Notes under the pieces: model-generated
What the model was told of the DNA's origin: nothing
Database searches by the model: none
What the model saw: the letters and a program-made list of their open reading frames with translations, nothing else
Source of the DNA: a virus
Lineage: Duplodnaviria; Caudoviricetes
DNA length: 64,000 nt
Reading direction: 5' to 3' (one strand)
IMG/VR virus record: IMGVR_UViG_3300043812_000016
Span: 64,001-128,000 of that record
Part shown: positions 1 to 64,000 of the stretch, one piece after another
Position numbering within the stretch: the stretch's first letter is position 1
Layout of the letters: the number at the start of each line of letters is the position of its first letter
Program-made: the position numbers and the translations under genes

Positions 1-1
1 T

Positions 2-1258
2 AAGGTACCTGTTAACCAAACTGTTCAAAAGTATACTGTTTACTACTCACATGGTCGTACAGGACACCAAATGTTCCAACCAGAAATTGCCAAGCTTCGT
101 TCTAACGAACCTCATGCACGGCAAAAGACTGTTAACGTTAAGTTCCTTGTAGACACTAAGGGTAGTTCATTTGCAATGCAATGGGCTAATACAACTGTTG
201 ATACCAACATCTTGTTGGAAATCTCAGCTATTAACAACATTGCTAAGGCTATTGAATATGCTACTTTCTATGGTGACTCAGACTTGGCTCAACAAGACGG
301 TGAAGGTCTTGAATTTGACGGTCTTGAAAAGCTTATGGACGAACACAACAAGATTGATATGCGTGGTTCTTCCCTTACACCACAAGCACTTAACTTAGCC
401 GCTGTTAAGATTGCTCAAGGTTATGGTACACCAACTGATGCTTATATGCCGGTAGGTATTAAGGCTGATTTCGTTAACGAACACCTTGGTGCACAACGTA
501 TCTTACAACCTAACTCAGCTGGTGCTGGTATGCAAGTTGGTCTTGATATTCAACGGTTCATTTCAGCTCGTGGTAATATTGCTCTTCATGGTTCAACTAT
601 TATGGACCTTGATAAGAAGCTTGATATGGACGGTGCTGTAGACCAAGACGCTCCAGTAGCTCCAACTGTTAAGGCAGAAGTTGTTACTGGTGACAATGGT
701 ATGTTTATGGCAGACGACAAGAAGGACAAAGATGATAAGGTTGTTCTTAACAAGTCTGTTGGTGTTGACTTAACATACCGTGTAGTCGCCGTAGGTCAAC
801 AAGACTCATTACCATCTGATGAAGTTAAGGTTAAAGTTACGAACACTACTGATACTGTTAAGATTACTGCAACTCTTAACCGGATGGTTGCTAACATTCC
901 TGATTATGTTGCAATTTACCGTAAGTCAGATGTTCCGGGCGATGACCAATTCTGGCTTGTAGGTCGTGTAGCTATCTCTAAGATGGCTGGTGATGGTACT
1001 ATTGTATTCGAAGATAACAACGAAACTATTCCGGGTACTGGTGACGTATTCATTATTGAAAACCGTCCAACTACATTACGTTATCTCGAATTTGCACCAA
1101 TCACTAAATTCCCGCTCGCAATTACCACTACTGCTACTAACGTTGCATATTTGTGGTTTGGGAGTTTAGCATTAATCTTCCCTAAGCGGGTAGCGCTACT
1201 CCACAACACATTATATAACTCAACAGCTAAGTCAATTCCTTCCAGTGTAATTGATTAG
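2..1258 (+). CDS. Major capsid protein (5' end lies outside the window)
   Basis: Frame is open from position 2 (KVPVNQTVQKYTVYYSHGRTGHQ...). Motifs such as EYATFYGDSDL, GLEFDGLEKL and GYGTPTDAYMPVG resemble Twort/K-like major capsid proteins. Codon usage is strongly biased, as in highly expressed genes. Confidence 0.93.
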   Translation, partial: KVPVNQTVQKYTVYYSHGRTGHQMFQPEIAKLRSNEPHARQKTVNVKFLVDTKGSSFAMQWANTTVDTNILLEISAINNIAKAIEYATFYGDSDLAQQDGEGLEFDGLEKLMDEHNKIDMRGSSLTPQALNLAAVKIAQGYGTPTDAYMPVGIKADFVNEHLGAQRILQPNSAGAGMQVGLDIQRFISARGNIALHGSTIMDLDKKLDMDGAVDQDAPVAPTVKAEVVTGDNGMFMADDKKDKDDKVVLNKSVGVDLTYRVVAVGQQDSLPSDEVKVKVTNTTDTVKITATLNRMVANIPDYVAIYRKSDVPGDDQFWLVGRVAISKMAGDGTIVFEDNNETIPGTGDVFIIENRPTTLRYLEFAPITKFPLAITTTATNVAYLWFGSLALIFPKRVALLHNTLYNSTAKSIPSSVID

Positions 1259-1276
1259 CTTATAAAATAATTTATG

Positions 1277-1314
1277 TAAGAGTAAGATTAATTTCTTACT
1301 CTTATTTTTTTTTT
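1277..1314 (+). terminator. Rho-independent terminator after the capsid gene
   Basis: TAAGAGTAAGA-ttaatt-TCTTACTCTTA perfect 11-bp stem followed by T10. Confidence 0.9.
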
Positions 1315-1385
1315 AGTTTTTTATAATTTTGTCATGACTACTTCTACTAATTGTGCTATAATCATAAATGAAGGAGTTGATATTA

Positions 1386-2504
1386 ATGACTAGAAGAAAA
1401 ACTAATGAAGAATTTGTTAAACAGGTTAAAGAATTAGTAGGTGATGATTATACTTTTCTTGAACCTTATAAGAACAATAGAACTAAGTTATTAGTACGTC
1501 ATAATGTTTGTGGTAATGTGTATAGAGTTGTTCCTGATAGCTTTTTAAAGGGTCGTAGATGTCCTAAGTGTCGTAGGAAAGAAGTAACAAATAAGAGGCG
1601 TATGTCTAATGATGAGTTTATAAAACGTGTTAATGATTTAGTTGGTGATGAATACTCTGTATTAGAACCTTATGTTAATTCTCAAACACCTATTTTGATT
1701 AAACATAATGTTTGTGGTCATGTATTACAAATGAAACCAAACTCCTTTTTAAATGGTAGTCGTTGTAAATATTGTGCACATAATGTAAGATTAACTACGG
1801 ACGAGTTTAAAGATAGGATTAGTGGAATATATGGAAATGACTATACTGTTTTAGGCGATTATGTTAATTCCCATACGCCTATATTAGTTAGACACAACAT
1901 TTGTCACCATACTTATACAGTTAGACCTATGAATATAATGAGAGGTCAGAGATGTCCTTATTGCTTTAAGACTCCTAAAAAGACTACTAAGGAATTTCAA
2001 ATAGAATTGAATGAAATATATGGAAGAGGAGTTTATACAGTAGTCAGTCCTTATCGTGGGGCAAAAAAGAAAATAATGCTCAAACATAAGTGTGGCTATG
2101 TTTGGGGAACAAAGCCTAATTGGATGCTATCAAAAAGAGGTGGTTGTCCTATGTGCAATACCCCGCATGGAGAACTTATAATTAATAATATTTTAAAAGA
2201 CAGTGCTATATCTTATGAGCATCCTAAGAAGTTTAGTGACTTATTAGGCGTTGGCGGTTTTCCTTTGCATTATGACTTTTATATAGACGATCAGAGGGTA
2301 TTAATTGAATATCAAGGATTACAACACTATGAGCCTATTGATCATTTTGGTGGAAAAGAACAATTTAAGAAACAGCAGTATCATGATAAGTTAAAGCGCA
2401 AGTATGCAAAAGCTAACGGTTATAATTTAATTGAAATACCATATTCTTGTGATACTTACAATGATATAAAGAAGTGCTTAATTGAAGGTGGTTTAAAACT
2501 ATGA
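1386..2504 (+). CDS. Free-standing putative homing endonuclease: 4 Zn-ribbon repeats plus C-terminal Vsr/DUF559-like PD-(D/E)XK nuclease
   Basis: Four repeats of about 60-70 aa (EF..YxxL..Y....(I/L).vrHxxCG...CPxC). C-terminus LHYDFYI...IEYQGLQHY...HDKLKRKYA...LIEIPY. RBS AAGGAG favours the start at 1386. TG-TATAAT promoter just upstream. Confidence 0.8.
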   Translation: MTRRKTNEEFVKQVKELVGDDYTFLEPYKNNRTKLLVRHNVCGNVYRVVPDSFLKGRRCPKCRRKEVTNKRRMSNDEFIKRVNDLVGDEYSVLEPYVNSQTPILIKHNVCGHVLQMKPNSFLNGSRCKYCAHNVRLTTDEFKDRISGIYGNDYTVLGDYVNSHTPILVRHNICHHTYTVRPMNIMRGQRCPYCFKTPKKTTKEFQIELNEIYGRGVYTVVSPYRGAKKKIMLKHKCGYVWGTKPNWMLSKRGGCPMCNTPHGELIINNILKDSAISYEHPKKFSDLLGVGGFPLHYDFYIDDQRVLIEYQGLQHYEPIDHFGGKEQFKKQQYHDKLKRKYAKANGYNLIEIPYSCDTYNDIKKCLIEGGLKL

Positions 2505-3718
2505 CAAAAATAGACCAAGAACAGATTGGATTTAAGAAAGTTAATTCCCTAGACTTACATGGATTAATGGTTGACTATCATTATTTACACCGAGTAGTAG
2601 CTTGTAAGTATGCTTATGGAATGTACTACCAAAATCAATTAGTAGGAATGGTTACCTATACTCATGTACGTAAGTCTTTAGCTTCTTCAATCTCGCCTTT
2701 AGCTAATAAAGATAATACTTTAGAATTATCTCGATTATACATAAAAGACGAAGTAAGCCAAAACTTAAAGAATATTACTTCTAAGTTTGTTTCATGGACT
2801 TTAAGACAATTAAAGCAAGAACAAGATGGTAATTGGTTTATTATCTCCTTTGCTGATCAAGGTATGCACCATACAGGAGCAATTTACCAAGCTACTAACT
2901 TCTTATACTGTGGAACAACAGATTCTGGTATCTTTTGTTATAATGGACCAGATAAGAAAGGTGGTAAATGGGTTAAAGGACATCACTACCGTTTCTTTAT
3001 CCTACGTTCAATTAAGTATCGTTACATTATGTTCTTAGGTTCTAAGACGTTTAAGAAACAAGCCCGTAAGACCCTTAAATTTGAGATTGAACCTTATCCT
3101 AAACAAGATAGCATTCACTACTCAGTAGGTGATACAGAAGAACGTTTAATCCGTGATCGTCAAGAAAATAAGGTTTATACAGAAACTGAATTACTTAAAG
3201 CTTTTCCTAACTATGATTGGAATGGAGATAATGGAGAAGTAGTTAAACCTATTAAGCCTAAGGTTGTTAAAAAGGTTAATCAACACTTTGCCCCAGTCTA
3301 TGCTATCAGCACTAAAACTAATCAAGTCTTTCAGTTTGAGTCTATTCGCTCCTGTGCAGAAACTCTAAATGTAGGTGAACGTAATATTAAGCACTGCTTA
3401 GCTGATAAGAAAGGTTCTCTTGGTGGTTTTGTCTTTTGCAGACCAGATGATTACACCTCAGAGCTTGCTAAGGAATTAGTAGAAAACGCTAAGAAGAGTC
3501 CTAAGTATAATCATGATTTCATCGTTGATGGTAACTGGGTAGAGGGAATGACTAAAGTTCGAGAGATTGTAGGAGCTAGTCGTTCTTCTATTCATAGGGC
3601 AATTGATGTTAACCGTAGAGAGGTTAAAGGACACACAATTGATATTCCTAAGCCTAAGGATATTGTTAATCATTATAAGTCTGTTTATCAACCTTTAGTT
3701 ACATATTTAATTAGTTAA
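2501..3718 (+). CDS. Mom-like (GNAT-fold) DNA modification protein with C-terminal NUMOD1-like HTH domains
   Basis: YHYLHR, LELSRL and IISFADQGMHHTGAIYQATNFLYCG match the Mu Mom family pattern. C-terminal FESIRSCAETLNVGERNIKHCL resembles a NUMOD1 HTH. ATGA overlap with the upstream nuclease and its own RBS (GAAGGTGG). Confidence 0.78.
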   Translation: MTKIDQEQIGFKKVNSLDLHGLMVDYHYLHRVVACKYAYGMYYQNQLVGMVTYTHVRKSLASSISPLANKDNTLELSRLYIKDEVSQNLKNITSKFVSWTLRQLKQEQDGNWFIISFADQGMHHTGAIYQATNFLYCGTTDSGIFCYNGPDKKGGKWVKGHHYRFFILRSIKYRYIMFLGSKTFKKQARKTLKFEIEPYPKQDSIHYSVGDTEERLIRDRQENKVYTETELLKAFPNYDWNGDNGEVVKPIKPKVVKKVNQHFAPVYAISTKTNQVFQFESIRSCAETLNVGERNIKHCLADKKGSLGGFVFCRPDDYTSELAKELVENAKKSPKYNHDFIVDGNWVEGMTKVREIVGASRSSIHRAIDVNRREVKGHTIDIPKPKDIVNHYKSVYQPLVTYLIS

Positions 3719-3725
3719 AATAGAT

Positions 3726-3747
3726 GACTGTTAATTCAGTCTTTTTT
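3726..3747 (+). terminator. Rho-independent terminator
   Basis: GACTG-ttaatt-CAGTC followed by T6. Confidence 0.6.
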
Positions 3748-3760
3748 ATTTAATCTTTTT

Positions 3761-3802
3761 GTATAAAAGTAGTTGAAAATTCAACTAAAAGTGTTATACT
3801 TA
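3761..3802 (+). promoter_or_regulatory. SigA-type promoter with a palindromic operator over the -35 (copy 1)
   Basis: TTGAAA-16 nt-TATACT with an extended TG. Palindrome TAGTTGAA-aa-TTCAACTA at 3770-3787. Near-identical copy at about 23007. Confidence 0.75.
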
Positions 3803-3832
3803 TAATTGAAATAAGGAAAGGAAGTTATTAAG

Positions 3833-4396
3833 ATGAGAATGATTAAGACTTCAACGGCTGGTTATATTTCGGTAATTCAATTTGTAATGGGTGCTTGGTT
3901 TGGGTATTCAATGCTAATGGCAATTATCTCTGGAGTGCTTACGTGGTTTGTGCTCAATTGTTTTGGCGTTGATATTGAGCTTGATAATTCATCAACTGAA
4001 CAGGATAATGTAGACACTGAAAATAATAAAGAAACTGCTAAGACACGAGAAGAATTAAAAAACAAGTAGAAGATCAGTTTAATAGTAGAAATAGCTATGC
4101 TAGAAAATAGGAAAGAGTTGTTAAATAAGATTGATTAGCTTTCTTATGGTAGTGTTAATTTTGTTAAGAGGTTGTTAAGTATGGAAAAGAAGTATGAAGA
4201 TTACTTTAATTTCATTAAGACTATGCTAATTCTTAACTCTAATGAAGAAGAATCTACTTTTTCATTGGATGTTAAAATGAAAATGATTAGAGAGCAAACT
4301 AGAGTGTTGCTTGAGCGAGAGTTAACTGACTATGCTAACGAAATGACTGAACAGCATAACAAGTACGTTGAAAAGTTGAGGGCTAAATTATCATGA
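3833..4396 (+). pseudogene. Membrane-anchored hypothetical protein interrupted by two in-frame TAG codons
   Basis: ORFs 3833-4069 and 4172-4396 share a frame. The only stops between them are TAG 4067-4069 and TAG 4136-4138. Confidence 0.5.
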
Positions 4397-5118
4397 AAAT
4401 TTTTCGTTTAGGTATACAAAAGAAATGGCACATAGTTGATCCAGAAGACCATAATCATTCTTTATGTCGTGAAAATTATAATGCTAATCCAGAAGTAGAA
4501 GATGTGCGTGAATATAAAGATGAAAAGCTTTGTAATATTTGTATGTCTCGGGCTTATAAACGTGGGTTTATTGGAGTTTATCCAAAGGTTTATTTAGATC
4601 GGGTTAATGTTCATAAATATCATACTTATGACGCTGATACTATTACTCGTCTTTATAATCCAGAAAAGAATTATAAGGAAACTCTTTATCCAGACCGTAA
4701 TTCTAAGATTGCTGATCCCGAAGGTTATTTAGCAGACCAATTCTTTGGATTTTTGATTGAAGAGCTAAAGGGTCGTGAAACGGGTCTTTGGACTTTTAGA
4801 GAGTTGCAGGAAGACTTACTTTCTAAAGATAAACATACTAAAAAGCAAAAAAATTTCTGGGTTGATAATTTCCTAACGCAAAATAAAGTTAGAACAGACT
4901 TACTTTATCGGATTTATCCTATTAGTAATTATGTAAAGCATCAGTTAGTAGAAAGCGATAAACCCCGTCATGTTGAATTATTAGCTTTAAGACCAGATTA
5001 TAAAGAAGACGTTGAGCCTGTTGAAGATTTTGTTGGTTATTATATTGGAGAGGGTAAGACTAATGACTTACCAACTTCTTTAATTGATCCTTTTGCTATT
5101 GTAGACGGTAAATTATAA
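4393..5118 (+). CDS. Hypothetical protein
   Basis: 241-aa ORF with ATGA overlap. Cys/His cluster near the N-terminus (H..LC..CNIC). Confidence 0.7.
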   Translation: MKIFRLGIQKKWHIVDPEDHNHSLCRENYNANPEVEDVREYKDEKLCNICMSRAYKRGFIGVYPKVYLDRVNVHKYHTYDADTITRLYNPEKNYKETLYPDRNSKIADPEGYLADQFFGFLIEELKGRETGLWTFRELQEDLLSKDKHTKKQKNFWVDNFLTQNKVRTDLLYRIYPISNYVKHQLVESDKPRHVELLALRPDYKEDVEPVEDFVGYYIGEGKTNDLPTSLIDPFAIVDGKL

Positions 5119-5411
5119 TGAATATAATTTCAGTATTTGTCTTAGACTTCTCTAATGAACATATCATGTTGTTTCATTGCTCTAATTCTATTCGAGAGTT
5201 CCAAGACTTTGAACAACAAGTAGTTAATACTCTAACAGATGAAGAATTAAGCTTAGGCGGTTCTCATGTTATTGGTAATGGTCATATTGAGACCCCAGAT
5301 GATTTAAAGGAATATGATCCGTTCTTTATTCCTTATAAGTCTGTATACACAATTAAAGAATATCAAAGCTATGCTGAATTAGCTGTTAAACAACAAAGAC
5401 TGTTCAGATGA
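5118..5411 (+). CDS. Hypothetical protein
   Basis: 97-aa ORF coupled by TAATG overlap. Confidence 0.65.
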   Translation: MNIISVFVLDFSNEHIMLFHCSNSIREFQDFEQQVVNTLTDEELSLGGSHVIGNGHIETPDDLKEYDPFFIPYKSVYTIKEYQSYAELAVKQQRLFR

Positions 5412-5467
5412 GTAGTCTTTTTATATTAAGACTAGGTAAACCTTTAACAGAAAGGCAGGTTAAAATT

Positions 5468-6389
5468 TTGTCTAAGGAAGATATAAGAAACTATTTTCAA
5501 ATACAAAAACAACCCGGAGCAATCCAGACTTATAATGGTAATCCAGATTATGCTCTAGGTAGTGATTATGAAGGATGTAACCCTAGATTCTTTAGGTATT
5601 AATATTGACTTAATTAAAAATGAACTTATGGGTATGGAAAGAGACTTAGTAGATCCTGTTACTAATGAGCCTTATCCAGACAGTTTTTATAAGATGATTT
5701 TAAATCGGGTGGTTGCACAGGCTGAAAAGATTTTTGACGTGGCAATTGTTCCTCGTCTACAGGTAGACCGTTTGGACTATCACCGTTCAGACTTTAATGC
5801 TTTTGCCTATCTACATACAACAATGAGACCTATTTTAAGTGTTAAGGACTTATTACTCTATTATAATAATCAAGATATTATGCACATTCCAGACGAGTGG
5901 ATTAAGGTAACTAATCGTACAGGTCAATTACAAGTATCTCCGTCTGTATTAATGCAAGGACTTAATACTACTATTAACCCTACTGTTTATCCTTTAATTA
6001 ATTCTCCTTATGGAATGACTCCTAGTCCTTTTACTCAAATGGAGTTTGCTCCTCAAATGTTAGGAGTAACTTATGTAGCTGGTATGATGCCACATACTGG
6101 TAAAGACGGGGTTAATTATGATTGGATGATTCAACCGGATATGCTTTCGTATATTGCTAAGTTAGGTGCTGTAGAAATTTTGGAGAAATGGTCACGGAAC
6201 ATAGTAGGAGCGGGTATAGCGTCATACAGTGTTTCAGTGGACGGTATATCTACTAGTCTTAACACTACAGCTTCTGCTGAAAACTCAGCCGCTACTGCCG
6301 AAGTAGATCAGATGGTTCGAGATATGAAACCTATAGAACAGCGCTTGCTTTCCTACTATGGCAACCCTGAGATAGGCTGGTTTTCATAA
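5468..6389 (+). CDS. Head-tail adaptor/neck protein (apparent +1 frameshift near 5573)
   Basis: DPVTNEPYPDSFY..AQAEKIFDVAIVP..DYHRSDF and GAGIASYSVSVDGISTSLNTTASAE resemble the K/Twort post-capsid neck protein. Removing one G at 5573-5574 joins an N-terminus starting at TTG 5468, which has RBS GAAAGG and TATATTA upstream. Confidence 0.75.
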
Positions 6390-6424
6390 CTAAAATGTGT
6401 TATATTGTATTTTTAATTTCATTA

Positions 6425-6557
6425 TTGACAATTACGACTATCATGCTATTATAGTATTTGTGGGTTCATTAATTAATTTCGATTTTGGCTTAACATATTT
6501 ACACCTATATACTACTTTTGTGTTTTTAAGGCACCTATTAATTTAGGTGTCTTTTTT
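6425..6557 (+). ncRNA. Candidate small RNA unit: SigA promoter, about 100 nt without an ORF, terminator
   Basis: TTGACA (6425)-16 nt-TATTAT. Terminator AGGCACCTA-ttaatt-TAGGTGTCT followed by a T-run. No ORF between them. Confidence 0.4.
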
Positions 6558-6613
6558 GTGTTTTAAATTCAACCTATATTAAAGAGGATAAATAGAAAGT
6601 AGGTGAAATTATA

Positions 6614-7645
6614 ATGGCTGATAATCCTTTGCATGAAAAAGTAGAGTCTGCTAATCCGTTTTACCCAGCTAAGAATAATATGAATCCTCTTGATATTGAT
6701 AGGGTAGTTCAGTTAATTCAGCAACACGCAGTTAATGTTGTTTGGGAGCAGGCTTATCATTGTCCTTGTTTAGACGAACAGACAGGTCAACCTCAGCCTA
6801 ATTGTCCTGTTTGTCATGGTCAAGGTTGGATTTATTTACATCCAAGAACAATTGATATGGCAATTCAGGGTGATGAAAAGAACTTTAGCTTAAATCCTAC
6901 TGGTATGGATAATTTAGGTACTAGCAAAGCAACTCCACAAGTTACTGTAAATGGAATTGAGCAGGGGATTAAGCCGGGTGATAGAATTACAGTTACTGGG
7001 TGGACAACTAATGACTCTTATACATTTAATGTGACTAATGAACGTTTACAAGATGGCCTATTTTTACCATTTGATGTAGCCTCTATTAACGAAGCTTATT
7101 ATATTGAAAATGGAGAATTAAAATCTATTAACGATATTGCTGATTCATTAGTAGTTAATGAAGGCAACCAATTAGAGATTAAGGACGAAAGTTTATTAGG
7201 TAGAGTTATTACTTTATCTTTAGAGGTTGTTAAACGCTTTTATGTTGTTTCTATGATTAAAGAATTACGTTATCAACAATATTACAAGCTTAATCAAAAA
7301 CTATGGGCTTTAGGTAATGGTACCCGTGCAGTTAATGAAGATGAGGCTGTTATTAATGAAGATGACCAATTAGGTAATGAATATGTTAATCCTAATGATA
7401 TGAGTAGTATTGTTCCTAAGAATATTAAACAGGCTCAGTTACGCTCTTATCCTCAAGTAGTAAATCGTGACGGGGCACAAATTGTAATTGGTAAGCACCA
7501 GATTTTTAGGATGCCTCCTACATTACTAATTAGAAGAGAAAATCTTTACTTCTCTAATGTTAACTTGGCAACCTCAGACGGTAAGAATCAGTCTGTAATT
7601 AAGAACCCAACATTGAATGAGTTTGACGACTTCCTAGGGGGCTAA
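6614..7645 (+). CDS. Neck/head-closure virion protein
   Basis: WEQAYHCPC...TGQPQPNCPVCHGQGW motif, characteristic of the conserved Herelleviridae neck gene. Synteny supports it. Confidence 0.75.
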   Translation: MADNPLHEKVESANPFYPAKNNMNPLDIDRVVQLIQQHAVNVVWEQAYHCPCLDEQTGQPQPNCPVCHGQGWIYLHPRTIDMAIQGDEKNFSLNPTGMDNLGTSKATPQVTVNGIEQGIKPGDRITVTGWTTNDSYTFNVTNERLQDGLFLPFDVASINEAYYIENGELKSINDIADSLVVNEGNQLEIKDESLLGRVITLSLEVVKRFYVVSMIKELRYQQYYKLNQKLWALGNGTRAVNEDEAVINEDDQLGNEYVNPNDMSSIVPKNIKQAQLRSYPQVVNRDGAQIVIGKHQIFRMPPTLLIRRENLYFSNVNLATSDGKNQSVIKNPTLNEFDDFLGG

Positions 7646-7648
7646 GTA

Positions 7649-8362
7649 ATGGCTCAAATATCAGATTTAATTAGTAATGAGTCTATTAGAGGTCTCCATG
7701 AGTTCTTTAACAGACAGGTAGATGAGAAACAGATCACTGAATCGTATACTAAGGGTTTAGCTAATGAATTAAAAAAGACCTTTGGTAATCTTGCAGTTAG
7801 GGATAATGGATCTAGTGTATCTGTTGCCTATCGAATTTTGAATGACGCTAATAATGAGAATGTTGGCTTTTATGACTTAAAGCAGGCGTTTGCTCGTTCG
7901 CCTAAGGCTAAGCCTACTAAAGATGGGGGTTGGTATATTAGAATACCAATTTCAAATCGTGCAACAGAATATCGTCAAGCTTTTGGTCGTAGACTATGGG
8001 ACACAATTAGTCATACTGAGTTTGGTACTACTTCTAGTGCAGATGAGAATATAGCTAGATTTCAAAAGATTTTATCTAATGCTGGAGGAGTTAATAGTAG
8101 TCCAATTGCTTACCAGTGGAAGTCTACTAGCGTTACTCGTGAACGGTTTGGTAGTTCAGCTACAAGAGGACAGTATATATCATTCCGTACTGTTTCTGAT
8201 AAGTCAGATCCTAGCTCTTGGATTATCAATAAATCGGGTATGAATGCAAAAATTAATCAAGAAACAGAAAATGAACAACAAGCACAAGAGGTCGCTAAAG
8301 TTGTACAGCAGGCAATTAGACAAATCATAGATAGATACAATAAGGCAGGTGAGATTAGTTAA
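7649..8362 (+). CDS. Virion neck/tail completion protein
   Basis: YDLKQAFARSPKAKPTKDGGWYIRIPI and YISFRTVSDKSDPSSWIIN are conserved in Herelleviridae. Synteny supports it. Confidence 0.72.
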   Translation: MAQISDLISNESIRGLHEFFNRQVDEKQITESYTKGLANELKKTFGNLAVRDNGSSVSVAYRILNDANNENVGFYDLKQAFARSPKAKPTKDGGWYIRIPISNRATEYRQAFGRRLWDTISHTEFGTTSSADENIARFQKILSNAGGVNSSPIAYQWKSTSVTRERFGSSATRGQYISFRTVSDKSDPSSWIINKSGMNAKINQETENEQQAQEVAKVVQQAIRQIIDRYNKAGEIS

Positions 8363-9207
8363 TGAGTATTGAATTAGTAGATCAGCATATAGTCGATGAG
8401 GTTAATTCCCTCTTAAAAGGTATACTTGCCAATCCCTATATTATAAAACAGGAAATACTTAGCCAACTTCCCGACAAAATTGTAGATAACTTTATTAATA
8501 CATACGGAATTGGAAAGAGTAATCATGGGGTTGAAATTCCTCTTTATTTTGCTTTTCCTCAAACTCCTCCTAAAACAGCTTTCTTATTAGCACAGTTTAA
8601 GGGGTCACAGGAAGATGAGGATAATGCAGTATTAGGTAATTATCAAGGGGAATTAACTTCTAATGATAGTGGTAAGCTAACACATGAGAAGTTACCCGTA
8701 ATAGTTGATGGTAAGCAGGCTTATTTACAGCCTAGTCAACCCATTAAAGATGTTTATTCTCTTCCACAAACTAATGTGTATGAGGTAAAGGATAATAAGG
8801 TCTATATTCCTTATTTACCTATCTATAATAAAGATTCTAAATTTGATCTGTTCTATATAATTAAGGAAGAAAATACAGGTCAGTCTTATCCAATAGGTAT
8901 AAATACCATAGAAGCTGTAACAATAGATTTTATCTCCAATAATACAAATACTATTCGTTGTCTTTCTGGAATATTTGTTTATATTGAAACCTATTTGCGA
9001 AAGTCATTAGAGGATAATGGCGCTGTCTTTTTACCTAGTATTGAGTTAAATGGTATGGATATGGTTCAAGACGTAAGTACAGCAGAGAATAGTCTTGGTG
9101 GTCAACAATTGTACTATCGCCGACTAACTGTAAACTATCATGTAACCCAAACGATTAAACAGAATATGAATCAAACATTAGATAAGATTATTTTAGGTGG
9201 TGAATAG
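8362..9207 (+). CDS. Putative tail terminator/virion protein
   Basis: Lies two genes before the sheath. 281 aa, similar in size and position to K-like homologs. Confidence 0.6.
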   Translation: MSIELVDQHIVDEVNSLLKGILANPYIIKQEILSQLPDKIVDNFINTYGIGKSNHGVEIPLYFAFPQTPPKTAFLLAQFKGSQEDEDNAVLGNYQGELTSNDSGKLTHEKLPVIVDGKQAYLQPSQPIKDVYSLPQTNVYEVKDNKVYIPYLPIYNKDSKFDLFYIIKEENTGQSYPIGINTIEAVTIDFISNNTNTIRCLSGIFVYIETYLRKSLEDNGAVFLPSIELNGMDMVQDVSTAENSLGGQQLYYRRLTVNYHVTQTIKQNMNQTLDKIILGGE

Positions 9208-9406
9208 ATTGGTGAAGAAAGATCAGAAGTTAACCCTTTATTCTCTAAACGAGTTTCTTACTACGGTTAAGGGAATGGCTAAGTATCGAAAATTAACTGA
9301 TATACAGCTTGCTGGATTTAGTAACTTAATGCGTTCTAAGGATATGCTTTTTGTATACGATCCACACGTATATCTTGAAGAATTAGACCATTATATTAAT
9401 GGTTAA
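9197..9406 (+). CDS. Small conserved hypothetical protein upstream of the sheath gene
   Basis: Contains EFL...QLAGF...YL in the position of the small pre-sheath gene of Twort-like phages. Start codon uncertain. Confidence 0.6.
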   Translation: MVNRLVKKDQKLTLYSLNEFLTTVKGMAKYRKLTDIQLAGFSNLMRSKDMLFVYDPHVYLEELDHYING

Positions 9407-9435
9407 TATTGTTAAGTAGAAAGGAACGGGATAAA

Positions 9436-11376
9436 ATGGCACTAATTCCTTCATCTGATACTATGAAGCGAATCTATCCAAAGTTTTATAATTCACGTCC
9501 TCACGTAGAAACGAGTTATGATGACTCAGCCTTAACTAATCAATCTTCCGATTCAGAAAAGAATATCTTTTTGCTAGGTTCAGCAACAGAAGGTAATCCT
9601 AATAATGTTTATGAAATTAAGTCATCTGCCAGCGCTCGTAAGATCTTTGGTTCTGGTGACTTAGTAAAGGCAATGGAATTGATTTGGAATCCAACGGGTG
9701 ACTACTACCAAAATGGTGGTAAGGTTTATGCTATGCGGGTTGAAAATGCTACGCAAGCTTCACTAGAAGAAGGTCCTATCACTATTACTTCTAAAGTTTT
9801 TGGTGCTAGTGCTAATAAGATTGGGGTTTCATTTACTCGGGACGCTTTATCACAGGGTTATAATTTACGGGTAGAATATGAACCACAAATGTACGCTAAG
9901 AATTACACTAACATCGGTAATATCTTTGCTATTTACCACGGTGGTCGTCAAGCTACAGCTAAGTACTATGGTTACAAGGTTGTAGGTAATGTTGCTCGTG
10001 CTAATAAGTTTATCTTAGCTATGGGTGATGATTCTAAGAATATGCAAGTAGTTCGTGAATTAGACCTTACTAAGGTTTCGTTTGACGAAGTACAAAAGCT
10101 TCTGTCCGCTATTAACGCAACACCGGGATTTCAATCTACAGTTTTGAAGACTTGCGCTCGCATCAGCACTGCAGACTTAGACTTAACTCCGGGTGACGAC
10201 TATGTAATGATTGGTACAGAAGATGAACCAACTACTGTTACTAGTGTTTACGGTGACTTGAAGTTATCTACTCGAATGGACCCTTACATTTCAGTAAGCA
10301 TTAATTCATTAGGTGCGCCTACGGGCGTTCAGGCTACTCCTACTGCTGATGGTGCTACTATTACTGCTACTCCAGTTAAGAAAGATATTCAAATTTTTGC
10401 TAATGAATACCTTTCTGGTGGAGACGATGGTCAAGTACCTATTTCATGGGCTGATAAGTTTAAGAATGTTCATGGTAAGAATGTTTACTACATTGTTCCA
10501 TTAACAGCCGAAGAAAATGTTCATGCTGAATTAGCTGAATTCCTTAGTGAAGAAAATATCTTAGGTTATAACTATATGTCATTTGTTGGTGGGGGTTATA
10601 ACGAAGACTTTAACTATGCAATTAACCGTCAATTAGGCTTGCAATCAAACCGTGTAGCTTTAGTTGCTAACTCTGGTATCTATACTAACTTGTCGGGTAA
10701 TGAAGTTCATATTCCTGCTTACTTAATGGCCGCTTATGTTGCTGGTATTGCTTCTAGTCTACCTATTGGTACTCCAGTTACTCATAAGCACCTTAACTTA
10801 GTAAGTTTGGATCAAAACTTCGATGGGGACGAACTTGATCAATTAGACGCTAATGGTGTTATTGCAATTGAAAACCAAGTACGTAGAAATACGTCTGGTG
10901 GATTTACTATTGTAGAAGATGTAACTACTTACAACTCTACTAACGAACCTACCAAGAATGTTGTTTCATTACAAGAAATTACAGACTTCTTATTTGACGA
11001 CTTGCGTTACTACCTTGAAGACAACTTCATCGGTATGCCAGTACATCAAATTACAAGTGGTTTGATTAATACCTTTATTGAAGCATTCTTGAAGCAACGG
11101 GTTTCTGATGGTATGTTAGCTAGTTATGACGGTACATCAATTCAAACTGTAATTAATGGTAACCAAGCCTATGTATCATTCTCCTGCGCTCCATCACGTG
11201 GGTTACGAACTATCTATGTTGCTGGTACTTATACTAACTTTGTATCAAGTGCTGGTGGTAATGGTGGTTCTAACTCTGATTATGATGGGATTGAAGGTAA
11301 TGGAATTAATCCAGACACGGAGACCGTGGCTGGGATCGAAGCCAACTCAAGAGTCCAGACTCACTATGCAGATTAG
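9436..11376 (+). CDS. Contractile tail sheath protein
   Basis: SRPHVET, IFGSGDLVKAMELIWNP and FTIVEDVTTYN..KNVVSLQEITDFL motifs. RBS AAGGA before ATG 9436. Confidence 0.93.
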   Translation: MALIPSSDTMKRIYPKFYNSRPHVETSYDDSALTNQSSDSEKNIFLLGSATEGNPNNVYEIKSSASARKIFGSGDLVKAMELIWNPTGDYYQNGGKVYAMRVENATQASLEEGPITITSKVFGASANKIGVSFTRDALSQGYNLRVEYEPQMYAKNYTNIGNIFAIYHGGRQATAKYYGYKVVGNVARANKFILAMGDDSKNMQVVRELDLTKVSFDEVQKLLSAINATPGFQSTVLKTCARISTADLDLTPGDDYVMIGTEDEPTTVTSVYGDLKLSTRMDPYISVSINSLGAPTGVQATPTADGATITATPVKKDIQIFANEYLSGGDDGQVPISWADKFKNVHGKNVYYIVPLTAEENVHAELAEFLSEENILGYNYMSFVGGGYNEDFNYAINRQLGLQSNRVALVANSGIYTNLSGNEVHIPAYLMAAYVAGIASSLPIGTPVTHKHLNLVSLDQNFDGDELDQLDANGVIAIENQVRRNTSGGFTIVEDVTTYNSTNEPTKNVVSLQEITDFLFDDLRYYLEDNFIGMPVHQITSGLINTFIEAFLKQRVSDGMLASYDGTSIQTVINGNQAYVSFSCAPSRGLRTIYVAGTYTNFVSSAGGNGGSNSDYDGIEGNGINPDTETVAGIEANSRVQTHYAD

Positions 11377-11406
11377 CAGACTACAATAAAACAATTAATT
11401 AAATTA

Positions 11407-11440
11407 GAACCCTGTATCATTAACTTGATATAGGGTTTTT
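11407..11440 (+). terminator. Terminator after the sheath gene
   Basis: GAACCCTGTATCA-ttaact-TGATATAGGGTTT followed by Ts. Confidence 0.8.
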
Positions 11441-11475
11441 CATATATTAAGAATAGTTGAAAGCGAGGATATAAA

Positions 11476-12108
11476 ATGGCTAAAACAAAAGAGGAAATCT
11501 TAGCTGAAATGAAAAAAGCGCAAGCACAGCAACGAGAAGTTCGAGAACATACAGGAAGGGCACCTCGTGGTGGGGAGGCTCAACCTGTAGAAGAAAAACA
11601 GTCTAAAGAAGAAAAGAAACAACAATCAGTCTCTGATGACGTTAGAATTAAGCAATTAGAAGAGAAGGTTCAAGCCTTAAAACGAGATAAGGCAGATTTA
11701 AGAGACCAAGTAGAAAACAAAGAACAGGTAAGTAATTACCAAAAGGAACAAGAAGCTTTATCTTCCATTGTTCAAAATAATGATGATTACCATTTTGTTA
11801 AGAAGTATACAGTTTCTACTGCTAAAGGACAAAAACGTGAATTTGTAGTTAAAATGCACGCCCCTAGTGTAATGGAACAAGCTGAAATTCAACAGGAGTT
11901 TGTTGACCTCACTTCTGGTCGAGGTGCTGGTTTCTTAGCTGGTTTACAAGATTTGTATTTGGCGATTGGTTACTTCCGTGTGGTTGGAGATAATGTACCT
12001 AATTGGTTTACTGATGTAGATAAGACTTATCGGGTAGACATCCTATTAGACGTATTTCGTGACTATGAGGAATGGTTAGACTTTTTTCTGCAAGACCAGC
12101 TCCAGTAG
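11476..12108 (+). CDS. Tail assembly chaperone
   Basis: Sits between the sheath and tape measure genes. C-terminal ...VGDNVPNWF...Y...WLDFF resembles Herelleviridae chaperones. Confidence 0.72.
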   Translation: MAKTKEEILAEMKKAQAQQREVREHTGRAPRGGEAQPVEEKQSKEEKKQQSVSDDVRIKQLEEKVQALKRDKADLRDQVENKEQVSNYQKEQEALSSIVQNNDDYHFVKKYTVSTAKGQKREFVVKMHAPSVMEQAEIQQEFVDLTSGRGAGFLAGLQDLYLAIGYFRVVGDNVPNWFTDVDKTYRVDILLDVFRDYEEWLDFFLQDQLQ

Positions 12109-12649
12109 AAAAGATATAAAAGAACACCCAGATTGGAATATTAACCTATCTCCTGCTTTAAATCGTCTTGGTGGTATTCAAACTTTAGTTCGTTCTACCT
12201 CTGGTCGTAATATGTGGGCTATTATGAAGTTTTTTAAAGTGCTTCCTAATGATCCATTATTAAAGTCACTTACTTTTGCTCAACGGGAGTTTATTATTGC
12301 GTCTATGAATGAGGACGTAAAAGAGGCGGAGCGCCAAGCTAAAGGTGAGAAAGAAGTTTCTCATGTTGAAGATAAGAGCTTTGAAAAGAAGTTCTACTCT
12401 AACGAAAATGTTGAGCTTCTCGAACAGGGAGATAACTTAGACGATATTTATAAGCAGACACTTAAGCTTAAGGCTAAAGAGGACGCTCGACAGGGTGTTA
12501 GCGAGAACTATGATGAGGTTCTTGACTTTAAGATTAAGCAGGCTATTGAAGAACACGAATTGAAGCAACGGAATGCAGAAGCACAAGTTGACGAAAACTG
12601 GAAGAAATTAATTGAAAAGTCTAATAATTATGAATTTGATGATGAGTAG
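12083..12649 (+). CDS. Tail chaperone C-terminal extension, likely reached by a +1 frameshift at TTT.TTT.C
   Basis: The +1 frame is open from the T-run at 12082-12087 through GGIQTLVRSTSGRNMWAIMKFFKVLP, with no good RBS before ATG 12212. Confidence 0.65.
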   Translation, partial: FFCKTSSSRKDIKEHPDWNINLSPALNRLGGIQTLVRSTSGRNMWAIMKFFKVLPNDPLLKSLTFAQREFIIASMNEDVKEAERQAKGEKEVSHVEDKSFEKKFYSNENVELLEQGDNLDDIYKQTLKLKAKEDARQGVSENYDEVLDFKIKQAIEEHELKQRNAEAQVDENWKKLIEKSNNYEFDDE

Positions 12650-12657
12650 GTGAAGTA

Positions 12658-15600
12658 ATGTCAGTGTCACGATATACAGTAAAACTTGATATTGGCGATG
12701 GTCGTTTTAAATCTCTTGCTAGTCAGTTAAACAGATTAAATAAAGAAATTGATCGGGTCTATCAACGAGGTCAAGATAATAACAATACTGTAAGTGACAA
12801 AGACTTAACTAACTTACAAAGTCATTTATCTGGTCTTGTACAGGCAATTGATGATAAAAAGCAACGGACTAATGAACAATTAGATCAAGCAAGGATTGTT
12901 AATGATACAGACCAGATTGCTAAATTTTTAGACGAATTAAAAGAGTTGACAGACGCTGGTAAGGAGTCTAATCAACTCTTTTCTTCTTATAAATTTAATC
13001 AAGTAAACAATTATCGAGTTAATTCTTCAAGAGCATTTAGAACTAATGACTTCGATAAACTTAATTCTGATTTTCAACATGATTTAACTGATTTAAAAGA
13101 TAATATTGGTAAGTTAAGTAATCGTAGTAAGATTTTAGAAAGACGTTGGGATCGTGGCGTTTTTAATGGTGCGGTTACTTATGAACGGTGGCAAAAGTAT
13201 CAAGACCAAAATCAAACCCAAGCCAACGAGTATGATAATTATAATAATCAATATCAAGAATTAAAAAAGCAGTATGAAGACCAGTTACAACAATTAACTA
13301 AGGAACGAAATGTTTTAAATAATCAGATTGAGTCTGGTAAAGGTAGTCAAGATGATATTACTAAACGATCTGCATTAGACGAACAGATCATAAAAATGCG
13401 AAAGGTAGATCAGACTTTAAGTGATTTAGCTAATACACTCAACAATACTGGAAGTCGGATTAATCTCTCTAATGCTAAGCTACATGATAAACAGACTGTA
13501 GATACTGTTGTTTTACCCGCTAAGGATTCACTAGAAGGTTTTCTTAGTACTCATAAGCGAATTCTTACTCGCTCTGCTATTGTAGGTGCAGTTGGTAATA
13601 CTATACGTGCTTATAATACAGGAAATAGTCTTATTTTAAATAATTTTGATAATATTAAGTCAACTGTTTATGCTTCTGGTTTAGGAGAAAATAAGGTAGA
13701 AAATACTTTAGCAGACGCTGGATTTAGTATGGGCTATGGTTTAGATGAGATGAGTAATTATCTTAATAATTATACGTCCGCTACTGGTAATGCTAATTTA
13801 AGTCGAAATCAAATTAAAGACGTAACAAGGTCTTGGGCTGGATTGTCTCGATATTCTGGTGCTAATGATTCTACCACTCAAAACTTGGAATACGTAAGTG
13901 CTATGACCTCATTAGCTGGTACTAAAGAATTTAGTAGCTTAGCGAATGCAATTCAAAATGAGATTACTAATTCTGGTATGAATGCAAAGGCTAATGAGCA
14001 ACAACAAGCCCTAGCTAATATGTATCAAACAGCTTTTAATGTTTCTGGTAGTACTTTATCAACTAGAGATCAAAAAGAAATTGCTGGTTTTCAAGGGGTT
14101 ATGGCTCAAACCGGTAAGTCTGAATTACAAGGACAACAGGGGGCGCAAGCCTATGCTGGTTTAGTCTCAGCCTTTCAGCCTAGTAACATAGCCTCTCTTA
14201 GGTTATTTACTGGCAATGATCCAGCTTATCAAACAAGAGAAGGTCATGCTCAAGCTATTTTTGATATGCAGGACGCTTCTAAACATCCATACAAATATAA
14301 GACTGCTATTGATAACCTTTTAAGAAATGCTAAGACACAAGCTCGTACTAAAAACGGTGATGTTACAATTGCTTCTGCTAATCTTTATAAATTATCAAAA
14401 GAGAGCGGTGGTAATCTTTCACCTCAACAAGCTAAAGACTTAGTAGAGCTTTATAAGCATAAGAAGTTTACTAAGAAGAATGTTGATAAGATTGTTAAGG
14501 GTAGTGGCAAAGGAAATAAAGATAAATATGATAAAACTGGTGCTAAGACCATTCAGCAACAGCAAAAGGCTATTCAAGAAAGTGAAGTTAAAGCTTCCCA
14601 TGCTTTAAATCATTTCACCCATAAGCTTAATTGGATAAATAAGACTTTTTGGATTAGTAATATTATGTCTGGAGTAGGAACGTCTATAGGTGTTTCTATG
14701 TTAGGTGATCTAGGAGTAGGTCTTATTTATGGAGGTTATGCTAAGAGTGGTTATCAAAAGATAGCAGGTAGTCTTAAGAATCGAGGACTTAAAGGTACTT
14801 TATCTGCTATTAAAGGTAAGGGTAGTAGCCTAAAAGATTCCTTAATTTCGATTATAAGCAACGCTAAGAGCGATAAGTCTAGTTCCAGTGTATCTGGTAC
14901 TAAAATGATTAAAAGAGCTAAATCGGGGCTTAAAATTAATCCTACGACACTTGTAAAATCTGGATCTAAAGTTCCTGCTAGAAAGATAGGTAAAGCCGGT
15001 GCTTTAATTGGTGTTGGTATGGGTGCTTATGCTTTATATGATAGTTATAAGAATGATAATAAAGCTCATGCTTCTACAGTTAACCCTAAAGAAGATAATT
15101 CTCGTTCTAAGAATAAGAAACAGTCTAATAAGAAAGCTTCTAGTATGACTGTTAGTAAGTTAGCTAAGCAGGTTCAGAACAAATATAAGCGACTTCATAA
15201 GTCAGAGTGGCGTTTAATTGATTATCTTAATACTTATTGGGATATTTTCTTGCGTAAAGCTAAAGAATCTGGTAGTAGCTCTAGCTCTAGTGATGATGTT
15301 GGTAGTGACTCAGGAGGAGATTCTGCTAAGTCCCCAGAAGAGTGGAAGGATGATATTAAAAAAGCCGCCAAAGCTATGGGACAGAATGTATCAGACGAAC
15401 AAGTCAATATGATTGTTTCCATGATTAAGGCTGAGTCTGGAGGAGATCCTACTGTTACTCAGCAGATTAGTGATATTAATTCGGCTAATGGTCATCCAGC
15501 TCAAGGTCTTTTACAATACGTCCCTTCAACTTTTGAACATTATGCAGTTAAGGGTCATACAAATATTAAATCTGGTTATGATCAATTACTTGCTCTATTT

Positions 15601-15999
15601 AATGACTCTAACTGGGCTAGAGATATTCATTATGGTGGTGGATGGGGTCCTACTGGTAACCCTATTAAGACTAATGCTACTGGCGGTATTCGTTATCACG
15701 CTACAGGTAACACATATAGTACACGGGTAGCTCAGACTCCTACTAATCAATTCAATATGAATTTACAGCATCCATTAGAATTGCAAACACTTTTTAAGCA
15801 GAATATTAGGAAGTCTCAAAACTATATTAAAGTTCAGAGAAATCGTGGAAAAGTTAATGTTAATGTAAACGTTAATCGGAGTAATATTCTTAAGGTTCAG
15901 CAGGTTGTAGACCAAACAATTAATGAGGAATTTAACTTTTGGTTGCAGTCTAAGAAGGCTGAACAGTATGCAAGCTTTTATAGTAATGAAGTTGGGTAG
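12658..15999 (+). CDS. Tape-measure-like tail protein 1 with C-terminal lytic transglycosylase (SLT) domain
   Basis: Coiled-coil N-terminus and Ala/Gly/Gln-rich core. C-terminal IKAESGGDP...GHPAQGLLQYVPSTF...YDQLLA SLT motif. Confidence 0.8.
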   Translation: MSVSRYTVKLDIGDGRFKSLASQLNRLNKEIDRVYQRGQDNNNTVSDKDLTNLQSHLSGLVQAIDDKKQRTNEQLDQARIVNDTDQIAKFLDELKELTDAGKESNQLFSSYKFNQVNNYRVNSSRAFRTNDFDKLNSDFQHDLTDLKDNIGKLSNRSKILERRWDRGVFNGAVTYERWQKYQDQNQTQANEYDNYNNQYQELKKQYEDQLQQLTKERNVLNNQIESGKGSQDDITKRSALDEQIIKMRKVDQTLSDLANTLNNTGSRINLSNAKLHDKQTVDTVVLPAKDSLEGFLSTHKRILTRSAIVGAVGNTIRAYNTGNSLILNNFDNIKSTVYASGLGENKVENTLADAGFSMGYGLDEMSNYLNNYTSATGNANLSRNQIKDVTRSWAGLSRYSGANDSTTQNLEYVSAMTSLAGTKEFSSLANAIQNEITNSGMNAKANEQQQALANMYQTAFNVSGSTLSTRDQKEIAGFQGVMAQTGKSELQGQQGAQAYAGLVSAFQPSNIASLRLFTGNDPAYQTREGHAQAIFDMQDASKHPYKYKTAIDNLLRNAKTQARTKNGDVTIASANLYKLSKESGGNLSPQQAKDLVELYKHKKFTKKNVDKIVKGSGKGNKDKYDKTGAKTIQQQQKAIQESEVKASHALNHFTHKLNWINKTFWISNIMSGVGTSIGVSMLGDLGVGLIYGGYAKSGYQKIAGSLKNRGLKGTLSAIKGKGSSLKDSLISIISNAKSDKSSSSVSGTKMIKRAKSGLKINPTTLVKSGSKVPARKIGKAGALIGVGMGAYALYDSYKNDNKAHASTVNPKEDNSRSKNKKQSNKKASSMTVSKLAKQVQNKYKRLHKSEWRLIDYLNTYWDIFLRKAKESGSSSSSSDDVGSDSGGDSAKSPEEWKDDIKKAAKAMGQNVSDEQVNMIVSMIKAESGGDPTVTQQISDINSANGHPAQGLLQYVPSTFEHYAVKGHTNIKSGYDQLLALFNDSNWARDIHYGGGWGPTGNPIKTNATGGIRYHATGNTYSTRVAQTPTNQFNMNLQHPLELQTLFKQNIRKSQNYIKVQRNRGKVNVNVNVNRSNILKVQQVVDQTINEEFNFWLQSKKAEQYASFYSNEVG

Positions 16000-16007
16000 G
16001 TGATTGA

Positions 16008-19000
16008 GTGAGCAAGCAAGAAGATACAAATATTAAGGTTACGGCTGATGTTGACCCCGCCAAAGCGAGTCTTCGAGAAATTGAGGATCTAGTTAGTTCT
16101 ACCCAACAGAAGATTAATCGGGTATTTAGTACTGTACAAGATAATAACGGTCAGATTAGTAATAAGCAGTTAGCTGGGGTTCAAAATGGCTTTGGTCGTT
16201 TAGACGAAGTTAAATCCGCTTTAGATAATGCTCTTAACCAAGCTAAGGCAACTCAAAATGGTTCTAAGCTAGAAGAAAGCATTAATACTTTAGCTCCTAA
16301 GTTAGATCTAGTTGTTAGTAGTTTAAGAGAGTTAAGATCTGGTAATAATAGTACTAAGCTTGATTCTATCTTTAATGCTCGTACAACTACTTCTCGTGCT
16401 TTTAGAGATGATAGTGCTACTATTCGTGGTGAACAGGGAGACTTTAGTCAACAAAATTTACATTATGAGAGTTTAGCTAGAGAAAGCCGATCTGATATTC
16501 ATAATTTAGCTAGTTCGCTTAAACGTGAAATGGGTAACTTAGACGTTGGTAGGAAGTCTGGTTATATTTCATATAATCGTTATCACCAGTACAAAGCCTC
16601 GTCTCAGTCTATTCAAAGCCGTTTGCAAGAACAACGAGATCGGTTTAATTCTCCTACTGGTGATATTGCTCGTTTTGCTAGTTATTATCAAAATTTACAA
16701 ACTCAAGGCAAAAGAAGCTAATAATGTTGCTTCTGCACCGGGTGCAACTACTGAGCAGGTTCGTTATGCTAGAGCTTTAGACGAACAAGTTAAGCACCTA
16801 GAAAAGGTTAATGAGCGATTTAAGAAGCAGGAAGAAGAATTACGAACTGCCGAAAAGAATTCAGAGTCGTTTAATGATCGCCTTAATGATACTCAAGGGA
16901 GTAACTATTGGCGATGATCCTAATTCTTTTATGGGTCAGCTTAATAAGCGTAAATATACTATTTTACGTGGTGCTATCTGCCTCGGAGGCGCTTCTATTG
17001 CTAGTGCTTATGCTCAAGGAAATAGTTTAAGACTTTCTAGTTTTGACGATATTAAGTCTACTGCATATGCTAATGGCGGTAGAGATGGTGAAGTTCTTAA
17101 TACCTTAGGCGACTATGGTTATAAATATGGTTATAATGGCGCAGAAATGGGTCAGTTTGCCAATGCTTATACTTCTACTACTGGTAATGTGGGGAGTACT
17201 AGAGATGTTGCTGGTGTTGCTCAGACGTGGGCTAGACAATCTCGTATCACAGGAGCTAATGCACAGAGTACTTTAGGGCTAGAACAGACTGTCGGTAATA
17301 GTGCTAATTTAAATTCTAGTCAGATGAGTAGTGTTGGTAATGCAATTACTAATTCTATTATTAATTCTGGTATGAGTGCTAAGGCAACTGAACAGCAACA
17401 AGGATTATCTATGTTAATCCAGAATGCAAGTAATCAGGGTCTTACTGCTCGTGATGAAAAGAACTTAGCGGGCTTCCAAGGTGCGATTGCTAGTGGCGGG
17501 GCACAATTCCAAGGTACACAAGGCGCTCAAAATACTATGCAGTTAGCTCAAGGATTAGGTAATGTTAATAACCCAATGATGAGACAGCTTTTTGCTCAGT
17601 CTAATCCTAGTCGCTATACAGGGGTAGAGGGTTCTGCTAATATGGTTTTTGATATGCAAGAGTTCCAGAAGAAACCATGGAAGATGAAAGGAATTCTCCA
17701 AAATGCTGAAAAAGATTTTGGTAGTCGCAAGGTTGCTTCCGCTAATCTATATCAGGCGACTGGTGTTCCGGCAGAGACTATTGAAAAGTGGATTCAATTA
17801 GCAGATTCTGGTAAGTTAGACAAGAAGCATATAGATAAGCTAGAAAAATCATCTAGTGCAAGTAAAGAAGGCGGGAAAGCAGATCAGGATTATGATAAGA
17901 CGGGAGCTTCACAACTTCAAAAGTATAATTCTGCATTAGCTGATTCTGCTATGAAAGCTAGTCAAGCTTTAGACGGTTTACGTGGTATTATTGCTAAGGC
18001 TTATAAGGCTGGTGGTGGGTTATCTCCATTTGTTTCTGGTGTCGCTAGTGCATTTGGTGCTGGTGCTGGAAATCTTATGAGTATCTATGCTCTTGATAGG
18101 CTAAGAGGTAAAGGTGGTTCTGGAGGTGCTGGAGGGTCTGGTATCTTAGGGCGTATCTTTAAAGGTGGTAAATCACCTGTAGAAAAGGAAGCTGAAAAAG
18201 CAACTGCTAAAGCTGGAGAAGAAGCTGTTAAAATTGGTGCTAAATCAGTTTCCCGTTCTGGTATCAAAGCTACTGCTTCTGGTATTCTAAAGTCTAGTAA
18301 ATTAAGAGGTTTAGTTCGTGGTGCTAAGGCTGGACTACCGGGTGTTGGTGATTTAGTCTTTGGCGGTTTAGACTTAGCCACCTCTGTTGCAACTACTAAG
18401 AAAGGTACTAAAGCTCGTAGAAAGGCTGTTGGTTCTAGCTTAGGCTCATCTGCTGGTAGTGTTGCTGGTGGGGTTGTTGGTGGACTGATAGGTTCAATTT
18501 TCCCCGGTGCTGGTACTGCGGTTGGTGCAGTTGCTGGTAGTGTAGCTGGTGGCTGGTTAGGTGATAAGTTTGGTGGTTTCCTTGGTGGTAAGATAGGTAA
18601 GTCTAAGGATAAAGCTATTAATAAAGCTAAAGGACAATCACTTAGAGACGCTCGTAAGACTGCAAGTAAGTATAATAAGTCTGGTGGCGTACTAAGAGGT
18701 ATTCTAAAGAATGGTAAGCGATTCTTACCGGGGGTTGCTCTTGGTATTGCAGGCTTAGGCTTAATGGACGATTTCTTTGGAGGTAAAGCTAAAGCTTCCT
18801 CAAAGAAGGGCAGTGAGAAATCAGAAGCATGGCGTATTTTGCGTGGCTATGATAAAATGCTTGATCATGCTATGCGAGTAGTTCAATCTGCTAAGTCTAT
18901 TAAGAACGGTGGAGATTCTAGTTCTAAGAGTGACGACTCAGATATATCTGGTACTTCCGGTGAGGGAGAAAAGGCTATTCGGAGCGTTGCAAAAGCTATT

Positions 19001-19750
19001 GGTAAGAAGCTTGGTGTTGATCCTAAACTAGTTTATGCACAATTGATGCACGAAACTAATGGCGGTACTCATATGGCTGGTAAAAACAACTATGGTGGTA
19101 TTGTTTATGCTGGTCAGAAAGGTGCTAAAGCTGGGTCTCATCAGCCAGACGGTAGTGGTAATTATGCAGACTTTGATAGCCTAGACGACTTTGCTAATGC
19201 TTATGCTTCTACTCTTCAGAAGATGGGTATTAATAGTAGTATTAAGTCTGTTAATGACTGGGCTAATCAGCTTCATAGTAAGGGTTACTTTACTGATTCT
19301 CCTGCTAATTATGCTGGGGGAATGGAAAGATTTGCTAAGCAGTATGCTGTTGGTGGTATTCGTCAATACGCTTCTGGTAGTCCTTTAATCACAGATCATC
19401 CAACTACTAATAATGGTAGTGATGTTTATGGTGAGGCTGGGACAGAAGCTTATGTACCATTAAATGCTGGTCATTACTTTAGTGGGCTTTCTACTTTAGA
19501 CGACTTAGCTGGTATCTTTGGTAAAAAGGTAGTTAATCCGGGAGTTTCTGAGTCAGGTGGAAAATCAACTACTATTAATCCAAGTTATAATATTAACCTT
19601 ACGATTAATGGTGGTACTGATGATCCAGATACATTAGCCCAAACAGTGGCTAATAAAGTAAGAGAAATGCTAAGTCAATATGATAGTCAGCAAGCAATGA
19701 GTAACCAGCAAACATTCTTTGCTAATGAAACTTCTGGACTTCTAGTCTAA
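16008..19750 (+). CDS. Tape-measure-like tail protein 2 with C-terminal glucosaminidase (GH73-like) domain; two apparent frameshifts near 16707 and 16897
   Basis: Three overlapping ORFs join into about 1246 aa if one G is removed at each ACTCAAGG site. Gly-rich hydrophobic segments. AQLMHET...NNYGGI...YADFDSLDD...GYFTD motif. Confidence 0.78.
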
Positions 19751-19792
19751 ATGAAGTTATAATTTAGTTGAACATTTGTTAATACACACCCA

Positions 19793-19829
19793 AAAATCCT
19801 CTATGTTTCAGACGTACATAGGGGATTTT
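19793..19829 (+). terminator. Hairpin/terminator after tape measure 2
   Basis: AAAATCCTCTATGT ... ACATAGGGGATTTT inverted repeat. Confidence 0.65.
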
Positions 19830-19864
19830 GATTTATATTAAAACTAAATAAAGGGGTGAAAATT

Positions 19865-22800
19865 TTGCCAAAAATAGATATTGGTGCTTATCGACAAGTA
19901 GCAAGTAAAAAGAAGAAACCTTTTCATGTAGACTCTAAGTCTGCTGGACAAGCACTAGATCATAAACAAATTAAATCACATATAGATGTAGGTGCTTATG
20001 GTGGAGTATCAGACGCTTATAAGAATAAAGGTCATAAGTCTGGTTCTTCTAAAGGCGGGGACGATAAAGATATTTCAAAGGCTGATGAAAACTATAAACA
20101 AATAATGCAGGAGTCTTTGAATTTAAGACAAACTCCTACCCCTCGTTATCCTACTCATATAGACCATAAGCCGGGTGATATAGCTAAATATGGTTCTATT
20201 TCAACGTCTGGTTATTTACAGGTAACGGTAGCAACTATTTCGGGTACTTATCCTTTAGTCCCCCGTTCTGTGTCTCATCAAATTCCAGATGATACACAAG
20301 ATAAATTAATTGCTGATCTAATTTCAGTGCAAGTACAAAATGATATGCAAAATGATATTCCAACTTTGACTATGATTTTAGGCAATAGTCATGATTGGTC
20401 TTCCCTTTTTGCTGTTAATGATTTAATTCGGGTAGACTATATCTTACCAGACAAACAGTATCGTCAATTTGATAAGTGTATTTATACTGGTTTAGTTTCT
20501 AATTTAACTCGTAATGCTAATTACAATGGAGCGCAAGAAACTTATACGGTTGTAGGTCAAGGTATGGCTAAGATTATGAGTAATATTCAGTTGTCTACTT
20601 TTTCTGATTTACAGTCTAACCTTAATGGTTATCAACTGCTCCCAGACGATGAAAAGACGGGGATTGGTTTTAAGCAACATACGTCTGCTAATATTATTAA
20701 GCAGATTATTAATCGATTTGTTTTGCAAAACCAAGGTGGAGTAAATACCTATGATTACTTAAATGGTCAAGGTGGTCGAGATATTACTGATCGGGCTACT
20801 CCAGTTAAAGCAGGTGTAGTTAATGATTTTATGGGTCAACCAAAGAGCCAAGCTGATTATCAAGCTTATTTAGATTCTTTACCAGATAAGAATGGTAATA
20901 CCGCCGATGGTTCAGACCAGAATTCAGATACAGACCAGAATGGGAAGAATAATGATCCAGAAACTAATAATCAAGTTAGTTGGTTAAATATCCCCATGCA
21001 GGTATCGGAAAATGGAGAATTACCTATTCAGAACTTAATTGAGTTTTATATCTACGAGAATTTAGACGAGTCCTACCCAGACGCAGGCCCAAGCAATCCA
21101 TTCTTAAATTATAATGGTTCCATTCTCCAGTTTATTAAAGACGTTTCTGCTAAGCCTTTTAATGAAATGTATTGGACGCACGATCGTGGGTTAGCTACTT
21201 TTAATTACCGCCCTACACCGTTTGATCCCGAAAATTGGATGGGCTTGCCTGTTAATGAAATTGCTCCCGGTGATATTATGAGCGTTAATATTCAAAACAA
21301 TGACCAAGAGCAGGCTTCGATCTTTAAGCTTACGCCTACACAAGGTATGGGGATAGATCAGTATGACGGAGGCTTTACAGGGAATATGGCACCATTAACT
21401 AATATGGAGCTTATTCACCGTTATGGTTATAAGTTAATGAATGTACAAGTTGATTACTTTAATGGTAATAAACAAGAGGATCCACTGTCACAAGTAACAG
21501 CAGGGACGACTAATGCAGACAGTGAAGCTATGAAAGGGTGGACTCAAGAAGAAGCTATGCTTCATGCTCCTTATTACACATCTGTAGTTGATGCTTTTTA
21601 TTATACTAGTGGACGTAAGGCTAACGGAGAAGATATTTCTATTCCTAAAGAAGCTGGTGGATCTGCTCAGTATAATGCTGTAAATGAAGCGATTAAAGCT
21701 TCTGGTAATGCTTATGATTTTGCTCGTTCGGTTGCTGGGTTAGGAATTAGTCAAGAAGACGCTAATACACTATGGACAATGCGTAATCACTTTAATCGCA
21801 CTAGCTACCTTAGTGTGATGATGCCTAATTACACTCCTACTAATACAGCTATTTCTAAGAATTCTAAGTATTTAAAGAGTTATGATCGGATGGCTAAAAA
21901 CCCTGAAAAAGCGGCTGGTGAGTTGATTGACGAAATGGGTTATACAATTGGACCAGAACAGGCTTGGGAAATTGTACAGTCTGCTTTAGCTAATGGGGGT
22001 AAGCCTAGTGAGGCTGATTATGACCGGATTATGAATTCAGTTCCTTTTGACCAAGGACATGATGGTATTAATGGATCACCAGATAGTGGTCAGCAATCTG
22101 TACCTTTCTTATTCCTTAGATATACCCAGAAATTATTTGATTGGTACGCAGATAATGCTAAGTTCTATTCTGGCACGATTACTTTAGGATCGCTTTCTAC
22201 ACCAATGGTAGATTGGATTGGTGAGCGGGTAATGTTTTATGATGACCCTTCTGGTGTCTGGTGGGAATTTTATTGTGAAGGTGTGACTACTAGTTGGAGT
22301 TATGCTAATGGACTACAAGTTACATTGAATGTTACTCGTGGTGTTCCTTTAAGATCTGAAACAGATGACTTTTATCGTAGATTTACTGAACCATGGAGTT
22401 TTAAGGGTAAGTTTACTCGTTTCCTTGGTGGCTACTTTGGTGAGCAAAATCTTGCTACTGCTATTTCCAATGCAAGTAAAGATAGTGGAGGAGATAGTGG
22501 AGGAAAAGGTTCGGGAGACCTCATAGAAAAAGCTAAGGATATTATGAATAATGAAAACTGGAGCTATTCACAACCTATGCGTACAGATTTTCGCAAGAAT
22601 GGTCATGCAGATTGTTCAAGCTTTGTTTGGTATGTATGTAATGCTTGTGGGTATGATGTAGGTTCATCTGCCTTTACAACTTATACAGAACCTAGTATTT
22701 TAGATGAAATTAGTGCTGATGATACTGGTTCAGGGTCTATTGTTGTTAATGATAATGGTGGTAATTCACACACTGCTTTTCTTGAAGAGAAGTGGAAGGG

Positions 22801-22936
22801 TGATGATACAGCAATTATTAATATGGGTGGTCGAGACAATCACGGTGGACCTAGTGGAGATGTTAATGAAGATACCTATGGAATGGCTTTTGCTAAAGGT
22901 GGGTCAATAAAATTTTATAAGCCAAAAAAGAAGTAA
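19865..22936 (+). CDS. Baseplate hub/tail-associated lysin with C-terminal NlpC/P60-like peptidase
   Basis: Hub-like N-terminus (YTGLVS...VVGQGMAK; KPFNEMYW; TQKLFDWYADNAKFYSGTITL). C-terminal YSQ..R...ADCSSFV...HTA Cys-His dyad. RBS GGGGTG favours TTG 19865. Confidence 0.82.
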   Translation: MPKIDIGAYRQVASKKKKPFHVDSKSAGQALDHKQIKSHIDVGAYGGVSDAYKNKGHKSGSSKGGDDKDISKADENYKQIMQESLNLRQTPTPRYPTHIDHKPGDIAKYGSISTSGYLQVTVATISGTYPLVPRSVSHQIPDDTQDKLIADLISVQVQNDMQNDIPTLTMILGNSHDWSSLFAVNDLIRVDYILPDKQYRQFDKCIYTGLVSNLTRNANYNGAQETYTVVGQGMAKIMSNIQLSTFSDLQSNLNGYQLLPDDEKTGIGFKQHTSANIIKQIINRFVLQNQGGVNTYDYLNGQGGRDITDRATPVKAGVVNDFMGQPKSQADYQAYLDSLPDKNGNTADGSDQNSDTDQNGKNNDPETNNQVSWLNIPMQVSENGELPIQNLIEFYIYENLDESYPDAGPSNPFLNYNGSILQFIKDVSAKPFNEMYWTHDRGLATFNYRPTPFDPENWMGLPVNEIAPGDIMSVNIQNNDQEQASIFKLTPTQGMGIDQYDGGFTGNMAPLTNMELIHRYGYKLMNVQVDYFNGNKQEDPLSQVTAGTTNADSEAMKGWTQEEAMLHAPYYTSVVDAFYYTSGRKANGEDISIPKEAGGSAQYNAVNEAIKASGNAYDFARSVAGLGISQEDANTLWTMRNHFNRTSYLSVMMPNYTPTNTAISKNSKYLKSYDRMAKNPEKAAGELIDEMGYTIGPEQAWEIVQSALANGGKPSEADYDRIMNSVPFDQGHDGINGSPDSGQQSVPFLFLRYTQKLFDWYADNAKFYSGTITLGSLSTPMVDWIGERVMFYDDPSGVWWEFYCEGVTTSWSYANGLQVTLNVTRGVPLRSETDDFYRRFTEPWSFKGKFTRFLGGYFGEQNLATAISNASKDSGGDSGGKGSGDLIEKAKDIMNNENWSYSQPMRTDFRKNGHADCSSFVWYVCNACGYDVGSSAFTTYTEPSILDEISADDTGSGSIVVNDNGGNSHTAFLEEKWKGDDTAIINMGGRDNHGGPSGDVNEDTYGMAFAKGGSIKFYKPKKK

Positions 22937-22955
22937 AGTTGGATTGATTTTTACT

Positions 22956-22991
22956 AAGAAATAGAGGAATTAGATTCTCTATTTCTTTTTT
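22956..22991 (+). terminator. Terminator
   Basis: AAGAAATAGAG...CTCTATTTCTT followed by a T-run. Confidence 0.85.
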
Positions 22992-23006
22992 ATTTTTGTA
23001 TTTTTT

Positions 23007-23048
23007 GTACAAAAGTAGTTGAAAATTCAACTAAAAGTGTTATACTTA
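23007..23048 (+). promoter_or_regulatory. SigA-type promoter with a palindromic operator (copy 2)
   Basis: AAAAGTAGTTGAAAATTCAACTAAAAGTGTTATACTTA is identical to copy 1. Confidence 0.75.
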
Positions 23049-23078
23049 AAACATGAATTAGGGAAAGGAAGCATAACA

Positions 23079-23591
23079 ATGAAGAAAGGTAGTACATCTG
23101 ATTTAGTAGAAGATATTAATAAGAAATATGATCCAGAAACGATTAAGAAAACGTTGATTAAGTTTCAGCAATTGCAAGAATTGGGTTGGGAGATTATCAT
23201 TGATCCTGTAGAGAATGAGGCTTATAGTATTAAATCTGATGATGAAACAAAAATTGTTTATCGTCCTTATGTATATGCGCCTGATCGACATGGTGAAGAT
23301 TATATCTTGAACTTAGATACTTCTTTTGACTCATATTATAGTTATTTACAATGTTTAGTTGATACTGTTAAGGCTGTTTCTAAGTTAGATAATCATTATA
23401 ATTGTCCTTATTGCTCTATGATTAATGGAGAAGGTAAAAAGATAGAAATTGATAAAGATTCTTATATGAGATATAAGACTGATGGTGATATTATAAGGTT
23501 GATCGTTTATCGGAGTGATACTATTGAACCCGAAGAGGTACAGGATATTGACTCTAGTTATTGTATGATTTGTGGGAGGAAATTATCATGA
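23079..23591 (+). CDS. Hypothetical protein with split Zn-finger (CPYC...CMICG)
   Basis: RBS AAAGGA before ATG 23079. First gene of the small-gene island. Confidence 0.7.
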   Translation: MKKGSTSDLVEDINKKYDPETIKKTLIKFQQLQELGWEIIIDPVENEAYSIKSDDETKIVYRPYVYAPDRHGEDYILNLDTSFDSYYSYLQCLVDTVKAVSKLDNHYNCPYCSMINGEGKKIEIDKDSYMRYKTDGDIIRLIVYRSDTIEPEEVQDIDSSYCMICGRKLS

Positions 23592-23920
23592 GTAATCAAA
23601 AACCAAAAGGTGTTGGGGACGTAAAGATTACCCAAAAAGACGTAGATAATTTTTTCAATTCTATCCACACGGACGCTTTAGTAGACAGTATTAAGATGTC
23701 TTATAAACCAACTTTTAAAGTTAAAATTATAGAAGAAGTTCCTAATTATGCTCCTACTTGGGAAGATATAGAAAAGGATAATATTACTCATCATTATACC
23801 TTAGAGGAAGAGGTTAATGAATTTATTAGGGATAAAGAGGTAATTAGTATCCAGTATTATTCTTATCCAAAGAAGAGTGTTTTGATTACTTATAAGGAGT
23901 ATGATAATGAAAAAGCATGA
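23588..23920 (+). CDS. Hypothetical protein
   Basis: RBS GGAGG and ATGA overlap. Confidence 0.7.
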   Translation: MSNQKPKGVGDVKITQKDVDNFFNSIHTDALVDSIKMSYKPTFKVKIIEEVPNYAPTWEDIEKDNITHHYTLEEEVNEFIRDKEVISIQYYSYPKKSVLITYKEYDNEKA

Positions 23921-24068
23921 TCTTTATATGAAAATTGTATTTACTTTAATGGTTATATGTATTTTCGTTGGGTTTAGTATTATGCTCTTTTTTAAGAGTT
24001 TTGTAGGTATTTTTATTGAATTTTTAGCATTAGTTGTATTATGGATTGCAGTAATATGGGATTCTTAG
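23907..24068 (+). CDS. Small two-TM membrane protein (53 aa, absent from the ORF track)
   Basis: RBS AAGGAG. MKKHDLYMKIVFTLMVICIFVGFSIMLFFKSFVGIFIEFLALVVLWIAVIWDS fills the gap between its neighbours. Confidence 0.65.
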   Translation: MKKHDLYMKIVFTLMVICIFVGFSIMLFFKSFVGIFIEFLALVVLWIAVIWDS

Positions 24069-24080
24069 GAGGGGCTATTA

Positions 24081-24293
24081 ATGAAGAAGTTAACTAAATT
24101 ACAACAGATTTGTCCTTATTGTCATTCATATGCAGAAGAGGAAAAATTAGATGTAAGCCCCAGTGGTGATTGCTGGTTAAGTATGTCTATGTGTGGGATG
24201 GTTGAGTATCATCTAAATGATATTACGATAGGAGCAAGTGAAAAATTTGGATTTTGTCCTATGTGTGGAAGGAGTTTGTCCGATGTTGAATAA
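24081..24293 (+). CDS. Small Zn-finger protein (CPYCH...CPMCGR)
   Basis: RBS GGAGG. Two CxxC pairs. Confidence 0.7.
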   Translation: MKKLTKLQQICPYCHSYAEEEKLDVSPSGDCWLSMSMCGMVEYHLNDITIGASEKFGFCPMCGRSLSDVE

Positions 24294-24579
24294 ATTAGAA
24301 AAAAAGTTAAAACAATTAGATCAACACTTGAGTTGTAAAGTTGTTACTAAAGATGAAGGTAAGTCTAAGTTAGTTGGTAATACTTTAATTATGTCTCAGC
24401 ATAGTGCTGGTGACGTTTTAATTAAATACGATAGTAACGTGATTCTAAAGCTAACAGATGTTAATGAAACCCCCGCTATAAGGATTATGCTTGACTATGT
24501 TGATAAGGATAACGCAGAATTACTTTCAACATTAATTAAGTTGTGTAGTATTTATTTACCAGATAGTGAGGAGGATTAA
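24283..24579 (+). CDS. Hypothetical protein
   Basis: RBS AAGGAG before ATG 24283. Confidence 0.65.
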   Translation: MLNKLEKKLKQLDQHLSCKVVTKDEGKSKLVGNTLIMSQHSAGDVLIKYDSNVILKLTDVNETPAIRIMLDYVDKDNAELLSTLIKLCSIYLPDSEED

Positions 24580-24833
24580 TGATACACAAGTACAGAAAGA
24601 TAGTTCCAATTAAAGCTGAGCAATTTAAAGCTACTAATAAACAGATAAGTGATTATCATATTGGCTTAGAGCGAAGCCGGGGTCATCATCACCAAGTTAA
24701 GTCCTATTATTTACCTACTAAAGAGGGGGAAATGTTATTGCATATTGGTGATTATATTGCTACCGGTGTTGAGGATGAGCATTGGGCTGTTGCTAAAGAT
24801 ATATTTGAGAAAACATATGAAAGGGTGGAATAA
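24579..24833 (+). CDS. Conserved phage protein (PGDYG-like: KYRK..IKAEQF...T.EGEM....GDYI..G...E.W....IFEKTYE)
   Basis: Recognisable motif pattern of a widespread small phage protein family. Confidence 0.7.
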   Translation: MIHKYRKIVPIKAEQFKATNKQISDYHIGLERSRGHHHQVKSYYLPTKEGEMLLHIGDYIATGVEDEHWAVAKDIFEKTYERVE

Positions 24834-25027
24834 TGAAGTTTTTAGAGGGTTTAAGCTTTGGCTGGTGGTCCAGTGGGTTATTATTTTGGGTACTAGTCCT
24901 TATGATTGATTCACCGATTAGCTGTAGTTATAAAACTTTAGCAATTATACTTTTAACTCTTGAGGCTATAATCTTTTTTGTTGGTCTTGGAGTTTGGGTT
25001 TATCTTATGTGGAGGTCTAAGAAATGA
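24833..25027 (+). CDS. Small membrane protein
   Basis: Two hydrophobic segments. Coupled start/stop overlaps. Confidence 0.65.
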   Translation: MKFLEGLSFGWWSSGLLFWVLVLMIDSPISCSYKTLAIILLTLEAIIFFVGLGVWVYLMWRSKK

Positions 25028-25290
25028 CTAAAGTTAAAGTAAAGAAAACACGCAAGTTTCATTCAGCAGAGGCTTGGATTGTAAAAGATTGTCAAGGCAA
25101 TTATGTAACGTCTGTAGAGTTCTTATGAGATACGCCTAAGAATGTTAAGACTGCTTATTATAATAAGCCTGCGTTTGATATTCTTAAATTCGGACAAATT
25201 TGTGTGTTTAATAATTATTTAGAAGCTTGTGCAGTTGCTAATGAATGCGGTGGTAAGGTCTATGAATTAGGATTAATTAAAGTGAGGTAG
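25024..25290 (+). pseudogene. Small gene (88 codons) with one in-frame TGA at 25126-25128
   Basis: RBS GGAGG and ATGA overlap. The frame stays open after the TGA up to the TAG beside the next RBS. Confidence 0.55.
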
Positions 25291-25296
25291 GCTAAA

Positions 25297-25761
25297 ATGG
25301 GTATAGAAGATTTTATTAATCATTTAAGAAGACTTGAAATAAGTGTATGTAGGTTAGATGGTACTCGCTATATTTTACATACTAAGTACACTAAAAGTGC
25401 TTTTTTAGTTATTAATTTAGATTCAGAAGAGCTTGTAGAAAGCTGTCATTGGAATAATTTAAGTCATATAGACTATGGATGCTTATTGTTAGTGATGAAT
25501 GAGATAGAAGACTTTAGAAAGACACCTATTAATTTGCGTTCAAAATTAAAAGAGTATACTATCCAAGTATTAATTGGTAATTCTCAAGGTTATCTTAAAT
25601 ATTATTTACCAGATAGAGAATTTTCTATTGGTAGCAGTATTAAGTCAGACAATTATCAAATTGCTTTTACTAAAGATGAAATCGAAGGATTTAAAAAACG
25701 TAATGATATTGCTGTTGATTGGAATAAAGCAATAATTAAGGAGGTAGACGAAGATGATTAA
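25297..25761 (+). CDS. Hypothetical protein
   Basis: ORF with RBS GAGG. Confidence 0.7.
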   Translation: MGIEDFINHLRRLEISVCRLDGTRYILHTKYTKSAFLVINLDSEELVESCHWNNLSHIDYGCLLLVMNEIEDFRKTPINLRSKLKEYTIQVLIGNSQGYLKYYLPDREFSIGSSIKSDNYQIAFTKDEIEGFKKRNDIAVDWNKAIIKEVDEDD

Positions 25762-26245
25762 ATATAACAGGAAAGATCATATCTTAGAAGTTGATACTCC
25801 TACTAATAAGTTTGAATTAGATCAAGCCGATTTATCTTCTTTACGACAAGCTTTATCTGATTTACCTGCTCATAATTCAAGTGAATTAATTAATTTAAAT
25901 TATTTGAAAGACTTATACAGTAATCATCAAAAGTATCTTACTTATTTAGCTTATAATATGGTCTATAATTTAATCTTAAAATACATCTATGAGGATTTTA
26001 ATATATCTAAATGGTACATTCCCTATGATTACGAGGGTGTGGCATCTTTTTCAGGTAGTGAATTGATTCCCGGATATAAAGATACCATTTTATGGGGAGG
26101 TATTCCTGATAAGCTTATTTTGGAACAAGCTGAATTAGTTTTAAAAGACTTAGAATCTCATGGAATTAAGATTAAAAACTCTTATACCGAAGATGGTGAA
26201 TTGATAGTATATGTAGACGAAAGTATTTTTAAGGATGGTAAATAA
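25754..26245 (+). CDS. Hypothetical protein
   Basis: ORF with RBS GGAGG. Confidence 0.7.
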   Translation: MIKYNRKDHILEVDTPTNKFELDQADLSSLRQALSDLPAHNSSELINLNYLKDLYSNHQKYLTYLAYNMVYNLILKYIYEDFNISKWYIPYDYEGVASFSGSELIPGYKDTILWGGIPDKLILEQAELVLKDLESHGIKIKNSYTEDGELIVYVDESIFKDGK

Positions 26246-26247
26246 TT

Positions 26248-26781
26248 ATGTATGCACTTTATAATACAAAGACTGGTAATTATGTAAAATCAATTGGTAC
26301 TTCTGCTTTTGATAATGCGAAGATTTATTCTGAAACGGCTATGCTGGCTGAAGTTCCTTTTCTTAGTAAAGATCTTTATACAGCAGACCAGTTAAAGAAT
26401 TTTAACACCCTAGCTAATATGGCTGATAACACTTTAGGTAATAAGGCTGTATCAATTGAAGATTCACTTAATTGGGGGTTAAATAAGGTAAGTTCTCTGC
26501 TTTATTCTACTACCCGTGATATTTATAATAAGGATCTTATTAAAGGTGAAGATTTGGGGTCATTAACAGACACTTTTATTTCAATGATGTCTAGCTATCT
26601 TGATTTTGACGTTAATGCTTATCTAAAGGATAAAGCTACTTATTTAGCTACTTTTAATGGACCAATTAATGATGAATTGGCTAAGAAAGCACAAGAAGCT
26701 CAGAATGCTAAGAAACAAGCACAGGCTGAGAATGATCAGAAGCAAGCTGAGATTGACGCAAAGAATAAAGTAAAGGATTAA
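26248..26781 (+). CDS. Hypothetical protein (paralog of the next gene)
   Basis: Shares YALYN.K...VK, YT...L..F and DFD...Y..DK..YL with 26798-27247. Confidence 0.7.
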   Translation: MYALYNTKTGNYVKSIGTSAFDNAKIYSETAMLAEVPFLSKDLYTADQLKNFNTLANMADNTLGNKAVSIEDSLNWGLNKVSSLLYSTTRDIYNKDLIKGEDLGSLTDTFISMMSSYLDFDVNAYLKDKATYLATFNGPINDELAKKAQEAQNAKKQAQAENDQKQAEIDAKNKVKD

Positions 26782-26797
26782 GGTAGGGTGTTAAACT

Positions 26798-27247
26798 ATG
26801 AAATATGCTCTTTATAACAATAAGGAAAATAAGTTTGTTAAGCTTTTAGCTACTCGAATGCTAAGTCATGAAACTATTTATGAATTAACATCTGATGTGG
26901 AAGAAGTTAAAGAATTGACTGATAAGCCATATACAGAAGCAGAACTACATCATTTTGAAGAAGTAGCTGGAGTAGAAAAAGGGTCTTTTGAAAATTACAA
27001 ATTAAGTATGCAAGATGAGGAGGCTTATACGGTATATAATGCAGGAGACAAAGCTTTGCAATCTATCCATGATTATTTGTGTATGTTAGATCCTCGTAAT
27101 GTAGATGGTATTGCCGATTTTGTAGATCGGATTCAGTTGGCTATTTATAATGTGACTGACTTTGATATGGAAGAATATTTTGAAGATAAAGATTATTATT
27201 TAGATGATTTAAGAGGGGAGAATGACTGGGACAATGAAGATGATTAG
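26798..27247 (+). CDS. Hypothetical protein (paralog of the previous gene)
   Basis: Shares the same three motifs with 26248-26781. Confidence 0.7.
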   Translation: MKYALYNNKENKFVKLLATRMLSHETIYELTSDVEEVKELTDKPYTEAELHHFEEVAGVEKGSFENYKLSMQDEEAYTVYNAGDKALQSIHDYLCMLDPRNVDGIADFVDRIQLAIYNVTDFDMEEYFEDKDYYLDDLRGENDWDNEDD

Positions 27248-27581
27248 CCTAGTAGTTGGGTTATTATGTATTATTCTTATCCTATCTGTTGCTTATCTTA
27301 TTAAGAGAGTAAATAAGCTAATTGACTATGTTTTAGGTAAAGATGATTCACTTATCAATCTTAGTGTTCCTGATACGTCATATATTGAATTACCAGACTA
27401 TCTTTTCGTGCTATCAGTTTTTAGTAAACCTATTAATGACCGTATAATTATTGGGGTCTATAGCAGTAGTGATAAGGCAAAAGAACGACTTAACTATTAT
27501 AAAAAGTCATTTAGACATCCTGAAAATTATACAGATTATCGAATTGACCCTATTCCTAATAATTTAGAGGAGGATAAGTAG
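27240..27581 (+). CDS. Membrane-anchored hypothetical protein
   Basis: N-terminal TM helix. Start uncertain (27222, 27234 or 27240). Confidence 0.65.
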   Translation: MISLVVGLLCIILILSVAYLIKRVNKLIDYVLGKDDSLINLSVPDTSYIELPDYLFVLSVFSKPINDRIIIGVYSSSDKAKERLNYYKKSFRHPENYTDYRIDPIPNNLEEDK

Positions 27582-28102
27582 TGGAATATTTATTTGCTAT
27601 CTTTTTGGGTGGGGTAATGTTTGGTGTAGGCTTATCTGGACTAGTTAAGTTTATTTTAGTTATATTTAATAATAAGAAAGGAAACTCTAAACCTAAGTCT
27701 GTTACTTATGATGATAAAACTCTTATTAAGAAGTCATATCCTCTTGTTAGTACTCATTATACCGCACAGGAGATCAAGGATAGAGTTCATGACAATCGAG
27801 ATCAGCATAGACAAGACGTTGTGGACGTTTTCTTTAGTCAATTAAACTTTGCAATTAGTCATGACTATTTAGGATCATCTTATGTAATAAATGTTGACTT
27901 ATACGAGAGAGCCAGTCTTCCTGATGTTTTCATTTCTTCTAAGGACTTAGAATTTTTGAGATTATATTTATCTATTTATTATGGATTTGATACAAAGATC
28001 GAAAAACAAAGTGGCTATCACGATGTTGATTATTTATTTTTAATAGTATCTTGGGAAGATCCTAAAGTACCCTTGATTGTTTTTAATAAAGGAGAAGATT
28101 AA
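27581..28102 (+). CDS. Membrane-anchored hypothetical protein
   Basis: N-terminal TM helix. RBS GGAGG. Confidence 0.65.
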   Translation: MEYLFAIFLGGVMFGVGLSGLVKFILVIFNNKKGNSKPKSVTYDDKTLIKKSYPLVSTHYTAQEIKDRVHDNRDQHRQDVVDVFFSQLNFAISHDYLGSSYVINVDLYERASLPDVFISSKDLEFLRLYLSIYYGFDTKIEKQSGYHDVDYLFLIVSWEDPKVPLIVFNKGED

Positions 28103-28629
28103 TGGTTATTAATGACTACAGTTTGATTATTGGTATCATTATTGGTATTTCTATTACTGTTATTATAGGCTTGATTGCTATAAATCGAGAACCTAAGGTT
28201 GAGTTGGAACCTCAAAAGGTTAAATTACCTGAGAAACAATCTTCTGATGATATAGCTTCAATAAAAAATGAGATAAGTAAGCTGTGGAACGCTCTTTCAG
28301 ATATTGGTCAAAAAAGCGAAAAGTTCTTTGATAGCTATAGTGATAGATTAGTAAGTGTTGAACAGCATATAGGTACTGATTTAAAGAACGATGATCCTCG
28401 TAGACATCTGCGTGTTAATGGGTTTAATCGTCCAGTTGTTTTTGTTGTTAATTATACATATAATGACGGATATGGCCCTTTTAATTGTTCTGATGCTTTT
28501 GCTTATAAAGAAGACGCTTATGCTTTTGTTAGAAAGTTAAAAGAATCCTTAGGTAGTGTAAAAGATATATCAATTAGTCCTATGATTGTTTATCTTGATA
28601 AGGATAAAACACTAGATAATGTGGATTAA
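28102..28629 (+). CDS. Membrane-anchored hypothetical protein
   Basis: N-terminal TM helix followed by a coiled coil. Confidence 0.65.
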   Translation: MVINDYSLIIGIIIGISITVIIGLIAINREPKVELEPQKVKLPEKQSSDDIASIKNEISKLWNALSDIGQKSEKFFDSYSDRLVSVEQHIGTDLKNDDPRRHLRVNGFNRPVVFVVNYTYNDGYGPFNCSDAFAYKEDAYAFVRKLKESLGSVKDISISPMIVYLDKDKTLDNVD

Positions 28630-28642
28630 TCTTTAGCAAAGG

Positions 28643-28767
28643 TTGACAACCATGGGTGTATGCTTTATACTAATAATGTTCCTTAATTCAGTAAGGAAAT
28701 TGTTTCAAACTTTTATCTGAATTCTTTGTTTGTTTTTCTTTGGCAGGGTTTGTCCCTGTTTTTTTTT
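28643..28767 (+). ncRNA. Candidate small RNA unit 2
   Basis: TTGACA-17 nt-TATACT promoter. 5' hairpin TTCCTTA-attcag-TAAGGAA. Terminator CAGGG-tttgt-CCCTG followed by T9. No ORF. Confidence 0.45.
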
Positions 28768-28777
28768 ATCTTAGCTA

Positions 28778-28934
28778 TTGTATTTTAATTAAAGTGTGAT
28801 ATACTATAATCATGGTTATGTTAATGAATTATTTAGTTTGACTGGCAGAGACTCGATAATTGTTATACATTACCTTCTTTATTAAGATTAGTCGATTAAA
28901 AGAGTGCTTATCCTGTTGGGTAGGCGCTCTTTTT
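28778..28934 (+). ncRNA. Candidate small RNA unit 3
   Basis: TTGTAT-16 nt-TATACT/TATAAT promoter. Strong terminator AGAGTGCTTATCC-tgtt-GGGTAGGCGCTCT followed by Ts. No ORF with an RBS. Confidence 0.42.
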
Positions 28935-28996
28935 ATTTTGTATATTGTAGATCATACCTGATGAAGTTATAATTAACTTGTATAGGAGGTTTTAAA

Positions 28997-30163
28997 ATGA
29001 GTAGAAGAAAAACAATAGAAGAATTTAAGCAGGAAGTTTACAATTTAGTAGGTAACGAGTATACAGTAAAGTCTAATACATACGTTAATGCTCATACTAA
29101 GTTGTTGATAATACATAATAAGTGTGGCTATGGGTGGAAGGTTACACCTCTTAGATTTAATCGTGGACAACGTTGTCCCATCTGCTCTAAAAAGCCTAAG
29201 GATAGTGCTGAGAGGTTAGCCTATGAGGTTTTAATAGATACAAATAATAATTGGTATTTAGATTATAATACTAAATCTGATATTTTTCTTACTAGTAGGG
29301 TTAATCTTATTAATTGGAAGACAGGAGAATCAGTGAATTTAACTTGGAACAAATTTAGGGTAGGAGGCATTAATGACTCATCTTTTAAATATTTAGTTAG
29401 TAGTATTAAGAATAATTCAGTAAAGAAACGAGTTCAGTTAACTAAATTAGCTATTAGTAAAATTACTCCACCCTTAGTATTTAAACATCATTTTGACTCG
29501 ATTGTTAATGGTAATTATATGTTACTTAGTCCTTATCAAGGTTCAAATAAAAAGATTAAAGTGAAACATCTTGTCTGTGGAAATACTTATTGGGTAAGGC
29601 AGGATAAGTTTATTAATGAGGGCCAAAGATGTGCTTGGTGTGCTTCGCATCACAGCATTCAATCCTATAGTAAGAGACTTAGTGATGTTAGTAAGTCTCG
29701 ATATATACTTATAAATAATAATGAGTTTAAGAATAGCAAGTCTTATGCTACTTATTTGTGTACTCGTTGTGGACGTAGGTTTAAGCAACGTGCTGATTTA
29801 ATGTTGCAGGGGTATGGTTGCCCTTATTGTAATCAGTCTACTGGGGAGAGATTAGTTGATAGGGTCCTTTCACAGGTCTACCAATTAGAGGAGTCTCAAG
29901 ATTTTTACTATGGTTATGTATTGCCTAATAAATTACATTTAGACTTCTATTTACCTTCATCTAACTTAGCTATTGAATATGATGGTAAACAACATTATGT
30001 ACCTGTAGACTATTTTGGTGGAGAAGAAGGATTTAAAAAGATTCAAGATAGGGATAGAAAAAAAGATAAGTATTGTAAGGAGTGTGGTATCAAGCTAATT
30101 AGGATTCCCTATACTATTAATACCTATAGAGGGATAAAAGAGCTACTAGCCTCTTACCTGTGA
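28997..30163 (+). CDS. Free-standing putative homing endonuclease (Zn-ribbon repeats plus Vsr/DUF559-like nuclease)
   Basis: MSRRKTIEEF start and three Cys/His repeats. C-terminal LHLDFYLP...IEYDGKQHY...RDRKKDKYC...LIRIPY. Has its own promoter and RBS. Confidence 0.8.
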   Translation: MSRRKTIEEFKQEVYNLVGNEYTVKSNTYVNAHTKLLIIHNKCGYGWKVTPLRFNRGQRCPICSKKPKDSAERLAYEVLIDTNNNWYLDYNTKSDIFLTSRVNLINWKTGESVNLTWNKFRVGGINDSSFKYLVSSIKNNSVKKRVQLTKLAISKITPPLVFKHHFDSIVNGNYMLLSPYQGSNKKIKVKHLVCGNTYWVRQDKFINEGQRCAWCASHHSIQSYSKRLSDVSKSRYILINNNEFKNSKSYATYLCTRCGRRFKQRADLMLQGYGCPYCNQSTGERLVDRVLSQVYQLEESQDFYYGYVLPNKLHLDFYLPSSNLAIEYDGKQHYVPVDYFGGEEGFKKIQDRDRKKDKYCKECGIKLIRIPYTINTYRGIKELLASYL

Positions 30164-30165
30164 TG

Positions 30166-30193
30166 GGGTGTCTATTAAATTAGACACCTTTTT
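30166..30193 (+). terminator. Terminator
   Basis: GGTGTCTA-ttaaat-TAGACACC followed by T5. Confidence 0.8.
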
Positions 30194-30273
30194 GTTTTGT
30201 TCTATATTAATTATTGACCACTAAGATATATCTTAAAATTTTACTTTTCTAATTAGAAAGGAGTTGTCGATAA

Positions 30274-30955
30274 TTGGCAACTGTAGCAGGACAAACGGTA
30301 AACACGGGTAACCGAATTTATATTATGTGTAAGAACCATTTAATTGCACGTGCTCAAAGTTTGACAGCTAATAGAAGTTACGGTACCGAAGGGGTATACG
30401 AAATCGGATCCATTAACTAGCATAGTGGTGGTTAACAGTAATGTTAATTGAAAAATTCTACTAAACGGGTAAAGCTGAATAACTGAATTGAATAGGCTAG
30501 TAAGAAAGGCTACGTCCAGAGGTGGATAGAGCTAACCAACCGTTCTAAAACAAAAGACTAACGATTAAGTCCTTATTAGATTAAGATAAGGTAATGTAGA
30601 ACCTCTTATAGAGAGGAAGATATAATCTAATCTTTTTAGAAATAAGTAGTTAATATAATGTATGCCAAGGGAACACGTATACCTCAAATATACGGGTTCT
30701 CTTACACTAGAAAGATTTCGTATGGTACGAGATAACCTTGCATCTAAACAAATGGATATAGCCCATCTGGGAGAAGACATCTTGCAAGCTGACGTTTTAA
30801 CCATTTCTGTAATGGATAGCGTTACTAAAATGGTAGTCGAAGCGTTTTACGGATGCAGTGCTTCCACCTACAACACCAGTTATAGAGCCAATCAAATCGT
30901 ATCTGAATCTATTGAGTTTCTTTACCTCAGCTCTTCGACTGGCTCACAGTCATAA
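30274..30955 (+). CDS. Tail tube protein, intron-split: join(30274..30413,30661..30955), 144 aa
   Basis: Exon 1 MATVAGQTVNTGNRIYIMCKNHLIARAQSLTANRSYGTEGVYEIGS(I) plus exon 2 MPREHVYLKYTG... rebuilds the K/Twort tube motif QTVxTGN...GVYEIGSIMPxEHVYL. TTG start with RBS AAAGGAG. Confidence 0.93.
30414..30660 (+). mobile_element. ORF-less group I self-splicing intron (247 nt) in the tail tube gene
   Basis: 5' exon ends in U and the intron ends in G. P1 CCAU|UA/UAGUGG with a U-G pair at the splice site. P10 GCAUA pairs with exon 2 UAUGC. P2 has a GUAA loop. P3 UUCUAC/GUAGAA, P4 AACGG/CCGUU, R-like AGACUA, P8 CCUCU/AGAGG, S-like AAGAUAUAAUCU. Confidence 0.93.
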
Positions 30956-30993
30956 TTATTATATGGTGTATTGATAACTAAATAAATTAATTT

Positions 30994-31042
30994 AATAGCG
31001 TATATCATAATCTAATATCTAGGTAACGATATACGCTATTTT
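30994..31042 (+). terminator. Inverted repeat/terminator after the tail tube gene
   Basis: AATAGCGTATATC ... GATATACGCTATT 13-bp stem followed by Ts. Confidence 0.7.
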
Positions 31043-31125
31043 ATATGCTTTATTTCTTTTGATAAAATATACTCTTGAATGATAAATTAATTGGGGTATA
31101 ATTATATAAGAAAGAAGGAATAGTA

Positions 31126-32973
31126 TTGAAAAAATTAACTTTTGAAGAATTTAATTATAGGGCACAGCGTATGCTAGGATCTAGTTATGTTTTTTACCCT
31201 CCATATAAGGATATGAAAACGCCTATTAAATATAAGCATTTAGTGTGTGGGACTACTGGAACTTTAATTCCTGATAATATTTTTAGAGGTAAAGCTAAAT
31301 GTAAGTATTGTAGTATGAGGAGGAGATCTGGTAGACGTATGATAACAGACGATGAGTTTAGGAAGAGGCTACATAAAGTTCGCCCTAGCGATGATATTAT
31401 TTTACTTGAGCCTATACATGGTATTTTTAAGAAAACCAAGGCAAAATGTCTCGTGTGTGGGTATGGTTCAAAAGGTGAATGGACTCCTCTTCCAGTTAAC
31501 TTATTAAAGGGTAAAGGGTGTCCTAATTGTGCAGGTAATGCTCCTAAAACACCAGATAGTGTAATTAAAGAAGTTAGAGATTTAGGGAATGGTGAGTATG
31601 AATTATTAGGAACTAAGAGAACTAAAAAAGATGGTTTATGGTTACATTTACTCCATAAAGAGTGCGAAAATGATTATTGGGTTCGTGACTATAGTTTCAT
31701 ACATGGTTATCGTTGTAAATTTTGTGCTAACAAAGCAACAGGCGACAGATGTAGGCTATCCTTAGACGAAGTTAAGCAACGAATTACAAGGGTTGCTGAT
31801 GGTCGTTATACATATGTAAGTGGTAATTATAAGAACAACCAAAGCCCTATCTATGTAAGGCACAACGTATGTGGTACTGTGTTTAAAACCACATGGGGGC
31901 AACTTAGTGCTAATAAGGGCTTGTGTCCTAATTGTGGGTCTTCTAATGGTGAACAGGCGATTATGAACTATTTAGTATCACACAGGGTTAGTTACTCTTA
32001 TGGCTACTTAATTCCAGACTTAATAGATAAGAAAAATCTTCACTTTGACTTCTGGTTGCCTCAAGTCAATACTGCTATAGAATATGATGGTCAACAGCAT
32101 TTTAAGCCTGTCGATTTGTTTGGAGGTAAAGAGCGCTATGAATTACAGAAGAAACACGATAGGATGAAAGATGATTACTGTAAGAAAAAAGGTATTAATT
32201 TAATTAGGATTAAGTATAATGAAAATATTAAAGATACTTTAAATTGTTATCTTTTACCTCTAGTAGATAAGCTTAGTGATGTTGATTTTAGAAAGGTAGA
32301 AAGTACAGAGCTTAATGAGTTAATGATTAAGTATCATTATTTACACCGTAAAGTGACTACTTCTTATTGTTATGGTTTATATTATCGAGGAAGTCTGGCA
32401 GGAATGGTAACATATACGAGACCTAGAATTAGCCTTGCTCAGTCAATCTCGCCTTTAGCTAATAAAGATAACACCCTAGAATTATCCCGATTATACATAA
32501 AAGACGAAGTAAGCCAAAACTTAAAGAATATTACTTCTAAGTTTGTCTCATGGACTTTAAGACAATTAAAGCAAGAGCAAGATGGCAACTGGTTTATTAT
32601 CTCTTTTGCCGATCAAGGTATGCACCATACGGGAGCAATCTATCAAGCTACTAATTTCTTATACTGTGGGACTACTAAACATCGTGAATACTCTTGGAAT
32701 GGATATGGTAAGCATGGCGGTGTATGGGAAAAAGGTCATTACTATAGGTATATGATAATTAGTCCTATCAAATATCGTTACATTATGTTCTTAGGATCAA
32801 AGACTTTTAAGAAACAAGCCCGTAAGACCCTTAAATTTGATATTGAACCTTATCCTAAACAAGATAGCGTTCACTATTCTGTAGGTGATACAGAGGAAAG
32901 ACTAATTCGAGACCGAGAAACTGGTAAGATTTGGAAAGAGTCTGAGTTAGTTAAACATCTAAAGAAAGATTAA
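31126..32973 (+). CDS. Fusion protein: Zn-ribbon repeats, Vsr/DUF559-like endonuclease and Mom-like GNAT domain
   Basis: Four Cys/His repeats, then LHFDFWLP...IEYDGQQHF...HDRMKDDYC, then YHYLHR...LELSRL...FADQGMHHTGAIYQATNFLYCG in one frame. Promoter TTGAAT...TATAAT and RBS AAGGA upstream. Confidence 0.85.
   Translation: MKKLTFEEFNYRAQRMLGSSYVFYPPYKDMKTPIKYKHLVCGTTGTLIPDNIFRGKAKCKYCSMRRRSGRRMITDDEFRKRLHKVRPSDDIILLEPIHGIFKKTKAKCLVCGYGSKGEWTPLPVNLLKGKGCPNCAGNAPKTPDSVIKEVRDLGNGEYELLGTKRTKKDGLWLHLLHKECENDYWVRDYSFIHGYRCKFCANKATGDRCRLSLDEVKQRITRVADGRYTYVSGNYKNNQSPIYVRHNVCGTVFKTTWGQLSANKGLCPNCGSSNGEQAIMNYLVSHRVSYSYGYLIPDLIDKKNLHFDFWLPQVNTAIEYDGQQHFKPVDLFGGKERYELQKKHDRMKDDYCKKKGINLIRIKYNENIKDTLNCYLLPLVDKLSDVDFRKVESTELNELMIKYHYLHRKVTTSYCYGLYYRGSLAGMVTYTRPRISLAQSISPLANKDNTLELSRLYIKDEVSQNLKNITSKFVSWTLRQLKQEQDGNWFIISFADQGMHHTGAIYQATNFLYCGTTKHREYSWNGYGKHGGVWEKGHYYRYMIISPIKYRYIMFLGSKTFKKQARKTLKFDIEPYPKQDSVHYSVGDTEERLIRDRETGKIWKESELVKHLKKD
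32443..32916 (+). repeat. Dispersed repeat: Mom-like core shared with 2687-3160
   Basis: 32443-32676 and 2687-2920 encode 78 identical aa with only synonymous differences. 32767-32916 and 3011-3160 encode 48 of 50 identical aa. Confidence 0.92.
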
Positions 32974-33094
32974 GGGGAATTAAGAAAGAGGTATAACAAC
33001 GAAACTGTTGGAGAATATTCTTTCTTTTTATAATTAAGTATTGACAACCTGTCTATTCTATTGTATTATAATAGCTGTAAAGGAGTTGTTAAGT

Positions 33095-33709
33095 ATGCGA
33101 AGAAAAACTGATAAAGAATTTAAACAAGAATTGCATGATTTAGTAGGTGATGAATATACAGCTTTAGATCATTATGAGAAAGGAACAATTAAGATTCATA
33201 TTAAGCATAATAAATGTGGTCATGTGCTATATGTTTATCCTTTGGCTTTTTTACAGAGACCTCACTGCCCTTATTGTAGTGGTCGCCCACGTTACACCCC
33301 AGCAGAGTATAGGGAGTATGTAAAAGAAATGACTAATGACGAATACGAGGTTTTAGATGATTTTGTAAATAATAGGACACCAATTCGTTATAAGCATAAG
33401 AAATGTGGTACTGTATTTAAGACTCTTCCTAATACCTTTAGTGTTGGGTCTGCTCGCTGTCCTGTATGTGCTAATAAGATTCGTTCTAAGAAGCAATCCT
33501 TAACTACTGAGGAATTTAAGGAGCGAGTTCGTAACTTACCACATGGAGACGAATTCGAAGTTCTATCTGAATATAAAGGCTACCACCAACGTGTTACCTT
33601 TAAGCATAAGAAGTGTGATACTGTATGGATGACTACCCCAGCCAGTTTCTTTCTTAGTAAACATAAGTGTCCGGTATGTGCAATTAATTCAACTAGAAAG
33701 GTTAAGTAA
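33095..33709 (+). CDS. Zn-ribbon repeat protein lacking the nuclease domain
   Basis: MRRKTDKEF start and three HxKC...CPxC repeats, ending right after the third. TTGACA promoter and AAGGAG RBS upstream. Confidence 0.75.
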   Translation: MRRKTDKEFKQELHDLVGDEYTALDHYEKGTIKIHIKHNKCGHVLYVYPLAFLQRPHCPYCSGRPRYTPAEYREYVKEMTNDEYEVLDDFVNNRTPIRYKHKKCGTVFKTLPNTFSVGSARCPVCANKIRSKKQSLTTEEFKERVRNLPHGDEFEVLSEYKGYHQRVTFKHKKCDTVWMTTPASFFLSKHKCPVCAINSTRKVK

Positions 33710-33711
33710 TC

Positions 33712-34704
33712 ATGGAAGAAGTAATTAAAAACTATTTAGATAATGTAGATAAAGTAGAAGAAGGATTATCCCGAAAGAAGAAGCTGTTAAATAAGTTTGA
33801 CAATATTTCAGATCTATTTAATTTCTTATATGTAGGTAATCTTACTAAGGACTTATCCTTCTATGATCCTAGCCATGACTCCTTAGTTTTAGACGATGGT
33901 TTGTTTAATGGTAATGAAAAGGCAATGAGAGAGGCTTTGGGGGCTGAATTTAAGAAAAGGTTAGAAAGTATCGGAATTAAGAATGTGGGGGTAGACACGG
34001 ATGGCTGGAGATTAGGATTTAATATTCCGTCTCCTTACTCTAATGATATTGTAATTGAGTCTTTAATCCCCAACCATAATGTTAAGTTAAATTATTATGC
34101 AGACGTTAACTCTTTAAACCAGTTATCCAGAGTAGACGAAATTAATATTGACTTAGTTCTAAAGTACTTTAATCCAATGGCTAACTATGGACGTTTTAAA
34201 TGGGATCTAAAAGGTATCATTGCTCAATCAGCGAATGGGCATGATAATGAGTTTTGGTATGATGATTTATTAACTGCTTTATCGACAGATCGTGACTATT
34301 TAATTCAATGCTTGACCTTATTTAGGGGTATGCAATATGATGATGACTCTATAGAATATCCTAATTACTTGTCTGAACGGTTAAAGAGTACTGTTGAAAG
34401 ATTAGAGTCTATCCATGCTTATACCCAAAAGGGTTTAGCTAAAAAGATTAAAAAGGAACTTAAAAAGTCATACTTAGAACATCAAATTGATATTATGATT
34501 AAGCCTAAGTATTTCTACTACAATCGGAAATTTAACCAGTTTAAGCAAGATATTGACCACGCAGAAATATGGAGTAACACTATTGAACTTCGTAAGTCTA
34601 CAGAAGATTATTACCGTGGTATCTTTACTGGGCTATTTAATAAGAAAGTTAATATTAACTGGTTTGTTAAAAATTATAATGACGATTATGTAAAATTTAA
34701 ATAA
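33712..34704 (+). CDS. Hypothetical protein
   Basis: 330-aa ORF with no recognised motif. Confidence 0.7.
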   Translation: MEEVIKNYLDNVDKVEEGLSRKKKLLNKFDNISDLFNFLYVGNLTKDLSFYDPSHDSLVLDDGLFNGNEKAMREALGAEFKKRLESIGIKNVGVDTDGWRLGFNIPSPYSNDIVIESLIPNHNVKLNYYADVNSLNQLSRVDEINIDLVLKYFNPMANYGRFKWDLKGIIAQSANGHDNEFWYDDLLTALSTDRDYLIQCLTLFRGMQYDDDSIEYPNYLSERLKSTVERLESIHAYTQKGLAKKIKKELKKSYLEHQIDIMIKPKYFYYNRKFNQFKQDIDHAEIWSNTIELRKSTEDYYRGIFTGLFNKKVNINWFVKNYNDDYVKFK

Positions 34705-34710
34705 TATAAT

Positions 34711-34784
34711 TCCCTCTTTCAGAACTACATTAAGAGTAGAATAAAAGCAATTCTGTTATACAATGTAGAATAATGAAAGGGGGA
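34711..34784 (+). promoter_or_regulatory. Long hairpin occluding the RBS of the large tail gene
   Basis: TCCCTCTTTCA pairs with TGAAAGGGGGA, CTACATT with AATGTAG, and AGTAGAAT with ATTCTGTT. GTG start at 34791. Confidence 0.6.
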
Positions 34785-34790
34785 TTTTTT

Positions 34791-37700
34791 GTGGGTCAAA
34801 AGATCAATATACCCTCACAAAATCAACCGTTTAGAAAGCAATCTTCTCTAGGTGGAGATGTTAGCTTTCGGAATTTAAACGGAACAAATGATAATTCATT
34901 TATTACTTTAGCTAAGGTAACAAAAGTTTATTATAAACAAGGTAAATTAGATTTTAAATTAACTAATACTGTTTCTATTGTACAAGAGCAGGGTGGAGAC
35001 GGTTCTGGGTCTGCTCCAATTCCTGTTGACTTCTTTGGGCGTAAACCAGACGGTCAAGTTTTTGGTCATTACCGTCCAGTTAAAGTTGGAGACTTAATTG
35101 CAATCGCTTATATCAATGGTCACCGTTCTAACCCAATTGTAATTGGTGTTTATCCCGATTCTGCACCAGATTATGAATTGATTTCACCATCAATGTTTGA
35201 AACTGGTGATGATAATGACTCTGGGATTGCTGAGACTGGTTTAGCTGAACAAAAGGTTTATCCGTCTATGCAGACTAGTTATCGTTCTGGTTCGGGAACA
35301 ATTGCAGAAGCTTTAAATGGTCATTCTTTCTTAATCTTAGATGATGAAACAGCTAATCAATATGACCAGCTTTGGACTGATTATGAGTCTGTTGGTTTCT
35401 TTAACCATAATGGAGAAACAACTAACCCATTAAAAGAAGAAGCTGGTAGCTGGTTATTAGTTCACGAGGATAATCCAGACGGTGATGGTGATGGTCACCG
35501 TACTCGTTTCTATGTTAATCCTAAAGGTGAAATTCAAATTGTCCTTATGGGTTCTGACTCAGAGGGTGATGTTTCTGTATTAGAAGGTTCTCGTAAAGAC
35601 GGGTTTACTCTTAAGCATTATAACGATCTTTCATCAATTAAAGCTGGTGATAAGGGGCAAGATGTTTATAATCCAGACTTTGACGTTGCTAAGAAATACG
35701 TAGAGCTTAATATTGGTAAAGATCAGTCTATTCTTATGCAAGCTGTAGACCAAGGCTTTTCTGGTGGTAATACTAGTCTTACAGTTAAGCCAGATGGTGT
35801 TTACTTAAACGATAAGCCTTTAAATGCAAGCATTACAGACTCGGTAAGAGAACATAGTAAAGAAGTAGCAGACGCTATTTCTAAAGATTTAACCTCTACT
35901 AAAGAGTGGGAGGACTTTGATAAGCGGGTTACTCAAGCTGGTAAGGACGCTAAAGACGCTGGTGATAAAGCTAAGCAAGCTGGTGAAGATGCTAAGCAAG
36001 CTGGTATCAGCGCAGAAAAAGCAGGAGAAGACGCTAAGAAAACTGGTGAGGATATTAAGCGTCACGTTATTTACTATGCTTCTGCTTTCCCTCAAGGAGA
36101 TCATTACATTCCGGGTAAGTATTTAGCAATTAATACTGAAACTTATATTGCTAATGGTATTATTAAGTCTGCGATGATTGAAGATGGGGCTATTGATAAT
36201 GCTAAGATTGCTTATGAAGCTGTTGGTAGTTCACAGATTGAAGACTTGGCTGTTACTCGTGGTAAATTAGCATACATGGCTGTTGGAACTGCTCAAATTG
36301 AAGATCTTGCTGTATCTGATGAAAAAGTAGACCACCTTTCCTTTAATCATATGGAGGGGGAATTATTAGATGCCCATAAGATTAGAGTTCGTAATCTTTC
36401 GGGTGATAGTATTTCTGCTAAAACTCTTACTGCTGATAAATTAATTATTGGTGAATTAGGGGATATTACAGATAAGTTAGGAACCATTGCTGATGGTAAG
36501 ATTATTGTTAAAGGTAATGGCAAAAATTCAGGGGTTTCATTAGAGGGACTAGACGCAGATAACCCCGATGTTTATACTCCAAGTAAGAAAGCTATTTTAG
36601 CTAATATTGTCAAGGCTATTAGGTCTAGTGCTTTGGCTAGTTTAGACTACGCTAAGCAAGTAGGTTTAAGTAATGATCCCGTAGCAATAGATTTACAGAA
36701 TAAATATAACGCAATGGTTGACGGTTTAGCTCCTATCTTTAATGATATGACTGCTACTACTAACTTTGACCATAATACAGTTGAGAAATTAACATCTGAT
36801 TGTAATAATGCAATTGATAAATTCCAAAACCTTGCCAATAGTCAATTAAATCGTAAGATTGGGCAAACCGCTGATAATAAGAATTCTGTTTATCAAGGCT
36901 ATGAACAGCCTGCTAATCCACACATTAATGATATATGGTTCCAAGAGAATTCAGACGGAACTTATCAGATTAGAGTTTACGATGGCGGATCTTGGATTAG
37001 TCCCGGTATGCAGGATATTAAAGAAGTACAAGAGTCACTACAAAACCTACCCCGTTCTTATTATCAAGCTTCTGCACCTACTGGTAATATTTCAGCCGGC
37101 AGTACATGGTATAAGCTAGAAAGAGGATCAGATGGTAATTACACCTATACTCCTTATAAGTGGGAGAATAAGCAATGGGTTAAGATGCTATCTAGTGATC
37201 AAGTAGTAGCTTCTCGTGATATTCGAAGTTTGCAGGATGACTTAAAAGACGTTAATGGTAATCTTACTAAGTTAAATAATCAGGTAATATATGATAAAAC
37301 AAATATTCAAGCAGACTATAATGGTAAAATAGAAGCTGTTAACAATGTTGTTAATAGTAATAAAGCAACTACTGATAAGGCATTAAGTGATAACCTTAGT
37401 ACTGCTAAAGGATATGCAGATGATAGGGCTAATGGGGCTTTAGCTAGTGCTACTAAATATGTAGATACACAGCTTAAAATTAGTAAGGAAGGACTAGAGT
37501 CACAGATTTTAGGTACTGGTGGGGGAGTAAACCTTGCTCTAGCATCTGATAGTGATTGGTCTGTTCCAGCTTCTGGTGCTTATATTGGTGATTCTAATAA
37601 ATGTATAGAGCTTTCTCGTTATGTATTGGATGGGGATAACTTTAGTAAAGGTGATACTATTACTTATTCAGTTCATCTAAGTTTTAGCGGTATTAAAGGT

Positions 37701-40253
37701 AATAACCCGACAATGACACTACAGTCTGTTCTTTCTAACAATGACTGGAGCCATGCTATTTATCCTAATTGTAATATTAATGCAATTACCCAAAACAGTA
37801 ATTATGAAGTTACTCTTAAAGGAACAGCTACTCTAGATCCATTCCCTACAGCACTGGGTACTTATATCTTACAAATTAGATTTGACCATATTACTGCTGG
37901 TACAGTTAAATATTGTAAGGTTAAGATTGAAAAGGGTAGTGTTGCTACCCCTTATGTTGCTAGTGATACCAGCTATCGTTCTTTGATTAAAGCTACAGAC
38001 AGTAAAATTGAAGGTGCTGTAATGAAAGGCACTGACTATGCGGGTATGGTCATTACTCCAGAACACGGTTTTACTGCTGTTGCTAATAACATGAACTTTA
38101 CTCTTAATAAGACTGCTGGTTTTGTTATTAACAATAAGAGCGACAATATATTTAAGGTTGATCCTAGTGGTAACTTAACCATGAAAGGAAATCTTGTTGC
38201 TGGTAACATTTCGGGGGTAAACTTTACTGGACAAAGCCTTAACCTAGCTGGTTCATTGAACGTATCTGGATCTATTTTATCTAGTAGTGGTAATGTAGCT
38301 ATTAGCTCTAATGGTATTACCATTAAAGATGGTGGATTAAAAATTGTTAATGATCAAGGTGAAACTACTACCATGATTAAAGACAATGGTACCTTTGTTA
38401 CTAATAAAGGTTTCTTTAGTGGTTCTATTACTGGTAGTAATATTGTTCTAAATGGTAATGATGGTTCTAAAATCTCTGCTAGTGGTGGTGCTTTTAGTGT
38501 AGACGGTTTTGGTAATGTTACTGCAAACTCAATTAAAATTACTGGTAACCGTAAGGATGACGTATCTAATCAAGCTCTGATAAAGGGGGCTAGTATTACA
38601 GACGGTAATATTATTAAAGGTAATTTAATCGAGGGTAATAATATTATTGGTAACCGGATTCAATCATCTGAATTTATGACTTCTACTCGTGAGTACTCTA
38701 ATGGATCCTACTATCCAATTTCTGGGTCTATCTATACGCCATCATTTCTTATTGAAGATTCTGGTAATATTAGTGTACATACTGTCTTTCCTCAAGCCTT
38801 TTCTACCATTGCTCGAATTGGATCTAATAAAGGGGTTGACGGTCCCTATGTAAACATTACCCATGAAGCATTTGACCGTAGTACTTTGTCTGGATCTTTC
38901 GGGTATGGTAAAGGCTATGAATATCCAGTTCCATATTTATATGGTCATCAAGGGGGAATGGTAGAGTATCCTGTTAATTCTAATGAATTAAGTATTGTTT
39001 ATATGAATGATATTAGTAGGTCTGAATATAATGGTTATGGATTATATGATGGCTATAAATATACTGAGATAGCAACAATTAATGATATTGTACAAAAGTA
39101 TAAGTCTAAGATAGGGCGAATCAAGTTTAACTTTGGTATTGTTTGTACTTATGGTAGCTATGATACTTCAGGGGGTACTACAGTGGCTGGAGGATACCAT
39201 GATTTGTATGTTGTATTAACTACTGGAAGGATTAATGAAAATGATACTTATCATGTAGACTTTGATGGAAAAACTTTTAATAATGTAAAAAATAATATTA
39301 AGATTAAAATGACATCTAAGAAGGTTTTAACTGGTGTCGGGGGATTGTCTTATTATAATTTGTATGCTGAACTATCGACTAAGGATTTAGATTTAGCTAA
39401 TACCTATTATTTAGGAGTATTGCAAAAAGGATTTATAAAAGACTCCAGAGAGTCCCTTGCTAACCATACATGGAAGATTCAAATTGATGAGATGGCAATA
39501 ATTCCAGAGGGCGATATTCTTGATGATCAAGGTTATTATGTTCCTACTGCGGGTGGGAGTTATCGAGATCTTACAATATCGGCTAACGGATCAATTATTA
39601 CCCATGAAGACGATATTGGAGTACAAACTACTTCTGAATATAATAGTAGGTACCTTTCTTTTGCAGTAAGTACTGATGGGCAGAGTCCAATGCCTTATTG
39701 GACGACTATAAATGCAGATGGTATTGGGTTCTCTATTGGTAATAATAATAGCTCTACCGATGGTAATGGTAACCCTAATGGCTTAGCTACCCGACAGTGT
39801 ATTTATTTCTCTGGAGACTCTAACCAAAATGGGATGTCAATGGATAACTATGGTAATGTTCACGGACAGGTATGGTCTGGAGCTTGGAAAGTTTACAATA
39901 ATCAGGGTGACGAGGTATTTAATGTGCCATTTGATCCTAATGGTGTGTTTAATTTTTATGTACCTAGAGTAAATAAAAATCAAGATCCGGGTCATAAATG
40001 GGGAGGTCTAAAGATTGGTTGGGTTTACTTTGACCAACCACAATATAGATGGGCTGAAACGGTTCCTGCTATTTATAATACCGGAGGGAGAGTTAAGGGT
40101 TTTGCCATGTTTGACCAGTATCTTATTTCTTTTGTGGATGGTTGGTGTTACCAATTATCATCTTGGTGGAATCATGGTGTCCCTAATGGCGTTGATAGTT
40201 CAAAAGGTGAGGCAGAAGGAACAAATACAGACGCTGGTCATAGAGGTGTCTAA
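34791..40253 (+). CDS. Baseplate central spike/large tail fibre-like protein
   Basis: N-terminus LAKVTKVYY...SAPIPV...GDLIAIAYING....PIVIGVY resembles the K-like spike OB-fold. It is followed by heptad repeats, IEDxAV decapeptide repeats, a possible carbohydrate-binding module and G/N/S/I-rich beta-helix repeats. Confidence 0.72.
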   Translation: MGQKINIPSQNQPFRKQSSLGGDVSFRNLNGTNDNSFITLAKVTKVYYKQGKLDFKLTNTVSIVQEQGGDGSGSAPIPVDFFGRKPDGQVFGHYRPVKVGDLIAIAYINGHRSNPIVIGVYPDSAPDYELISPSMFETGDDNDSGIAETGLAEQKVYPSMQTSYRSGSGTIAEALNGHSFLILDDETANQYDQLWTDYESVGFFNHNGETTNPLKEEAGSWLLVHEDNPDGDGDGHRTRFYVNPKGEIQIVLMGSDSEGDVSVLEGSRKDGFTLKHYNDLSSIKAGDKGQDVYNPDFDVAKKYVELNIGKDQSILMQAVDQGFSGGNTSLTVKPDGVYLNDKPLNASITDSVREHSKEVADAISKDLTSTKEWEDFDKRVTQAGKDAKDAGDKAKQAGEDAKQAGISAEKAGEDAKKTGEDIKRHVIYYASAFPQGDHYIPGKYLAINTETYIANGIIKSAMIEDGAIDNAKIAYEAVGSSQIEDLAVTRGKLAYMAVGTAQIEDLAVSDEKVDHLSFNHMEGELLDAHKIRVRNLSGDSISAKTLTADKLIIGELGDITDKLGTIADGKIIVKGNGKNSGVSLEGLDADNPDVYTPSKKAILANIVKAIRSSALASLDYAKQVGLSNDPVAIDLQNKYNAMVDGLAPIFNDMTATTNFDHNTVEKLTSDCNNAIDKFQNLANSQLNRKIGQTADNKNSVYQGYEQPANPHINDIWFQENSDGTYQIRVYDGGSWISPGMQDIKEVQESLQNLPRSYYQASAPTGNISAGSTWYKLERGSDGNYTYTPYKWENKQWVKMLSSDQVVASRDIRSLQDDLKDVNGNLTKLNNQVIYDKTNIQADYNGKIEAVNNVVNSNKATTDKALSDNLSTAKGYADDRANGALASATKYVDTQLKISKEGLESQILGTGGGVNLALASDSDWSVPASGAYIGDSNKCIELSRYVLDGDNFSKGDTITYSVHLSFSGIKGNNPTMTLQSVLSNNDWSHAIYPNCNINAITQNSNYEVTLKGTATLDPFPTALGTYILQIRFDHITAGTVKYCKVKIEKGSVATPYVASDTSYRSLIKATDSKIEGAVMKGTDYAGMVITPEHGFTAVANNMNFTLNKTAGFVINNKSDNIFKVDPSGNLTMKGNLVAGNISGVNFTGQSLNLAGSLNVSGSILSSSGNVAISSNGITIKDGGLKIVNDQGETTTMIKDNGTFVTNKGFFSGSITGSNIVLNGNDGSKISASGGAFSVDGFGNVTANSIKITGNRKDDVSNQALIKGASITDGNIIKGNLIEGNNIIGNRIQSSEFMTSTREYSNGSYYPISGSIYTPSFLIEDSGNISVHTVFPQAFSTIARIGSNKGVDGPYVNITHEAFDRSTLSGSFGYGKGYEYPVPYLYGHQGGMVEYPVNSNELSIVYMNDISRSEYNGYGLYDGYKYTEIATINDIVQKYKSKIGRIKFNFGIVCTYGSYDTSGGTTVAGGYHDLYVVLTTGRINENDTYHVDFDGKTFNNVKNNIKIKMTSKKVLTGVGGLSYYNLYAELSTKDLDLANTYYLGVLQKGFIKDSRESLANHTWKIQIDEMAIIPEGDILDDQGYYVPTAGGSYRDLTISANGSIITHEDDIGVQTTSEYNSRYLSFAVSTDGQSPMPYWTTINADGIGFSIGNNNSSTDGNGNPNGLATRQCIYFSGDSNQNGMSMDNYGNVHGQVWSGAWKVYNNQGDEVFNVPFDPNGVFNFYVPRVNKNQDPGHKWGGLKIGWVYFDQPQYRWAETVPAIYNTGGRVKGFAMFDQYLISFVDGWCYQLSSWWNHGVPNGVDSSKGEAEGTNTDAGHRGV

Positions 40254-40308
40254 ATCTGACTAAATTTGTGTTATAATAGGGATAGCCTATAAATGGAGGA
40301 AGATATAA

Positions 40309-40683
40309 GTGTCTAAACTGCTAATTAATAAGAGTGTAGAAGAACACCAAGAATTAGATAGTAATAACCAAGTAACCATTAAAAAGAGCGTTACTTTAGA
40401 CGGAACAGTTATTGACGAACAAACAGGTAATACTTTAATGAATATGCGTACTACCCTATTGGGAGATGGTGCAACACCTCAAACCCTTGTATATGGTGGG
40501 GAAGATAGTATTGTCGGATTTAATGATGATGGTACTGTTCGTATAGCTTCTGCTACAAAAGAAGAGCGTGATAAAAATCTAGTAAAGTTTCGTGCTAGGG
40601 CTATTAAGGAACAAAAAGAATTATCTAAAGAAAATGGAATTGATCCTAGTGTTGTTAATAACTATGGAGACGAACTTAAGTAA
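40309..40683 (+). CDS. Hypothetical protein (possible tail fibre accessory)
   Basis: RBS GGAGG. Follows the fibre gene. Confidence 0.6.
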   Translation: MSKLLINKSVEEHQELDSNNQVTIKKSVTLDGTVIDEQTGNTLMNMRTTLLGDGATPQTLVYGGEDSIVGFNDDGTVRIASATKEERDKNLVKFRARAIKEQKELSKENGIDPSVVNNYGDELK

Positions 40684-40701
40684 GAATAGGAGAGATATAA
40701 T

Positions 40702-40938
40702 ATGAATAATAATCAAGCAGGACAACAAAACAACCCTATGAATGTAGATGCTAATGCACTTTTAGACGATTATAAGAAACAAGTGGGAGATCTTGATTTA
40801 AACGTTAAGATTAAAGATATTCAAATTAAAAACTACCAAAAAGAAAATCAACGTTTGCGGGAACAGGCTAAGTCTTTACAAGAGCAAATTAATACTTTAT
40901 CTGGAAAAGATGAAAAGTCTAGTAAGGATAAAAAATAA
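40702..40938 (+). CDS. Small coiled-coil protein
   Basis: RBS AGGAG. Heptad pattern. Confidence 0.65.
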   Translation: MNNNQAGQQNNPMNVDANALLDDYKKQVGDLDLNVKIKDIQIKNYQKENQRLREQAKSLQEQINTLSGKDEKSSKDKK

Positions 40939-41126
40939 TGTTAAAAGATAAATTAGAAGCTGAACAAGAACAATTAGACGCTAAGGTTAAGAAACTTGAA
41001 GCATTCTTAACTGATAAAGAAAAATTAAAAGATCTTAAGTTCAAACAAATTCAGTTATTGCATAAGCAACTTTCGGGAATGAAAACTTACTTAGAAGCCT
41101 TAATGGAACGAATTAAGAACTTATGA
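40938..41126 (+). CDS. Small helical-hairpin phage protein (crAss001_48-like pattern)
   Basis: E.EQLD.K..KL.AF....LL..QL..M..Y...L..RI pattern. Confidence 0.55.
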   Translation: MLKDKLEAEQEQLDAKVKKLEAFLTDKEKLKDLKFKQIQLLHKQLSGMKTYLEALMERIKNL

Positions 41127-41131
41127 TATTA

Positions 41132-41158
41132 AGGGCAGGTTAATTACCTGTCCTTTTT
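41132..41158 (+). terminator. Terminator
   Basis: GGGCAGGT-taatt-ACCTGTCC followed by Ts. Confidence 0.8.
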
Positions 41159-41193
41159 ATATTAAAAGCAGTAAATACTAAGTAGGTGATATA

Positions 41194-41778
41194 ATGGCAA
41201 TGGCTGATGGTCGTTATTACCTAGATCGGTGTGCTTTTAGAATACTAAATAGTGATGGTTCACAACGAAATCGCTTTGACTTTTCAATTAACCCACAATC
41301 AATCCAAGAGCAAACACAAGCCCGTACAGCTTATATGAATACTAAGGATTGGGGAACTGTTCAGAACTTTGGTATGGGTCAAAAGTCAATTACTATTTCT
41401 GGTACAACTGGTTGGCAACATGGTTTAGGTATAGATCAAGCATGGCAATTAAAATCTTTTTTAGACACATATTTAAATAATTATCCGACTGGAACCGAGG
41501 ATAACCACCCTGTTCTAGTCTTTGATAACTATACTGATAACTACTCTTATAAGGTTGCTATTTCACCATCTGGCTATCAATTTAGTCAAGACGTATCGCA
41601 AGCAATCCTTATTAAGTACACAATTAATATGATTGTAGTTGGTAACACAGACCAAGCGTCTGCTAGTGATCGTACTAATACATTAATAGGTAGACCCGGT
41701 GAGGGTGGGATGACAGATGGTAATATGAGTAATGCTACTAGCTCTGTGATTGCTAGTTTAAGGAGGGATATAAGATAG
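41194..41778 (+). CDS. Baseplate/tube initiator virion protein
   Basis: MAMADG...F.INPQS.....RT....T......FG.G...I.ISGTTG resembles the K-like homolog. Confidence 0.72.
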   Translation: MAMADGRYYLDRCAFRILNSDGSQRNRFDFSINPQSIQEQTQARTAYMNTKDWGTVQNFGMGQKSITISGTTGWQHGLGIDQAWQLKSFLDTYLNNYPTGTEDNHPVLVFDNYTDNYSYKVAISPSGYQFSQDVSQAILIKYTINMIVVGNTDQASASDRTNTLIGRPGEGGMTDGNMSNATSSVIASLRRDIR

Positions 41779-42320
41779 TGACAGGTAAGAATAATTATTT
41801 TGACCCAATTACACTAGACGAATACTTTTTATATTCCTTACCAGATATTACGTCTGATAATCGTTTAATTATTCCCGAATTGCAACTAAAAACATTTAAT
41901 GGACTAGCTAATCAACCACAACTACAGGTGTCTGAATTAACTAAGATGTTTCAGTATTATACCTTATCTTATTTACCAATCTTCTTTGGTAAGACACCAG
42001 CAGACAGATCTTTTACTAATAAGTTAGCTCATACTAAGATGTTTTCTTATAAACCGGGAGCCTATAAGTTATTAAATGCAGTTTATCTTGAAATTAGATC
42101 ATTAACTTGGCACTTAGATAATGCACCAGATTTAATTCAGTACATCAGTAAAAAGGATATTGTTCGTATTCGTTATAATTTAAGAGTAATGGCTGACTGG
42201 TGTGGAGACTATACAGAGTATGTAGATTTTATTCCAAAGCTAAGACAGTTAGAAGTTGACCTAGGTTTTATTGAGAATAAGCTTAATTATATTGTTAACC
42301 ATTATGGCTATACAAAGTAA
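41778..42320 (+). CDS. Virion structural protein (baseplate region)
   Basis: Synteny and size. Confidence 0.55.
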   Translation: MTGKNNYFDPITLDEYFLYSLPDITSDNRLIIPELQLKTFNGLANQPQLQVSELTKMFQYYTLSYLPIFFGKTPADRSFTNKLAHTKMFSYKPGAYKLLNAVYLEIRSLTWHLDNAPDLIQYISKKDIVRIRYNLRVMADWCGDYTEYVDFIPKLRQLEVDLGFIENKLNYIVNHYGYTK

Positions 42321-42332
42321 GGTGGTGAGATT

Positions 42333-43040
42333 TTGAGTGCTTATAAACATTACGTAATTCAAGAGGGAGATACAATCCAGACAATTGCCTTTAAGCTTTA
42401 TCAAGATATGGAGCAATGGCATACGCTAGTTAATCTTAATCATTTAGAATACCCCTACATTGTTGACACTCCACAAGAAAAGATGGGAAATCCAGAACAT
42501 CTTTTAACTCGTGGAGATCGAATGCTATTACCTAATGACCAAGATACTTGGCAAAGAGCAAGCGAAAATAAGATTATTGAGTCTAATACCGCTCACTATC
42601 AGCCAGCCTATTATGATACTGTTTTAGGTATGGACCTTGCCTTAAATGTTAATACTGATGGTCATATGGACGAGGCTTTTGGGATTTTAGACTCAGACGG
42701 ACACCAACCTAATACTGTGGTAGGAATACAAAACTTAAAGCAGAGTTTAATCTTACGAATTTTAACACGTAAGGGTACACTTTTATTTCACCCCGAATAT
42801 GGCTCTCTATTGCCCGATATGCTCGGTAAGCAGATGAATAGGCAATTGCTCATGGATGCTAAAAATGAGCTTAGACGCACGCTCACGTCCGATCCACGAG
42901 TAAAGAATGCAACAGTAACGTCTGCTAAGATGTCATATACCTCGATGTTCTTAACGGCAGATATTACACCAATTGGCTCAGACAGGACTTTTAATCTTTA
43001 CCTTTACCAATCAGAAAACGGAGAAATTTCAATTAGATAG
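42333..43040 (+). CDS. Baseplate wedge/sheath initiator (LysM-like N-terminus, gp25-like C-terminus)
   Basis: HYVIQEGDTIQTIA...W..L...N.L.YPYI and GIQNLKQSL..RILTRKGTL..HPEYGS...DPRV. Confidence 0.85.
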   Translation: MSAYKHYVIQEGDTIQTIAFKLYQDMEQWHTLVNLNHLEYPYIVDTPQEKMGNPEHLLTRGDRMLLPNDQDTWQRASENKIIESNTAHYQPAYYDTVLGMDLALNVNTDGHMDEAFGILDSDGHQPNTVVGIQNLKQSLILRILTRKGTLLFHPEYGSLLPDMLGKQMNRQLLMDAKNELRRTLTSDPRVKNATVTSAKMSYTSMFLTADITPIGSDRTFNLYLYQSENGEISIR

Positions 43041-43053
43041 GGAGTGACGAAGG

Positions 43054-44487
43054 TTGGCAATTGATACATCAGCAGATACTACACAAATAGATAAAAATGG
43101 TTTTGCTTTTCGGAAAGCTAGTCAAATTATTCAATCAGAAATTGATCAAGTTAGAACTCATACTGATTTGATTAATGACTTTAGCACTGGTTCGATTACT
43201 CGTACTTTAATCGAAGCCGAAGCAATTGAAATTGAAAAACTTTATTATTACACATTAGAAAACCTACAGAAGTCGATTGATGACGCAGTAACTTCGGCTT
43301 TCGGCTTTACACATAAGAGTGCAACTTATGCTTTTGGTGACGTTTTTGTTCGACTTAACGGGACTTTACAGCAGGATTTAGTAGTAGATCGTGGTACTCG
43401 TTTTTATTCCACTAACCCTAATTATGAACAAGTATATAGGACAATGGTTCCTTATCGTGTTCCTAAAGGAGCTAAGTCATTTACTATTCCAGTTTATTGT
43501 ACTGTAATTGGTTCTTATGGTAACATTCCAGATCGGGTAATTGATCGTACAACTGATATTGGTGGAATTGCAGAAGTCTATAATCCTGAGGCTTTTAATA
43601 CAGGTGAAGACGAGGAGAATCCACAACAGGCTAAAGTTCGATTTAGACAGATGATCCAGTCTCTAGCTCGTGGTACTAATCAGTCCTTAAAATATATTGC
43701 AGAAAGCGTTCCGGGGGTTGCTGGTGCTAATGTCTATGAATCTACCTACGGAGCGGTAGTTGTTTATGCACATGACGCTAATGGAAACTTGAGTGATGAT
43801 CTTAAACAGCAGATTGCTGATCGGTTAGTTAATTATAAACCAGCAGGAATTAAAGTCATGGTTTATCCAACCCATAAATCTGTAGTTGCTCTTGACGTTA
43901 CTGTTAGAGTAGATAATTCAGACTTATTAACTAATGACTTTCTGGCTTTAATTAAACAAAATCTCGCTAATTACATTAACTCGCTTACTGTAGGTGAGCC
44001 TCTATATAAGGCAAACATTATTCAAAAAGTAATGGATACTGACGATTTAGGTTTACTTGATACGACAGTGGACGTTAAAGTCTATCCAGATAGAAAGATG
44101 TTAAATAACCCCGGAATTAGTGATGATACAATTATTAATATCAAGGGTGCAGAAGTAAAACAACCTTACCTTAGACCTACTGATATTACCCAAGATGGGA
44201 CTTATGGTATTTTAGGTCGTAAGTCTAATAAGCTTACTGAACAAGACGGGGTGAGCTGGAAAGATTCTATTGTAAAGGATAAACAACCAGAGCAAGATGA
44301 GATTACAGAGGGTTTAGATATAGATGATGTATACCGAACTAATTCAAATGAAATCTTACGTCTGGCTATCTGTAATATTAAGTTCAAACAAGAAGCTAAT
44401 GAAGCAGACCCAACAGTTTTAATCAATGACAAAGCACCACAAGATGATTCCTTGCCTAGTGTACTAGCTAATGGAATTGGTAAATAG
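43054..44487 (+). CDS. Baseplate J-like wedge protein
   Basis: INDFSTGSITRTLIEA, TGEDEE...RF...IQSLARGT and YKPAGI motifs. Confidence 0.88.
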   Translation: MAIDTSADTTQIDKNGFAFRKASQIIQSEIDQVRTHTDLINDFSTGSITRTLIEAEAIEIEKLYYYTLENLQKSIDDAVTSAFGFTHKSATYAFGDVFVRLNGTLQQDLVVDRGTRFYSTNPNYEQVYRTMVPYRVPKGAKSFTIPVYCTVIGSYGNIPDRVIDRTTDIGGIAEVYNPEAFNTGEDEENPQQAKVRFRQMIQSLARGTNQSLKYIAESVPGVAGANVYESTYGAVVVYAHDANGNLSDDLKQQIADRLVNYKPAGIKVMVYPTHKSVVALDVTVRVDNSDLLTNDFLALIKQNLANYINSLTVGEPLYKANIIQKVMDTDDLGLLDTTVDVKVYPDRKMLNNPGISDDTIINIKGAEVKQPYLRPTDITQDGTYGILGRKSNKLTEQDGVSWKDSIVKDKQPEQDEITEGLDIDDVYRTNSNEILRLAICNIKFKQEANEADPTVLINDKAPQDDSLPSVLANGIGK

Positions 44488-44499
44488 GAGGTGTAGGTT

Positions 44500-45854
44500 A
44501 TGAGTATTGCTAATAACTTACATCCATTATGGAAAGGTGCACTAAGAGGTTATAATAAACCTACAGGGGAAGTTAATGATGCTCTGATTAATGCACTCCA
44601 GTATGAAGGTAGATCGGGCAGAAGCTAGTATGTATTCGACTAAGATTGATTCTTATTTAGATACTGCTAGGGGTGTTTGGCTTGATTACTGGGGTAGCTG
44701 GTTAGGGTTACAGCGTTTAAGCGGTGAGAATGATTATACTTACCGTGAAAAGTTAAAACACCATGTTTTGCATAGTCGAAGTACTAATAATAGTATTAGA
44801 GAGGCTCTTGCTAATTATTTACATACTAATGTAGGTAATATCTATATCTATGAGCCTTATCGTGATATGTTTATCTGGAATTCCAGCAAGTGGAATACTT
44901 ACAAATTTTATCCTTCTACTTATTACCGCTATGCAGTAATTGACGTTCAGATTGATTCTCCGATTAATACAATTGCTGGTGAGATTATTAACCTGTTTAG
45001 ACCTGCTGGGAGTTATCTGGGTTATTACCTCCTTAGTTAATGTATTAAATACTAAAGCGCCAATTATTGACTTTACTGCTTATGATAAATACAACTTTGT
45101 AACCGAAGATGTTGATTATATTGGGTTTACTGAAAGAGACGCTAATTATATTCTCCCTAATTTTGATCGAACTATCCATGTAACTGATCCATTTATTTAT
45201 AACGATAGCTTGTTAAACGGAGGAAAGAAATATTATACTCCCGGTGGTTTTCATAATATGATTTGGCTTGGTAAGGTTTTAAAGGATTACCAACCAACTC
45301 AAACCTTAGATACAGGACAATCAAAATCATTTGTAGAAATGCTACCATTACAAGATTATAATGCAATGTCAAGAATTGATAGCTTATCTAAGGACTTTGA
45401 ATATAATTCCCTAGGTATTGGTGGAGGAATTGATTTCTATACTTTCTTAGGGGGTAATTTAACTGGTAATACTCCTAAGCAAGCAGTACTTAATAAATTA
45501 GATAAATTCCCAATCAAGACTCTTGCTACCTATATGAAAGTTAATGGTATAGGCAGTAAACAAACAATTCACCCCTATGTATATGACTTTATTAATAATA
45601 TGTGGGTAAAGTTTTCTGACTATGAATTAAGTTCAAAATATAAGCTATACCGAATTAGCTTTAATACATTGAAACCTTACCTTAATAATAATGGAATTAT
45701 GTATGTTAAGTTTATGTTCGATACTCAGTCTTCCATTTCTGTAGATTACTTTGGTTTTGATTATGAAGACGACAGTGTTGGAGTAATGAGAATGGGATCG
45801 ATTGATGGTCAATTTAAGATGGGTGCATATACACAAGATCGATATAATGATTAA
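44500..45854 (+). CDS. Baseplate wedge protein (gpI-like); two apparent frameshifts near 44608 and 45008
   Basis: MSIANNLHPLW...ALINAL, then LDTARGVWLDYWGSWLG..R, then FRPAG|VIW join into one protein resembling the K-like gene after baseplate J. Confidence 0.75.
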
Positions 45855-45879
45855 GAGACAGGTTAACCCCTGTCTTTTT
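45853..45879 (+). terminator. Terminator
   Basis: AGACAGG-ttaacc-CCTGTCT followed by Ts. Confidence 0.75.
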
Positions 45880-45956
45880 AGATTCAACTATATTAAAGCA
45901 AGACAAAAGAGACTTTCTAGTATACTAAGAAAGAATAAATTAAAGGAGTAATTAAA

Positions 45957-46475
45957 ATGGTTGTTAAGTTTACGCAAGCATATATGACAACAGATTATCC
46001 AGATGAAAATGGTAACTACTACTATCCTGTATTTGTACCAGAAAATGCTCATGTACAGTTACCAATCGTTACTTCGATGCCAGATGCTAGTTTAGGAAAT
46101 CGTGGTATTCGTTATGATTGGAATACTAATAGCTGGACTGTATCAAGTGATGACCCACTAATTAAAAAGATTAATACTCTTGAAGCACAATTGAATGGTT
46201 TAGTTTCAGCTTCTAAAGGTGATAACAGCACCTCAGGAAATCCTAGTTCAACTCAACCAACTACCCCTGCTAGTTCTGCTGATAGCTCGTCTACTGCACC
46301 TGCAAGTCCTAATGGTAGTACATTATCTAATATGATGAATATGTTTAATGGAATGAACCCGAGTCCAGCTAACGCAACTAGTCAAGCTCAACCAGCTAGT
46401 TCTGACTCTAGCTCAGCAGACGTTAATTCAGTAAACCCAGACACTCCAGACCCAACAAAGGACAGTGATAAGTAA
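45957..46475 (+). CDS. Hypothetical tail-associated protein with S/P/T-rich low-complexity C-terminus
   Basis: RBS AAGGAG and TATATTAA upstream. Confidence 0.6.
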   Translation: MVVKFTQAYMTTDYPDENGNYYYPVFVPENAHVQLPIVTSMPDASLGNRGIRYDWNTNSWTVSSDDPLIKKINTLEAQLNGLVSASKGDNSTSGNPSSTQPTTPASSADSSSTAPASPNGSTLSNMMNMFNGMNPSPANATSQAQPASSDSSSADVNSVNPDTPDPTKDSDK

Positions 46476-46717
46476 TGAGAGCTGAATTTTACGACAATTA
46501 TTGGTATAACCAGATGTGTGCGGGTTATGAAAAAGGAGTATTTAAAGAAGAATGGTACATCGATAAGGCTGTAGATTTTGGCTGGATTGATGAAAAAGAG
46601 GCACAAGTCTTACATAAGAAATATTTTACAAAACCAGACGATATTATCATTCCTAATCCTCCTGCTTCTATTCAACTCTACGTATCTACTACGAGTGTAG
46701 AAGTAAGGGGTGAATAG
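46475..46717 (+). CDS. Small XkdX-like protein
   Basis: Y..G.F....I..AV.FGWI...E pattern. Confidence 0.5.
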   Translation: MRAEFYDNYWYNQMCAGYEKGVFKEEWYIDKAVDFGWIDEKEAQVLHKKYFTKPDDIIIPNPPASIQLYVSTTSVEVRGE

Positions 46718-46719
46718 AA

Positions 46720-47268
46720 TTGGCAATTGAAACTAACATGGGACACGTTCTCCAAGCTATTGATTTTAGCCAAAAACGTGATCTTTATTTTGTATTAGGT
46801 CGGGATAAAGACTGGCCGGATCCTTCTAGTCCTAGCCCTGAGAGTGTAACTACTACTATGATTGAGAATCCATTAGCCGTAGTTAAGGTTGATCGGTTAG
46901 TCTTATGCTATAAAACAGACGAACACGTTCCAGATAGTGCTTCGGATGGTGACGATTTTGTTATCTATAAGGGTAGCAAGTGGAAGACTATTAGATCAGA
47001 CCAAGTATTAAGTAATAACCAATTACTCCAACCTGCTAACTATGTTTGTTTAATTGGTACTTTAGACGTAGCTAAGTTACCAATGTTTAGCTTTACTCAA
47101 ATCGGTGTAACAGAAGATGTAGCAATTGCAGATAATGCCCCGTCAAAACATGAAGCACAAAAGCAAAATGTTACTAATTGGGGTAATATGTATTTCTATG
47201 AAAATAGACCAATGGAAACATATGGTAATACACAACGTAAGATTATGAAGTACATGATTCAGTTTTAG
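46720..47268 (+). CDS. Baseplate protein
   Basis: MAIETN..HV..A......LYFVLG....W...PSPE resembles the K-like ~175-aa baseplate protein. Confidence 0.75.
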   Translation: MAIETNMGHVLQAIDFSQKRDLYFVLGRDKDWPDPSSPSPESVTTTMIENPLAVVKVDRLVLCYKTDEHVPDSASDGDDFVIYKGSKWKTIRSDQVLSNNQLLQPANYVCLIGTLDVAKLPMFSFTQIGVTEDVAIADNAPSKHEAQKQNVTNWGNMYFYENRPMETYGNTQRKIMKYMIQF

Positions 47269-47303
47269 ATTAAAACTTAAGTAGAAAGGAATGATAAAAG
47301 TAT

Positions 47304-50300
47304 ATGGCAGGAACAATTGATGATAGCCAACAACCTTATGGAAACCACTTTAACCTCTCTAAGAGATTTTCTAAGGTTTTATTCCGCCCCGGAAGACCCG
47401 CACTGAGTTCAGAGTTGCTTGAATTGCAAAGTATTCAAAACAATCAACTAGAAATGCTAGGCGATTCTCTTTTCAAGAAGGGGCTATTATTTCTGGTATG
47501 GAAATTATTCCAAAACCAGACCGAACAACAGCAGATACTAAGATGCCAAACTCATTCTCAGTAGCTAGTTTGTTTGCTAATAATTCTAAATATTCAACAG
47601 GTGGCTATGTTCGAGATGGTAGAATTACGGTAACAACGGAGGGTAACTTACCTACTGATGTTCCGTCTATTGACTTTACTGGTAATGTTACTCAGGGGTT
47701 AGGTGTAGTAGTAAGTTTTACTATTAGTAAGAACTCTGGTAATTTAAATAAGATTAATTTAGTGGGTGACGACAGTAAGTTAGAATTAATTAGTTGGACG
47801 GTAGATGGGAATACTATTAGTTCTGATATTAATGATTTAGCTAATGCTTCTGCTTTAGTTTTGACTAATGGAAACCAAGTTAACCTTAATGATGGCTCAC
47901 ATAAGTTTGTTGTTAAGTACCGTACAAAAGCCTCTGGTTCTGTTAGCTTTAAACTTGCAATTAATGCTGGTTACGATCCAACTTCTAATACTGCTGAAGT
48001 TAATATTGATAAGCTTTATATTGAAGACGGTAATGAAGCTACCGATTGGAAGATTAACTCTAAAGACTCTGGTACTGCTTCTGATACTGAACGAATTAAA
48101 GATTATACTGTAAGGTCTGGTCGGGTTTACCTAAATGGTGCTGTTCGAGAATTTGACCAACAAGACTTTTCTATTAAGGGAACAGGTCGAGAAGAAATTG
48201 GTTTAAGACTCGATGAAAATATTGTTACAGCTAGTGATGACCCCTCCCTTACTTGATGATACTCCCGGTGCAGTAACTAAGGGTGAGGCTGGAGCAGATC
48301 GACTTCATTATAATGTTGCTCTTACCTATCAAGATGCCAGTGCTACACCTTTTGTAGTATTCCAAGATAACGTTCTTAATCAAAGAGCAATTAAACCAGA
48401 TTACTCTAACCTAGAACCAATTTTAGCTAAACGTACCTATGACCAATCTGGTTCTTTCCGTTCTTATGGTTTTGAAGCTCACTTGAGAAAGAATCCAGAT
48501 CCGTCTAAAGGGCGCACAAGATCCGACAGACGCAAACAAGATTTTGCTCGATATTGATGCCGGACAAGCTTATGTACAAGGTTATAGTATCTCTACTTCT
48601 GAACCTACTACAATTAAGCTGGACGTTGCTAATCAATTAGGTACTGCAACTAACGAAGGTTTCTACTATCGTGGCGATGGCTCAAATTACCAATTAATTA
48701 ACCAACCGGTTAGAAAGGTTGCTGGGGTTACTTATACGTCACGTGAAACCATTAATCATGCACGTGGTGCGGGTAGTGACGTTAAGGATAACTTTACTAG
48801 CAAGAATGTTACTTATATCCGTAAAGTTTGGGATAATGCCCATGAATATGAGGAGGGAAAGCATTTCACCTATGTAGGGAATACTATTTACTGGGGTGTT
48901 GATCTTAAGGGTATTCCTCTTCCAAATGCTAATGACCTACCTACCCCCGGTCAAGGATATAACATTACTTATGACTATGCTACTAATGCTAAAGAAGGTA
49001 CCGATTACCGAGTAGTTGTACAAGATGGTGTTACTTCTATTGATATTGATAGTATGAAAGGTGCTAAGCCAGTTGCCAGTTCAACAATTAATGTTACTTA
49101 TAGCTACTTTACGGCTCGGATTGATATGATTAGAATTACAATGGATCAAGCAAATCCGTTTAAGGTTATTCCGGGACAAGCGGGACCTCTTAATTCTATT
49201 ACTCCTCCAGTAGTAAATGACCCATTAACGCTTGAACTTGGTTATGTATATATTGAGCCTAATTCACATAATGCTGTCTTTACTATGCAGACAATTACTC
49301 GTATTACTTTTGAGTCATTGCAACAATGGGGACACCGCTTAGATAATGCTGAGTACAACATGGCTCTTAATTATATGCAATCTGATGTCAAGCGTTCAGA
49401 AGACCCTGTAGTTCTAAAAGACGCTTTTGCTGATAGTTTCGCTACAATTGCTAACCGTGACGACAGTAATAGTAATGTTGCATATGACTTTGAAAATGGT
49501 GAAATTTCCATTCCAGCACAAGCTAAGGCAGACTTATCGCCTAACATGAACAAGGCTCTTTCTAATATTTCATTACATGGTAAGTTAGTTCGTCCACCTT
49601 ATCATGAAGTTGAGGCACTTAGTCAATCTATTGCCACTGGTGCTATTAATATTAATGAGTTTAATATTTTTTCTGCTAATGGTAATTTAACTATTGATCC
49701 TGCTGTTGATAATTGGATTGATAGTAAGACCACTACTGACTTTAAGCGTGTTGATAAGGGTACGATTAACATGGATAAGTGGTGGAGACACATGAGTGAT
49801 ACTAGCAGGGGCTGGTATAATGATGGTCGTACTGCACAGGAACACGCCATTGACCAAGCGGGTCAAGAGTTAATGCGTTATGGTGGGCTTAATGGAGTTG
49901 TGGATACTGGTGCTGGTAATACTTTAGGTCAAACTGGTTGGATGATTGGTGATGGTGGTACTTCTACTACGGACTCATTAGTCGAATACATGAGATCTAA
50001 GAAGATTACTTTTAAGGCTACTAACTTTAGACCTATAACTGATGGTTACACAATTACGATTGATGGTACTCCAGTTCAAGAACCTACCCCCGAAAACGAC
50101 AACTATAAAGGAGCTAAGGCTAATACCTTCAAGACTGATTCTAAAGGTGAAATTCATGGTACCTTTGTAATTCCGGGTGGATCTATTCGTTGTGGTACTC
50201 GTGTAGTTAAGATTGTTAATAATAGTGGTGATGTAGCCTCTACAAACTACACTGCTAATGGTACACTTAGAACAACTACTAACGTTATTGAAAAACAAAC

Positions 50301-51816
50301 TTATACTGTTAACCTTTGGGATCCGCTGGCTCAATCATTCTACCTACAAGAAACTAGACAGTTATCATCTATTGACCTGTACTTTATGACTAAGCCTGCT
50401 AGTGCTAATAGTAATGAAACTCATAGACCACAATTAATTGTTCAAATTCGGGAATTAGGAGATACTCAATACCCTAACCGGGTAGTTAGAGCAGAACAAT
50501 ACCTAGATCCAGAAGAAATTCATATTAGTAATGACGGTAGTGTTGCAACTCGAATTACTTTTGATGATCCAGTTACTCTTAAAGCTAACGAAGGTTATGC
50601 TGTTGTTCTTATTTCGGATAGTAATGAATATACTGTCTTTAAGGCTACTAAGGGTGAAACTGTTATGAGCGCTGGTAAGTCTGAAACTGGTTACAACACT
50701 AACTATCAAGCTATCTATAACGATGATCCACAAGCAACGGGTCAAAACTTCACTATTACATCTACTGTGTCTGCTAACGTGGGTGATGTTTTAGGTAAAG
50801 CGCCTAACTCAAATGGTGACCTATTCATTTCTAACAATGGTATGACTTGGACTGCTGATGGTGCTTCTAGTTTGAAGTTCCGGGTTAATGTAGCTGAATT
50901 CTTAGATAATGGTCAAGTTGTTTTTGACCCAATTATTATGTCTGACTTTAACCAATCTGCTAATACAGTTTGGGATAAAGAAACTGATATGGGGCCTAAT
51001 ATGGACTACAAGGAAACAACCCCTAACACCTATCTTTCATATATTGACCGTTTAGCTACTTTGACTAACTTCTTAACTTATCAAAACACTGCTATGCACT
51101 GGTATATGAAGCTAGTTCAGCAATCAGATGTTAATACCGAAGGTAGCAATAATTTAACTACTATATTGGATAATGCACAATGGAAACCATTAGTGGTTAA
51201 TAATAACAATAAAGTGGTATCTGTTCCGGGAACTACTACTACGTCCGTACCTAAGATTACAACAAGTAATAATCCACAACAACTTGACGGTGAACTTGCC
51301 CTATTCCAAAATACTTATGCTATTCAGTTAATGGCTGAGTTTACTACTGATAGATACATTGCTCCTATCTTAACTACTGAGTCGTTAAGTTTAGCTTCTA
51401 TCCTTACAGGTACTAAAGCTCATTATGAATCTATTAACTTAGATGAGTCTGGTGATGCCGCCTTTAACAAGGTTAAGATTCAATATGATGCCTACATTCC
51501 TAATCCGGGGACAGAGGAGTCTTATGTATTACCTATGTATTCGGTAGATGGTGGTAATACTTGGTATAATTTCCCAGAGGACGGTGGAAAGAGTACAACT
51601 CTAAATAAGGACGCTTCTAGTGGTTCTAAACCAACCTCAACTAAGCAAGTTAGTCCTTACTTTACTCGTTATATCTTCCAAGCAACTGTTCCTAATGCAA
51701 CGGATCAACATCATTTAGCTACTCAGTTTAAGGTTCGTCTTAACCTTCATGCTTCTAGCAACTTCAGAAGTCCGAAAGTAAGAAAGCTCAGTGGTGTATT
51801 TAAGTACGATGTATAG
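47304..51816 (+). CDS. Adsorption-associated tail/baseplate protein (DUF4815-like); three apparent frameshifts near 47472, 48247 and 48511
   Basis: PY...F...KRFSKVLFRPGRP....EL.ELQSI, GADRL, LAKRTYDQSGSF and DPLAQSF motifs are spread over four consecutive ORFs, totalling about 1500 aa. Confidence 0.8.
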
Positions 51817-51858
51817 CCTTTCTTTGGATAACGTTACACGTAATTAAATAATAAATTA

Positions 51859-51892
51859 GAAAGTACTTAGTTTAATTACTAGGTACTTTTTC
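51859..51892 (+). terminator. Terminator
   Basis: AAAGTACTTAGT-ttaatt-ACTAGGTACTTT followed by Ts. Confidence 0.8.
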
Positions 51893-51972
51893 TTTACCTT
51901 AAATATCCTATATTAGAACTAGCACAGATTAGATTTACCTGACTTGACTGATAATCAGAGAGGAAGAATAGA

Positions 51973-52452
51973 ATGCACGATTTACTGATGGCAATTGCGA
52001 TTGCATTAATTCCAGTTGTAATGGGCTGGATTGGTCAACAACTGATTAATAATCATAAGCTAGGGGAACAAGCATATAAGATTGAGAACCTAGTTAGCAT
52101 GGCAGTGGTAGAAGCTGAAAAGCTTGGCTTAACAAAACAACTTACTGGTAATGAGCAATTCCAATATGCTTTTAACTTTGTCAATAGCCAGCTTAAAGCT
52201 TTAGGTATTACAGACGTTGATGAAAGCTTAATTAAAGCACAAATTGAACGGTCTTGGTTTACCCAAAAAGATCGTTTAGAACAGGTTTATGGAAGTGTGA
52301 GCCAACCTACTACATCTACTGATCCTCGACAACTAAAAAGTGCTAACACTATGGTGGAAAAGCCAGCTCCAGCAGTACCAGAACAAGGAAAAGATAATAT
52401 CCAAGCAAGTCAACCAGCTACTAACCAAGTATCTGAAAATGGCGGAAAGTAG
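51973..52452 (+). CDS. Holin (LL-H-like family)
   Basis: N-terminal TM, then AVVEAEK.G...TG.EQF..A...V...L.......I.A.IE pattern. Confidence 0.72.
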   Translation: MHDLLMAIAIALIPVVMGWIGQQLINNHKLGEQAYKIENLVSMAVVEAEKLGLTKQLTGNEQFQYAFNFVNSQLKALGITDVDESLIKAQIERSWFTQKDRLEQVYGSVSQPTTSTDPRQLKSANTMVEKPAPAVPEQGKDNIQASQPATNQVSENGGK

Positions 52453-52804
52453 AGACAATAATCAGGGTAAATCTACTATGCAGGTAGATAACGATACAAT
52501 CTTTAACTTGTTAATGGAACTGAAATCCTCTAATGCGTCTATTCAAACTGAAATTAACTCATTAAATGAGAAGATAGATCAATCTAATCGTAAGTTTGAT
52601 GAGTTAAAGCAAGATTTTAATACTCGTATTGATAATGTGGAAGAGGATTCCACTAAAGCACGGGATAAGGCACAAGAAGCCCTAGAGAAGAGTAAACAGC
52701 TAGAAAAGGATAATCAGCAGAAGAACAATACATGGACTTTGATCTGGTTACCCATTTTGATTGCCTTTATTCCAACTATCTTAGGGCACATCCACTTACA
52801 ATAA
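52439..52804 (+). CDS. Coiled-coil protein with C-terminal TM (lysis-associated or XhlA-like)
   Basis: Heptad region followed by WTLIWLPILIAFIPTILG. Adjacent to the holin. Start uncertain (52439 or 52478). Confidence 0.55.
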   Translation: MAESRDNNQGKSTMQVDNDTIFNLLMELKSSNASIQTEINSLNEKIDQSNRKFDELKQDFNTRIDNVEEDSTKARDKAQEALEKSKQLEKDNQQKNNTWTLIWLPILIAFIPTILGHIHLQ

Positions 52805-52850
52805 AGGAGAGGTAAAATTATTGCCTCTCTTTTTATTTTTATCTTTTTAT

Positions 52851-52890
52851 ACAAAAACAGTTGAATATTTAACTAAAAGTGTTATAGTAG
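52851..52890 (+). promoter_or_regulatory. Degenerate third copy of the palindromic promoter, heading the replication module
   Basis: AAAAACAGTTGAATATTTAACTAAAAGTGTTATAGT, just after a terminator at 52805-52834. Confidence 0.65.
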
Positions 52891-52919
52891 AATTATCAAT
52901 AAAACGGGTTGGTGATGTA

Positions 52920-53664
52920 ATGTGTAATTATTTAAAAGAAGACTATGTATACTTGCTAGGACAAGCCTATGATTGTTTTAACTACACCTTAGCAGAAGAT
53001 AAGACAGCTATAGTAAATTATTTTGTTAAGTCTAATGAGTTAGATCAGCAGATTATGAATGATTTTTATGATTTAAGCTTAAAATTGCAAGAAAATCCCG
53101 TCTGGTTAATGTCTAGCGTTTTTGATTACTATTTATACCTTAATCGAAAACGTAAAACTATCCCGTTCATGCCTTTGGGTAACTTTAATCAAGAAATGAT
53201 TCTAAAGGCTTATGACGGAAAAGATAAATACCGAAAACTAACTAATAAAAACCTATATGTTACCTTAGACAACCTTTACTTAAAGGCTCTTAATATGCTA
53301 TTTAAAATTCCAATTAAGGAATTATATAGTGAAGAAAAGACTTATCTTAAAGAAAGAGTTTTTGACTATCGTAACACTTCTTATATTAGTGTTTCAATGG
53401 AAAAAGGTTAGAAGATTACTTCTAAAACGCTCTAATAAAACGTGGGATAATATGTTATTATTAGATGGTGTGGAGTATTTTGAACCAGTAATATTTTTGA
53501 TTTGTAAGGAGCCACATGAAGCCCTAAGTCATCATTTAGGAGTAACGGAATACAGCTATTACTATTATGGAATTAATAATGAAATAGAGCTTCGAGACCC
53601 AGATGAATTAAAGTATCTATTCAATGCTTACCATTATCTTAATCAGAGAGGATTAATAATTTAA
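52920..53664 (+). CDS. Hypothetical replication-region protein (apparent frameshift near 53401)
   Basis: Two overlapping ORFs join on removing one A in GGAAAAAGG. Confidence 0.55.
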
Positions 53665-55129
53665 TGGAATTAGATAGCCGTCAAAAAGAAGAGCAATTAT
53701 TAATAAGATCAATCCATAGTGCTCATACTGCTAAGAATGTATTGTCACGTAATGTGGGAGTGCTAATTAAAGATCCTACTTATAAACTAATTGCTGAAAC
53801 TGTAGTCCAATACTATGCAACTACAGACGAACCCTTAAGCCTAAATGCTCTTAACTTAAAAGTTGAAGAACGTCTAAAGAGACAAGCAGAAAGAAGTAAC
53901 ACTACTGTTCCAGACAATGTATTAAATGGTTTGTTTCAAACTACCTCTAATCTTATTAATGCAAAAGAGGATAATAATACAGTTGTTCTTACTGAGCTGG
54001 AAAATTATGTACATACTCAATTAGGTAATCAAGGCCATTATTGAAGAAGCTACTAAAGGATCCGATCATATTTCGGAGCGGGTAGAAAAGCGAATGGCTA
54101 AAATTAATGAAATTAAGCTTACTGGAACAGATTACGAAGTTATCGATATTTTTAAAGACCTAGCCCGTAAGGAAGCTATCTATGATGAGTTTGGTAATCG
54201 TAAGCTGTATTCTGGTCTAAAACCATTAGATGTTGTTACTGGTGGGGGATTAGAAACAGGACAAATCGCAGTTATTAATGCTCCTTCTGGACGGGGTAAA
54301 AGTAGTTTCTTATCCAATCTTACTTATTACTATTCAATGGTTGCTCACCATAATGTTTTACATATTACACTAGAAGAATTAAATACCGATCAGATTTTAC
54401 GTTTTGACCGGATTATTACTAATTCTGATATACATGATGTATTTACTCCCTGATGGTGGAATCAGAGAAGACTATAAGGAACGAGTTCATAACTACTACA
54501 GTAAAGTAAATGAAAATCAGATGGTAGGGAATGTTTATTATGCAAAGTCTACCCCATTAACATGGACAGTAGATGACGTGAGACAGGTAATTAATAAGGT
54601 AGAGCGGGAAAAACAAACTAAGATTGAGGTAGTTATCCTTGACTATGCTGATTTGCTTATTAAGAAACAATATTCTGACAATGAAGCACAAGCGGGAGAA
54701 TTGCTTTACCAAGATTTAGTTCGCCTAGCTCAAGAAACAGATACTCTAATCTTTACTGCTTCTCAGCTTAATCGTGGTTCGGGGATTGCTGAAATTAAGA
54801 CCATGGAAAATGTGGAAGGTTCATATCGTAAGAAGAACACAATTGCCTTCGGTGCTACTTTGAACTCAACACCAGAGGAATATAAGAAAGGTTACATTAG
54901 ACTTTATTTAGATAAGGTTCGTAATAACTTTGGTTTTGATGATAACTTTATGTACTTACATTATGACTTAAAGTCTATGCGTCTGCACCCCGAGTCAAAA
55001 GATGAACAAGCAGATCACTTAGCTACTTTAGATGAATCAAATACAACCCATTCACGTCCTAGTAATAAAATAGATAAAAACGCAGAATTAATTCAAACGA
55101 TTAATGATGCTATTAGCCCTAATAAATAA
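53664..55129 (+). CDS. DnaB-like replicative helicase (apparent frameshifts near 54033 and 54449)
   Basis: Walker A APSGRGKS, HITLEE, ILDYADL, TASQLNR and LDKVRN motifs across three ORFs. Confidence 0.88.
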
Positions 55130-55147
55130 ATAAAAGGAAGTATAATA

Positions 55148-57041
55148 ATGAGGATAAAAACAATTGAAGCTCAAAATTTTCGTAGTTTTAGCCACTTTAA
55201 GCTCGAACTAAATGATCTAGGATTAACTCTGCTTAATGGTCAAAACACTGGTATTGATAGTGAGAGGACAAATGGATCTGGAAAAAGTTCGATTATCTAT
55301 GCGATGATTTATGCTCTTTATGGTGAAACTCCAGACGGTGCTAAAAGTGATGAAGTGATTAAGAATGACGTAGGTAAGAATTGTTTTGCTAAAGTAGTAT
55401 TTACCCATTTTGGTCATGAATATGAGATTACTCGTTACCGTAAGGATAAAGAATTTAAGAATAAGGTAATCATGTATCGAGACGGTAAAGACGTTACTCT
55501 ATCGACTAATAAGGAAACGGATAAGGAGATTGTAGCTACTTTAGGTTTTGGCTTTGATACTTTACTTAACTCTGTTATTTTTAGTCCTGAAAAGCTTAAT
55601 ACATTCATTAGTGCTACAGATAAGCACCGTAAGGAGATTTTAGAAGAACTTACTAATACTAATATTTATAAGCAAGCGTTACAGTTGGTTAAAGAAGATA
55701 GCAAAGAATCTTCTAGCAAGCTCGTAGAGGACAAAAAAGAACTAGAACGACTAGATACATTAATGGATAGCCAAACAGCCTTACAACGTCAGTATGAGCA
55801 ATCTGTGGCTATGCAAAAGCAACAGGCTGATAATCTTGAAAATCAAATTAGTTTAAGAAAAGCTAAGCTAGATTCGCTTAACTACAATCCAACAATTCAT
55901 GAGTCTGTTAAAACAGAATATAACACTTATCAACAACAGGTATCAGCTTTTAACTTTACACATAGTAATGAATATGCTAATAAGCTCCAAACTGCACAGG
56001 CTCAACAAAAGAATATTGAATTACAGCAGGAAAATATTAAGAAACAGCTTACTGACTTATCTGCTCAATATAAGCAATTGCAAAACTCAGAGAATGCAGT
56101 ATGTAATTGGTGTGGAAATGTATTAGATGCAGAACATAAGCAATTAGAGCTAAACAATATGAATAAGAAAGCTAATGAGCTTATGACCTCGTATAAGGCT
56201 CTCTCACCTCGTCTAAGCGCTCTTAGCCAAGACGTGGATAATTATGCTAAACTCGCTAAAGAAGAGCAGGAACAGGCTTCTAAGCAACAGGAACAGTACC
56301 GTAAGCTAACCAATGCTCTTAATGTGGCTCAACAAAAGCTCAATGAGCAAGAAAATCTAGTAACTGAAATTAATCGTCTTAATAATGACATCAACCAGTT
56401 AAAGACTGAACTAGAGCAAGCACAGACACCAATTGAAAAGCCAAAGCAATTAGATACTGCTGGAATTGAAAAACAGATTAAGGAAACAGAAGTAGACCTA
56501 TACAAGCAACAATCAGCCCAAGAGGATTTTGAAAAGCTTACTAAGGTTTATTCAGATCGAGGTGTTAAAGCTCAAGCCTTATCTTTAGTTATTCCTTATC
56601 TTAACGATCAATTAGAAAAGATCTTAAAAGTATTGACTAATAATACAATGACCTGTAGCTCTTAATAATAAGACTACTACTAAGTCTGGTAAGGTTAATG
56701 AACAAATTAGCCTAGACGTTGACTCTAGTGTTTCTGGTAGTAATTATCAAGATTTATCTTCTGGTGAAAAGCGCCGAATTGGGATCGCTCTTAACCTTGC
56801 TTTTATGAACTATCTTAAATCACAAATTGGTGGACTTAATTTAGTGGTATTTGATGAGGTGTTTGATTCATTAGATAAGGCGGGGATTGATAGCGTTATT
56901 AATGTATTAAGTGACTTAAAGCAAAGCGTAGGTAATATTATTATTGTTTCTCATAATGATGATATGAAGTTTAATGATAATATTGATAATCAATTATTAG
57001 TTAAAAAGGTTGACAACACTTCGAAACTAGTTAATAATTAA
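55148..57041 (+). CDS. SbcC/Rad50/gp46-like recombination ATPase (apparent frameshift near 56652)
   Basis: NFRSF, NGSGKSS, CNWC zinc hook in the coiled coil, LSSGEKRR signature and VVFDEVFDSLD...VSH in the continuing frame. Confidence 0.9.
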
Positions 57042-57124
57042 TCTTTTAAAGGTTACTTGACCTCTTGTATCGAATGGGTTTAAAATAGACCTATACTTTG
57101 ATATAAGGGGTTTTTAGTTTATTA

Positions 57125-57749
57125 ATGCTCGATTTAGTAAATACTAACGGTCTTAAAATTAAGGCTACTAAAAAAGACGGACGGATTTATATTGTTGCAA
57201 AGTGCCAATCAAGCCAAGGCAATCTTGAGGTTGCCTATATTCCTGCTGAATATGGTATGTATTGGTATCCGTTGTCTTTTTATTTTGATTATTATTATGT
57301 ATCGATGTTCCATAATATTATGTTAAAGGTTGATCCAATTGCACCTAAGGATATTCAAGAGCGGTTTAAGGATAATCACCATTTCTTACATAATTATTAT
57401 GAATATAAAAAAGACGAACTCGGTACAGATAAATCTATGTATATGTTTAACCTAGGAATTACTACTAAGTTAAAGTCAATAGGTCTAAAGACTTGGGATG
57501 GTTTCTATACTTTACAAGATGTACAAAGAAACTACTTACTATTAAGCCAAACTTTAGACTGATATTGAACAAAAGATTATTAAACGAGAACATGAAGAGG
57601 GAGTTAACCCAAACGCCCTTGAGTCCAACCCAACAAAGTTTGCAACCAAAGAAGAAATGACAATGTTAAGTGATCTTGGAATGGGATTTAGAATGAACCA
57701 ATATCAAAGAAAGGTAGCTAAGATCATGTATGAAGATAACGTAAGATAG
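57125..57749 (+). CDS. Conserved protein between the exonuclease ATPase and primase, often labelled anti-sigma-like in K-like phages (apparent frameshift near 57558)
   Basis: WYPL motif and synteny. The +1 frame stays open from 57558 to TAG 57749, giving about 207 aa. Confidence 0.5.
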
Positions 57750-57757
57750 GTGAAATT

Positions 57758-58801
57758 ATGACTCGGGAACAACAAATTATTGTTAACTGTGTTAATGAAG
57801 ATTACCAAGAAACTGCAACGAGTGAAGTTCATTTAGATTGTCCTTTTTGTGGAGAGCATGATAAAAAGCTCTATATCTCTCCTAAAGGTCAATTTATCTG
57901 TTTTAAGTGTGAGTCTCGTGGTAACAGCCCAATCAGCTTTTTTATGCAATATTATGATGTTTCCTATAAAGAAGCTAGTGATATGTTAAAAGATGAAGAC
58001 TTTGCTATTCCTAAAGTAGAGCCGGTTGATAACGAAACACTTTTAAGTCGCTTAGTTGCTCTTAACACTAAAGTAGAAAAGCAAAAACAAGCAGGAAAAA
58101 AGTGTCCTGCTTTTCCTACTAATACTAAGCTATTAAGAGATAATCTTAATAATCCCGAGTCTTATCCCTATTTATGGTATCTTAAAAATCGTGGAATTAC
58201 ATTACAACAAATATATAAATATAATCTAGGGTATCTTACCTCCGGTACTATCAAAACCCAAGATAAGGATATGACTATTAGTAATAGTATTATCTTCCCA
58301 ACTTATGGTCTTAATAATGATGTTATTTATTGGAGTACTAGAAGTATTGAACCTAATCCATTTATCAAGTCTTTTAATGCACTGGCTAAGGACAATGAAT
58401 ATTCTAGGAAAGATGTTGTTTTTAATCTTAATCATGTAAAAGACAAAATGGTTATCTGCGAAGGTATTTTTAATGCAATTAGTTCGACTGTAGCTGATTA
58501 TGTAGGAGTTGCTACTTTAGGTAAGGCAATTACAGATGACCAGATTAATCTCATGCTTAAAGCTAACCCTAAGTACTTTTATGTATTTTTAGATAATGAT
58601 GCTATGAAAGAAGAAATTAAGTTAATAGATCGACTAAAGCAAAGAATTAGCCTAGACCGGATATATTTAGTTGTAAATCCCTATAAAGATAAAGATGCTA
58701 ATGATTTAGGTAGTACAATAGTTAAAGAATTGTTAGACAAGGCTCAACCTGTTAATCTACAATCATTACTGTATCTAGTAAGAGGTGAGAAAAGAAAATG
58801 A
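57758..58801 (+). CDS. DNA primase
   Basis: CPFC...CFKC zinc finger, YLKNRGI, TOPRIM ICEGIFNA...FLDND...KDAND. Confidence 0.92.
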   Translation: MTREQQIIVNCVNEDYQETATSEVHLDCPFCGEHDKKLYISPKGQFICFKCESRGNSPISFFMQYYDVSYKEASDMLKDEDFAIPKVEPVDNETLLSRLVALNTKVEKQKQAGKKCPAFPTNTKLLRDNLNNPESYPYLWYLKNRGITLQQIYKYNLGYLTSGTIKTQDKDMTISNSIIFPTYGLNNDVIYWSTRSIEPNPFIKSFNALAKDNEYSRKDVVFNLNHVKDKMVICEGIFNAISSTVADYVGVATLGKAITDDQINLMLKANPKYFYVFLDNDAMKEEIKLIDRLKQRISLDRIYLVVNPYKDKDANDLGSTIVKELLDKAQPVNLQSLLYLVRGEKRK

Positions 58802-59148
58802 AAAGAGACTTACCGGACGTAAGAAATTTAAGCACTTTAAGCTTTCAAGATTATATCCGGTTAATGGAATTAGTTAAGCATGATGGTAAGCTACCAACAG
58901 AAACAGTTACTCAGCATAATAATGACCCTGTTTCCTATAAGGAAGCCTATGAAGCATTAAAAGATTTAGCTAATAAAGTAACGGGTGAGGCCCAGCAAGC
59001 TAATAACTATACTGCGGACTTGTTTTCTAGTCTAGCTACCTTATTAGTTAAAAAACATATTATTAGTGAAAAAGAATTAAATGAAGTAAGCAGAATTGCT
59101 CAACAAATTTGGGAGGAAGAAAATAATGGTAAAATCAGCTCTAAGTAA
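58798..59148 (+). CDS. Hypothetical protein
   Basis: ATGA overlap with primase. Confidence 0.65.
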   Translation: MKRDLPDVRNLSTLSFQDYIRLMELVKHDGKLPTETVTQHNNDPVSYKEAYEALKDLANKVTGEAQQANNYTADLFSSLATLLVKKHIISEKELNEVSRIAQQIWEEENNGKISSK

Positions 59149-59506
59149 AGTACAAATTCTAAATGCAATTAAGGTTCATAAACAACTACCAATGCCAATG
59201 ACTAAGTTAGAACAGACTAGTGCTGAAACCTTGCTCAAGAAGCGTTTAACAATGGAAGAAGTATTAGATGTAATCGATCTTGTTAATTCACCACTTAGTC
59301 AACAATTATCTGCAATTAATCAACGGGCTAGTTTAACTGCAATTGCGTTAGATAAGTCAATGCAAAAGAATGGCTTAGATGAAAAGACAATTGATAAGAT
59401 CTGGGCGGATGCTCATAAGGAATTGGATAAGGCTAACCGTAAAGCTAGTGAAAAGATGCAGGAATCATTCAAGCAACAAGTAGCAGACTTAAAGGAAGGT
59501 AAGTAA
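59126..59506 (+). CDS. Hypothetical protein
   Basis: RBS GGAGG before ATG 59126. Confidence 0.65.
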   Translation: MVKSALSKVQILNAIKVHKQLPMPMTKLEQTSAETLLKKRLTMEEVLDVIDLVNSPLSQQLSAINQRASLTAIALDKSMQKNGLDEKTIDKIWADAHKELDKANRKASEKMQESFKQQVADLKEGK

Positions 59507-60195
59507 TGAGTGTAGCAGACCTTAAAAAGGCTTTAGGTGAAGTTGGCTTTACTCAATTAAAGAAAGCTGTTAATACTGGGAACGTAACTGTATATACGGT
59601 AAAGACTTTAAATAAAGAGTTTGGCTTAGCTCCTTTAGCTGGAATTTCAGAGAGTGACGTAGCAGATAATCAAGCTGAATTAGTTAACGTTTTTGAAGAA
59701 TCTTTTGTTAATATTCAAGATCAGAAGATTAGTGTTGTTATGTATGATAAGGAATTAAACCCAGCCCTATTTAAGAGTGTAGTTCGTTCTTATGTACTAA
59801 GTCTTGAGGGACTAGAAAGTGTAAGCAATAACTTAAAAGATGAAATTGATTATGACTCTTACATGGCTAAATTAGTAAAAGAGGACAAATTAGGTATTTT
59901 AGTTGTTAAAGACGAAGACGAGGATCATCTTTATATGTTTAAGAAAGAACCAGCTTTAATTAAATTAAAGGTTATTAAGCAATTAAGAGACTTAGCAGAG
60001 TCCGAAGATATTGATACTAATAAGGATAAGCAAGACCAATTTATGAAGTTAAATAAACTAGCTAAAAAGTCCTATAAGGAAAACAAGACTTACATTAGTC
60101 ATCTTGACCCACTTATTACTCAACGGGCAATCTATGATCCAGACGTAAGAGAAAAAGTCAAGCTATTTAATAACTTAAAAATGATGTATGATTAA
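59506..60195 (+). CDS. Hypothetical protein
   Basis: Coupled ORF followed by a terminator at 60203-60229. Confidence 0.65.
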   Translation: MSVADLKKALGEVGFTQLKKAVNTGNVTVYTVKTLNKEFGLAPLAGISESDVADNQAELVNVFEESFVNIQDQKISVVMYDKELNPALFKSVVRSYVLSLEGLESVSNNLKDEIDYDSYMAKLVKEDKLGILVVKDEDEDHLYMFKKEPALIKLKVIKQLRDLAESEDIDTNKDKQDQFMKLNKLAKKSYKENKTYISHLDPLITQRAIYDPDVREKVKLFNNLKMMYD

Positions 60196-60272
60196 TATGA
60201 TTAGGCTAACAATTATGTTAGTCTTTTTTATTAATAAACAAAACTATATTATAATAAACAAGGTGATAATAA

Positions 60273-60917
60273 ATGGACGGGTCGGGAAGGCAATCTAAAG
60301 GCAAGAATTTTGAAAGAAAGATAGCCAAGGAGTTTTCATTACACTATAAGACTAATGTAAGCCGTACTGCTTATTCTGGGGCAACAAGAGGAATTGAAAC
60401 CCAGTACAACCATTCTGATCAAACAGGGAATATGGGTTTTGTTGGTGACTTATTCTTCCCGGCAGATCATCCAATGAGTATCTTTAATTATGAACTAAAG
60501 AATCATGACTCAGTTAAGTTTACTCAATTCTTTAATTCTAATGGTGAAATTCCTAGTTTTATGGAACAAGTAACCACAGATTCTAGCAGACTAGGTGGAG
60601 TTGGTCATACAGTACCATGTTTAATTATTCATATTAAGCGAGAAAATGACTATGCTCTATTTCCTTTCAAAGCAAGCGTATATCAAGTTTTAGCTAAAGA
60701 ACATGACAATGTATTGGCTACAATGATTAGCTATACACAAGAGCGTACAGAGACCATTAATCGGTATAATATGATTGTTACCACTTTAGATAACTTTATG
60801 AGCCTAGACCCAGATTTTATGTATCAGCAGTATAAGAATTTTAACTGGGACAGCCTAAATACTCATGAGATAGAGCATAAAGAAGTGGACTTAAATAAAT
60901 TAATTGACGAGGTTTAA
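60273..60917 (+). CDS. Holliday junction resolvase (Hjc-like PD-(D/E)XK)
   Basis: SKGKNFERKIAK...R...SG...GDL...ELKN. Confidence 0.8.
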   Translation: MDGSGRQSKGKNFERKIAKEFSLHYKTNVSRTAYSGATRGIETQYNHSDQTGNMGFVGDLFFPADHPMSIFNYELKNHDSVKFTQFFNSNGEIPSFMEQVTTDSSRLGGVGHTVPCLIIHIKRENDYALFPFKASVYQVLAKEHDNVLATMISYTQERTETINRYNMIVTTLDNFMSLDPDFMYQQYKNFNWDSLNTHEIEHKEVDLNKLIDEV

Positions 60918-60922
60918 TTAAA

Positions 60923-61534
60923 TTGCGTTTACAAAAACAATTAAATATTGATAATACTTTTCGGGTATTAAACCTAAACTTTTATGATAAGAAACGTGAT
61001 TATGTAAAAGTTAATGCTAAAAACAAGGAGAAAGTCTTAGCTTGTCTAAATGACGATCAAGAACACTATTACGTAATTGATGGTACAAGTGATGACTTAT
61101 TACTTAACCATAAAGTATATAAGAGTCAAGATCATATCATTTATATTACTAATGATTTAATTCCAATGAGCGTCTTTTTAGCTATTGGGTCTAATCGAAA
61201 AGTTATTTATATGTATCGACTTCACAACTTTAATCAAGCAGAATTAGATAATATGAACACTGCTTCTGAGGTTGGGACTACCGCTATTTATGTACCAAAC
61301 ATTACAGAAGATACAAGGATTACTCCTTTGCTGTTTGATATAGAAGATGCTAGATTCATTGCAGATCGGGTTTATCTTGAATTTAACGATGACGCTACCC
61401 AAGACTTCAAAGAGGCTTATTTTGACACCCTGCATGAAATCTTAGCCCGCTGGACGATCCAGCTTTATCTTAGCTACTCTAGTGAATTAGAACACCAAAA
61501 ACTAAGTAAGTATTTAATTAAGAAATATAAATAG
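60923..61534 (+). CDS. Hypothetical protein
   Basis: 203-aa ORF with RBS GAGG and a TTG start. Confidence 0.65.
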   Translation: MRLQKQLNIDNTFRVLNLNFYDKKRDYVKVNAKNKEKVLACLNDDQEHYYVIDGTSDDLLLNHKVYKSQDHIIYITNDLIPMSVFLAIGSNRKVIYMYRLHNFNQAELDNMNTASEVGTTAIYVPNITEDTRITPLLFDIEDARFIADRVYLEFNDDATQDFKEAYFDTLHEILARWTIQLYLSYSSELEHQKLSKYLIKKYK

Positions 61535-61579
61535 ACCTTATATCATTCGTTGTCTAATATGTTATAAGGACGAACTAAA

Positions 61580-61894
61580 ATGAAAAAAGACGTGGAAACA
61601 CTTAATACAACAGATTTAGCTAGACTGATTAAATTTAGGGATCCTAGCTTAAAATTAAAAGATATACAAAAGGTACTAAATCTTCAATCAGAAGTAATTG
61701 CCTATGGTTTAGACACAGAACAACGAATTAAAATTGGTAAGTTGTTTATTATTGAACCTACTATTCGCCCTAGTCACAAACACTACCGAGGAATGGGTAA
61801 GGGTTCAAAATATGTAACAGTACCAAAAAGACTTCGGTTTAAGTTTAAAGCCCTTAAGCAATTAAAAGAAATAGAAGATAGCCACCAATACTAG
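61580..61894 (+). CDS. HU/IHF-like DNA-binding protein
   Basis: LNTTDLARLI...IKIGKLF.IEP..RP...VP.R.R.KFK..K.LKE. Confidence 0.75.
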   Translation: MKKDVETLNTTDLARLIKFRDPSLKLKDIQKVLNLQSEVIAYGLDTEQRIKIGKLFIIEPTIRPSHKHYRGMGKGSKYVTVPKRLRFKFKALKQLKEIEDSHQY

Positions 61895-61922
61895 ACGGGT
61901 TAATTTAGCCTGTCTTTTTTTT
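61893..61922 (+). terminator. Terminator
   Basis: AGACGGGTTA-att-TAGCCTGTCT followed by a T-run. Confidence 0.8.
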
Positions 61923-62026
61923 ATTTTTTCTATTGCAATCCTTACACTTTTAGTTCATAATAAGAGGTGCGCAAGATTAGATACGCAGAAATGCGTAAAC
62001 CCTTGAGCAGAAAGGAAGACAGACAC

Positions 62027-62317
62027 ATGAATGAGTGCGCAGTAATGCAAGAATTCAAGGTTGCTCAATCTAAATTAGATAAAGTAATGGAATGGGTTAA
62101 AGCACAAACTGCCCCTATTCCATATGGTGAAAAGAACAACCCTAAGAAAGTTAAGGTAACGTTTCAAGGACAAGACTTCTATTATCCTAGTATTCGAGAA
62201 ACTGCTCGTTATATTAACGTTCCAGAATCTAGCATTCGTTATGCTTTAAGTAAACAGAATACTTATTATCGTAATGGTTGCTTAATTAGCTATGCGGATG
62301 AAGGAGAGGAAGTGTAA
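62027..62317 (+). CDS. NUMOD1-like HTH DNA-binding protein
   Basis: YPSIRETARYINVPESSIRYAL. RBS AAAGGA before ATG 62027. Confidence 0.62.
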   Translation: MNECAVMQEFKVAQSKLDKVMEWVKAQTAPIPYGEKNNPKKVKVTFQGQDFYYPSIRETARYINVPESSIRYALSKQNTYYRNGCLISYADEGEEV

Positions 62318-62319
62318 AT

Positions 62320-62811
62320 ATGACAGCGGATATTATCAAGGATGCCCTGCGTCCTCTACAATATGTAGACATGAATGGGGAACTTAAAACTTTAGTACCA
62401 GAACAGATTCTTAATTTTGATACTAATAAATTAGTTGAAGAAATGCAAAACAACCCCAATATCTATTACTTAGTGGCTAGACTTGCAGAGCGTAAACGAT
62501 TAGAGGCTAAAGACTTAGATACACAATTAGATGCTCTAAAGGGAACTCTATATATCCAATACGTGCAAGACGAAAACTTAAAAAAGTTTAATGGTGGACG
62601 TAAACCACCCGAGTCTATGCTTGCTACGGCAATTCAATCTGATCCTAAATATGTTGAATTGAGTAAGCAACGAAATCTAGCTGATTATCAATTTAGATGT
62701 CTTAACTGGTTAACCAAGGCAATTGAAAATAAAGCTGATATGATGCAAAGCATTAGCGCTAACCAACGACAACAGCAAAAAATGATCCCACAAGGAGGAT
62801 TTAATGGCTAA
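62320..62811 (+). CDS. Conserved helical protein (UvsY-like recombination mediator)
   Basis: KPPESML..AI.SDP.Y and KAIENKADMMQSIS pattern. Confidence 0.5.
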   Translation: MTADIIKDALRPLQYVDMNGELKTLVPEQILNFDTNKLVEEMQNNPNIYYLVARLAERKRLEAKDLDTQLDALKGTLYIQYVQDENLKKFNGGRKPPESMLATAIQSDPKYVELSKQRNLADYQFRCLNWLTKAIENKADMMQSISANQRQQQKMIPQGGFNG

Positions 62812-63361
62812 TAATTTTGAAACTAAAGTAAAAGATATTTGTAATAATATTTATAGCTTAACCCTAGATTTAAAAGACTCTGAACAGTTAGTGCTTAATC
62901 GTCATGTAGGAAATGTTGATAATCTAGTTGCTAAGTTAATAAGTGAAGAAGGTAAAACCCTAGTGCGAGATCTTCAACAAGATACTTTTAAAGAATATCA
63001 ACAGGTTGAAATGATTAAAGATTATTGTTCCCGAGGCTTTATTTATGCCCTAGCTTACAAAGGAATTTTACCAGACAGAGATAATTCCACTTTCGTAAAT
63101 GCTTTAAGTGCTATTACTACTGCTACTAAAAAGTTGCTAATTAAGAAAAACCATGATTATGGTTCTAGCTATCAAAAGGTAGCAGATATTCTAGGTGCTA
63201 TTCCAGCGTTTTCAGTGCGAATTTTAGACAAGTGTAATCGACTAGATAATCTAATTAATAGTAACAAAACAGTCAAAGTAAAAGATGAATCCCTCGCAGA
63301 TACTATACAAGACTTGTTAGGCTACTATGTATTGTTTATAATTAGTCTTGAAAATAAATAA
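62804..63361 (+). CDS. DUF1599-like (nucleotide-modification-associated) domain protein
   Basis: KKNHDYGSS...VRILDK..RL..L.....DESL.DT..DL.GY C-terminal motif. Confidence 0.68.
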   Translation: MANNFETKVKDICNNIYSLTLDLKDSEQLVLNRHVGNVDNLVAKLISEEGKTLVRDLQQDTFKEYQQVEMIKDYCSRGFIYALAYKGILPDRDNSTFVNALSAITTATKKLLIKKNHDYGSSYQKVADILGAIPAFSVRILDKCNRLDNLINSNKTVKVKDESLADTIQDLLGYYVLFIISLENK

Positions 63362-63400
63362 CAGGTAATATCTTGTATTAGAAACAGGGAGTGGATTTTA

Positions 63401-64000
63401 ATTATTTATATTAACGCACCGATCGGTATCGGTAAGACAAGTTTAGCTAAGATTTTATCTAAGGATTTAGGTACACCTGCATTTTTAGAAGAACCAGAAA
63501 AGATTCCATTATTAAATAGTTTTTATGAAGACGGTAAGATTTCACGAGAGCTTAAATCATTCGTAGTTCAGATTGAATTTCTGGATTACCGATATGAGCA
63601 ACTTATGGAAGGTGTTCATTTAGGGCTAGAAGGTATTACAAATACTGTCTATGACTCCTCACTTATTAGTGACGGGATTATGAGTCATAATCTTTATAAT
63701 CGTGGTGAATTTCCAGAGATTCTTTATAAGGATTACTTACGCCTTAATAACATTATGCAACGTAACGTAGCTGGTCATCCTTTCATGGGTCCCGATTTAA
63801 TTATTTATCTCGAAGCACCATTTGAACAAATGCTGAGTAATATTGCTAAACGTGGGCGGGAAATGGAAACTACAGACCCTAAGCTAACAGAGTATTATAA
63901 GTCTGTATGGAACATCTACCGAGACTGGTATAATTCTTATGGTAATACCCCAGTTCTTAAATTAGATTTAGATAATGTGGATTTTGTTAATAATGTAGAT
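63401..64000 (+). CDS. Deoxynucleoside kinase (3' end outside the window; no canonical start codon)
   Basis: IYINAPIGIGKTSLA P-loop, FLEEP...L..FY, PDLIIYLEA and I.KRGREME motifs. Confidence 0.85.
   Translation, partial: MIYINAPIGIGKTSLAKILSKDLGTPAFLEEPEKIPLLNSFYEDGKISRELKSFVVQIEFLDYRYEQLMEGVHLGLEGITNTVYDSSLISDGIMSHNLYNRGEFPEILYKDYLRLNNIMQRNVAGHPFMGPDLIIYLEAPFEQMLSNIAKRGREMETTDPKLTEYYKSVWNIYRDWYNSYGNTPVLKLDLDNVDFVNNVD

Follow-up and report, generated by a model that had tools for sequence, protein, structure and literature searches.

The window, the whole 64-kb stretch of DNA that was analysed, belongs to a roughly 143-kb Herelleviridae-like phage with a Lactobacillus-type host, which is known from metagenomes. 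The major head protein is encoded by ORF 2-1258 (phrog_752, E 1.6e-123), and directly downstream lie a nuclease gene and a Mom-family gene, the stop of the first and the start of the second overlapping in ATGA at 2501-2504 (Table 1). Both the coupling by ATGA and the position directly after the capsid gene had been described in an earlier note on this DNA and are confirmed here. That note had also placed the nuclease start at 1386; this is an in-frame methionine (Met7), but the open reading frame begins at 1368. A near-identity search of the cassette DNA against GenBank phages gave no match, and Rfam at gathering thresholds returned nothing across the whole window.

Table 1. Features of the nuclease-Mom cassette and its paralogues (positions in the window).
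Feature	Position	Strand	Basis or remark
Terminator-like hairpin and T-run	1276-1305	+	Just past the capsid gene stop; consensus match only
Promoter-like site (ATGACT, 17-nt spacer, TG-extended TATAAT)	1334-1362	+	10/12 matches; just 5' of the nuclease start
EDxHD / Vsr-like free-standing homing endonuclease, 378 aa	1368-2504	+	phrog_559, E 1e-106; fold comparison; alternative start 1386
Four tandem ~65-aa modules, each a helix and a zinc ribbon (CapR/DUF723/DUF4379 type)	1392-2156	+	Pfam CapR and DUF4379 matches
Vsr-like catalytic domain, aa 264-378	2157-2501	+	VIA-align and invariant columns
In-frame heptamer T_TTA_AAA	2492-2498	+	Two codons before the nuclease stop
Mom-family adenine modifier (predicted) with DNA-binding tail of a decayed I-HmuI-type HNH endonuclease, 405 aa	2501-3718	+	
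Mom (GNAT) domain	2501-3205	+	Residues H27, Y28, R78, S94, D119, Y129
Deletion scar	3234-3298	+	Allelic forms hold a NUMOD4 and HNH_3 catalytic module here, 97 aa more
I-HmuI NUMOD-like motif (aa 267-312) and rest of C-terminal tail	3299-3715	+	Presumed DNA-binding
Terminator-like hairpin	3726-3741	+	3' of the Mom gene; consensus match only
Nuclease paralogue without Mom, 388 aa	28997-30163	+	
Single-chain nuclease-Mom fusion, 615 aa	31126-32973	+	Downstream of an interrupted tail-tube gene
Paralogue of zinc-ribbon repeats only, without nuclease domain, 222 aa	33041-33709	+	

The pair had been credited with a promoter and a terminator of its own, and consensus sites do occur at these places. 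The hairpin past the capsid gene has the same sequence in the relatives L005 and L006, and the promoter-like site is kept in both. However, promoter-like sites in the region number 12 against 14.6 expected from shuffled sequence, and since such matches are no commoner than in shuffled sequence, we consider the promoter-like and terminator-like matches as positional hints only. As such, they suggest that the nuclease and Mom genes are co-transcribed. The heptamer near the end of the nuclease gene is found, as T_TTA_AAR, in the window and in six relatives with the 378-aa nuclease type, all of which are closely related. We hypothesize only that a -1 shift at this heptamer would enter the Mom frame and give a fused protein like those of relatives; no stable RNA structure was detected downstream of it (z 0.48).

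The nuclease consists of a zinc-ribbon array followed by a catalytic domain. The CxxC motifs of the array are located at residues 65, 133, 196 and 260, and in the predicted structure (pLDDT about 90) the pattern of helices and strands is repeated across the array, which is presumed to serve in DNA recognition. When residues 264-378 were compared by VIA-align, they matched Vsr (1cw0_A; Z 10.3, rmsd 2.6, 103 aa) and the catalytic domain of I-Bth0305I (3r3p_B; Z 10.3, rmsd 2.9, 94 aa, 21% identity), and the next unrelated rows scored about 7-8. A sequence search against the PDB gave nothing significant and Foldseek with the whole nuclease model gave a weak match (E 0.015 for 3r3p), so the fold was resolved by VIA-align alone. 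Together with the CapR and DUF4379 matches, this bears out the zinc-ribbon-repeat, Vsr-like nuclease that the earlier note had recognized. Across 27 homologues, E269, D303, E314, H320, D340 and K343 are invariant; judged by this conservation and by their order, E269, D303, H320 and D340 are candidates for the E-D-x-H-D active site, for which Vsr D51, H69 and D97 are the residues of reference. In the motif EY(D/Q)GxQH, the window protein has Q instead of D. We considered this change as a sign of inactivation and rejected it, because EYQG is the natural form in 13 of the 35 motif-bearing homologues.

The assignment of the GNAT gene to the Mom family also stood. The split-gene Mom scores 103.9 bits against PF25680 and the fused gene 106.9 bits (cut-off 27.1 bits), the gene matches phrog_1384 (E 1e-39), and the best sequence match is Mu Mom (8bv8, E 1e-10). 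In terms of structure, the model of the fused paralogue, whose Mom domain is 77% identical to that of the split gene, has 8bv8_B as its top PDB match (E 1.5e-10, TM 0.73 by target). The residues listed in Table 1 correspond, in the same order, to Mu Mom H58, Y59, R111, S124, D149 and Y159. Among 62 aligned Mom domains, the equivalents of R111, S124 and Y159 are invariant, those of H58 and Y59 are present in all but the truncated P0049, and that of D149 is D in 59 and E in three outgroup rows. R111 and S124 are essential in Mu Mom, and R151 likewise (PMC13219725). At the R151 position the window has G121, and none of the 62 domains has Arg there (they have G, S, A, Q or D); throughout this Mom clade the residue is G or S, stand-alone members included. 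The mismatch may reflect a difference between lineages or a local shift in the alignment.

Both cassette genes are under purifying selection, with dN/dS of 0.11-0.15 against the L005 and L006 orthologues, and across the Mom core the value between the split and fused copies of this genome is 0.09. The two Mom copies share an identical stretch of 80 aa, for which recent gene conversion was considered and rejected: the DNA is about 93% identical there and the differences are synonymous, so that the identity is attributed to purifying selection. Both enzymes look catalytically intact.

The C-terminal 170 aa of the Mom protein, which the earlier note had overlooked, are the remains of an HNH homing endonuclease. 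Alignment shows that P0009, L006 and L017-19 hold NUMOD4 and HNH_3 at the position of the scar, as do P0022, P0028 and P0029 at the aligned position, and the window protein is without them. In the metagenome comparison of the cassette, which used assembled contigs from four runs, contigs of two runs have 356 nt in place of the 65 nt of the scar. The deletion is present in several lineages (window/P0005, P0027, P0004, P0002 and P0024), and alleles with and without the HNH part were found together in the same samples. The remaining NUMOD-like motif scores 26.4 bits against PF22083, just below the cut-off of 27, and the tail matches phrog_3855 (HTH DNA binding protein) and phrog_20162 (HNH endonuclease). 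This segment is conserved in 12 homologues, is 91% identical to that of P0009 and is retained under purifying selection.

Considering that the catalytic part was precisely deleted in several lineages, that both kinds of allele co-occur and that the tail is maintained by selection, the tail, joined in the fusions by the zinc-ribbon array, could steer Mom to one long site, where the modification would keep the matching, active endonuclease of competitors from cutting or invading, or would form a local epigenetic mark. We regard such site-directed modification as unlikely, since many fusions retain an apparently active nuclease in the same chain, specific-site binding by the tail is a presumption only, and Mu Mom is a broad-specificity enzyme. 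It is highly improbable that either gene, or both, is a decaying relic without present activity. The HNH part is already lost, Q replaces D in the nuclease motif and the R151 equivalent is absent, all of which would agree with decay; however, dN/dS is 0.09-0.15, the catalytic residues are invariant, the Q variant is common among homologues, and all members, the stand-alone ones among them, have G or S at the R151 position.

The earlier note had seen the same two domains fused at a second place in this window, and the fused gene indeed holds both parts. The genome contains eight intact nuclease paralogues, six of which are without Mom in cis.

In relatives, the linkage is widespread. Vsr-nuclease fusions make up 38 of the 55 rows of this Mom clade, the rows being protein clusters and locus copies, and the pairing, whose failure to recur would have counted against the earlier note, recurs in fused and split form. 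The nuclease and Mom follow the capsid gene directly in L021, L025 and L026 as well, where Mom identity is 54-60% over the whole protein and 57-69% over the Mom domain. Among close relatives at one locus, L008 has an in-frame fusion of 799 aa and L005 and L006 have split genes, and in-frame fusions persist from 96% down to 52% Mom identity. Mom is also fused to other partners, namely I-HmuI-type HNH (P0009, P0022, P0028, P0029 and P0065), GIY-YIG (P0180), EndoVII/HNH-like domains (P0109, P0125 and P0165) and ParB_N (P0085). Judged from these sequences, the nuclease-Mom link is not due to chance; it is recurrent and old, and general across the Mom family.

The arrangement of the domains varies between Vsr-Mom, Mom-HNH-NUMOD and HNH-NUMOD-Mom. 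A rule by which Mom would always lie next to the catalytic nuclease domain (DBD-Vsr-Mom, Mom-HNH-DBD) was dropped because P0065 has the last of these orders. The presence of Mom and nuclease in one polypeptide could mean that Mom acts in cleavage or homing itself, either by flipping or acylating an adenine so that the adjacent nuclease cuts, or by tagging broken ends to bias repair. AlphaFold3 modelling in the Mu Mom paper (PMC13219725) points to a substrate adenine flipped out of the helix, which would be in line with this. However, the order of the domains is variable, the split forms work as separate genes, and in most genomes the nuclease family does without Mom. To our knowledge, there is also no precedent for a role of Mom in such a reaction, and we consider it very unlikely.

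The nucleases are exchanged beside a nearly constant Mom. Mom-NUMOD genes of 90-98% identity have at least four divergent nucleases as their partners, which are 39-68% identical and have two, three or four zinc ribbons, and the metagenome contigs show other nucleases joined to the same Mom at position 2485. The near-identity of Mom behind divergent nucleases and the six Mom-less paralogues make a one-to-one matched specificity unlikely; accordingly, the protection of a cognate nuclease site, as the earlier note had it, was not upheld. The pattern fits a putative broad modifier that serves exchangeable nucleases.

The cassette behaves as mobile DNA, in line with the selfish element that had been supposed: besides the turnover of the nuclease, an indel separates two relatives, and a genome may hold up to three Mom-bearing genes, which in L021 lie within 8 kb. 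For homing, in which the nuclease would cut an allele without it and be copied into the break, the indel, the eight nuclease paralogues and the turnover of modules are indirect signs only. L016 has a stand-alone, resident Mom at the tail-tube locus, and in L013 a nuclease-Mom unit of 2.2 kb is inserted just upstream; the flanks of the two are about 90% identical. In both, a Dam-type methylase is encoded two genes downstream of the resident Mom. The survey of neighbourhoods and empty sites gave this indel and the co-occurrence described above, but no pre-insertion allele after the capsid gene, a site that the cassette occupies in six of six close relatives; in the relatives that come next (LfeInf type, 65% capsid identity), the genes are ordered differently. 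Stand-alone Mom occurs in this clade (L015, L016) and, without a nuclease neighbour, is usual in cultured Herelleviridae (phiSA_BS1, A511). Searching cultured phages by tblastn and Pfam, we found no nuclease-Mom fusion in that collection. By tblastn, a single record reached 80% coverage or more (Bacillus phage Internexus) and Lactococcus AM1-type phages gave partial overlaps; Pfam detected no Mom domain in any of these matches. The negative is limited to that collection, since fusions of this kind are reported from jumbo phages (Iyer et al. 2021). Likewise, no Mom was found adjoining the same nuclease family in AM1, Internexus and Streptococcus phages.

In the current view, a disrupted or diverged target keeps homing endonucleases from cutting their own genome; restriction enzymes leave theirs uncut by virtue of modification. 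We consider that the best explanation of the locus, held tentatively and just short of an even chance, is a composite selfish module that resembles a restriction-modification system, in which Mom protects the carrier DNA from the linked nuclease. Late in infection, Mom would, by analogy with Mu Mom, take glycine from the host's Gly-tRNA(Gly) and attach it to adenine N6 in the replicated DNA of the phage. The modification would be broad and not site-matched, and the modified genome would be refractory to the linked nuclease and probably also to its other paralogues in the genome. The unmodified DNA of co-infecting relatives would be cut and then repaired from the carrier, by which the cassette and nearby markers could spread (homing, marker exclusion). 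The result would be a restriction-modification-like unit that uses aminoacyl and not methyl chemistry, with nuclease modules swapped beside a conserved modifier. On the other hand, several findings argue against it: nuclease and modifier do not covary, most nuclease paralogues are without a Mom in cis, the nuclease family is frequent among phages in which no adjoining Mom was found, stand-alone Mom is usual in cultured Herelleviridae and occurs in this clade, and the Mu-essential R151 is replaced by G or S throughout the clade.

Alternatively, Mom could be an ordinary gene against host restriction, as in Mu, beside which homing endonucleases of several classes landed repeatedly and to which they became fused, with no biochemical cross-talk. 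Linkage to a useful gene would shield the nuclease from deletion, give it expression signals and ensure co-transfer, and the carrier would lack its sites or have them in disrupted form, as holds for other free-standing homing endonucleases. Nuclease modules do turn over beside a constant Mom, and different homing endonuclease genes at one intergenic site are the classical pattern. The paralogues without Mom, the resident Mom upstream of which the L013 unit was inserted and the rule of stand-alone Mom in cultured Herelleviridae all point in the same direction. Also, the methylase near the resident Mom has the look of an anti-restriction island, and the decay of the HNH catalytic part, with Mom and the DNA-binding tail staying, is expected in the life cycle of a homing endonuclease. 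However, chance fusions of neighbours would be expected neither to recur in distant Mom lineages with four nuclease folds that are unrelated nor to stay in frame over such a range of Mom identity, and several nuclease-tied Mom copies per genome exceed what cargo would need. Moreover, no similar series of fusions between homing endonucleases and other phage enzymes is known to us. We judge this hitch-hiking to be possible but doubtful; computation cannot decide between protection and anti-restriction cargo. Should Mom be nothing but cargo, the locus would remain a clear example of homing endonucleases that spread an anti-restriction gene.

If the homing nuclease does rely on the linked modifier, the cassette would bridge these two classes of selfish nuclease and would account for the ability of such nucleases to target invariant, essential genes. 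Going further from protection by Mom, momylation might be a general partner of homing endonucleases in a kind of epigenetic immunity. A broad, tRNA-dependent adenine modifier would mark the carrier genome as self, and exchangeable nucleases of at least three to four unrelated folds (EDxHD/Vsr-like, I-HmuI HNH, GIY-YIG and EndoVII-like) would cut conserved sequences of unmodified competitors, so that disruption of the target site would not be needed. We regard this as possible rather than probable; if true, it would be a missing link, by non-methyl chemistry, between homing endonucleases and restriction-modification systems.

The idea of restriction combined with protective momylation is not new. 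The earlier note knew of no described system like this one, but Iyer et al. 2021 (Viruses 13:63, PMC7824862) reported, in a one-paragraph in-silico prediction, fusions of Mom domains with REase-fold nucleases in jumbo phages, and independently predicted that momylation shields the phage's DNA while the nuclease acts against host DNA or that of superinfecting phages. PA5oct is described there with five momylating enzymes. Our locus and the jumbo-phage fusions are alike in the physical linkage of a Mom-family GNAT to a REase-fold DNase, in the several copies per genome and in the logic proposed. They differ in the carrier, which is not a jumbo phage here. Going by the text description of the jumbo-phage fusions, our locus is also set apart by a nuclease of homing type (zinc-ribbon array and EDxHD/Vsr-like domain), by a second homing class, I-HmuI-type HNH, on the other side of Mom, and by split and fused forms that alternate at one locus with nucleases swapped beside a constant Mom. 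The nuclease-linked Mom clade offers dozens of natural fused, split and swapped variants, which are ready constructs for the role predicted in 2021. These variants could also help to find Mom enzymes with new sequence contexts and to investigate how Lactobacillus-type phages of sludge, manure and gut compete with one another.

Mu Mom takes glycine from charged tRNA, a chemistry solved only recently (Silva et al. 2026, PMC13219725), and by analogy it may hold for this Mom clade. The window Mom shares with Mu Mom (PDB 8bv8) the Pfam family, the fold, the six equivalent residues and the late-gene context. It differs in its identity of 21-22%, in an HTH-like insertion that is about 12 aa shorter, in the G at the R151 position, in its fusion to homing endonuclease modules, where Mu Mom stands alone, and in the absence of com/Dam/OxyR-type controls nearby.

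Like restriction-modification systems, the locus links a nuclease to a DNA-modifying enzyme, by the ATGA overlap in the window and by in-frame fusions in relatives. The fused forms resemble Type IIG and IIC enzymes in combining nuclease, modifier and DNA-recognition modules in one polypeptide, but the predicted modifier is a tRNA-dependent GNAT in place of a SAM methyltransferase, the modules for recognition are of homing type, and the swapping of modules argues against a shared specificity of the two activities. The complete NUMOD4 - HNH_3 - NUMOD-like series of I-HmuI of SPO1 is found in the C-terminal half of allelic Mom proteins such as P0009; unlike the I-HmuI type, the intact forms carry an N-terminal Mom domain, and the window form is without NUMOD4 and HNH_3. 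The nuclease differs from I-Bth0305I and Hef (EDxHD; Taylor et al. 2011, PMC3239194) in that its DNA-binding region is made of tandem CapR/DUF723/DUF4379 zinc ribbons and not of NUMOD2/HTH, and in its Mom partner, as none is described for the characterised members. With these enzymes it shares the C-terminal Vsr-like domain, a modular N-terminal DNA-binding region and a phage-borne, free-standing or intron-borne occurrence in many copies.

We tentatively read the cassette as a restriction-modification-like module of the homing type, a reading to which we give slightly less than an even chance. Both of its genes are what the earlier note took them to be. Residues 1-235 of the Mom-like protein matched PF25680 (103.9 bits) and the Mu Mom crystal chain 8bv8 (E 1e-10), and Mu Mom was also the best PDB match of the modelled 615-aa fused nuclease-Mom paralog at 31126-32973. 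With residues numbered as by Silva et al. 2026 (PMC13219725), the alignment showed equivalents of Mu Mom H58, Y59, R111, S124, D149 and Y159 to be all present, and these six positions were conserved in a 62-domain alignment of the clade and outgroups, save that the truncated protein cluster P0049 has a gap and three outgroup rows have Glu in place of D149. At the Mu Mom R151 position, the 62 domains, stand-alone members included, carry G, S, A, Q or D and never Arg. The N-terminal region of the nuclease consists of four tandem modules of ~65 aa that each close with a CxxC zinc ribbon (Pfam matches to CapR and DUF4379). In its AlphaFold model (mean pLDDT 90.8), the C-terminal domain had Vsr and I-Bth0305I as top structural matches, well ahead of the subsequent rows. 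Residues E269, D303, E314, H320, D340 and K343 are invariant across 27 homologues and, at the sequence level, appear to fit the composite EDxHD signature of the I-Bth0305I family, which also takes in phage Hef enzymes (PMC3239194). The EY(D/Q)GxQH motif has Q in the window nuclease and D in others, both variants being common. The family is frequent in Firmicutes phages, where its members go under the annotations homing, intron-encoded or 'Hef-like' endonuclease.

The cassette genes are intact and showed dN/dS of 0.11-0.15 against their orthologues in the relatives L005 and L006; that they are decayed relics is highly improbable. The two Mom copies of the genome share an 80-aa core with 100% protein identity, only ~93% DNA identity and dN/dS of 0.09, indicating constraint on the core and ruling out recent conversion between the copies. 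They diverge most in the N-terminal 60 aa and in the segment matching the HTH-like DNA-contacting insertion of Mu Mom.

Residues 236-405 of the Mom protein, which the earlier note left unexplained, are the C-terminal portion of an HNH homing endonuclease of I-HmuI type, as shown by alignment with the Mom clusters P0009, P0022, P0028 and P0029 (layout NUMOD4 - HNH_3 - NUMOD-like). A clean deletion has removed the 97-aa catalytic part (NUMOD4 and HNH_3) from the window protein; L006 and L017-19 have the undeleted HNH allele, of 502 aa, at this locus. In the sampled populations, contigs with the HNH-bearing allele (3233-to-3299 joint, 356 nt between) stood alongside the deleted form. The kept tail could make Mom a site-directed immunity modifier, which we consider unlikely.

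The link between nuclease and Mom recurs in other genomes and exceeds chance on several counts. Among 55 rows (protein clusters and locus copies) of the window Mom clade, whose domains are 52-96% identical to the window Mom, 38 carry an N-terminal Vsr-type nuclease on the same chain and nine are stand-alone Mom; others end with the HNH endonuclease or its tail. Architecture changed at least 10 times on the Mom tree. The diverged phages L021, L025 and L026 have the capsid gene followed by nuclease and Mom, and L008 encodes a 799-aa in-frame fusion at exactly the cassette locus, its junction differing from that of the window by a small frame change near the ACTATGA common to both at the Mom start. 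The heptamer T_TTA_AAA lies in the nuclease frame at 2492-2498, two codons 5' of the stop (T_TTA_AAG in L005), and the loci having it are close relatives. As read from the sequence, a -1 slip there would read ACT ATG..., yielding the fused protein found as a single reading frame in relatives; RNA folding predicted no stimulatory structure 3' of the heptamer. An exhaustive, profile-free scan gave 1305 Mom clusters, whose longer representatives include fusions to I-HmuI-type HNH (P0065), GIY-YIG (P0180), ParB_N (P0085), EndoVII/HNH-like (P0109, P0125, P0165) and DEDDh exonuclease (P0077) domains. That Mom itself takes direct part in cleavage is decidedly improbable. In cultured Herelleviridae, Mom genes stand alone without nuclease neighbours, and no nuclease-Mom fusion was found in the GenBank phage collection.

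In a group of Mom-NUMOD genes with 90-98% identity, the attached nucleases are of at least four types, with 2, 3 or 4 zinc ribbons and only 39-68% identity to one another, and in population contigs the 3' ends of other nucleases join at 2485, 16 nt before the Mom start. Accordingly, the nuclease module is swapped while the modifier stays constant. The 143-kb genome holds eight intact nuclease paralogs and one zinc-ribbon-only copy (~6% of the genome together), four of them clustered just upstream of the structural genes; six of the eight lack Mom in cis. Nuclease swapping and these Mom-less paralogs make the proposed cognate pair unlikely, and any protection by Mom must be broad, without a matched long site. 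The loose sequence context of Mu Mom would permit this. Assemblies of window 1300-3800 from the metagenome runs X1, X2, X5 and X7 were fragmented into contigs no longer than a few hundred bases, among which strain variants were numerous. Summed depth in these runs was several-fold greater over the Mom core than over the nuclease, consistent with one conserved Mom common to many nuclease variants.

Under the module reading, Mom would be expressed late and would momylate replicated phage DNA from host Gly-tRNA(Gly); the phage encodes tRNA-Met and tRNA-Arg only. The linked nuclease, and perhaps its paralogs, would spare modified DNA and cut that of unmodified co-infecting relatives, and the unit would spread when the break is repaired with the carrier genome as template. 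In the main rival account, Mom would be plain cargo directed against host restriction, and homing endonucleases would have attached themselves to it. Nuclease turnover, paralogs without Mom and resident Mom genes that stand alone agree well with this account, but the in-frame fusions that recur across the Mom family, with nuclease folds unrelated to one another, agree with it less well, and we regard it as possible though somewhat doubtful.

The unit is mobile. A second locus follows the tail-tube gene; there L016 has a stand-alone Mom only, and L013 differs by a 2.2-kb nuclease-Mom insertion just upstream of this resident Mom, with flanks ~90% identical. In L021, 8 kb hold three Mom-bearing genes. 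The resident Mom is followed, two genes further on, by a methylase of the Dam type (MethyltransfD12; L013 4425-5261, L016 5957-6793), and the two resemble a small island of DNA-modification genes. Upstream of the fused paralog, the tail-tube gene is split into two exons (~48 and 97 aa) by an element of ~250 nt and is uninterrupted in L016. The full-length match of the element to the group I intron family (RF00028) was weak (16.7 bits, E 0.084). Similar copies lie in L013 (522-754) and, several times, in L021 (1-1450 and 13301-13436), where the terminase region also has the element; this may be a tiny group I-like intron that spreads within these phages.

The source record (143,482 bp, the window being bases 64001-128000) is rated complete. 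By head protein, Limosilactobacillus fermentum phage LfeInf (Herelleviridae) comes closest among cultured phages, at 66% identity. The cassette is present in bioreactor-sludge metagenome runs, with smaller shares in manure and animal-gut runs. The pair had been credited with its own promoter and terminator: the matches are well placed and kept in L005 and L006, but are not commoner than in shuffled sequence.

Locations of the cassette and associated features (window positions unless a locus or genome is named)
Feature	Location	Remark
Major head protein	2-1258	phrog_752
Terminator-like hairpin	1276-1305	between capsid stop and promoter-like site
Promoter-like site	1334-1362	5' of nuclease gene
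Nuclease gene	1368-2504	after promoter-like site
Mom-like gene	2501-3718	ATGA overlap with nuclease gene
Second terminator-like hairpin	3726-3741	after Mom-like gene
Nuclease paralog copies inside window	28997-30163 and 33041-33709	
Interrupted tail-tube gene	30280-30955	intervening part about 30417-30661
Nuclease paralogs outside window	G000:C1 (whole genome) 54417-61624 and 131033-132190	
Small cassette-adjoining proteins	L009 4748-5191; L017 3428-3871; L021 9450-9908; L026 5557-6000	

The earlier note knew of no described system like this. Passages of Iyer et al. (PMC7824862) describe Mom domains joined to REase-fold nucleases in jumbo phages, predict that momylation shields phage DNA while a nuclease targets host or superinfecting-phage DNA, and assign five momylating enzymes to PA5oct; the concept is thus already in print, as a prediction. 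What this locus adds is nucleases of homing-endonuclease type, one Mom flanked by two endonuclease classes, split, fused and HNH-deleted alleles at a single locus, swapping of nuclease modules beside a conserved modifier, and a nuclease-Mom system in ordinary-sized Herelleviridae-like phages. Beyond the locus, GIY-YIG and EndoVII-like fusions elsewhere in the Mom family are added.

Neighbouring genes in relatives were also observed. L008 (12431-14686) has a 751-aa gene, lacking from the corresponding spot of the window, that joins a kinase (AAA_33), a metallophosphatase and a T4 Rnl1-type RNA ligase; its make-up resembles that of a tRNA-repair module, a notable find beside a tRNA-dependent DNA modifier. 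In L026, an IS605 OrfB/TnpB (Cas12f-like) gene (1497-2663) separates the scaffold/protease genes from the capsid gene. Several relatives have stand-alone proteins (147-152 aa) encoded next to the cassette; those of L009 and L021 contain NUMOD1/NUMOD-like motifs only, and those of L017 and L026, of the same size, have no Pfam match on record. These small proteins may be what is left of decayed endonucleases, as detached DNA-binding modules.

Follow-up and report, generated by a model that had tools for sequence, protein, structure and literature searches.

Two Mom proteins of different subtypes with mutually homogenised cores in a Lactobacillus-type phage

The DNA analysed here (the window) is a stretch of 64,000 nt from a Herelleviridae-like phage of ~143 kb, whose nearest capsid is that of Lactobacillus phage LfeInf. 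The phage is of the Lactobacillus type and possesses two presumably DNA-modifying enzymes of the Mom family, which belong to different ancient subtypes and account for both Pfam Mom matches in the whole 143-kb record. Their genes, as well as the coding features described below, are located on the + strand. Neither locus gave a match in a megablast comparison with the phage collection, and the nearest named phage proteins are at most 36 % identical. A metagenome scan with copy 2 retrieved nothing new, its sole match being a 152.7-kb contig already known, and an Rfam scan of the whole window yielded no match at gathering thresholds.

In the first locus, the capsid-gene terminator (1276–1305) and a promoter-like site (1334–1362) are followed by an ORF of 378 aa (1368..2504), for which the ORF list and Pfam (CapR, DUF4379) indicate Zn-ribbon repeats together with a DUF2726-like nuclease; the PHROG families of this ORF are named endonuclease or homing endonuclease. 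It overlaps by ATGA (2501–2504) with the ORF of copy 1 (2501..3718, 405 aa), which comprises according to Pfam and AF2 a type-A Mom domain (aa 1–233) and an I-HmuI NUMOD-like DNA-binding tail, the latter scoring 26.4 bits in Pfam, just under the 27-bit cut-off. A terminator-like site follows at 3726–3741. The Mom domain of copy 1 is composed of (i) a subtype-specific N-block (aa 26–62, 2576..2686) with a nucleotide distance of 0.07 among orthologues vs 0.435 between copies, (ii) core 1 (aa 63–140, 2687..2920), (iii) a type-A segment of 30 residues (aa 141–170, 2921..3010), characterised by codon comparison, polymorphism counts, AF2 and family alignment, (iv) core 2 (aa 171–220, 3011..3160), and (v) a subtype-specific tail (aa 221–233, 3161..3199; nucleotide distance 0.06 within vs 0.376 between copies).

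In case of the second locus, Zn-ribbon repeats and a DUF2726-like nuclease are fused to a type-B Mom domain within one ORF of 615 aa (copy 2, 31126..32973; Pfam, AF2), the orthologues of which are 90–95 % identical. The split (copy 1) and fused (copy 2) forms of nuclease and Mom are a 4-nt indel apart. Copy 2 displays the same succession of a subtype-specific N-block (32332..32442; polymorphism counts, nucleotide distances), core 1 (32443..32676), which constitutes direct repeat D1 at a spacing of 29,756 nt, a type-B segment of 30 residues (32677..32766), core 2 (32767..32916; codon comparison, polymorphism counts) and a subtype-specific tail (32917..32955; nucleotide distances, subtype alignment).

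Mom is a GNAT-fold enzyme; that of phage Mu transfers the glycine of Gly-tRNA to adenine N6 in double-stranded DNA. The GNAT domains of copies 1 and 2 match Pfam Mom (PF25680) with 103.9 and 106.9 bits, respectively (gathering score 27.1), and were modelled by AF2 with pLDDT values of 94.2 (Mom domain of copy 1) and 94.6 (aa 379–615 of copy 2). Structurally, Mu Mom (8bv8_A) is closest, with a Z score of 19.2 and an rmsd of 3.4 for 186 aligned residues (Foldseek E 1.5e-12), and the next GNAT follows at Z 13.4. Profile alignment to 8bv8 places the residues that matter for the activity of Mu Mom (H58, Y59, R111, S124, D149 and Y159) at H27, Y28, R78, S94, D119 and Y129, identical in both copies, with the equivalents of R111, S124, D149 and Y159 situated in core 1. 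An equivalent of the essential Mu R151 is absent in this alignment, since both copies have G121 at this position; R is likewise not the consensus here in the profile of the ~100 homologues used. H124 is invariant among these homologues, with Mu having R154 at this position. Both copies are presumed to be enzymatically active. They share with Mu Mom (PDB 8bv8; Silva et al. 2026, PMC13219725) the Pfam family, the fold, the above residue equivalents except R151 and an insertion between the same anchors, but are only ~20–23 % identical to it. They also differ from Mu Mom in that a genome has two of them, both of which are joined to modules of the homing-endonuclease type.

The two ORFs form a single ungapped BLASTP alignment of 225 residues with 77 % identity, which is distributed as a mosaic. 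All 78 residues of core 1 are identical (93 % nucleotide identity, dS 0.49), with 17 synonymous and no non-synonymous differences, and core 2 agrees in 48 of 50 residues (89 % nucleotide identity). The intervening segment of equal length retains 12 of 30 residues (57 % nucleotide identity, dS 1.3, dN 0.55), and the N-terminal part (aa 9–62) 56 % of its nucleotides. These observations bear out what the earlier note had described for cores, segment and the N-terminal ~50 aa, and the two segment peptides quoted there are correct. Taking both cores together, 126 of 128 residues are identical between copies, the differences being confined to three short patches (N-block, segment and tail). This clustering of identical residues is far beyond chance: when the 52 differing positions were permuted 200,000 times across the 225 residues, no identical run longer than 51 arose, compared with the 78 observed. 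The many synonymous changes that the earlier note saw in the core are real, but they amount to 7 % of the nucleotides, equal to the orthologue diversity of either copy, and thus provide no sign of deep core divergence.

The three patches define subtypes A and B, both of which also occur in other phages. The copy-1 segment is identical in 20–22 of 30 residues to type-A proteins from outside (P0022, P0023, P0002, L011 and P0007), compared with the 12 shared with copy 2; the copy-2 segment agrees in 19–22 residues with outside type-B proteins (P0003, P0024 and P0009) vs 9–13 with type A. Within each type, the orthologues show no amino-acid change in the segment despite 6–7 silent polymorphisms, which rules out a hypervariable segment; this substitution pattern indicates that the segment exists in two conserved types, with strong purifying selection acting on either of them. 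There was no sign of the segment being shuffled on its own; it travels with the other two subtype-specific patches.

In both AF2 models, the segment has the same shape, in which two short strands are combined with a loop of 18 residues modelled at lower pLDDT (~79–83), and lies between strands taken as GNAT beta6 and beta7. In GNATs generally, the equivalent loop helps to form the acceptor-binding site. The segment is flanked by the anchors NF.Y.G and K.RY, and profile alignment to 8bv8 equates the interval between them (139–171) with Mu 169–213, which contains an insertion at ~175–209; the segment is thus the positional homologue of this insertion, with an inter-anchor length of 33 residues compared with 45 in Mu. 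In a comparison of ~100 family members, entropy within the structured body peaks in the segment (3.15 bits vs 1.95 in core 1), which is also the sole internal site of large indels. As counted from the sequences, the segments of both types are net basic. Deletion of the insertion abolishes activity of Mu Mom, and an AF3 model puts it in the DNA major groove (PMC13219725). Since the segment occupies the family indel site that in Mu holds this essential, major-groove-modelled insertion, a role in target recognition is plausible, i.e., the segment may plausibly set DNA target specificity. Its contacts with DNA are extrapolated from Mu, and its predicted shape of strands and loop differs from the HTH-like insertion of Mu, which is 12 residues longer. 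W157, which is kept in both types, was dropped as a candidate counterpart of Mu W181, because alignments within the insertion are inconsistent.

Alternatively, choice of the aminoacyl-tRNA donor or the form of the dimer could depend on the segment. The three patches would then serve the choice of donor, leading to a different adduct, or provide a self-association surface preventing mixed A/B dimers. Mu Mom indeed acts as a dimer, its monomeric mutant W48A being nearly inactive, and its N-terminal residues affect activity and may bind tRNA (PMC13219725); moreover, three separate subtype-specific patches fit a surface or interface as well as a DNA reader. However, the tested dimer residues of Mu are N-terminal to the HY motif rather than in the insertion, which the published Mu model assigns to DNA (PMC13219725). 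Furthermore, the helix at aa 16–25 is not strictly subtype-specific, since aa 10–25 contain 8 polymorphisms shared by the two copies and L006 resembles copy 2 there. A role in donor choice or dimerisation therefore appears rather unlikely, even though it fares best among the alternatives to target recognition by the segment.

The earlier note had suggested that the variable segment may set sequence specificity for each partner nuclease. According to this restriction-modification-like scheme, each Mom would protect exactly those sites at which the nuclease next to it or fused with it cleaves, and the segment would match the specificity of that nuclease. Both copies are coupled to a Zn-ribbon/DUF2726-like nuclease, by the ATGA overlap (2501–2504) and by fusion (31126–32973), respectively, and fusions of Mom with homing-type nuclease modules are seen again among more distant homologues. 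The idea has its background in the Mom-REase fusions of jumbo phages, for which a restriction-modification-like reading was proposed (Iyer, Anantharaman, Krishnan, Burroughs, Aravind 2021, PMC7824862). These fusions likewise couple a Mom domain to a restriction-endonuclease-fold nuclease in a phage, but that paper is without two subtypes per genome, core homogenisation or a subtype-defining segment; also, the phages studied here combine variable nuclease alleles with an invariant Mom segment. The copy-1 locus exists with three nuclease alleles (window/L004, L005 and L006/L007), which are 36–48 % identical and differ in repeat number, but the type-A segment beside them is identical in 30 of 30 residues and hence does not co-vary with the nuclease. 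Both Mom types are also found as proteins of 229–269 aa, which lack a fused nuclease domain as judged from the proteins alone, and the type-B homologue P0003 has Zn ribbons without a nuclease domain. In addition, the partner of copy 1 carries Q at the acidic position of the conserved motif IEY(D/Q)G. A match between segment and nuclease is thus not supported, and tuning to the nuclease is regarded as unlikely, slightly more so than a role in donor choice or dimerisation.

Polymorphism was analysed in a set of ten sequences, consisting of the window and L003–L010 and including two further complete genomes with both copies. Core 1 contains 53 variable sites, 26 of which are polymorphisms shared by the two copies, and a single fixed difference; core 2 has 14 shared polymorphisms and 2 fixed differences. 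The segment displays the reverse pattern (2 shared polymorphisms, 31 fixed differences). In core 1, the mean nucleotide distance from one copy to the other (0.089) is no larger than that among the sequences of either copy (0.089/0.086); in the segment, it is 0.454 between copies vs 0.055 within. Exchange between the copies is ongoing: an exact tract of 181 nt is common to L007 (a copy-1 sequence) and L008 (a copy-2 sequence) from one sample, and a local exchange tract also connects L006 and L010 in core 2. Both copies have derived core features in common, including a 2-residue insertion, which are absent in all outside homologues. An assembly artefact as the source of the mosaic is ruled out by its recurrence in three complete genomes from different samples. 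Copy pairs from the same genome are no closer in core 1 (0.073, 0.111 and 0.081) than those across genomes (mean 0.089); exchange could therefore be partly between co-infecting genomes and not strictly within one.

Purifying selection alone would account for the likeness of the cores by an old divergence, constraint on every core residue and no recombination between the copies. The absence of non-synonymous among 17 synonymous differences in core 1 conforms to this, as do the invariant residues of the Mom family carried by the cores. However, silent divergence between copies in the core does not exceed orthologue diversity (0.089 vs 0.086–0.089), about half of the variable sites of core 1 are the polymorphisms common to both copies noted above, and dS between copies is 0.49–0.70 in the cores vs 1.3–1.7 in the patches. 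The lineage-specific core residues and indel, found in both copies and absent in outside A and B homologues, likewise speak against it. Furthermore, outside homologues are only 66–81 % identical to either copy in the cores (85–103 of 126 residues), demonstrating that the cores tolerate change. Purifying selection as the sole cause is thus highly improbable. The earlier note had left open whether purifying selection or gene conversion keeps the catalytic core; the former also acts but is insufficient alone, and gene conversion between the copies is required by the data. This outcome is based on the shared polymorphisms, the lack of silent-site differentiation, the shared derived 2-residue insertion and the AU-tested incongruence of block trees.

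In trees of the cores, copies 1 and 2 form one clade (support 97/95) and an A/B split is rejected (AU p 1.1e-4), whereas trees of the patches separate A from B (100/98.8), with a clade of copies 1 and 2 being rejected (AU p 1.2e-4), both p-values being somewhat weakened by the naming of groups A and B after the alignment had been seen. This incongruence points to two old subtypes that coexist, with their cores repeatedly homogenised by ectopic recombination. A recent duplication, whose young age would account for the likeness of the cores, followed by fast adaptive divergence of the three patches under positive selection would agree with dN/dS values of ~0.4 in the segment and far lower ones in the cores (0 to 0.04), but is just as improbable as selection without recombination, since other phages harbour separate relatives of either patch type, patch data reject the clade of the two copies and the silent sites of the patches are near saturation (dS 1.3–1.7).

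Thus, two old subtypes with cores homogenised by conversion and a segment acting like a target-recognition module represent the account favoured here, which as a whole is considered fairly probable. The two genes are 29.8 kb apart as direct repeats, and non-crossover ectopic recombination (gene conversion) repeatedly overwrites both core blocks, which hold the catalytic residues; the cores of both copies thereby behave as one gene pool in the phage lineage. Conversion tracts entering the subtype-specific patches were not found in the sampled genomes. The patches may be spared because their nucleotide divergence of 43–45 % blocks conversion or because selection removes hybrids. All three show strong conservation within their subtype. 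Concerted evolution is familiar from paralogues that are homogenised by gene conversion while selection preserves divergent functional patches. The present case resembles it in the shared polymorphisms, the incongruence of block trees and the sharp tract boundaries at divergent segments, but takes place in a lytic-type phage between genes at a distance of 29.8 kb, which bracket essential structural genes; only non-crossover products should be viable.

A parallel for the segment is provided by the target-recognition domains of DNA methyltransferases, e.g., the multispecific C5-methyltransferases of Bacillus phages or HsdS of type I restriction-modification systems, in which a variable region lies between conserved motifs. 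The position of the segment between catalytic blocks and its family-wide variability fit such a module, and in both cases a presumed specificity block is flanked by conserved blocks able to serve as recombination substrates. Differences are the fold and chemistry, the movement of the Mom segment with two other patches, and the putative nature of its specificity role. If the segment does act in this manner, the two enzymes may modify adenines in different sequence contexts by the same chemistry, resulting in wider protection of the phage DNA. One may speculate further that the Mom insertion between NF.Y.G and K.RY is a compact, exchangeable target-recognition element, and that the two copies write adenine hypermodifications at two motifs with gene conversion keeping their chemistry in step; this more specific proposal is tentative and has a clearly smaller chance of being correct than the account as a whole.

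Elucidation of the Mom chemistry is recent, and we know of neither a determinant of its DNA target (SAS in Mu) nor a structure of the complex. The two Moms studied here are natural chimeras, and one of their patches is the positional homologue of an insertion thought to read the major groove. Restriction of the differences to three short patches narrows the mapping of specificity to a few swaps. The two loci also represent a case of concerted evolution between distant phage paralogues, in which conversion tracts end at segments that appear to define function. As nuclease alleles turn over while the putative reader of Mom stays fixed, caution is advisable in reading Mom-nuclease cassettes simply as restriction-modification pairs. 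Should the reader prove to be exchangeable, the phage would offer a natural experiment with one catalytic core and two readers, and thereby a first sequence-level handle on the target specificity of Mom.

The source record (143,482 bp, with the window at 64001–128000; complete by CheckV) encodes a major capsid protein with 65 % identity to its counterpart in Lactobacillus phage LfeInf, and the other hits are mostly to Staphylococcus, Bacillus, Enterococcus and Listeria phages, presumably Herelleviridae-type myoviruses. The whole genome harbours only two Mom-family (Pfam PF25680) domains, each in an ORF on the + strand. Copy 1 (2501–3718; 405 aa) carries the Mom domain at residues 1–233, followed by an I-HmuI NUMOD-like tail. 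It overlaps via ATGA with a preceding ORF (1368–2504, +) for a 378-aa nuclease that combines Zn-ribbon repeats (CapR/DUF4379) with a DUF2726-like nuclease end; this cassette 1 has a promoter-like site of its own and terminator-like hairpins on both sides. In copy 2 (31126–32973; 615 aa), a Zn-ribbon nuclease of the same kind forms an in-frame fusion with a Mom domain (residues 379–615). The nuclease parts match PHROG families for endonuclease, homing endonuclease or intron-encoded nuclease. As direct repeats, both Mom genes have a spacing of 29,756 nt. Among other repeats, a 95-nt element occurs three times (3742–3836, 22988–23082, 52830–52924; 65–77 % identity), with a conserved core, a promoter-like TTGAAA...TATACT arrangement and its end at a start codon, and probably represents a common phage promoter plus leader. 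An 85-nt direct repeat (13933–14017 and 17327–17411; 74 % identity, 3.4 kb apart) lies inside the structural-gene region. The Rfam scan of the window (1–64000) yielded no family at gathering score.

Codon-by-codon comparison of the copies agreed in all details with the earlier note's description of two near-identical cores around a divergent 30-aa segment. Core 1 (copy-1 residues 63–140; 2687–2920 vs 32443–32676) is identical at 78/78 residues (nt 93 %; dS 0.49, dN 0), the segment (141–170; 2921–3010 vs 32677–32766) at 12/30 (nt 57 %; dS 1.3, dN 0.55) and core 2 (171–220; 3011–3160 vs 32767–32916) at 48/50 (nt 89 %; dS 0.70, dN 0.026). The N-terminal ~50 residues, likewise described as divergent, do differ between the copies (residues 9–62), as do residues 221–233. 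When the 52 differences were permuted 200,000 times, no identical run reached 78 residues (longest, 51). The reported synonymous core changes are present (17 in core 1, with no non-synonymous ones), but the 7 % nt difference corresponds to ordinary population diversity rather than to old divergence.

Comparison of the segment against outside Mom homologues (L011 and the P00xx sequences) revealed two conserved types. Type A is marked by a CYNGP motif and comprises copy 1, P0002, P0022, P0023 and stand-alone proteins of ~254 aa (e.g., L011); type B is marked by WNGYGKHGG or a near variant and comprises copy 2, P0003, P0009 and P0024. The copy-1 segment shares 20–22 of 30 residues with outside type A (12 with copy 2), and the copy-2 segment 19–22 of 30 with outside type B. 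The opposite holds for the cores: the copies are mutually identical at 126/128 positions and match any outside sequence at merely 85–103/126, and both contain derived states, including a 2-residue insertion, found in no outside A or B sequence compared. In maximum-likelihood trees from core columns, copies 1 and 2 form a joint clade (97/95) and an A/B split is rejected (AU p 1.1e-4), whereas trees from patch columns (26–62, 141–170, 221–233) separate A from B (100/98.8), with a clade of both copies rejected (AU p 1.2e-4); both p-values are to be read with the caveat that the tested groups were named after alignment inspection.

A scan of viral contigs provided close relatives with orthologues of copy 1 (L003–L007) and copy 2 (L008–L010), including two further complete genomes with both (L004 + L009; L006 + L010). 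Among homologues, Mom is repeatedly joined to homing-type nuclease modules: N-terminal Zn-ribbon modules, not all of them with a recognisable nuclease end, are present in copy 2, L006, P0024, P0025, P0026 and P0028, and I-HmuI-like NUMOD4-HNH modules are C-terminal in L004 and P0023 and N-terminal in P0033. Such coupling is already known, Mom-REase fusions in jumbo phages having been proposed to play an R-M-like role (Iyer et al. 2021, PMC7824862). These repeated physical linkages would agree with the earlier proposal that the segment sets specificity for each partner nuclease. However, three divergent nuclease alleles at the copy-1 locus (window/L004, L005, L006/L007; 36–48 % identity, three or four repeats) accompany identical type-A segments, and both Mom types also exist as short proteins without fused nuclease. 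The partner-nuclease reading is therefore improbable.

The three alleles occupy one site between the capsid gene and the type-A mom gene (window 1368–2504; L005:294–1217; L006:4822–6000) in otherwise close phages, which, from the sequences, looks like replacement of a free-standing homing-type endonuclease. Within the conserved nuclease motif IEY(D/Q)G.QH (window 2300–2330), the copy-1 partner has Q (window, L005), while D is found in copy 2, a 388-aa paralogue and L006; IEYQG in the 378-aa ORF may reduce or alter nuclease activity. Two more Zn-ribbon paralogues flank copy 2: one of 388 aa with a nuclease end and without Mom (28997–30163), the other of 222 aa with repeats only, lacking the nuclease domain (33041–33709). 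The split form of cassette 1 (nuclease ORF closed by the ATGA overlap) and the in-frame fused form (nuclease-Mom-NUMOD frames of 714–801 aa) are a 4-nt indel apart, located just upstream of the Mom ATG, which is present either way (window 2440–2560; L005:1157–1277; L006:5943–6063). The copy-1 tail (3200–3718) is what remains of an I-HmuI-like HNH homing endonuclease, namely its DNA-binding part. At the same position, L004 (6001–7509) and P0023 contain a complete NUMOD4 + HNH_3 + NUMOD-like module; the window, L003, L005 and L006 have a short, lysine-rich linker in place of its NUMOD4-HNH part (~110 residues).

Across the window copies and L003–L010, core 1 has 53 variable sites, with 1 fixed between copies and 26 shared polymorphisms, and nt distances of 0.089 within copy 1, 0.086 within copy 2 and 0.089 between them; at its silent sites, both genes are one population. 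Core 2 has 42 variable sites (2 fixed, 14 shared; distances 0.072, 0.106 and 0.128, respectively) and the segment 47 (31 fixed, 2 shared; 0.056, 0.054 and 0.454). A 181-nt exact tract is common to L007 (copy 1) and L008 (copy 2) from the same sample, and L006 and L010 of one genome have private states in common in core 2 and residues 10–25. Together, the shared polymorphisms, the A and B relatives and the tree incongruence indicate two old subtypes, the cores of which are repeatedly homogenised via ectopic recombination. The earlier note had offered purifying selection or gene conversion for maintenance of the cores; ectopic recombination combined with purifying selection is very probably the mechanism, selection alone being excluded by the core-1 population pattern, the shared derived states and the tree tests. 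Recent duplication with fast divergence is excluded by the outside relatives of each type and the tree tests. Since a crossover between the direct repeats would delete ~30 kb of structural genes, viable exchange products should be limited to the conversion type.

In case of the segment, 7 sites are polymorphic among six type-A and 6 among four type-B orthologues, yet the peptide is invariant within each type, pointing to purifying selection on each; the identical peptides also rule out hypervariability. The A/B dimorphism is maintained. A literature search retrieved no account of two Mom subtypes within one genome, of a shared and continually homogenised Mom catalytic core, or of a subtype-defining Mom insertion resisting conversion.

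Profile, fold and most of the catalytic residues place both proteins in the Mom family. AF2 modelled the two Mom domains with high confidence (pLDDT 94.2 for copy 1, 94.6 for copy 2), and Mu Mom (8bv8_A) is the top structural match (Z 19.2, rmsd 3.4, 186 residues; other GNATs ≤13.4). In both models, the segment comprises two short strands (copy 1: 143–146, 165–169) connected by an 18-residue loop, where internal pLDDT is lowest (~79–83); the flanking strands 135–139 and 172–179 we take to be GNAT β6 and β7. In GNATs, the loop after β6 contributes to acceptor binding. Mu Mom transfers glycine from Gly-tRNA(Gly) onto adenine N6 of dsDNA at SAS sites and requires for activity an insertion that, in an AF3 model, occupies the major groove of the DNA next to the flipped adenine (Silva et al., PMC13219725). 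In the profile alignment to 8bv8 (Mu numbering, chain index + 9), the motifs YQATNF.Y.G and K.RY pair with Mu residues 159–168 and 214–217; the interval between these anchors (139–171 here, Mu 169–213) includes the Mu insertion (~175–209). Both proteins differ from Mu Mom in a shorter insertion and in lacking an equivalent of Mu R151. Across ~100 family members, entropy within the structured body peaks at the segment (3.15 bits), and large internal indels are confined to it, other members averaging 13.4 extra residues; both types are net basic by hand count (~+4 for A, +3 for B). Position, variability, basic charge and the GNAT loop role make DNA target recognition by the segment a reasonable proposal, to which we would give an even chance. 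Its closest parallel would be the variable region for target recognition in DNA methyltransferases and HsdS, as an analogy rather than as membership in that class.

Follow-up and report, generated by a model that had tools for sequence, protein, structure and literature searches.

A phage gene joining a Zn-ribbon array, a predicted EDxHD nuclease and a Mom-like domain in one frame beside a split tail tube gene

Four Zn-ribbon repeats, a predicted EDxHD nuclease and a Mom-like GNAT domain are encoded by a single uninterrupted gene of a tailed phage, and the active-site motifs of both catalytic domains are intact. The gene lies in the window, the 64,000-nt stretch of DNA analyzed here (positions 64,001 to 128,000 of IMG/VR record IMGVR_UViG_3300043812_000016), directly downstream of the tail tube gene. 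Mom-like domains were repeatedly found linked to endonucleases. The gene is tentatively read as a self-protecting homing cassette, in which an EDxHD homing endonuclease would find its site through the Zn array and an active Mom GNAT would guard the carrier; the probability of this reading is put at roughly 0.4.

Architecture of the fusion gene and its locus

The following features were assigned at the tail tube locus.

28997..30163, + strand: Zn-ribbon and EDxHD endonuclease gene, 388 aa, without Mom, 5' of the tube gene
30274..30413, + strand: first exon of the tail tube gene, encoding residues 1-47 (located by tblastn, the intronless L004 and L007 tube genes serving as queries)
30414..30660, + strand: insert in the tube gene, 247 nt, ORF-less (exon homology)
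30661..30955, + strand: second exon of the tail tube gene, encoding residues 48-144 (tblastn, spliced translation)
30996..31043, + strand: inverted repeat TAGCGTATATC...GATATACGCTA with a T-run after it, terminator-like, between tube gene and fusion gene (sequence reading)
31075..31102, + strand: promoter-like TTGAAT-16-TATAAT upstream of the fusion gene (10/12 matches)
31110..31119, + strand: putative ribosome-binding site GAAAGAAGGA, 6 nt 5' of the TTG start (sequence reading)
31126..32973, + strand: fusion gene, 615 aa (Zn-ribbon array, EDxHD nuclease and Mom-like GNAT)
31126..31935, + strand: N-terminal array of four Zn-ribbon repeats (treble-clef, CapR/DUF4379/DUF723-like), residues 1-270
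31936..32259, + strand: EDxHD/Vsr-like PD-(D/E)XK nuclease domain, residues 271-378
32227..32289, + strand: inter-domain junction or linker, residues ~368-388, continuous in homologues and assemblies
32260..32859, + strand: Mom-family GNAT domain, residues 379-578
32860..32970, + strand: clade-specific C-terminal extension (HY.VGDTEERLIRDR.TGK...), residues 579-615
33041..33709, + strand: Zn-ribbon array, 222 aa, without nuclease domain, directly 3' of the fusion gene

A preliminary description of this DNA had placed the four Zn-ribbon repeats, the nuclease and the Mom-like domain in one frame, and all of them were indeed found in the uninterrupted 615-codon open reading frame 31126..32973 (+), which starts with TTG and has zero internal stops. 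The TTG start is common to four further IMG/VR assemblies (L097-L100). The promoter-like call at 31075..31102 is positional only, as the count of such sites in the region was not above that in shuffles, and the inverted repeat at 30996..31043 was absent from the list returned by the terminator scan. A megablast search with the fusion gene against 50,697 phage records gave zero matches, so the phage has no close sequenced relative among GenBank phage records.

In the N-terminal array, [H/C]xxC...CxxC units were located by a regular expression at residues 38-62, 108-135, 177-200 and 246-270, with a period of ~69 aa. The residues H38, C41, C59, C62, H246, C249, C267 and C270 were invariant in 27 fused homologues. 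Between 2 and 6 Zn repeats were counted across homologues, and the array is modular across the family. Both phrog_559 and phrog_681 matched this part of the protein; the label 'HNH endonuclease' of phrog_559 is wrong for the family. In six homologue clusters (P0005, P0008, P0010, P0013, P0018 and P0020) Zn repeats, nuclease, Mom and a NUMOD-like tail were found in a single chain. Because these proteins carry both, the Zn array and the NUMOD-like tail are not alternatives.

An intron-containing tail tube gene had been described just 5' of the fusion, and this was borne out, as the 247-nt insert divides the gene into 30274-30413 and 30661-30955 and the spliced translation of exon 1 and exon 2 is continuous. 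The last base of the 5' exon is U, and that of the insert is G. Rfam at gathering thresholds gave no RNA family within the window; in a relaxed search the insert matched Intron_gpI at E 0.15, its 16.7 bits falling short of the gathering score. Mainly on the grounds of exon homology, the insert is probably a small group I intron. It is also present in L097-L100, where the 222-aa Zn-ribbon array is likewise in place, 84-98% identical over its full length in L097-L099 and 63% identical over residues 1-204 in L100.

An HE-Mom gene was found downstream of the tube gene in the window, in L004-L007 and in L097-L100. Other variants of the locus have a Mom/HE arrangement upstream (L101) or HE alone (L103, L104); at L102 only a short Zn-ribbon match lies ~5 kb downstream, and nothing was found nearby at the L105 tube locus. 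Both presence and position differ between genomes here and at the capsid locus, and the distribution beside conserved structural genes has the patchiness of homing endonuclease genes. In L004-L007 the tube gene is intronless despite the adjoining HE-Mom gene; should the tube gene hold the target, these carriers would require some other protection. A distant homologue in Lactococcus phage AM9 lies among fragments of the gene for the RNR alpha subunit.

The nuclease domain

The motif ...HFDFWLP...IEYDGQQH...KHDRMKD... is present in the nuclease domain, and residues E276, D308, E319, Q324, H325, D345 and K348 were invariant in the 27 fused homologues. The nuclease had earlier been called apparently intact from its DF..E.DG.QH..HD..K pattern, which agrees with these results. 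The composite motif E...D...x...H...D is matched by E276, D308, H325 and D345, the correspondence being one of order and spacing.

The AF2 model of the domain had a pLDDT of 90.5. When compared by VIA, it gave a Z of 10.2 to I-Bth0305I (3r3p_B; rmsd 3.1, 96/98 residues aligned), 10.2 to 3hrl_A and 9.9 to Vsr (1cw0_A), and a Z of at least 8 was reached in just 7 of 48,161 chains. The Foldseek match was weak (E 7.6e-3). Sequence searches of the PDB with the single protein and with profiles A1 and A2 yielded zero nuclease matches for this domain, and no sequence similarity between it and 3r3p was detectable. By structure comparison alone, the nuclease is therefore predicted to be closest to I-Bth0305I.

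The Mom-like domain

Residues 388-578 matched Pfam PF25680 with 106.9 bits (cut-off 27.1; E 1.4e-30), and phrog_1384 was matched with E 1.1e-41. Mu Mom (8bv8) was found both by PDB sequence search (E 1.5e-9) and as the top Foldseek match (8bv8_B; E 1.1e-10, TM (target) 0.73), with generic GNATs at E ~1e-5 or weaker. Residues H58, Y59, R111, S124, D149 and Y159 are needed for the activity of Mu Mom (PMC13219725). In the alignment they correspond to H404, Y405, R455, S471, D496 and Y506 of the fusion protein, all six of which were invariant in 27-29 homologues.

At the position of the essential Mu R151 the fusion protein has an invariant glycine, G498. None of the 16 aligned non-Mu sequences of the Mom family has Arg at this position, and AD-x-x-x-x-H is common to them. 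The absence of R151 thus appears to mark a subfamily, and membership in the Mom family stands; given G498 for R151, co-substrate or chemistry may differ from those of Mu. Mu Mom requires an HTH-like insertion (~175-209) for its activity; the fusion protein has an insertion in the aligned region, part of which is ~12 residues shorter than in Mu, and the model pLDDT there is only 67-86. Fused and stand-alone Mom domains share the same conserved active-site motifs and the same ~12-residue shortening relative to Mu, and no feature setting the fused domain apart from stand-alone Mom-likes was found in the alignment. The extension at residues 579-615 is conserved in A1 and A3, and Mu Mom is without such an extension.

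A complex model of two Mom-domain copies scored 0.13, under the 0.42 mark for any answer on dimerisation. The 64-kb window contains no tRNA genes, so a link to a phage tRNA-Gly cannot be drawn here. In many phage records the Mom part carries no annotation.

Integrity and conservation of the fusion

The continuity of the junction was judged from independent assemblies and homologous proteins. At ~32227-32289 it was continuous in the four independent IMG/VR assemblies L097-L100, which are 87-96% identical to the gene at the nucleotide level and keep the same 615 codons open. Codon 616 is a stop in L097, L098 and L100, and in L099 the frame runs past it. The differences from the gene, at 4-13% of the bases, are mostly synonymous. 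Protein cluster P0001 (63 member sequences, 95% identity) reads through the junction as well, and the 27 aligned fused homologues keep it. No stop or frameshift between the domains was seen in L097-L100 or in these homologues.

Against the four independent assemblies, the Zn-ribbon, nuclease and Mom parts gave dN/dS values of 0.03-0.14, and all three parts of the protein are under purifying selection. The lowest value of the three was that of Mom (0.03-0.07) in four of four comparisons. Both sets of catalytic motifs were invariant in ~35 protein clusters (41-95% identity), the residue-level check covering the 27 fused homologues; neither domain looked degenerate in the homologues.

The frame might have come from an assembly or sequencing error, or might be a recent accidental fusion heading to pseudogenisation. 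A broken version does occur in Lactococcus phage AM9, where a stop separates the nuclease CDS from an in-frame fragment of 136 aa. The open frame in four assemblies, the junction in 27 homologues and the 63 members of P0001 speak against such an origin and effectively refute it, and the fusion is confirmed to be real.

Linkage of Mom-like domains to endonucleases

A split pair lies at the after-capsid locus, near the start of the window:

1368..2504, + strand: paralogous Zn-ribbon and EDxHD endonuclease, 378 aa, overlapping the next gene by 4 nt at its 3' end
2501..3718, + strand: paralogous Mom-like protein, 405 aa, with an I-HmuI NUMOD-like tail (Pfam Mom 103.9 bits and PF22083)

The split form that had been described is present, with the nuclease at 1368-2504 and Mom with a NUMOD-like tail at 2501-3718. 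By position, the product of 2501..3718 is orthologous to the Mom part of a 721-aa fusion in L002. It is 93% identical in amino acids to L002 residues 315-721, and the nuclease parts are 35% identical. At this locus the nuclease part has been swapped and the Mom part retained. The two Mom copies of the window form a mosaic of 91-98% and 50-65% nucleotide identity.

Mom-like domains were found fused to EDxHD nucleases with Zn-ribbons, to HNH_3 with NUMOD4 (on either side) and to GIY-YIG domains. Nuclease and Mom genes were also found side by side, in either order, with 4-nt overlaps in split forms. The window genome has two Mom copies and L007 three, the latter as three HE-Mom genes within 8 kb. 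Every Mom-like gene whose context was examined in the phage clade of the window lies next to an endonuclease module or is fused with one, a set that leaves aside the stand-alone relatives of uncertain placement (L012, P0054 and P0057). In the wider set, 73 of the 80 best IMG/VR loci of nuclease relatives are without Mom, and ~130 of the 150 best Mom-like representatives, including the close P0054 and P0057, stand alone.

The functional link between nuclease and Mom-like domain that had been suggested from the fusion and the split pair is well supported by these comparisons: the fusion is conserved and selected, fusions to three endonuclease classes arose independently, and the genes adjoin in both orders.

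Bacillus phage Internexus gp65, Campylobacter phage F352 gp160 and Lactococcus phage AM9 gp117 were rejected as Mom fusions, as Pfam Mom was not recognized in their C-terminal parts. In F352 this part is a diverged GNAT-like region (BLASTP E 4e-7), and in Internexus almost nothing was found.

Proposed function

The fusion gene is proposed to encode an EDxHD/Vsr-like homing endonuclease (Hef/I-Bth0305I type) that is free-standing and whose four Zn-ribbons would recognize DNA. In co-infecting relatives without the cassette, the nuclease would cut its cognate site, which probably lies within the tail tube gene or close to it, and the cut genome would then gain the cassette by recombinational repair. 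In the DNA of the carrier itself, the Mom domain would acylate N6 of adenine; on the model of Mu Mom, glycyl from Gly-tRNA might be used to form N6-carbamoylmethyl-adenine. The modified carrier genome would be refractory to its own nuclease and, incidentally, also to host restriction enzymes, which would make the gene a selfish cassette with restriction-modification logic. We infer the chemistry, the target site and the blocking of the cognate nuclease by the modification, all three.

Several observations weigh against this self-protecting homing cassette. Most nuclease relatives are without Mom and most Mom-likes stand alone, so neither activity needs the other; Mu R151 is replaced by G498; the tube intron of the window could by itself confer immunity at a site in the tube gene; and the paralogues at 28997-30163 and 33041-33709 have no Mom partner. 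There is also no sequence sign that Mom depends on the Zn array. The preliminary description had gone further and suggested that the array aims both activities, in which case Mom would be a sequence-targeted adenine acyl- or aminoacyl-transferase marking its own site and giving self-immunity by modification. This is considered rather unlikely, and is weakened because relatives carry Zn repeats and a NUMOD tail together. A quite possible alternative, although we do not favor it, is that Mom is an autonomous, genome-wide anti-restriction enzyme that hitchhikes on homing endonuclease genes with no cognate relationship, the endonuclease giving mobility and the benefit from Mom stabilizing the selfish gene. 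Such cargo would fit the established anti-restriction role of Mu Mom, the prevalence of stand-alone Mom-likes with close relatives among them, the resemblance of the fused to the stand-alone forms in the alignment, and the free interconversion of fused, split and re-ordered forms, by which covalent coupling is not required. However, one copy should then suffice globally, yet the window has two and L007 three, every one of them paired with an endonuclease of its own. Accidental adjacency alone does not easily account for independent fusions to three endonuclease classes, on either side, and the endonuclease module found with every Mom-like gene examined in the window's clade (L012, P0054 and P0057 aside) also argues against mere cargo.

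It is improbable that the Mom part has no protective role and serves as a DNA-binding or base-flipping module, as a dimerisation scaffold joining two EDxHD domains, each with a single active site, for a double-strand break, or in an acylation of something other than DNA. Mu Mom is a tight dimer that flips the target adenine in models, nucleases of the I-Bth0305I type need dimerisation, Mu R151 is not kept, and the distant Hef-like F352_160 of a Campylobacter phage has a diverged GNAT-like C-terminus that is not Pfam Mom. Against this, the other catalytic residues are invariant and the dN/dS of Mom is the lowest, which fits an enzyme better than a scaffold; moreover, nuclease and Mom are on separate polypeptides in split forms and the Mu dimerisation residue W48 is not conserved.

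The Mom gene itself was set aside as homing target of the flanking endonucleases, as the usual targets are conserved genes with essential roles, and it is such genes (capsid, tail tube) that the cassettes adjoin. The mosaic of the two Mom copies, in the manner of gene conversion, leaves some room for the Mom gene as a target.

The usual explanation for why homing endonucleases leave their carrier genome uncut is that the target site is lost through the insertion or through a polymorphism. A covalently linked protective modification, if true, would be a different principle of immunity and would make the boundary between homing endonucleases and restriction-modification systems less sharp. If the Zn array aims both activities, the Mom fusions to EDxHD, HNH and GIY-YIG nucleases would form a general, unrecognized class of self-protecting homing cassettes, and an array directing Mom would provide site-directed adenine hypermodification with a natural scaffold. 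If Mom is only cargo, the genes would show an anti-restriction gene spreading on selfish endonuclease genes. The family offers testable material, being conserved and selected, with modular arrays of 2-6 repeats and one Mom core joined to three endonuclease classes.

Comparison with known systems

The EDxHD composite motif was defined for the I-Bth0305I/Hef family by Taylor et al. 2011 (PMC3239194). The fusion nuclease resembles this family in its predicted catalytic fold, in the E/D/H/D motif, and in being phage-borne and either associated with group I introns or free-standing by conserved genes. I-Bth0305I has N-terminal NUMOD/HTH motifs and is encoded inside an intron, whereas the fusion is free-standing and has four Zn-ribbons and an additional Mom domain.

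With Mu Mom (8bv8; Silva et al. 2026, PMC13219725) the fusion shares the GNAT fold, with a putative Mom-type insertion, and six conserved residues. Mu Mom is a stand-alone late protein of 241 aa (annotated CDS) of a temperate phage, and unlike it, the Mom part of the fusion has Gly in place of R151, a conserved His three residues on and a C-terminal extension of 37 residues.

Type IIG enzymes such as BpuSI likewise combine a PD-(D/E)XK nuclease and a DNA-modifying domain in one polypeptide. In the fusion, however, the modifying domain is a GNAT acyltransferase and no SAM methyltransferase, and the Zn array precedes the nuclease. No methyltransferase families were present in the Pfam/PHROG output and no shared target-recognition domain was evident; BpuSI itself was a weak generic fold match (Z 5.2). 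Type IIG is thus an analogy and not a membership, and the fusion may work similarly.

Collaborative homing by an ORF-less intron and a free-standing homing endonuclease gene is known from F-CphI/psbA of cyanophages and mobE/nrdB of T-even phages. The tube locus is similar in that an ORF-less putative intron in a conserved gene is directly followed by a predicted free-standing endonuclease gene. In contrast to the fusion, the endonucleases of the F-CphI and mobE systems have no modification domain.

Mom-REase fusions have been reported in jumbo phages by Iyer, Anantharaman, Krishnan, Burroughs & Aravind 2021 (Viruses 13:63, PMC7824862), who predicted that Mom protects the phage DNA and the fused REase attacks other DNA. 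A reading with restriction-modification logic is therefore not new, having been proposed earlier for jumbo phages (PMC7824862); theirs is a one-paragraph computational note in which the nuclease is treated as a restriction component. In both cases a Mom GNAT and a nuclease of the restriction-endonuclease fold are joined in one chain, and several copies per genome are possible. Unlike the jumbo-phage proteins, the fusion described here combines a predicted homing-type nuclease with a Zn array in a cassette resembling a homing endonuclease gene beside an intron-split tube gene, and its host genome is that of a 143-kb myophage, closest to the large Lactobacillus myophages Semele and LP65 (~40% amino acid identity, tail fibre). 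The pairing of nuclease and Mom had thus been noted before in giant phages.

Structure and conservation of the fusion gene

The source record is complete (143,482 bp, IMG/VR), and the window covers its bases 64001-128000. The virus is a large myophage. Among sequenced phages, those of Lactobacillus come closest, for example Semele and LP65, but in the tail fibre even these reach only ~40% identity at the amino-acid level; no nucleotide match to phage GenBank records was found by megablast. The gene studied here and its domains are:

31126-32973, + strand, fusion ORF: TTG start, 615 aa, no interruption
residues 1-270, zinc-ribbon array: four [H/C]xxC...CxxC units at 38-62, 108-135, 177-200 and 246-270
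residues 271-378, small nuclease domain, assigned by structure comparison of the domain model
residues 379-578, Mom-family GNAT: Pfam 106.9 bits, cut-off 27.1

The gene has its own ribosome-binding site and promoter-like site, and is separated from the upstream gene by a hairpin with a T-run. The same arrangement and 615-codon frame were present in four independent IMG/VR assemblies (L097-L100; 87-96% nucleotide identity), and in comparison with these the dN/dS values were 0.08-0.14 (zinc-ribbon array), 0.06-0.11 (nuclease) and 0.03-0.07 (Mom part). In a large protein collection ~35 clusters of fused proteins were identified (479-796 aa, 41-95% identity), in which the junction is continuous. 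The single-polypeptide fusion proposed in the preliminary description was thus confirmed as one uninterrupted frame, kept in the four assemblies and ~35 clusters: neither a stop or frameshift between the domains nor a degenerate domain in homologues was found, and both active sites are invariant. An artefactual fusion is essentially excluded, and on sequence grounds the gene is real, conserved, selected and bifunctional.

Zinc-ribbon units 1 and 4 are invariant across homologues, and 2 to 6 units were counted in these, as expected for a modular DNA-binding array. For the nuclease domain no sequence relatives were found in the PDB. Its model was confident (pLDDT 90.5) and gave its best superpositions with the homing endonuclease I-Bth0305I (catalytic domain; Z 10.2, 96/98 residues), with 3hrl, a DUF559-like protein (Z 10.2), and with Vsr endonuclease (Z 9.9). 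The I-Bth0305I family is defined by a composite EDxHD motif and has already been taken to include phage 'Hef-type' endonucleases (Taylor et al., 2011, PMC3239194). In the fusion protein this motif corresponds to E276, D308, H325 and D345, and all four residues are invariant. The PHROGs assignment of the protein, phrog_559 ('HNH endonuclease'), is mislabelled.

The Mom part matches Mu Mom (8bv8) by sequence (E 1.5e-9), and Mu Mom is also its best fold match (E 1e-10, TM 0.73). Among the residues required for Mu Mom activity (Silva et al., 2026, PMC13219725), H58, Y59, R111, S124, D149 and Y159 correspond to H404, Y405, R455, S471, D496 and Y506, all invariant. In contrast, an invariant G498 occupies the position of the essential R151, which is likewise lacking in the other aligned Mom-family sequences, fused or stand-alone. 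These sequences therefore form a subfamily, for which the alignment suggests that the co-substrate need not be Gly-tRNA.

Linkage of Mom-like domains to endonucleases

An exhaustive search yielded 1504 representatives that contain Mom-like domains, and among the best 150 of these most were stand-alone proteins of 200-260 aa. Forms with additional domains included:

P0059: CapR/DUF4379/DUF723 zinc ribbons, then Mom, with space for a nuclease domain not called by Pfam
P0064: NUMOD4-HNH_3-NUMOD, then Mom
P0027, P0034, P0039, P0040: Mom, then NUMOD4-HNH_3-NUMOD
P0149: Mom, then GIY-YIG and HTH
P0110: ParB_N, then Mom

Mom is thus joined, on either side, to each of three unrelated endonuclease domains of kinds known in phage homing endonucleases, which is more than adjacency by chance would give and speaks for a functional link. 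For P0054, a close stand-alone relative of the Mom-like kind (58% identity; L106, 2185-2952), correct translation requires TAG to be read as Gln; in its phage a stop codon is probably recoded.

The tail tube locus

As had been described for the tube gene (30274-30955), it contains an intron: intronless tube genes of relatives align to 30274-30413 and 30661-30955, and excision of the 247-nt insert rejoins the reading ...YEIGSI to MPREHVYL.... The insert is ORF-less, is common to L097-L100 and scored below threshold for Rfam group I introns. In L004 the tube gene directly follows the sheath gene, but in the window ~19 kb, including the tape-measure and tail-lysin genes, separate it from the upstream sheath gene (9409-11376). 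Two long ORFs (12658-15999 and 16811-19750) both match phrog_1047 (tail-lysin/tape-measure; profile positions 6-853 and 302-1244) and flank a 237-aa ORF (16008-16721), suggesting a duplication or an interrupted gene.

Across related phage contigs, the surroundings of the tube gene vary in the manner of a hot spot for free-standing endonuclease genes:

nuclease-Mom fusion downstream of tube: window, L004-L007, L097-L100
separate Mom gene, then endonuclease gene, upstream of tube: L101
endonuclease without Mom: L103, L104
neither gene adjoining tube: L102, L105

Directly after the fusion gene, 33041-33709 encodes a 222-aa protein with zinc-ribbon repeats only and no nuclease domain, kept in L097-L099 (84-98% full-length) and L100 (63% over residues 1-204); it may be a truncated endonuclease retained as a DNA-binding protein. 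Upstream of the endonuclease cluster, 28643-28934 holds two ORF-less promoter-plus-terminator units (TTGACA-17-TATACT promoter at 28643; terminators at 28742 and 28898).

The capsid locus and module exchange

The same plasticity was observed at a second locus, directly after the major capsid gene:

window: nuclease gene overlapping a Mom-NUMOD gene by 4 nt
L002, L003: zinc ribbons, nuclease, Mom and NUMOD in one chain of 721-737 aa
L094/95: nuclease gene overlapping a Mom-NUMOD4-HNH gene by 4 nt
L096: small gene between the nuclease and Mom genes

L002 is a 97%-identical relative of the window, yet at this locus the two share 93% identity in the Mom-NUMOD part and only 35% in the nuclease part, which shows that the endonuclease module was exchanged. 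Within the window itself, the two copies of Mom form a mosaic of tracts at 91-98% nucleotide identity (2700-2898 versus 32456-32654; 3034-3123 versus 32790-32879) and tracts at 50-65%, a pattern suggestive of gene conversion between paralogues.

In L007, a metagenomic phage contig of 92 kb, three genes for nuclease-Mom fusions (479, 554 and 542 aa) and a Mom-less endonuclease occur within 8 kb (8001-15785), between the capsid and tube genes. In Lactococcus phage AM9 (L001, 3001-4527), a related endonuclease CDS is followed by a stop codon and a same-frame ORF of 136 aa, which can be aligned with the beginning of the Mom region, although Pfam did not call Mom there; the pair sits among RNR alpha-subunit gene fragments and appears to be a decayed form of this architecture. 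In L096, a related phage contig, the major capsid gene is closely preceded by an IS605 OrfB/TnpB-like gene (497-1663; Cas12f1-like TNB domain).

Possible function and comparison with known systems

Tentatively, with a probability of about 0.4, the fusion gene is read as a self-protecting homing cassette. The zinc-ribbon array would locate a long site, which probably lies within or close to the tube gene. Genomes without the cassette would be cleaved by the EDxHD domain, and the carrier genome would be spared from cutting through acylation of its adenines by the Mom domain. In favor of this, each Mom copy in a genome has an endonuclease partner of its own, fusions arose repeatedly, and some carriers (L004-L007) have an uninterrupted tube gene with no evident difference at the site of intron insertion. 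The main rival, that Mom is ordinary anti-restriction cargo on a selfish gene, is only somewhat less probable; it draws on the common occurrence of stand-alone Mom-like proteins, the interconversion of fused and split forms, and an alignment in which nothing distinguishes the Mom domain of the fusion from stand-alone forms. That Mom serves as a scaffold or for dimerisation is less likely still, as its catalytic residues are invariant and its dN/dS is low (0.03-0.07).

That the zinc repeats could direct both activities, in analogy with type IIG enzymes, was proposed in the preliminary description. In the form that they do so in place of the NUMOD tail, this idea is not supported, since several relatives carry both a zinc-ribbon array and a NUMOD tail. 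Moreover, type IIG enzymes are defined by a methyltransferase and a shared recognition domain, and the fusion protein has neither. It is nonetheless, at a low probability, the most interesting reading compatible with the data. A Mom-nuclease link was already described computationally for fusions in jumbo phages, with the prediction that Mom shields the phage DNA and the nuclease attacks other DNA (Iyer et al., 2021, PMC7824862); no paper was found in the literature that connects Mom to homing endonucleases or characterises a Mom fusion by experiment. Compared with that description, what is new here is the identity of the nuclease partner as a homing endonuclease and the pairing of Mom with endonucleases of three classes.
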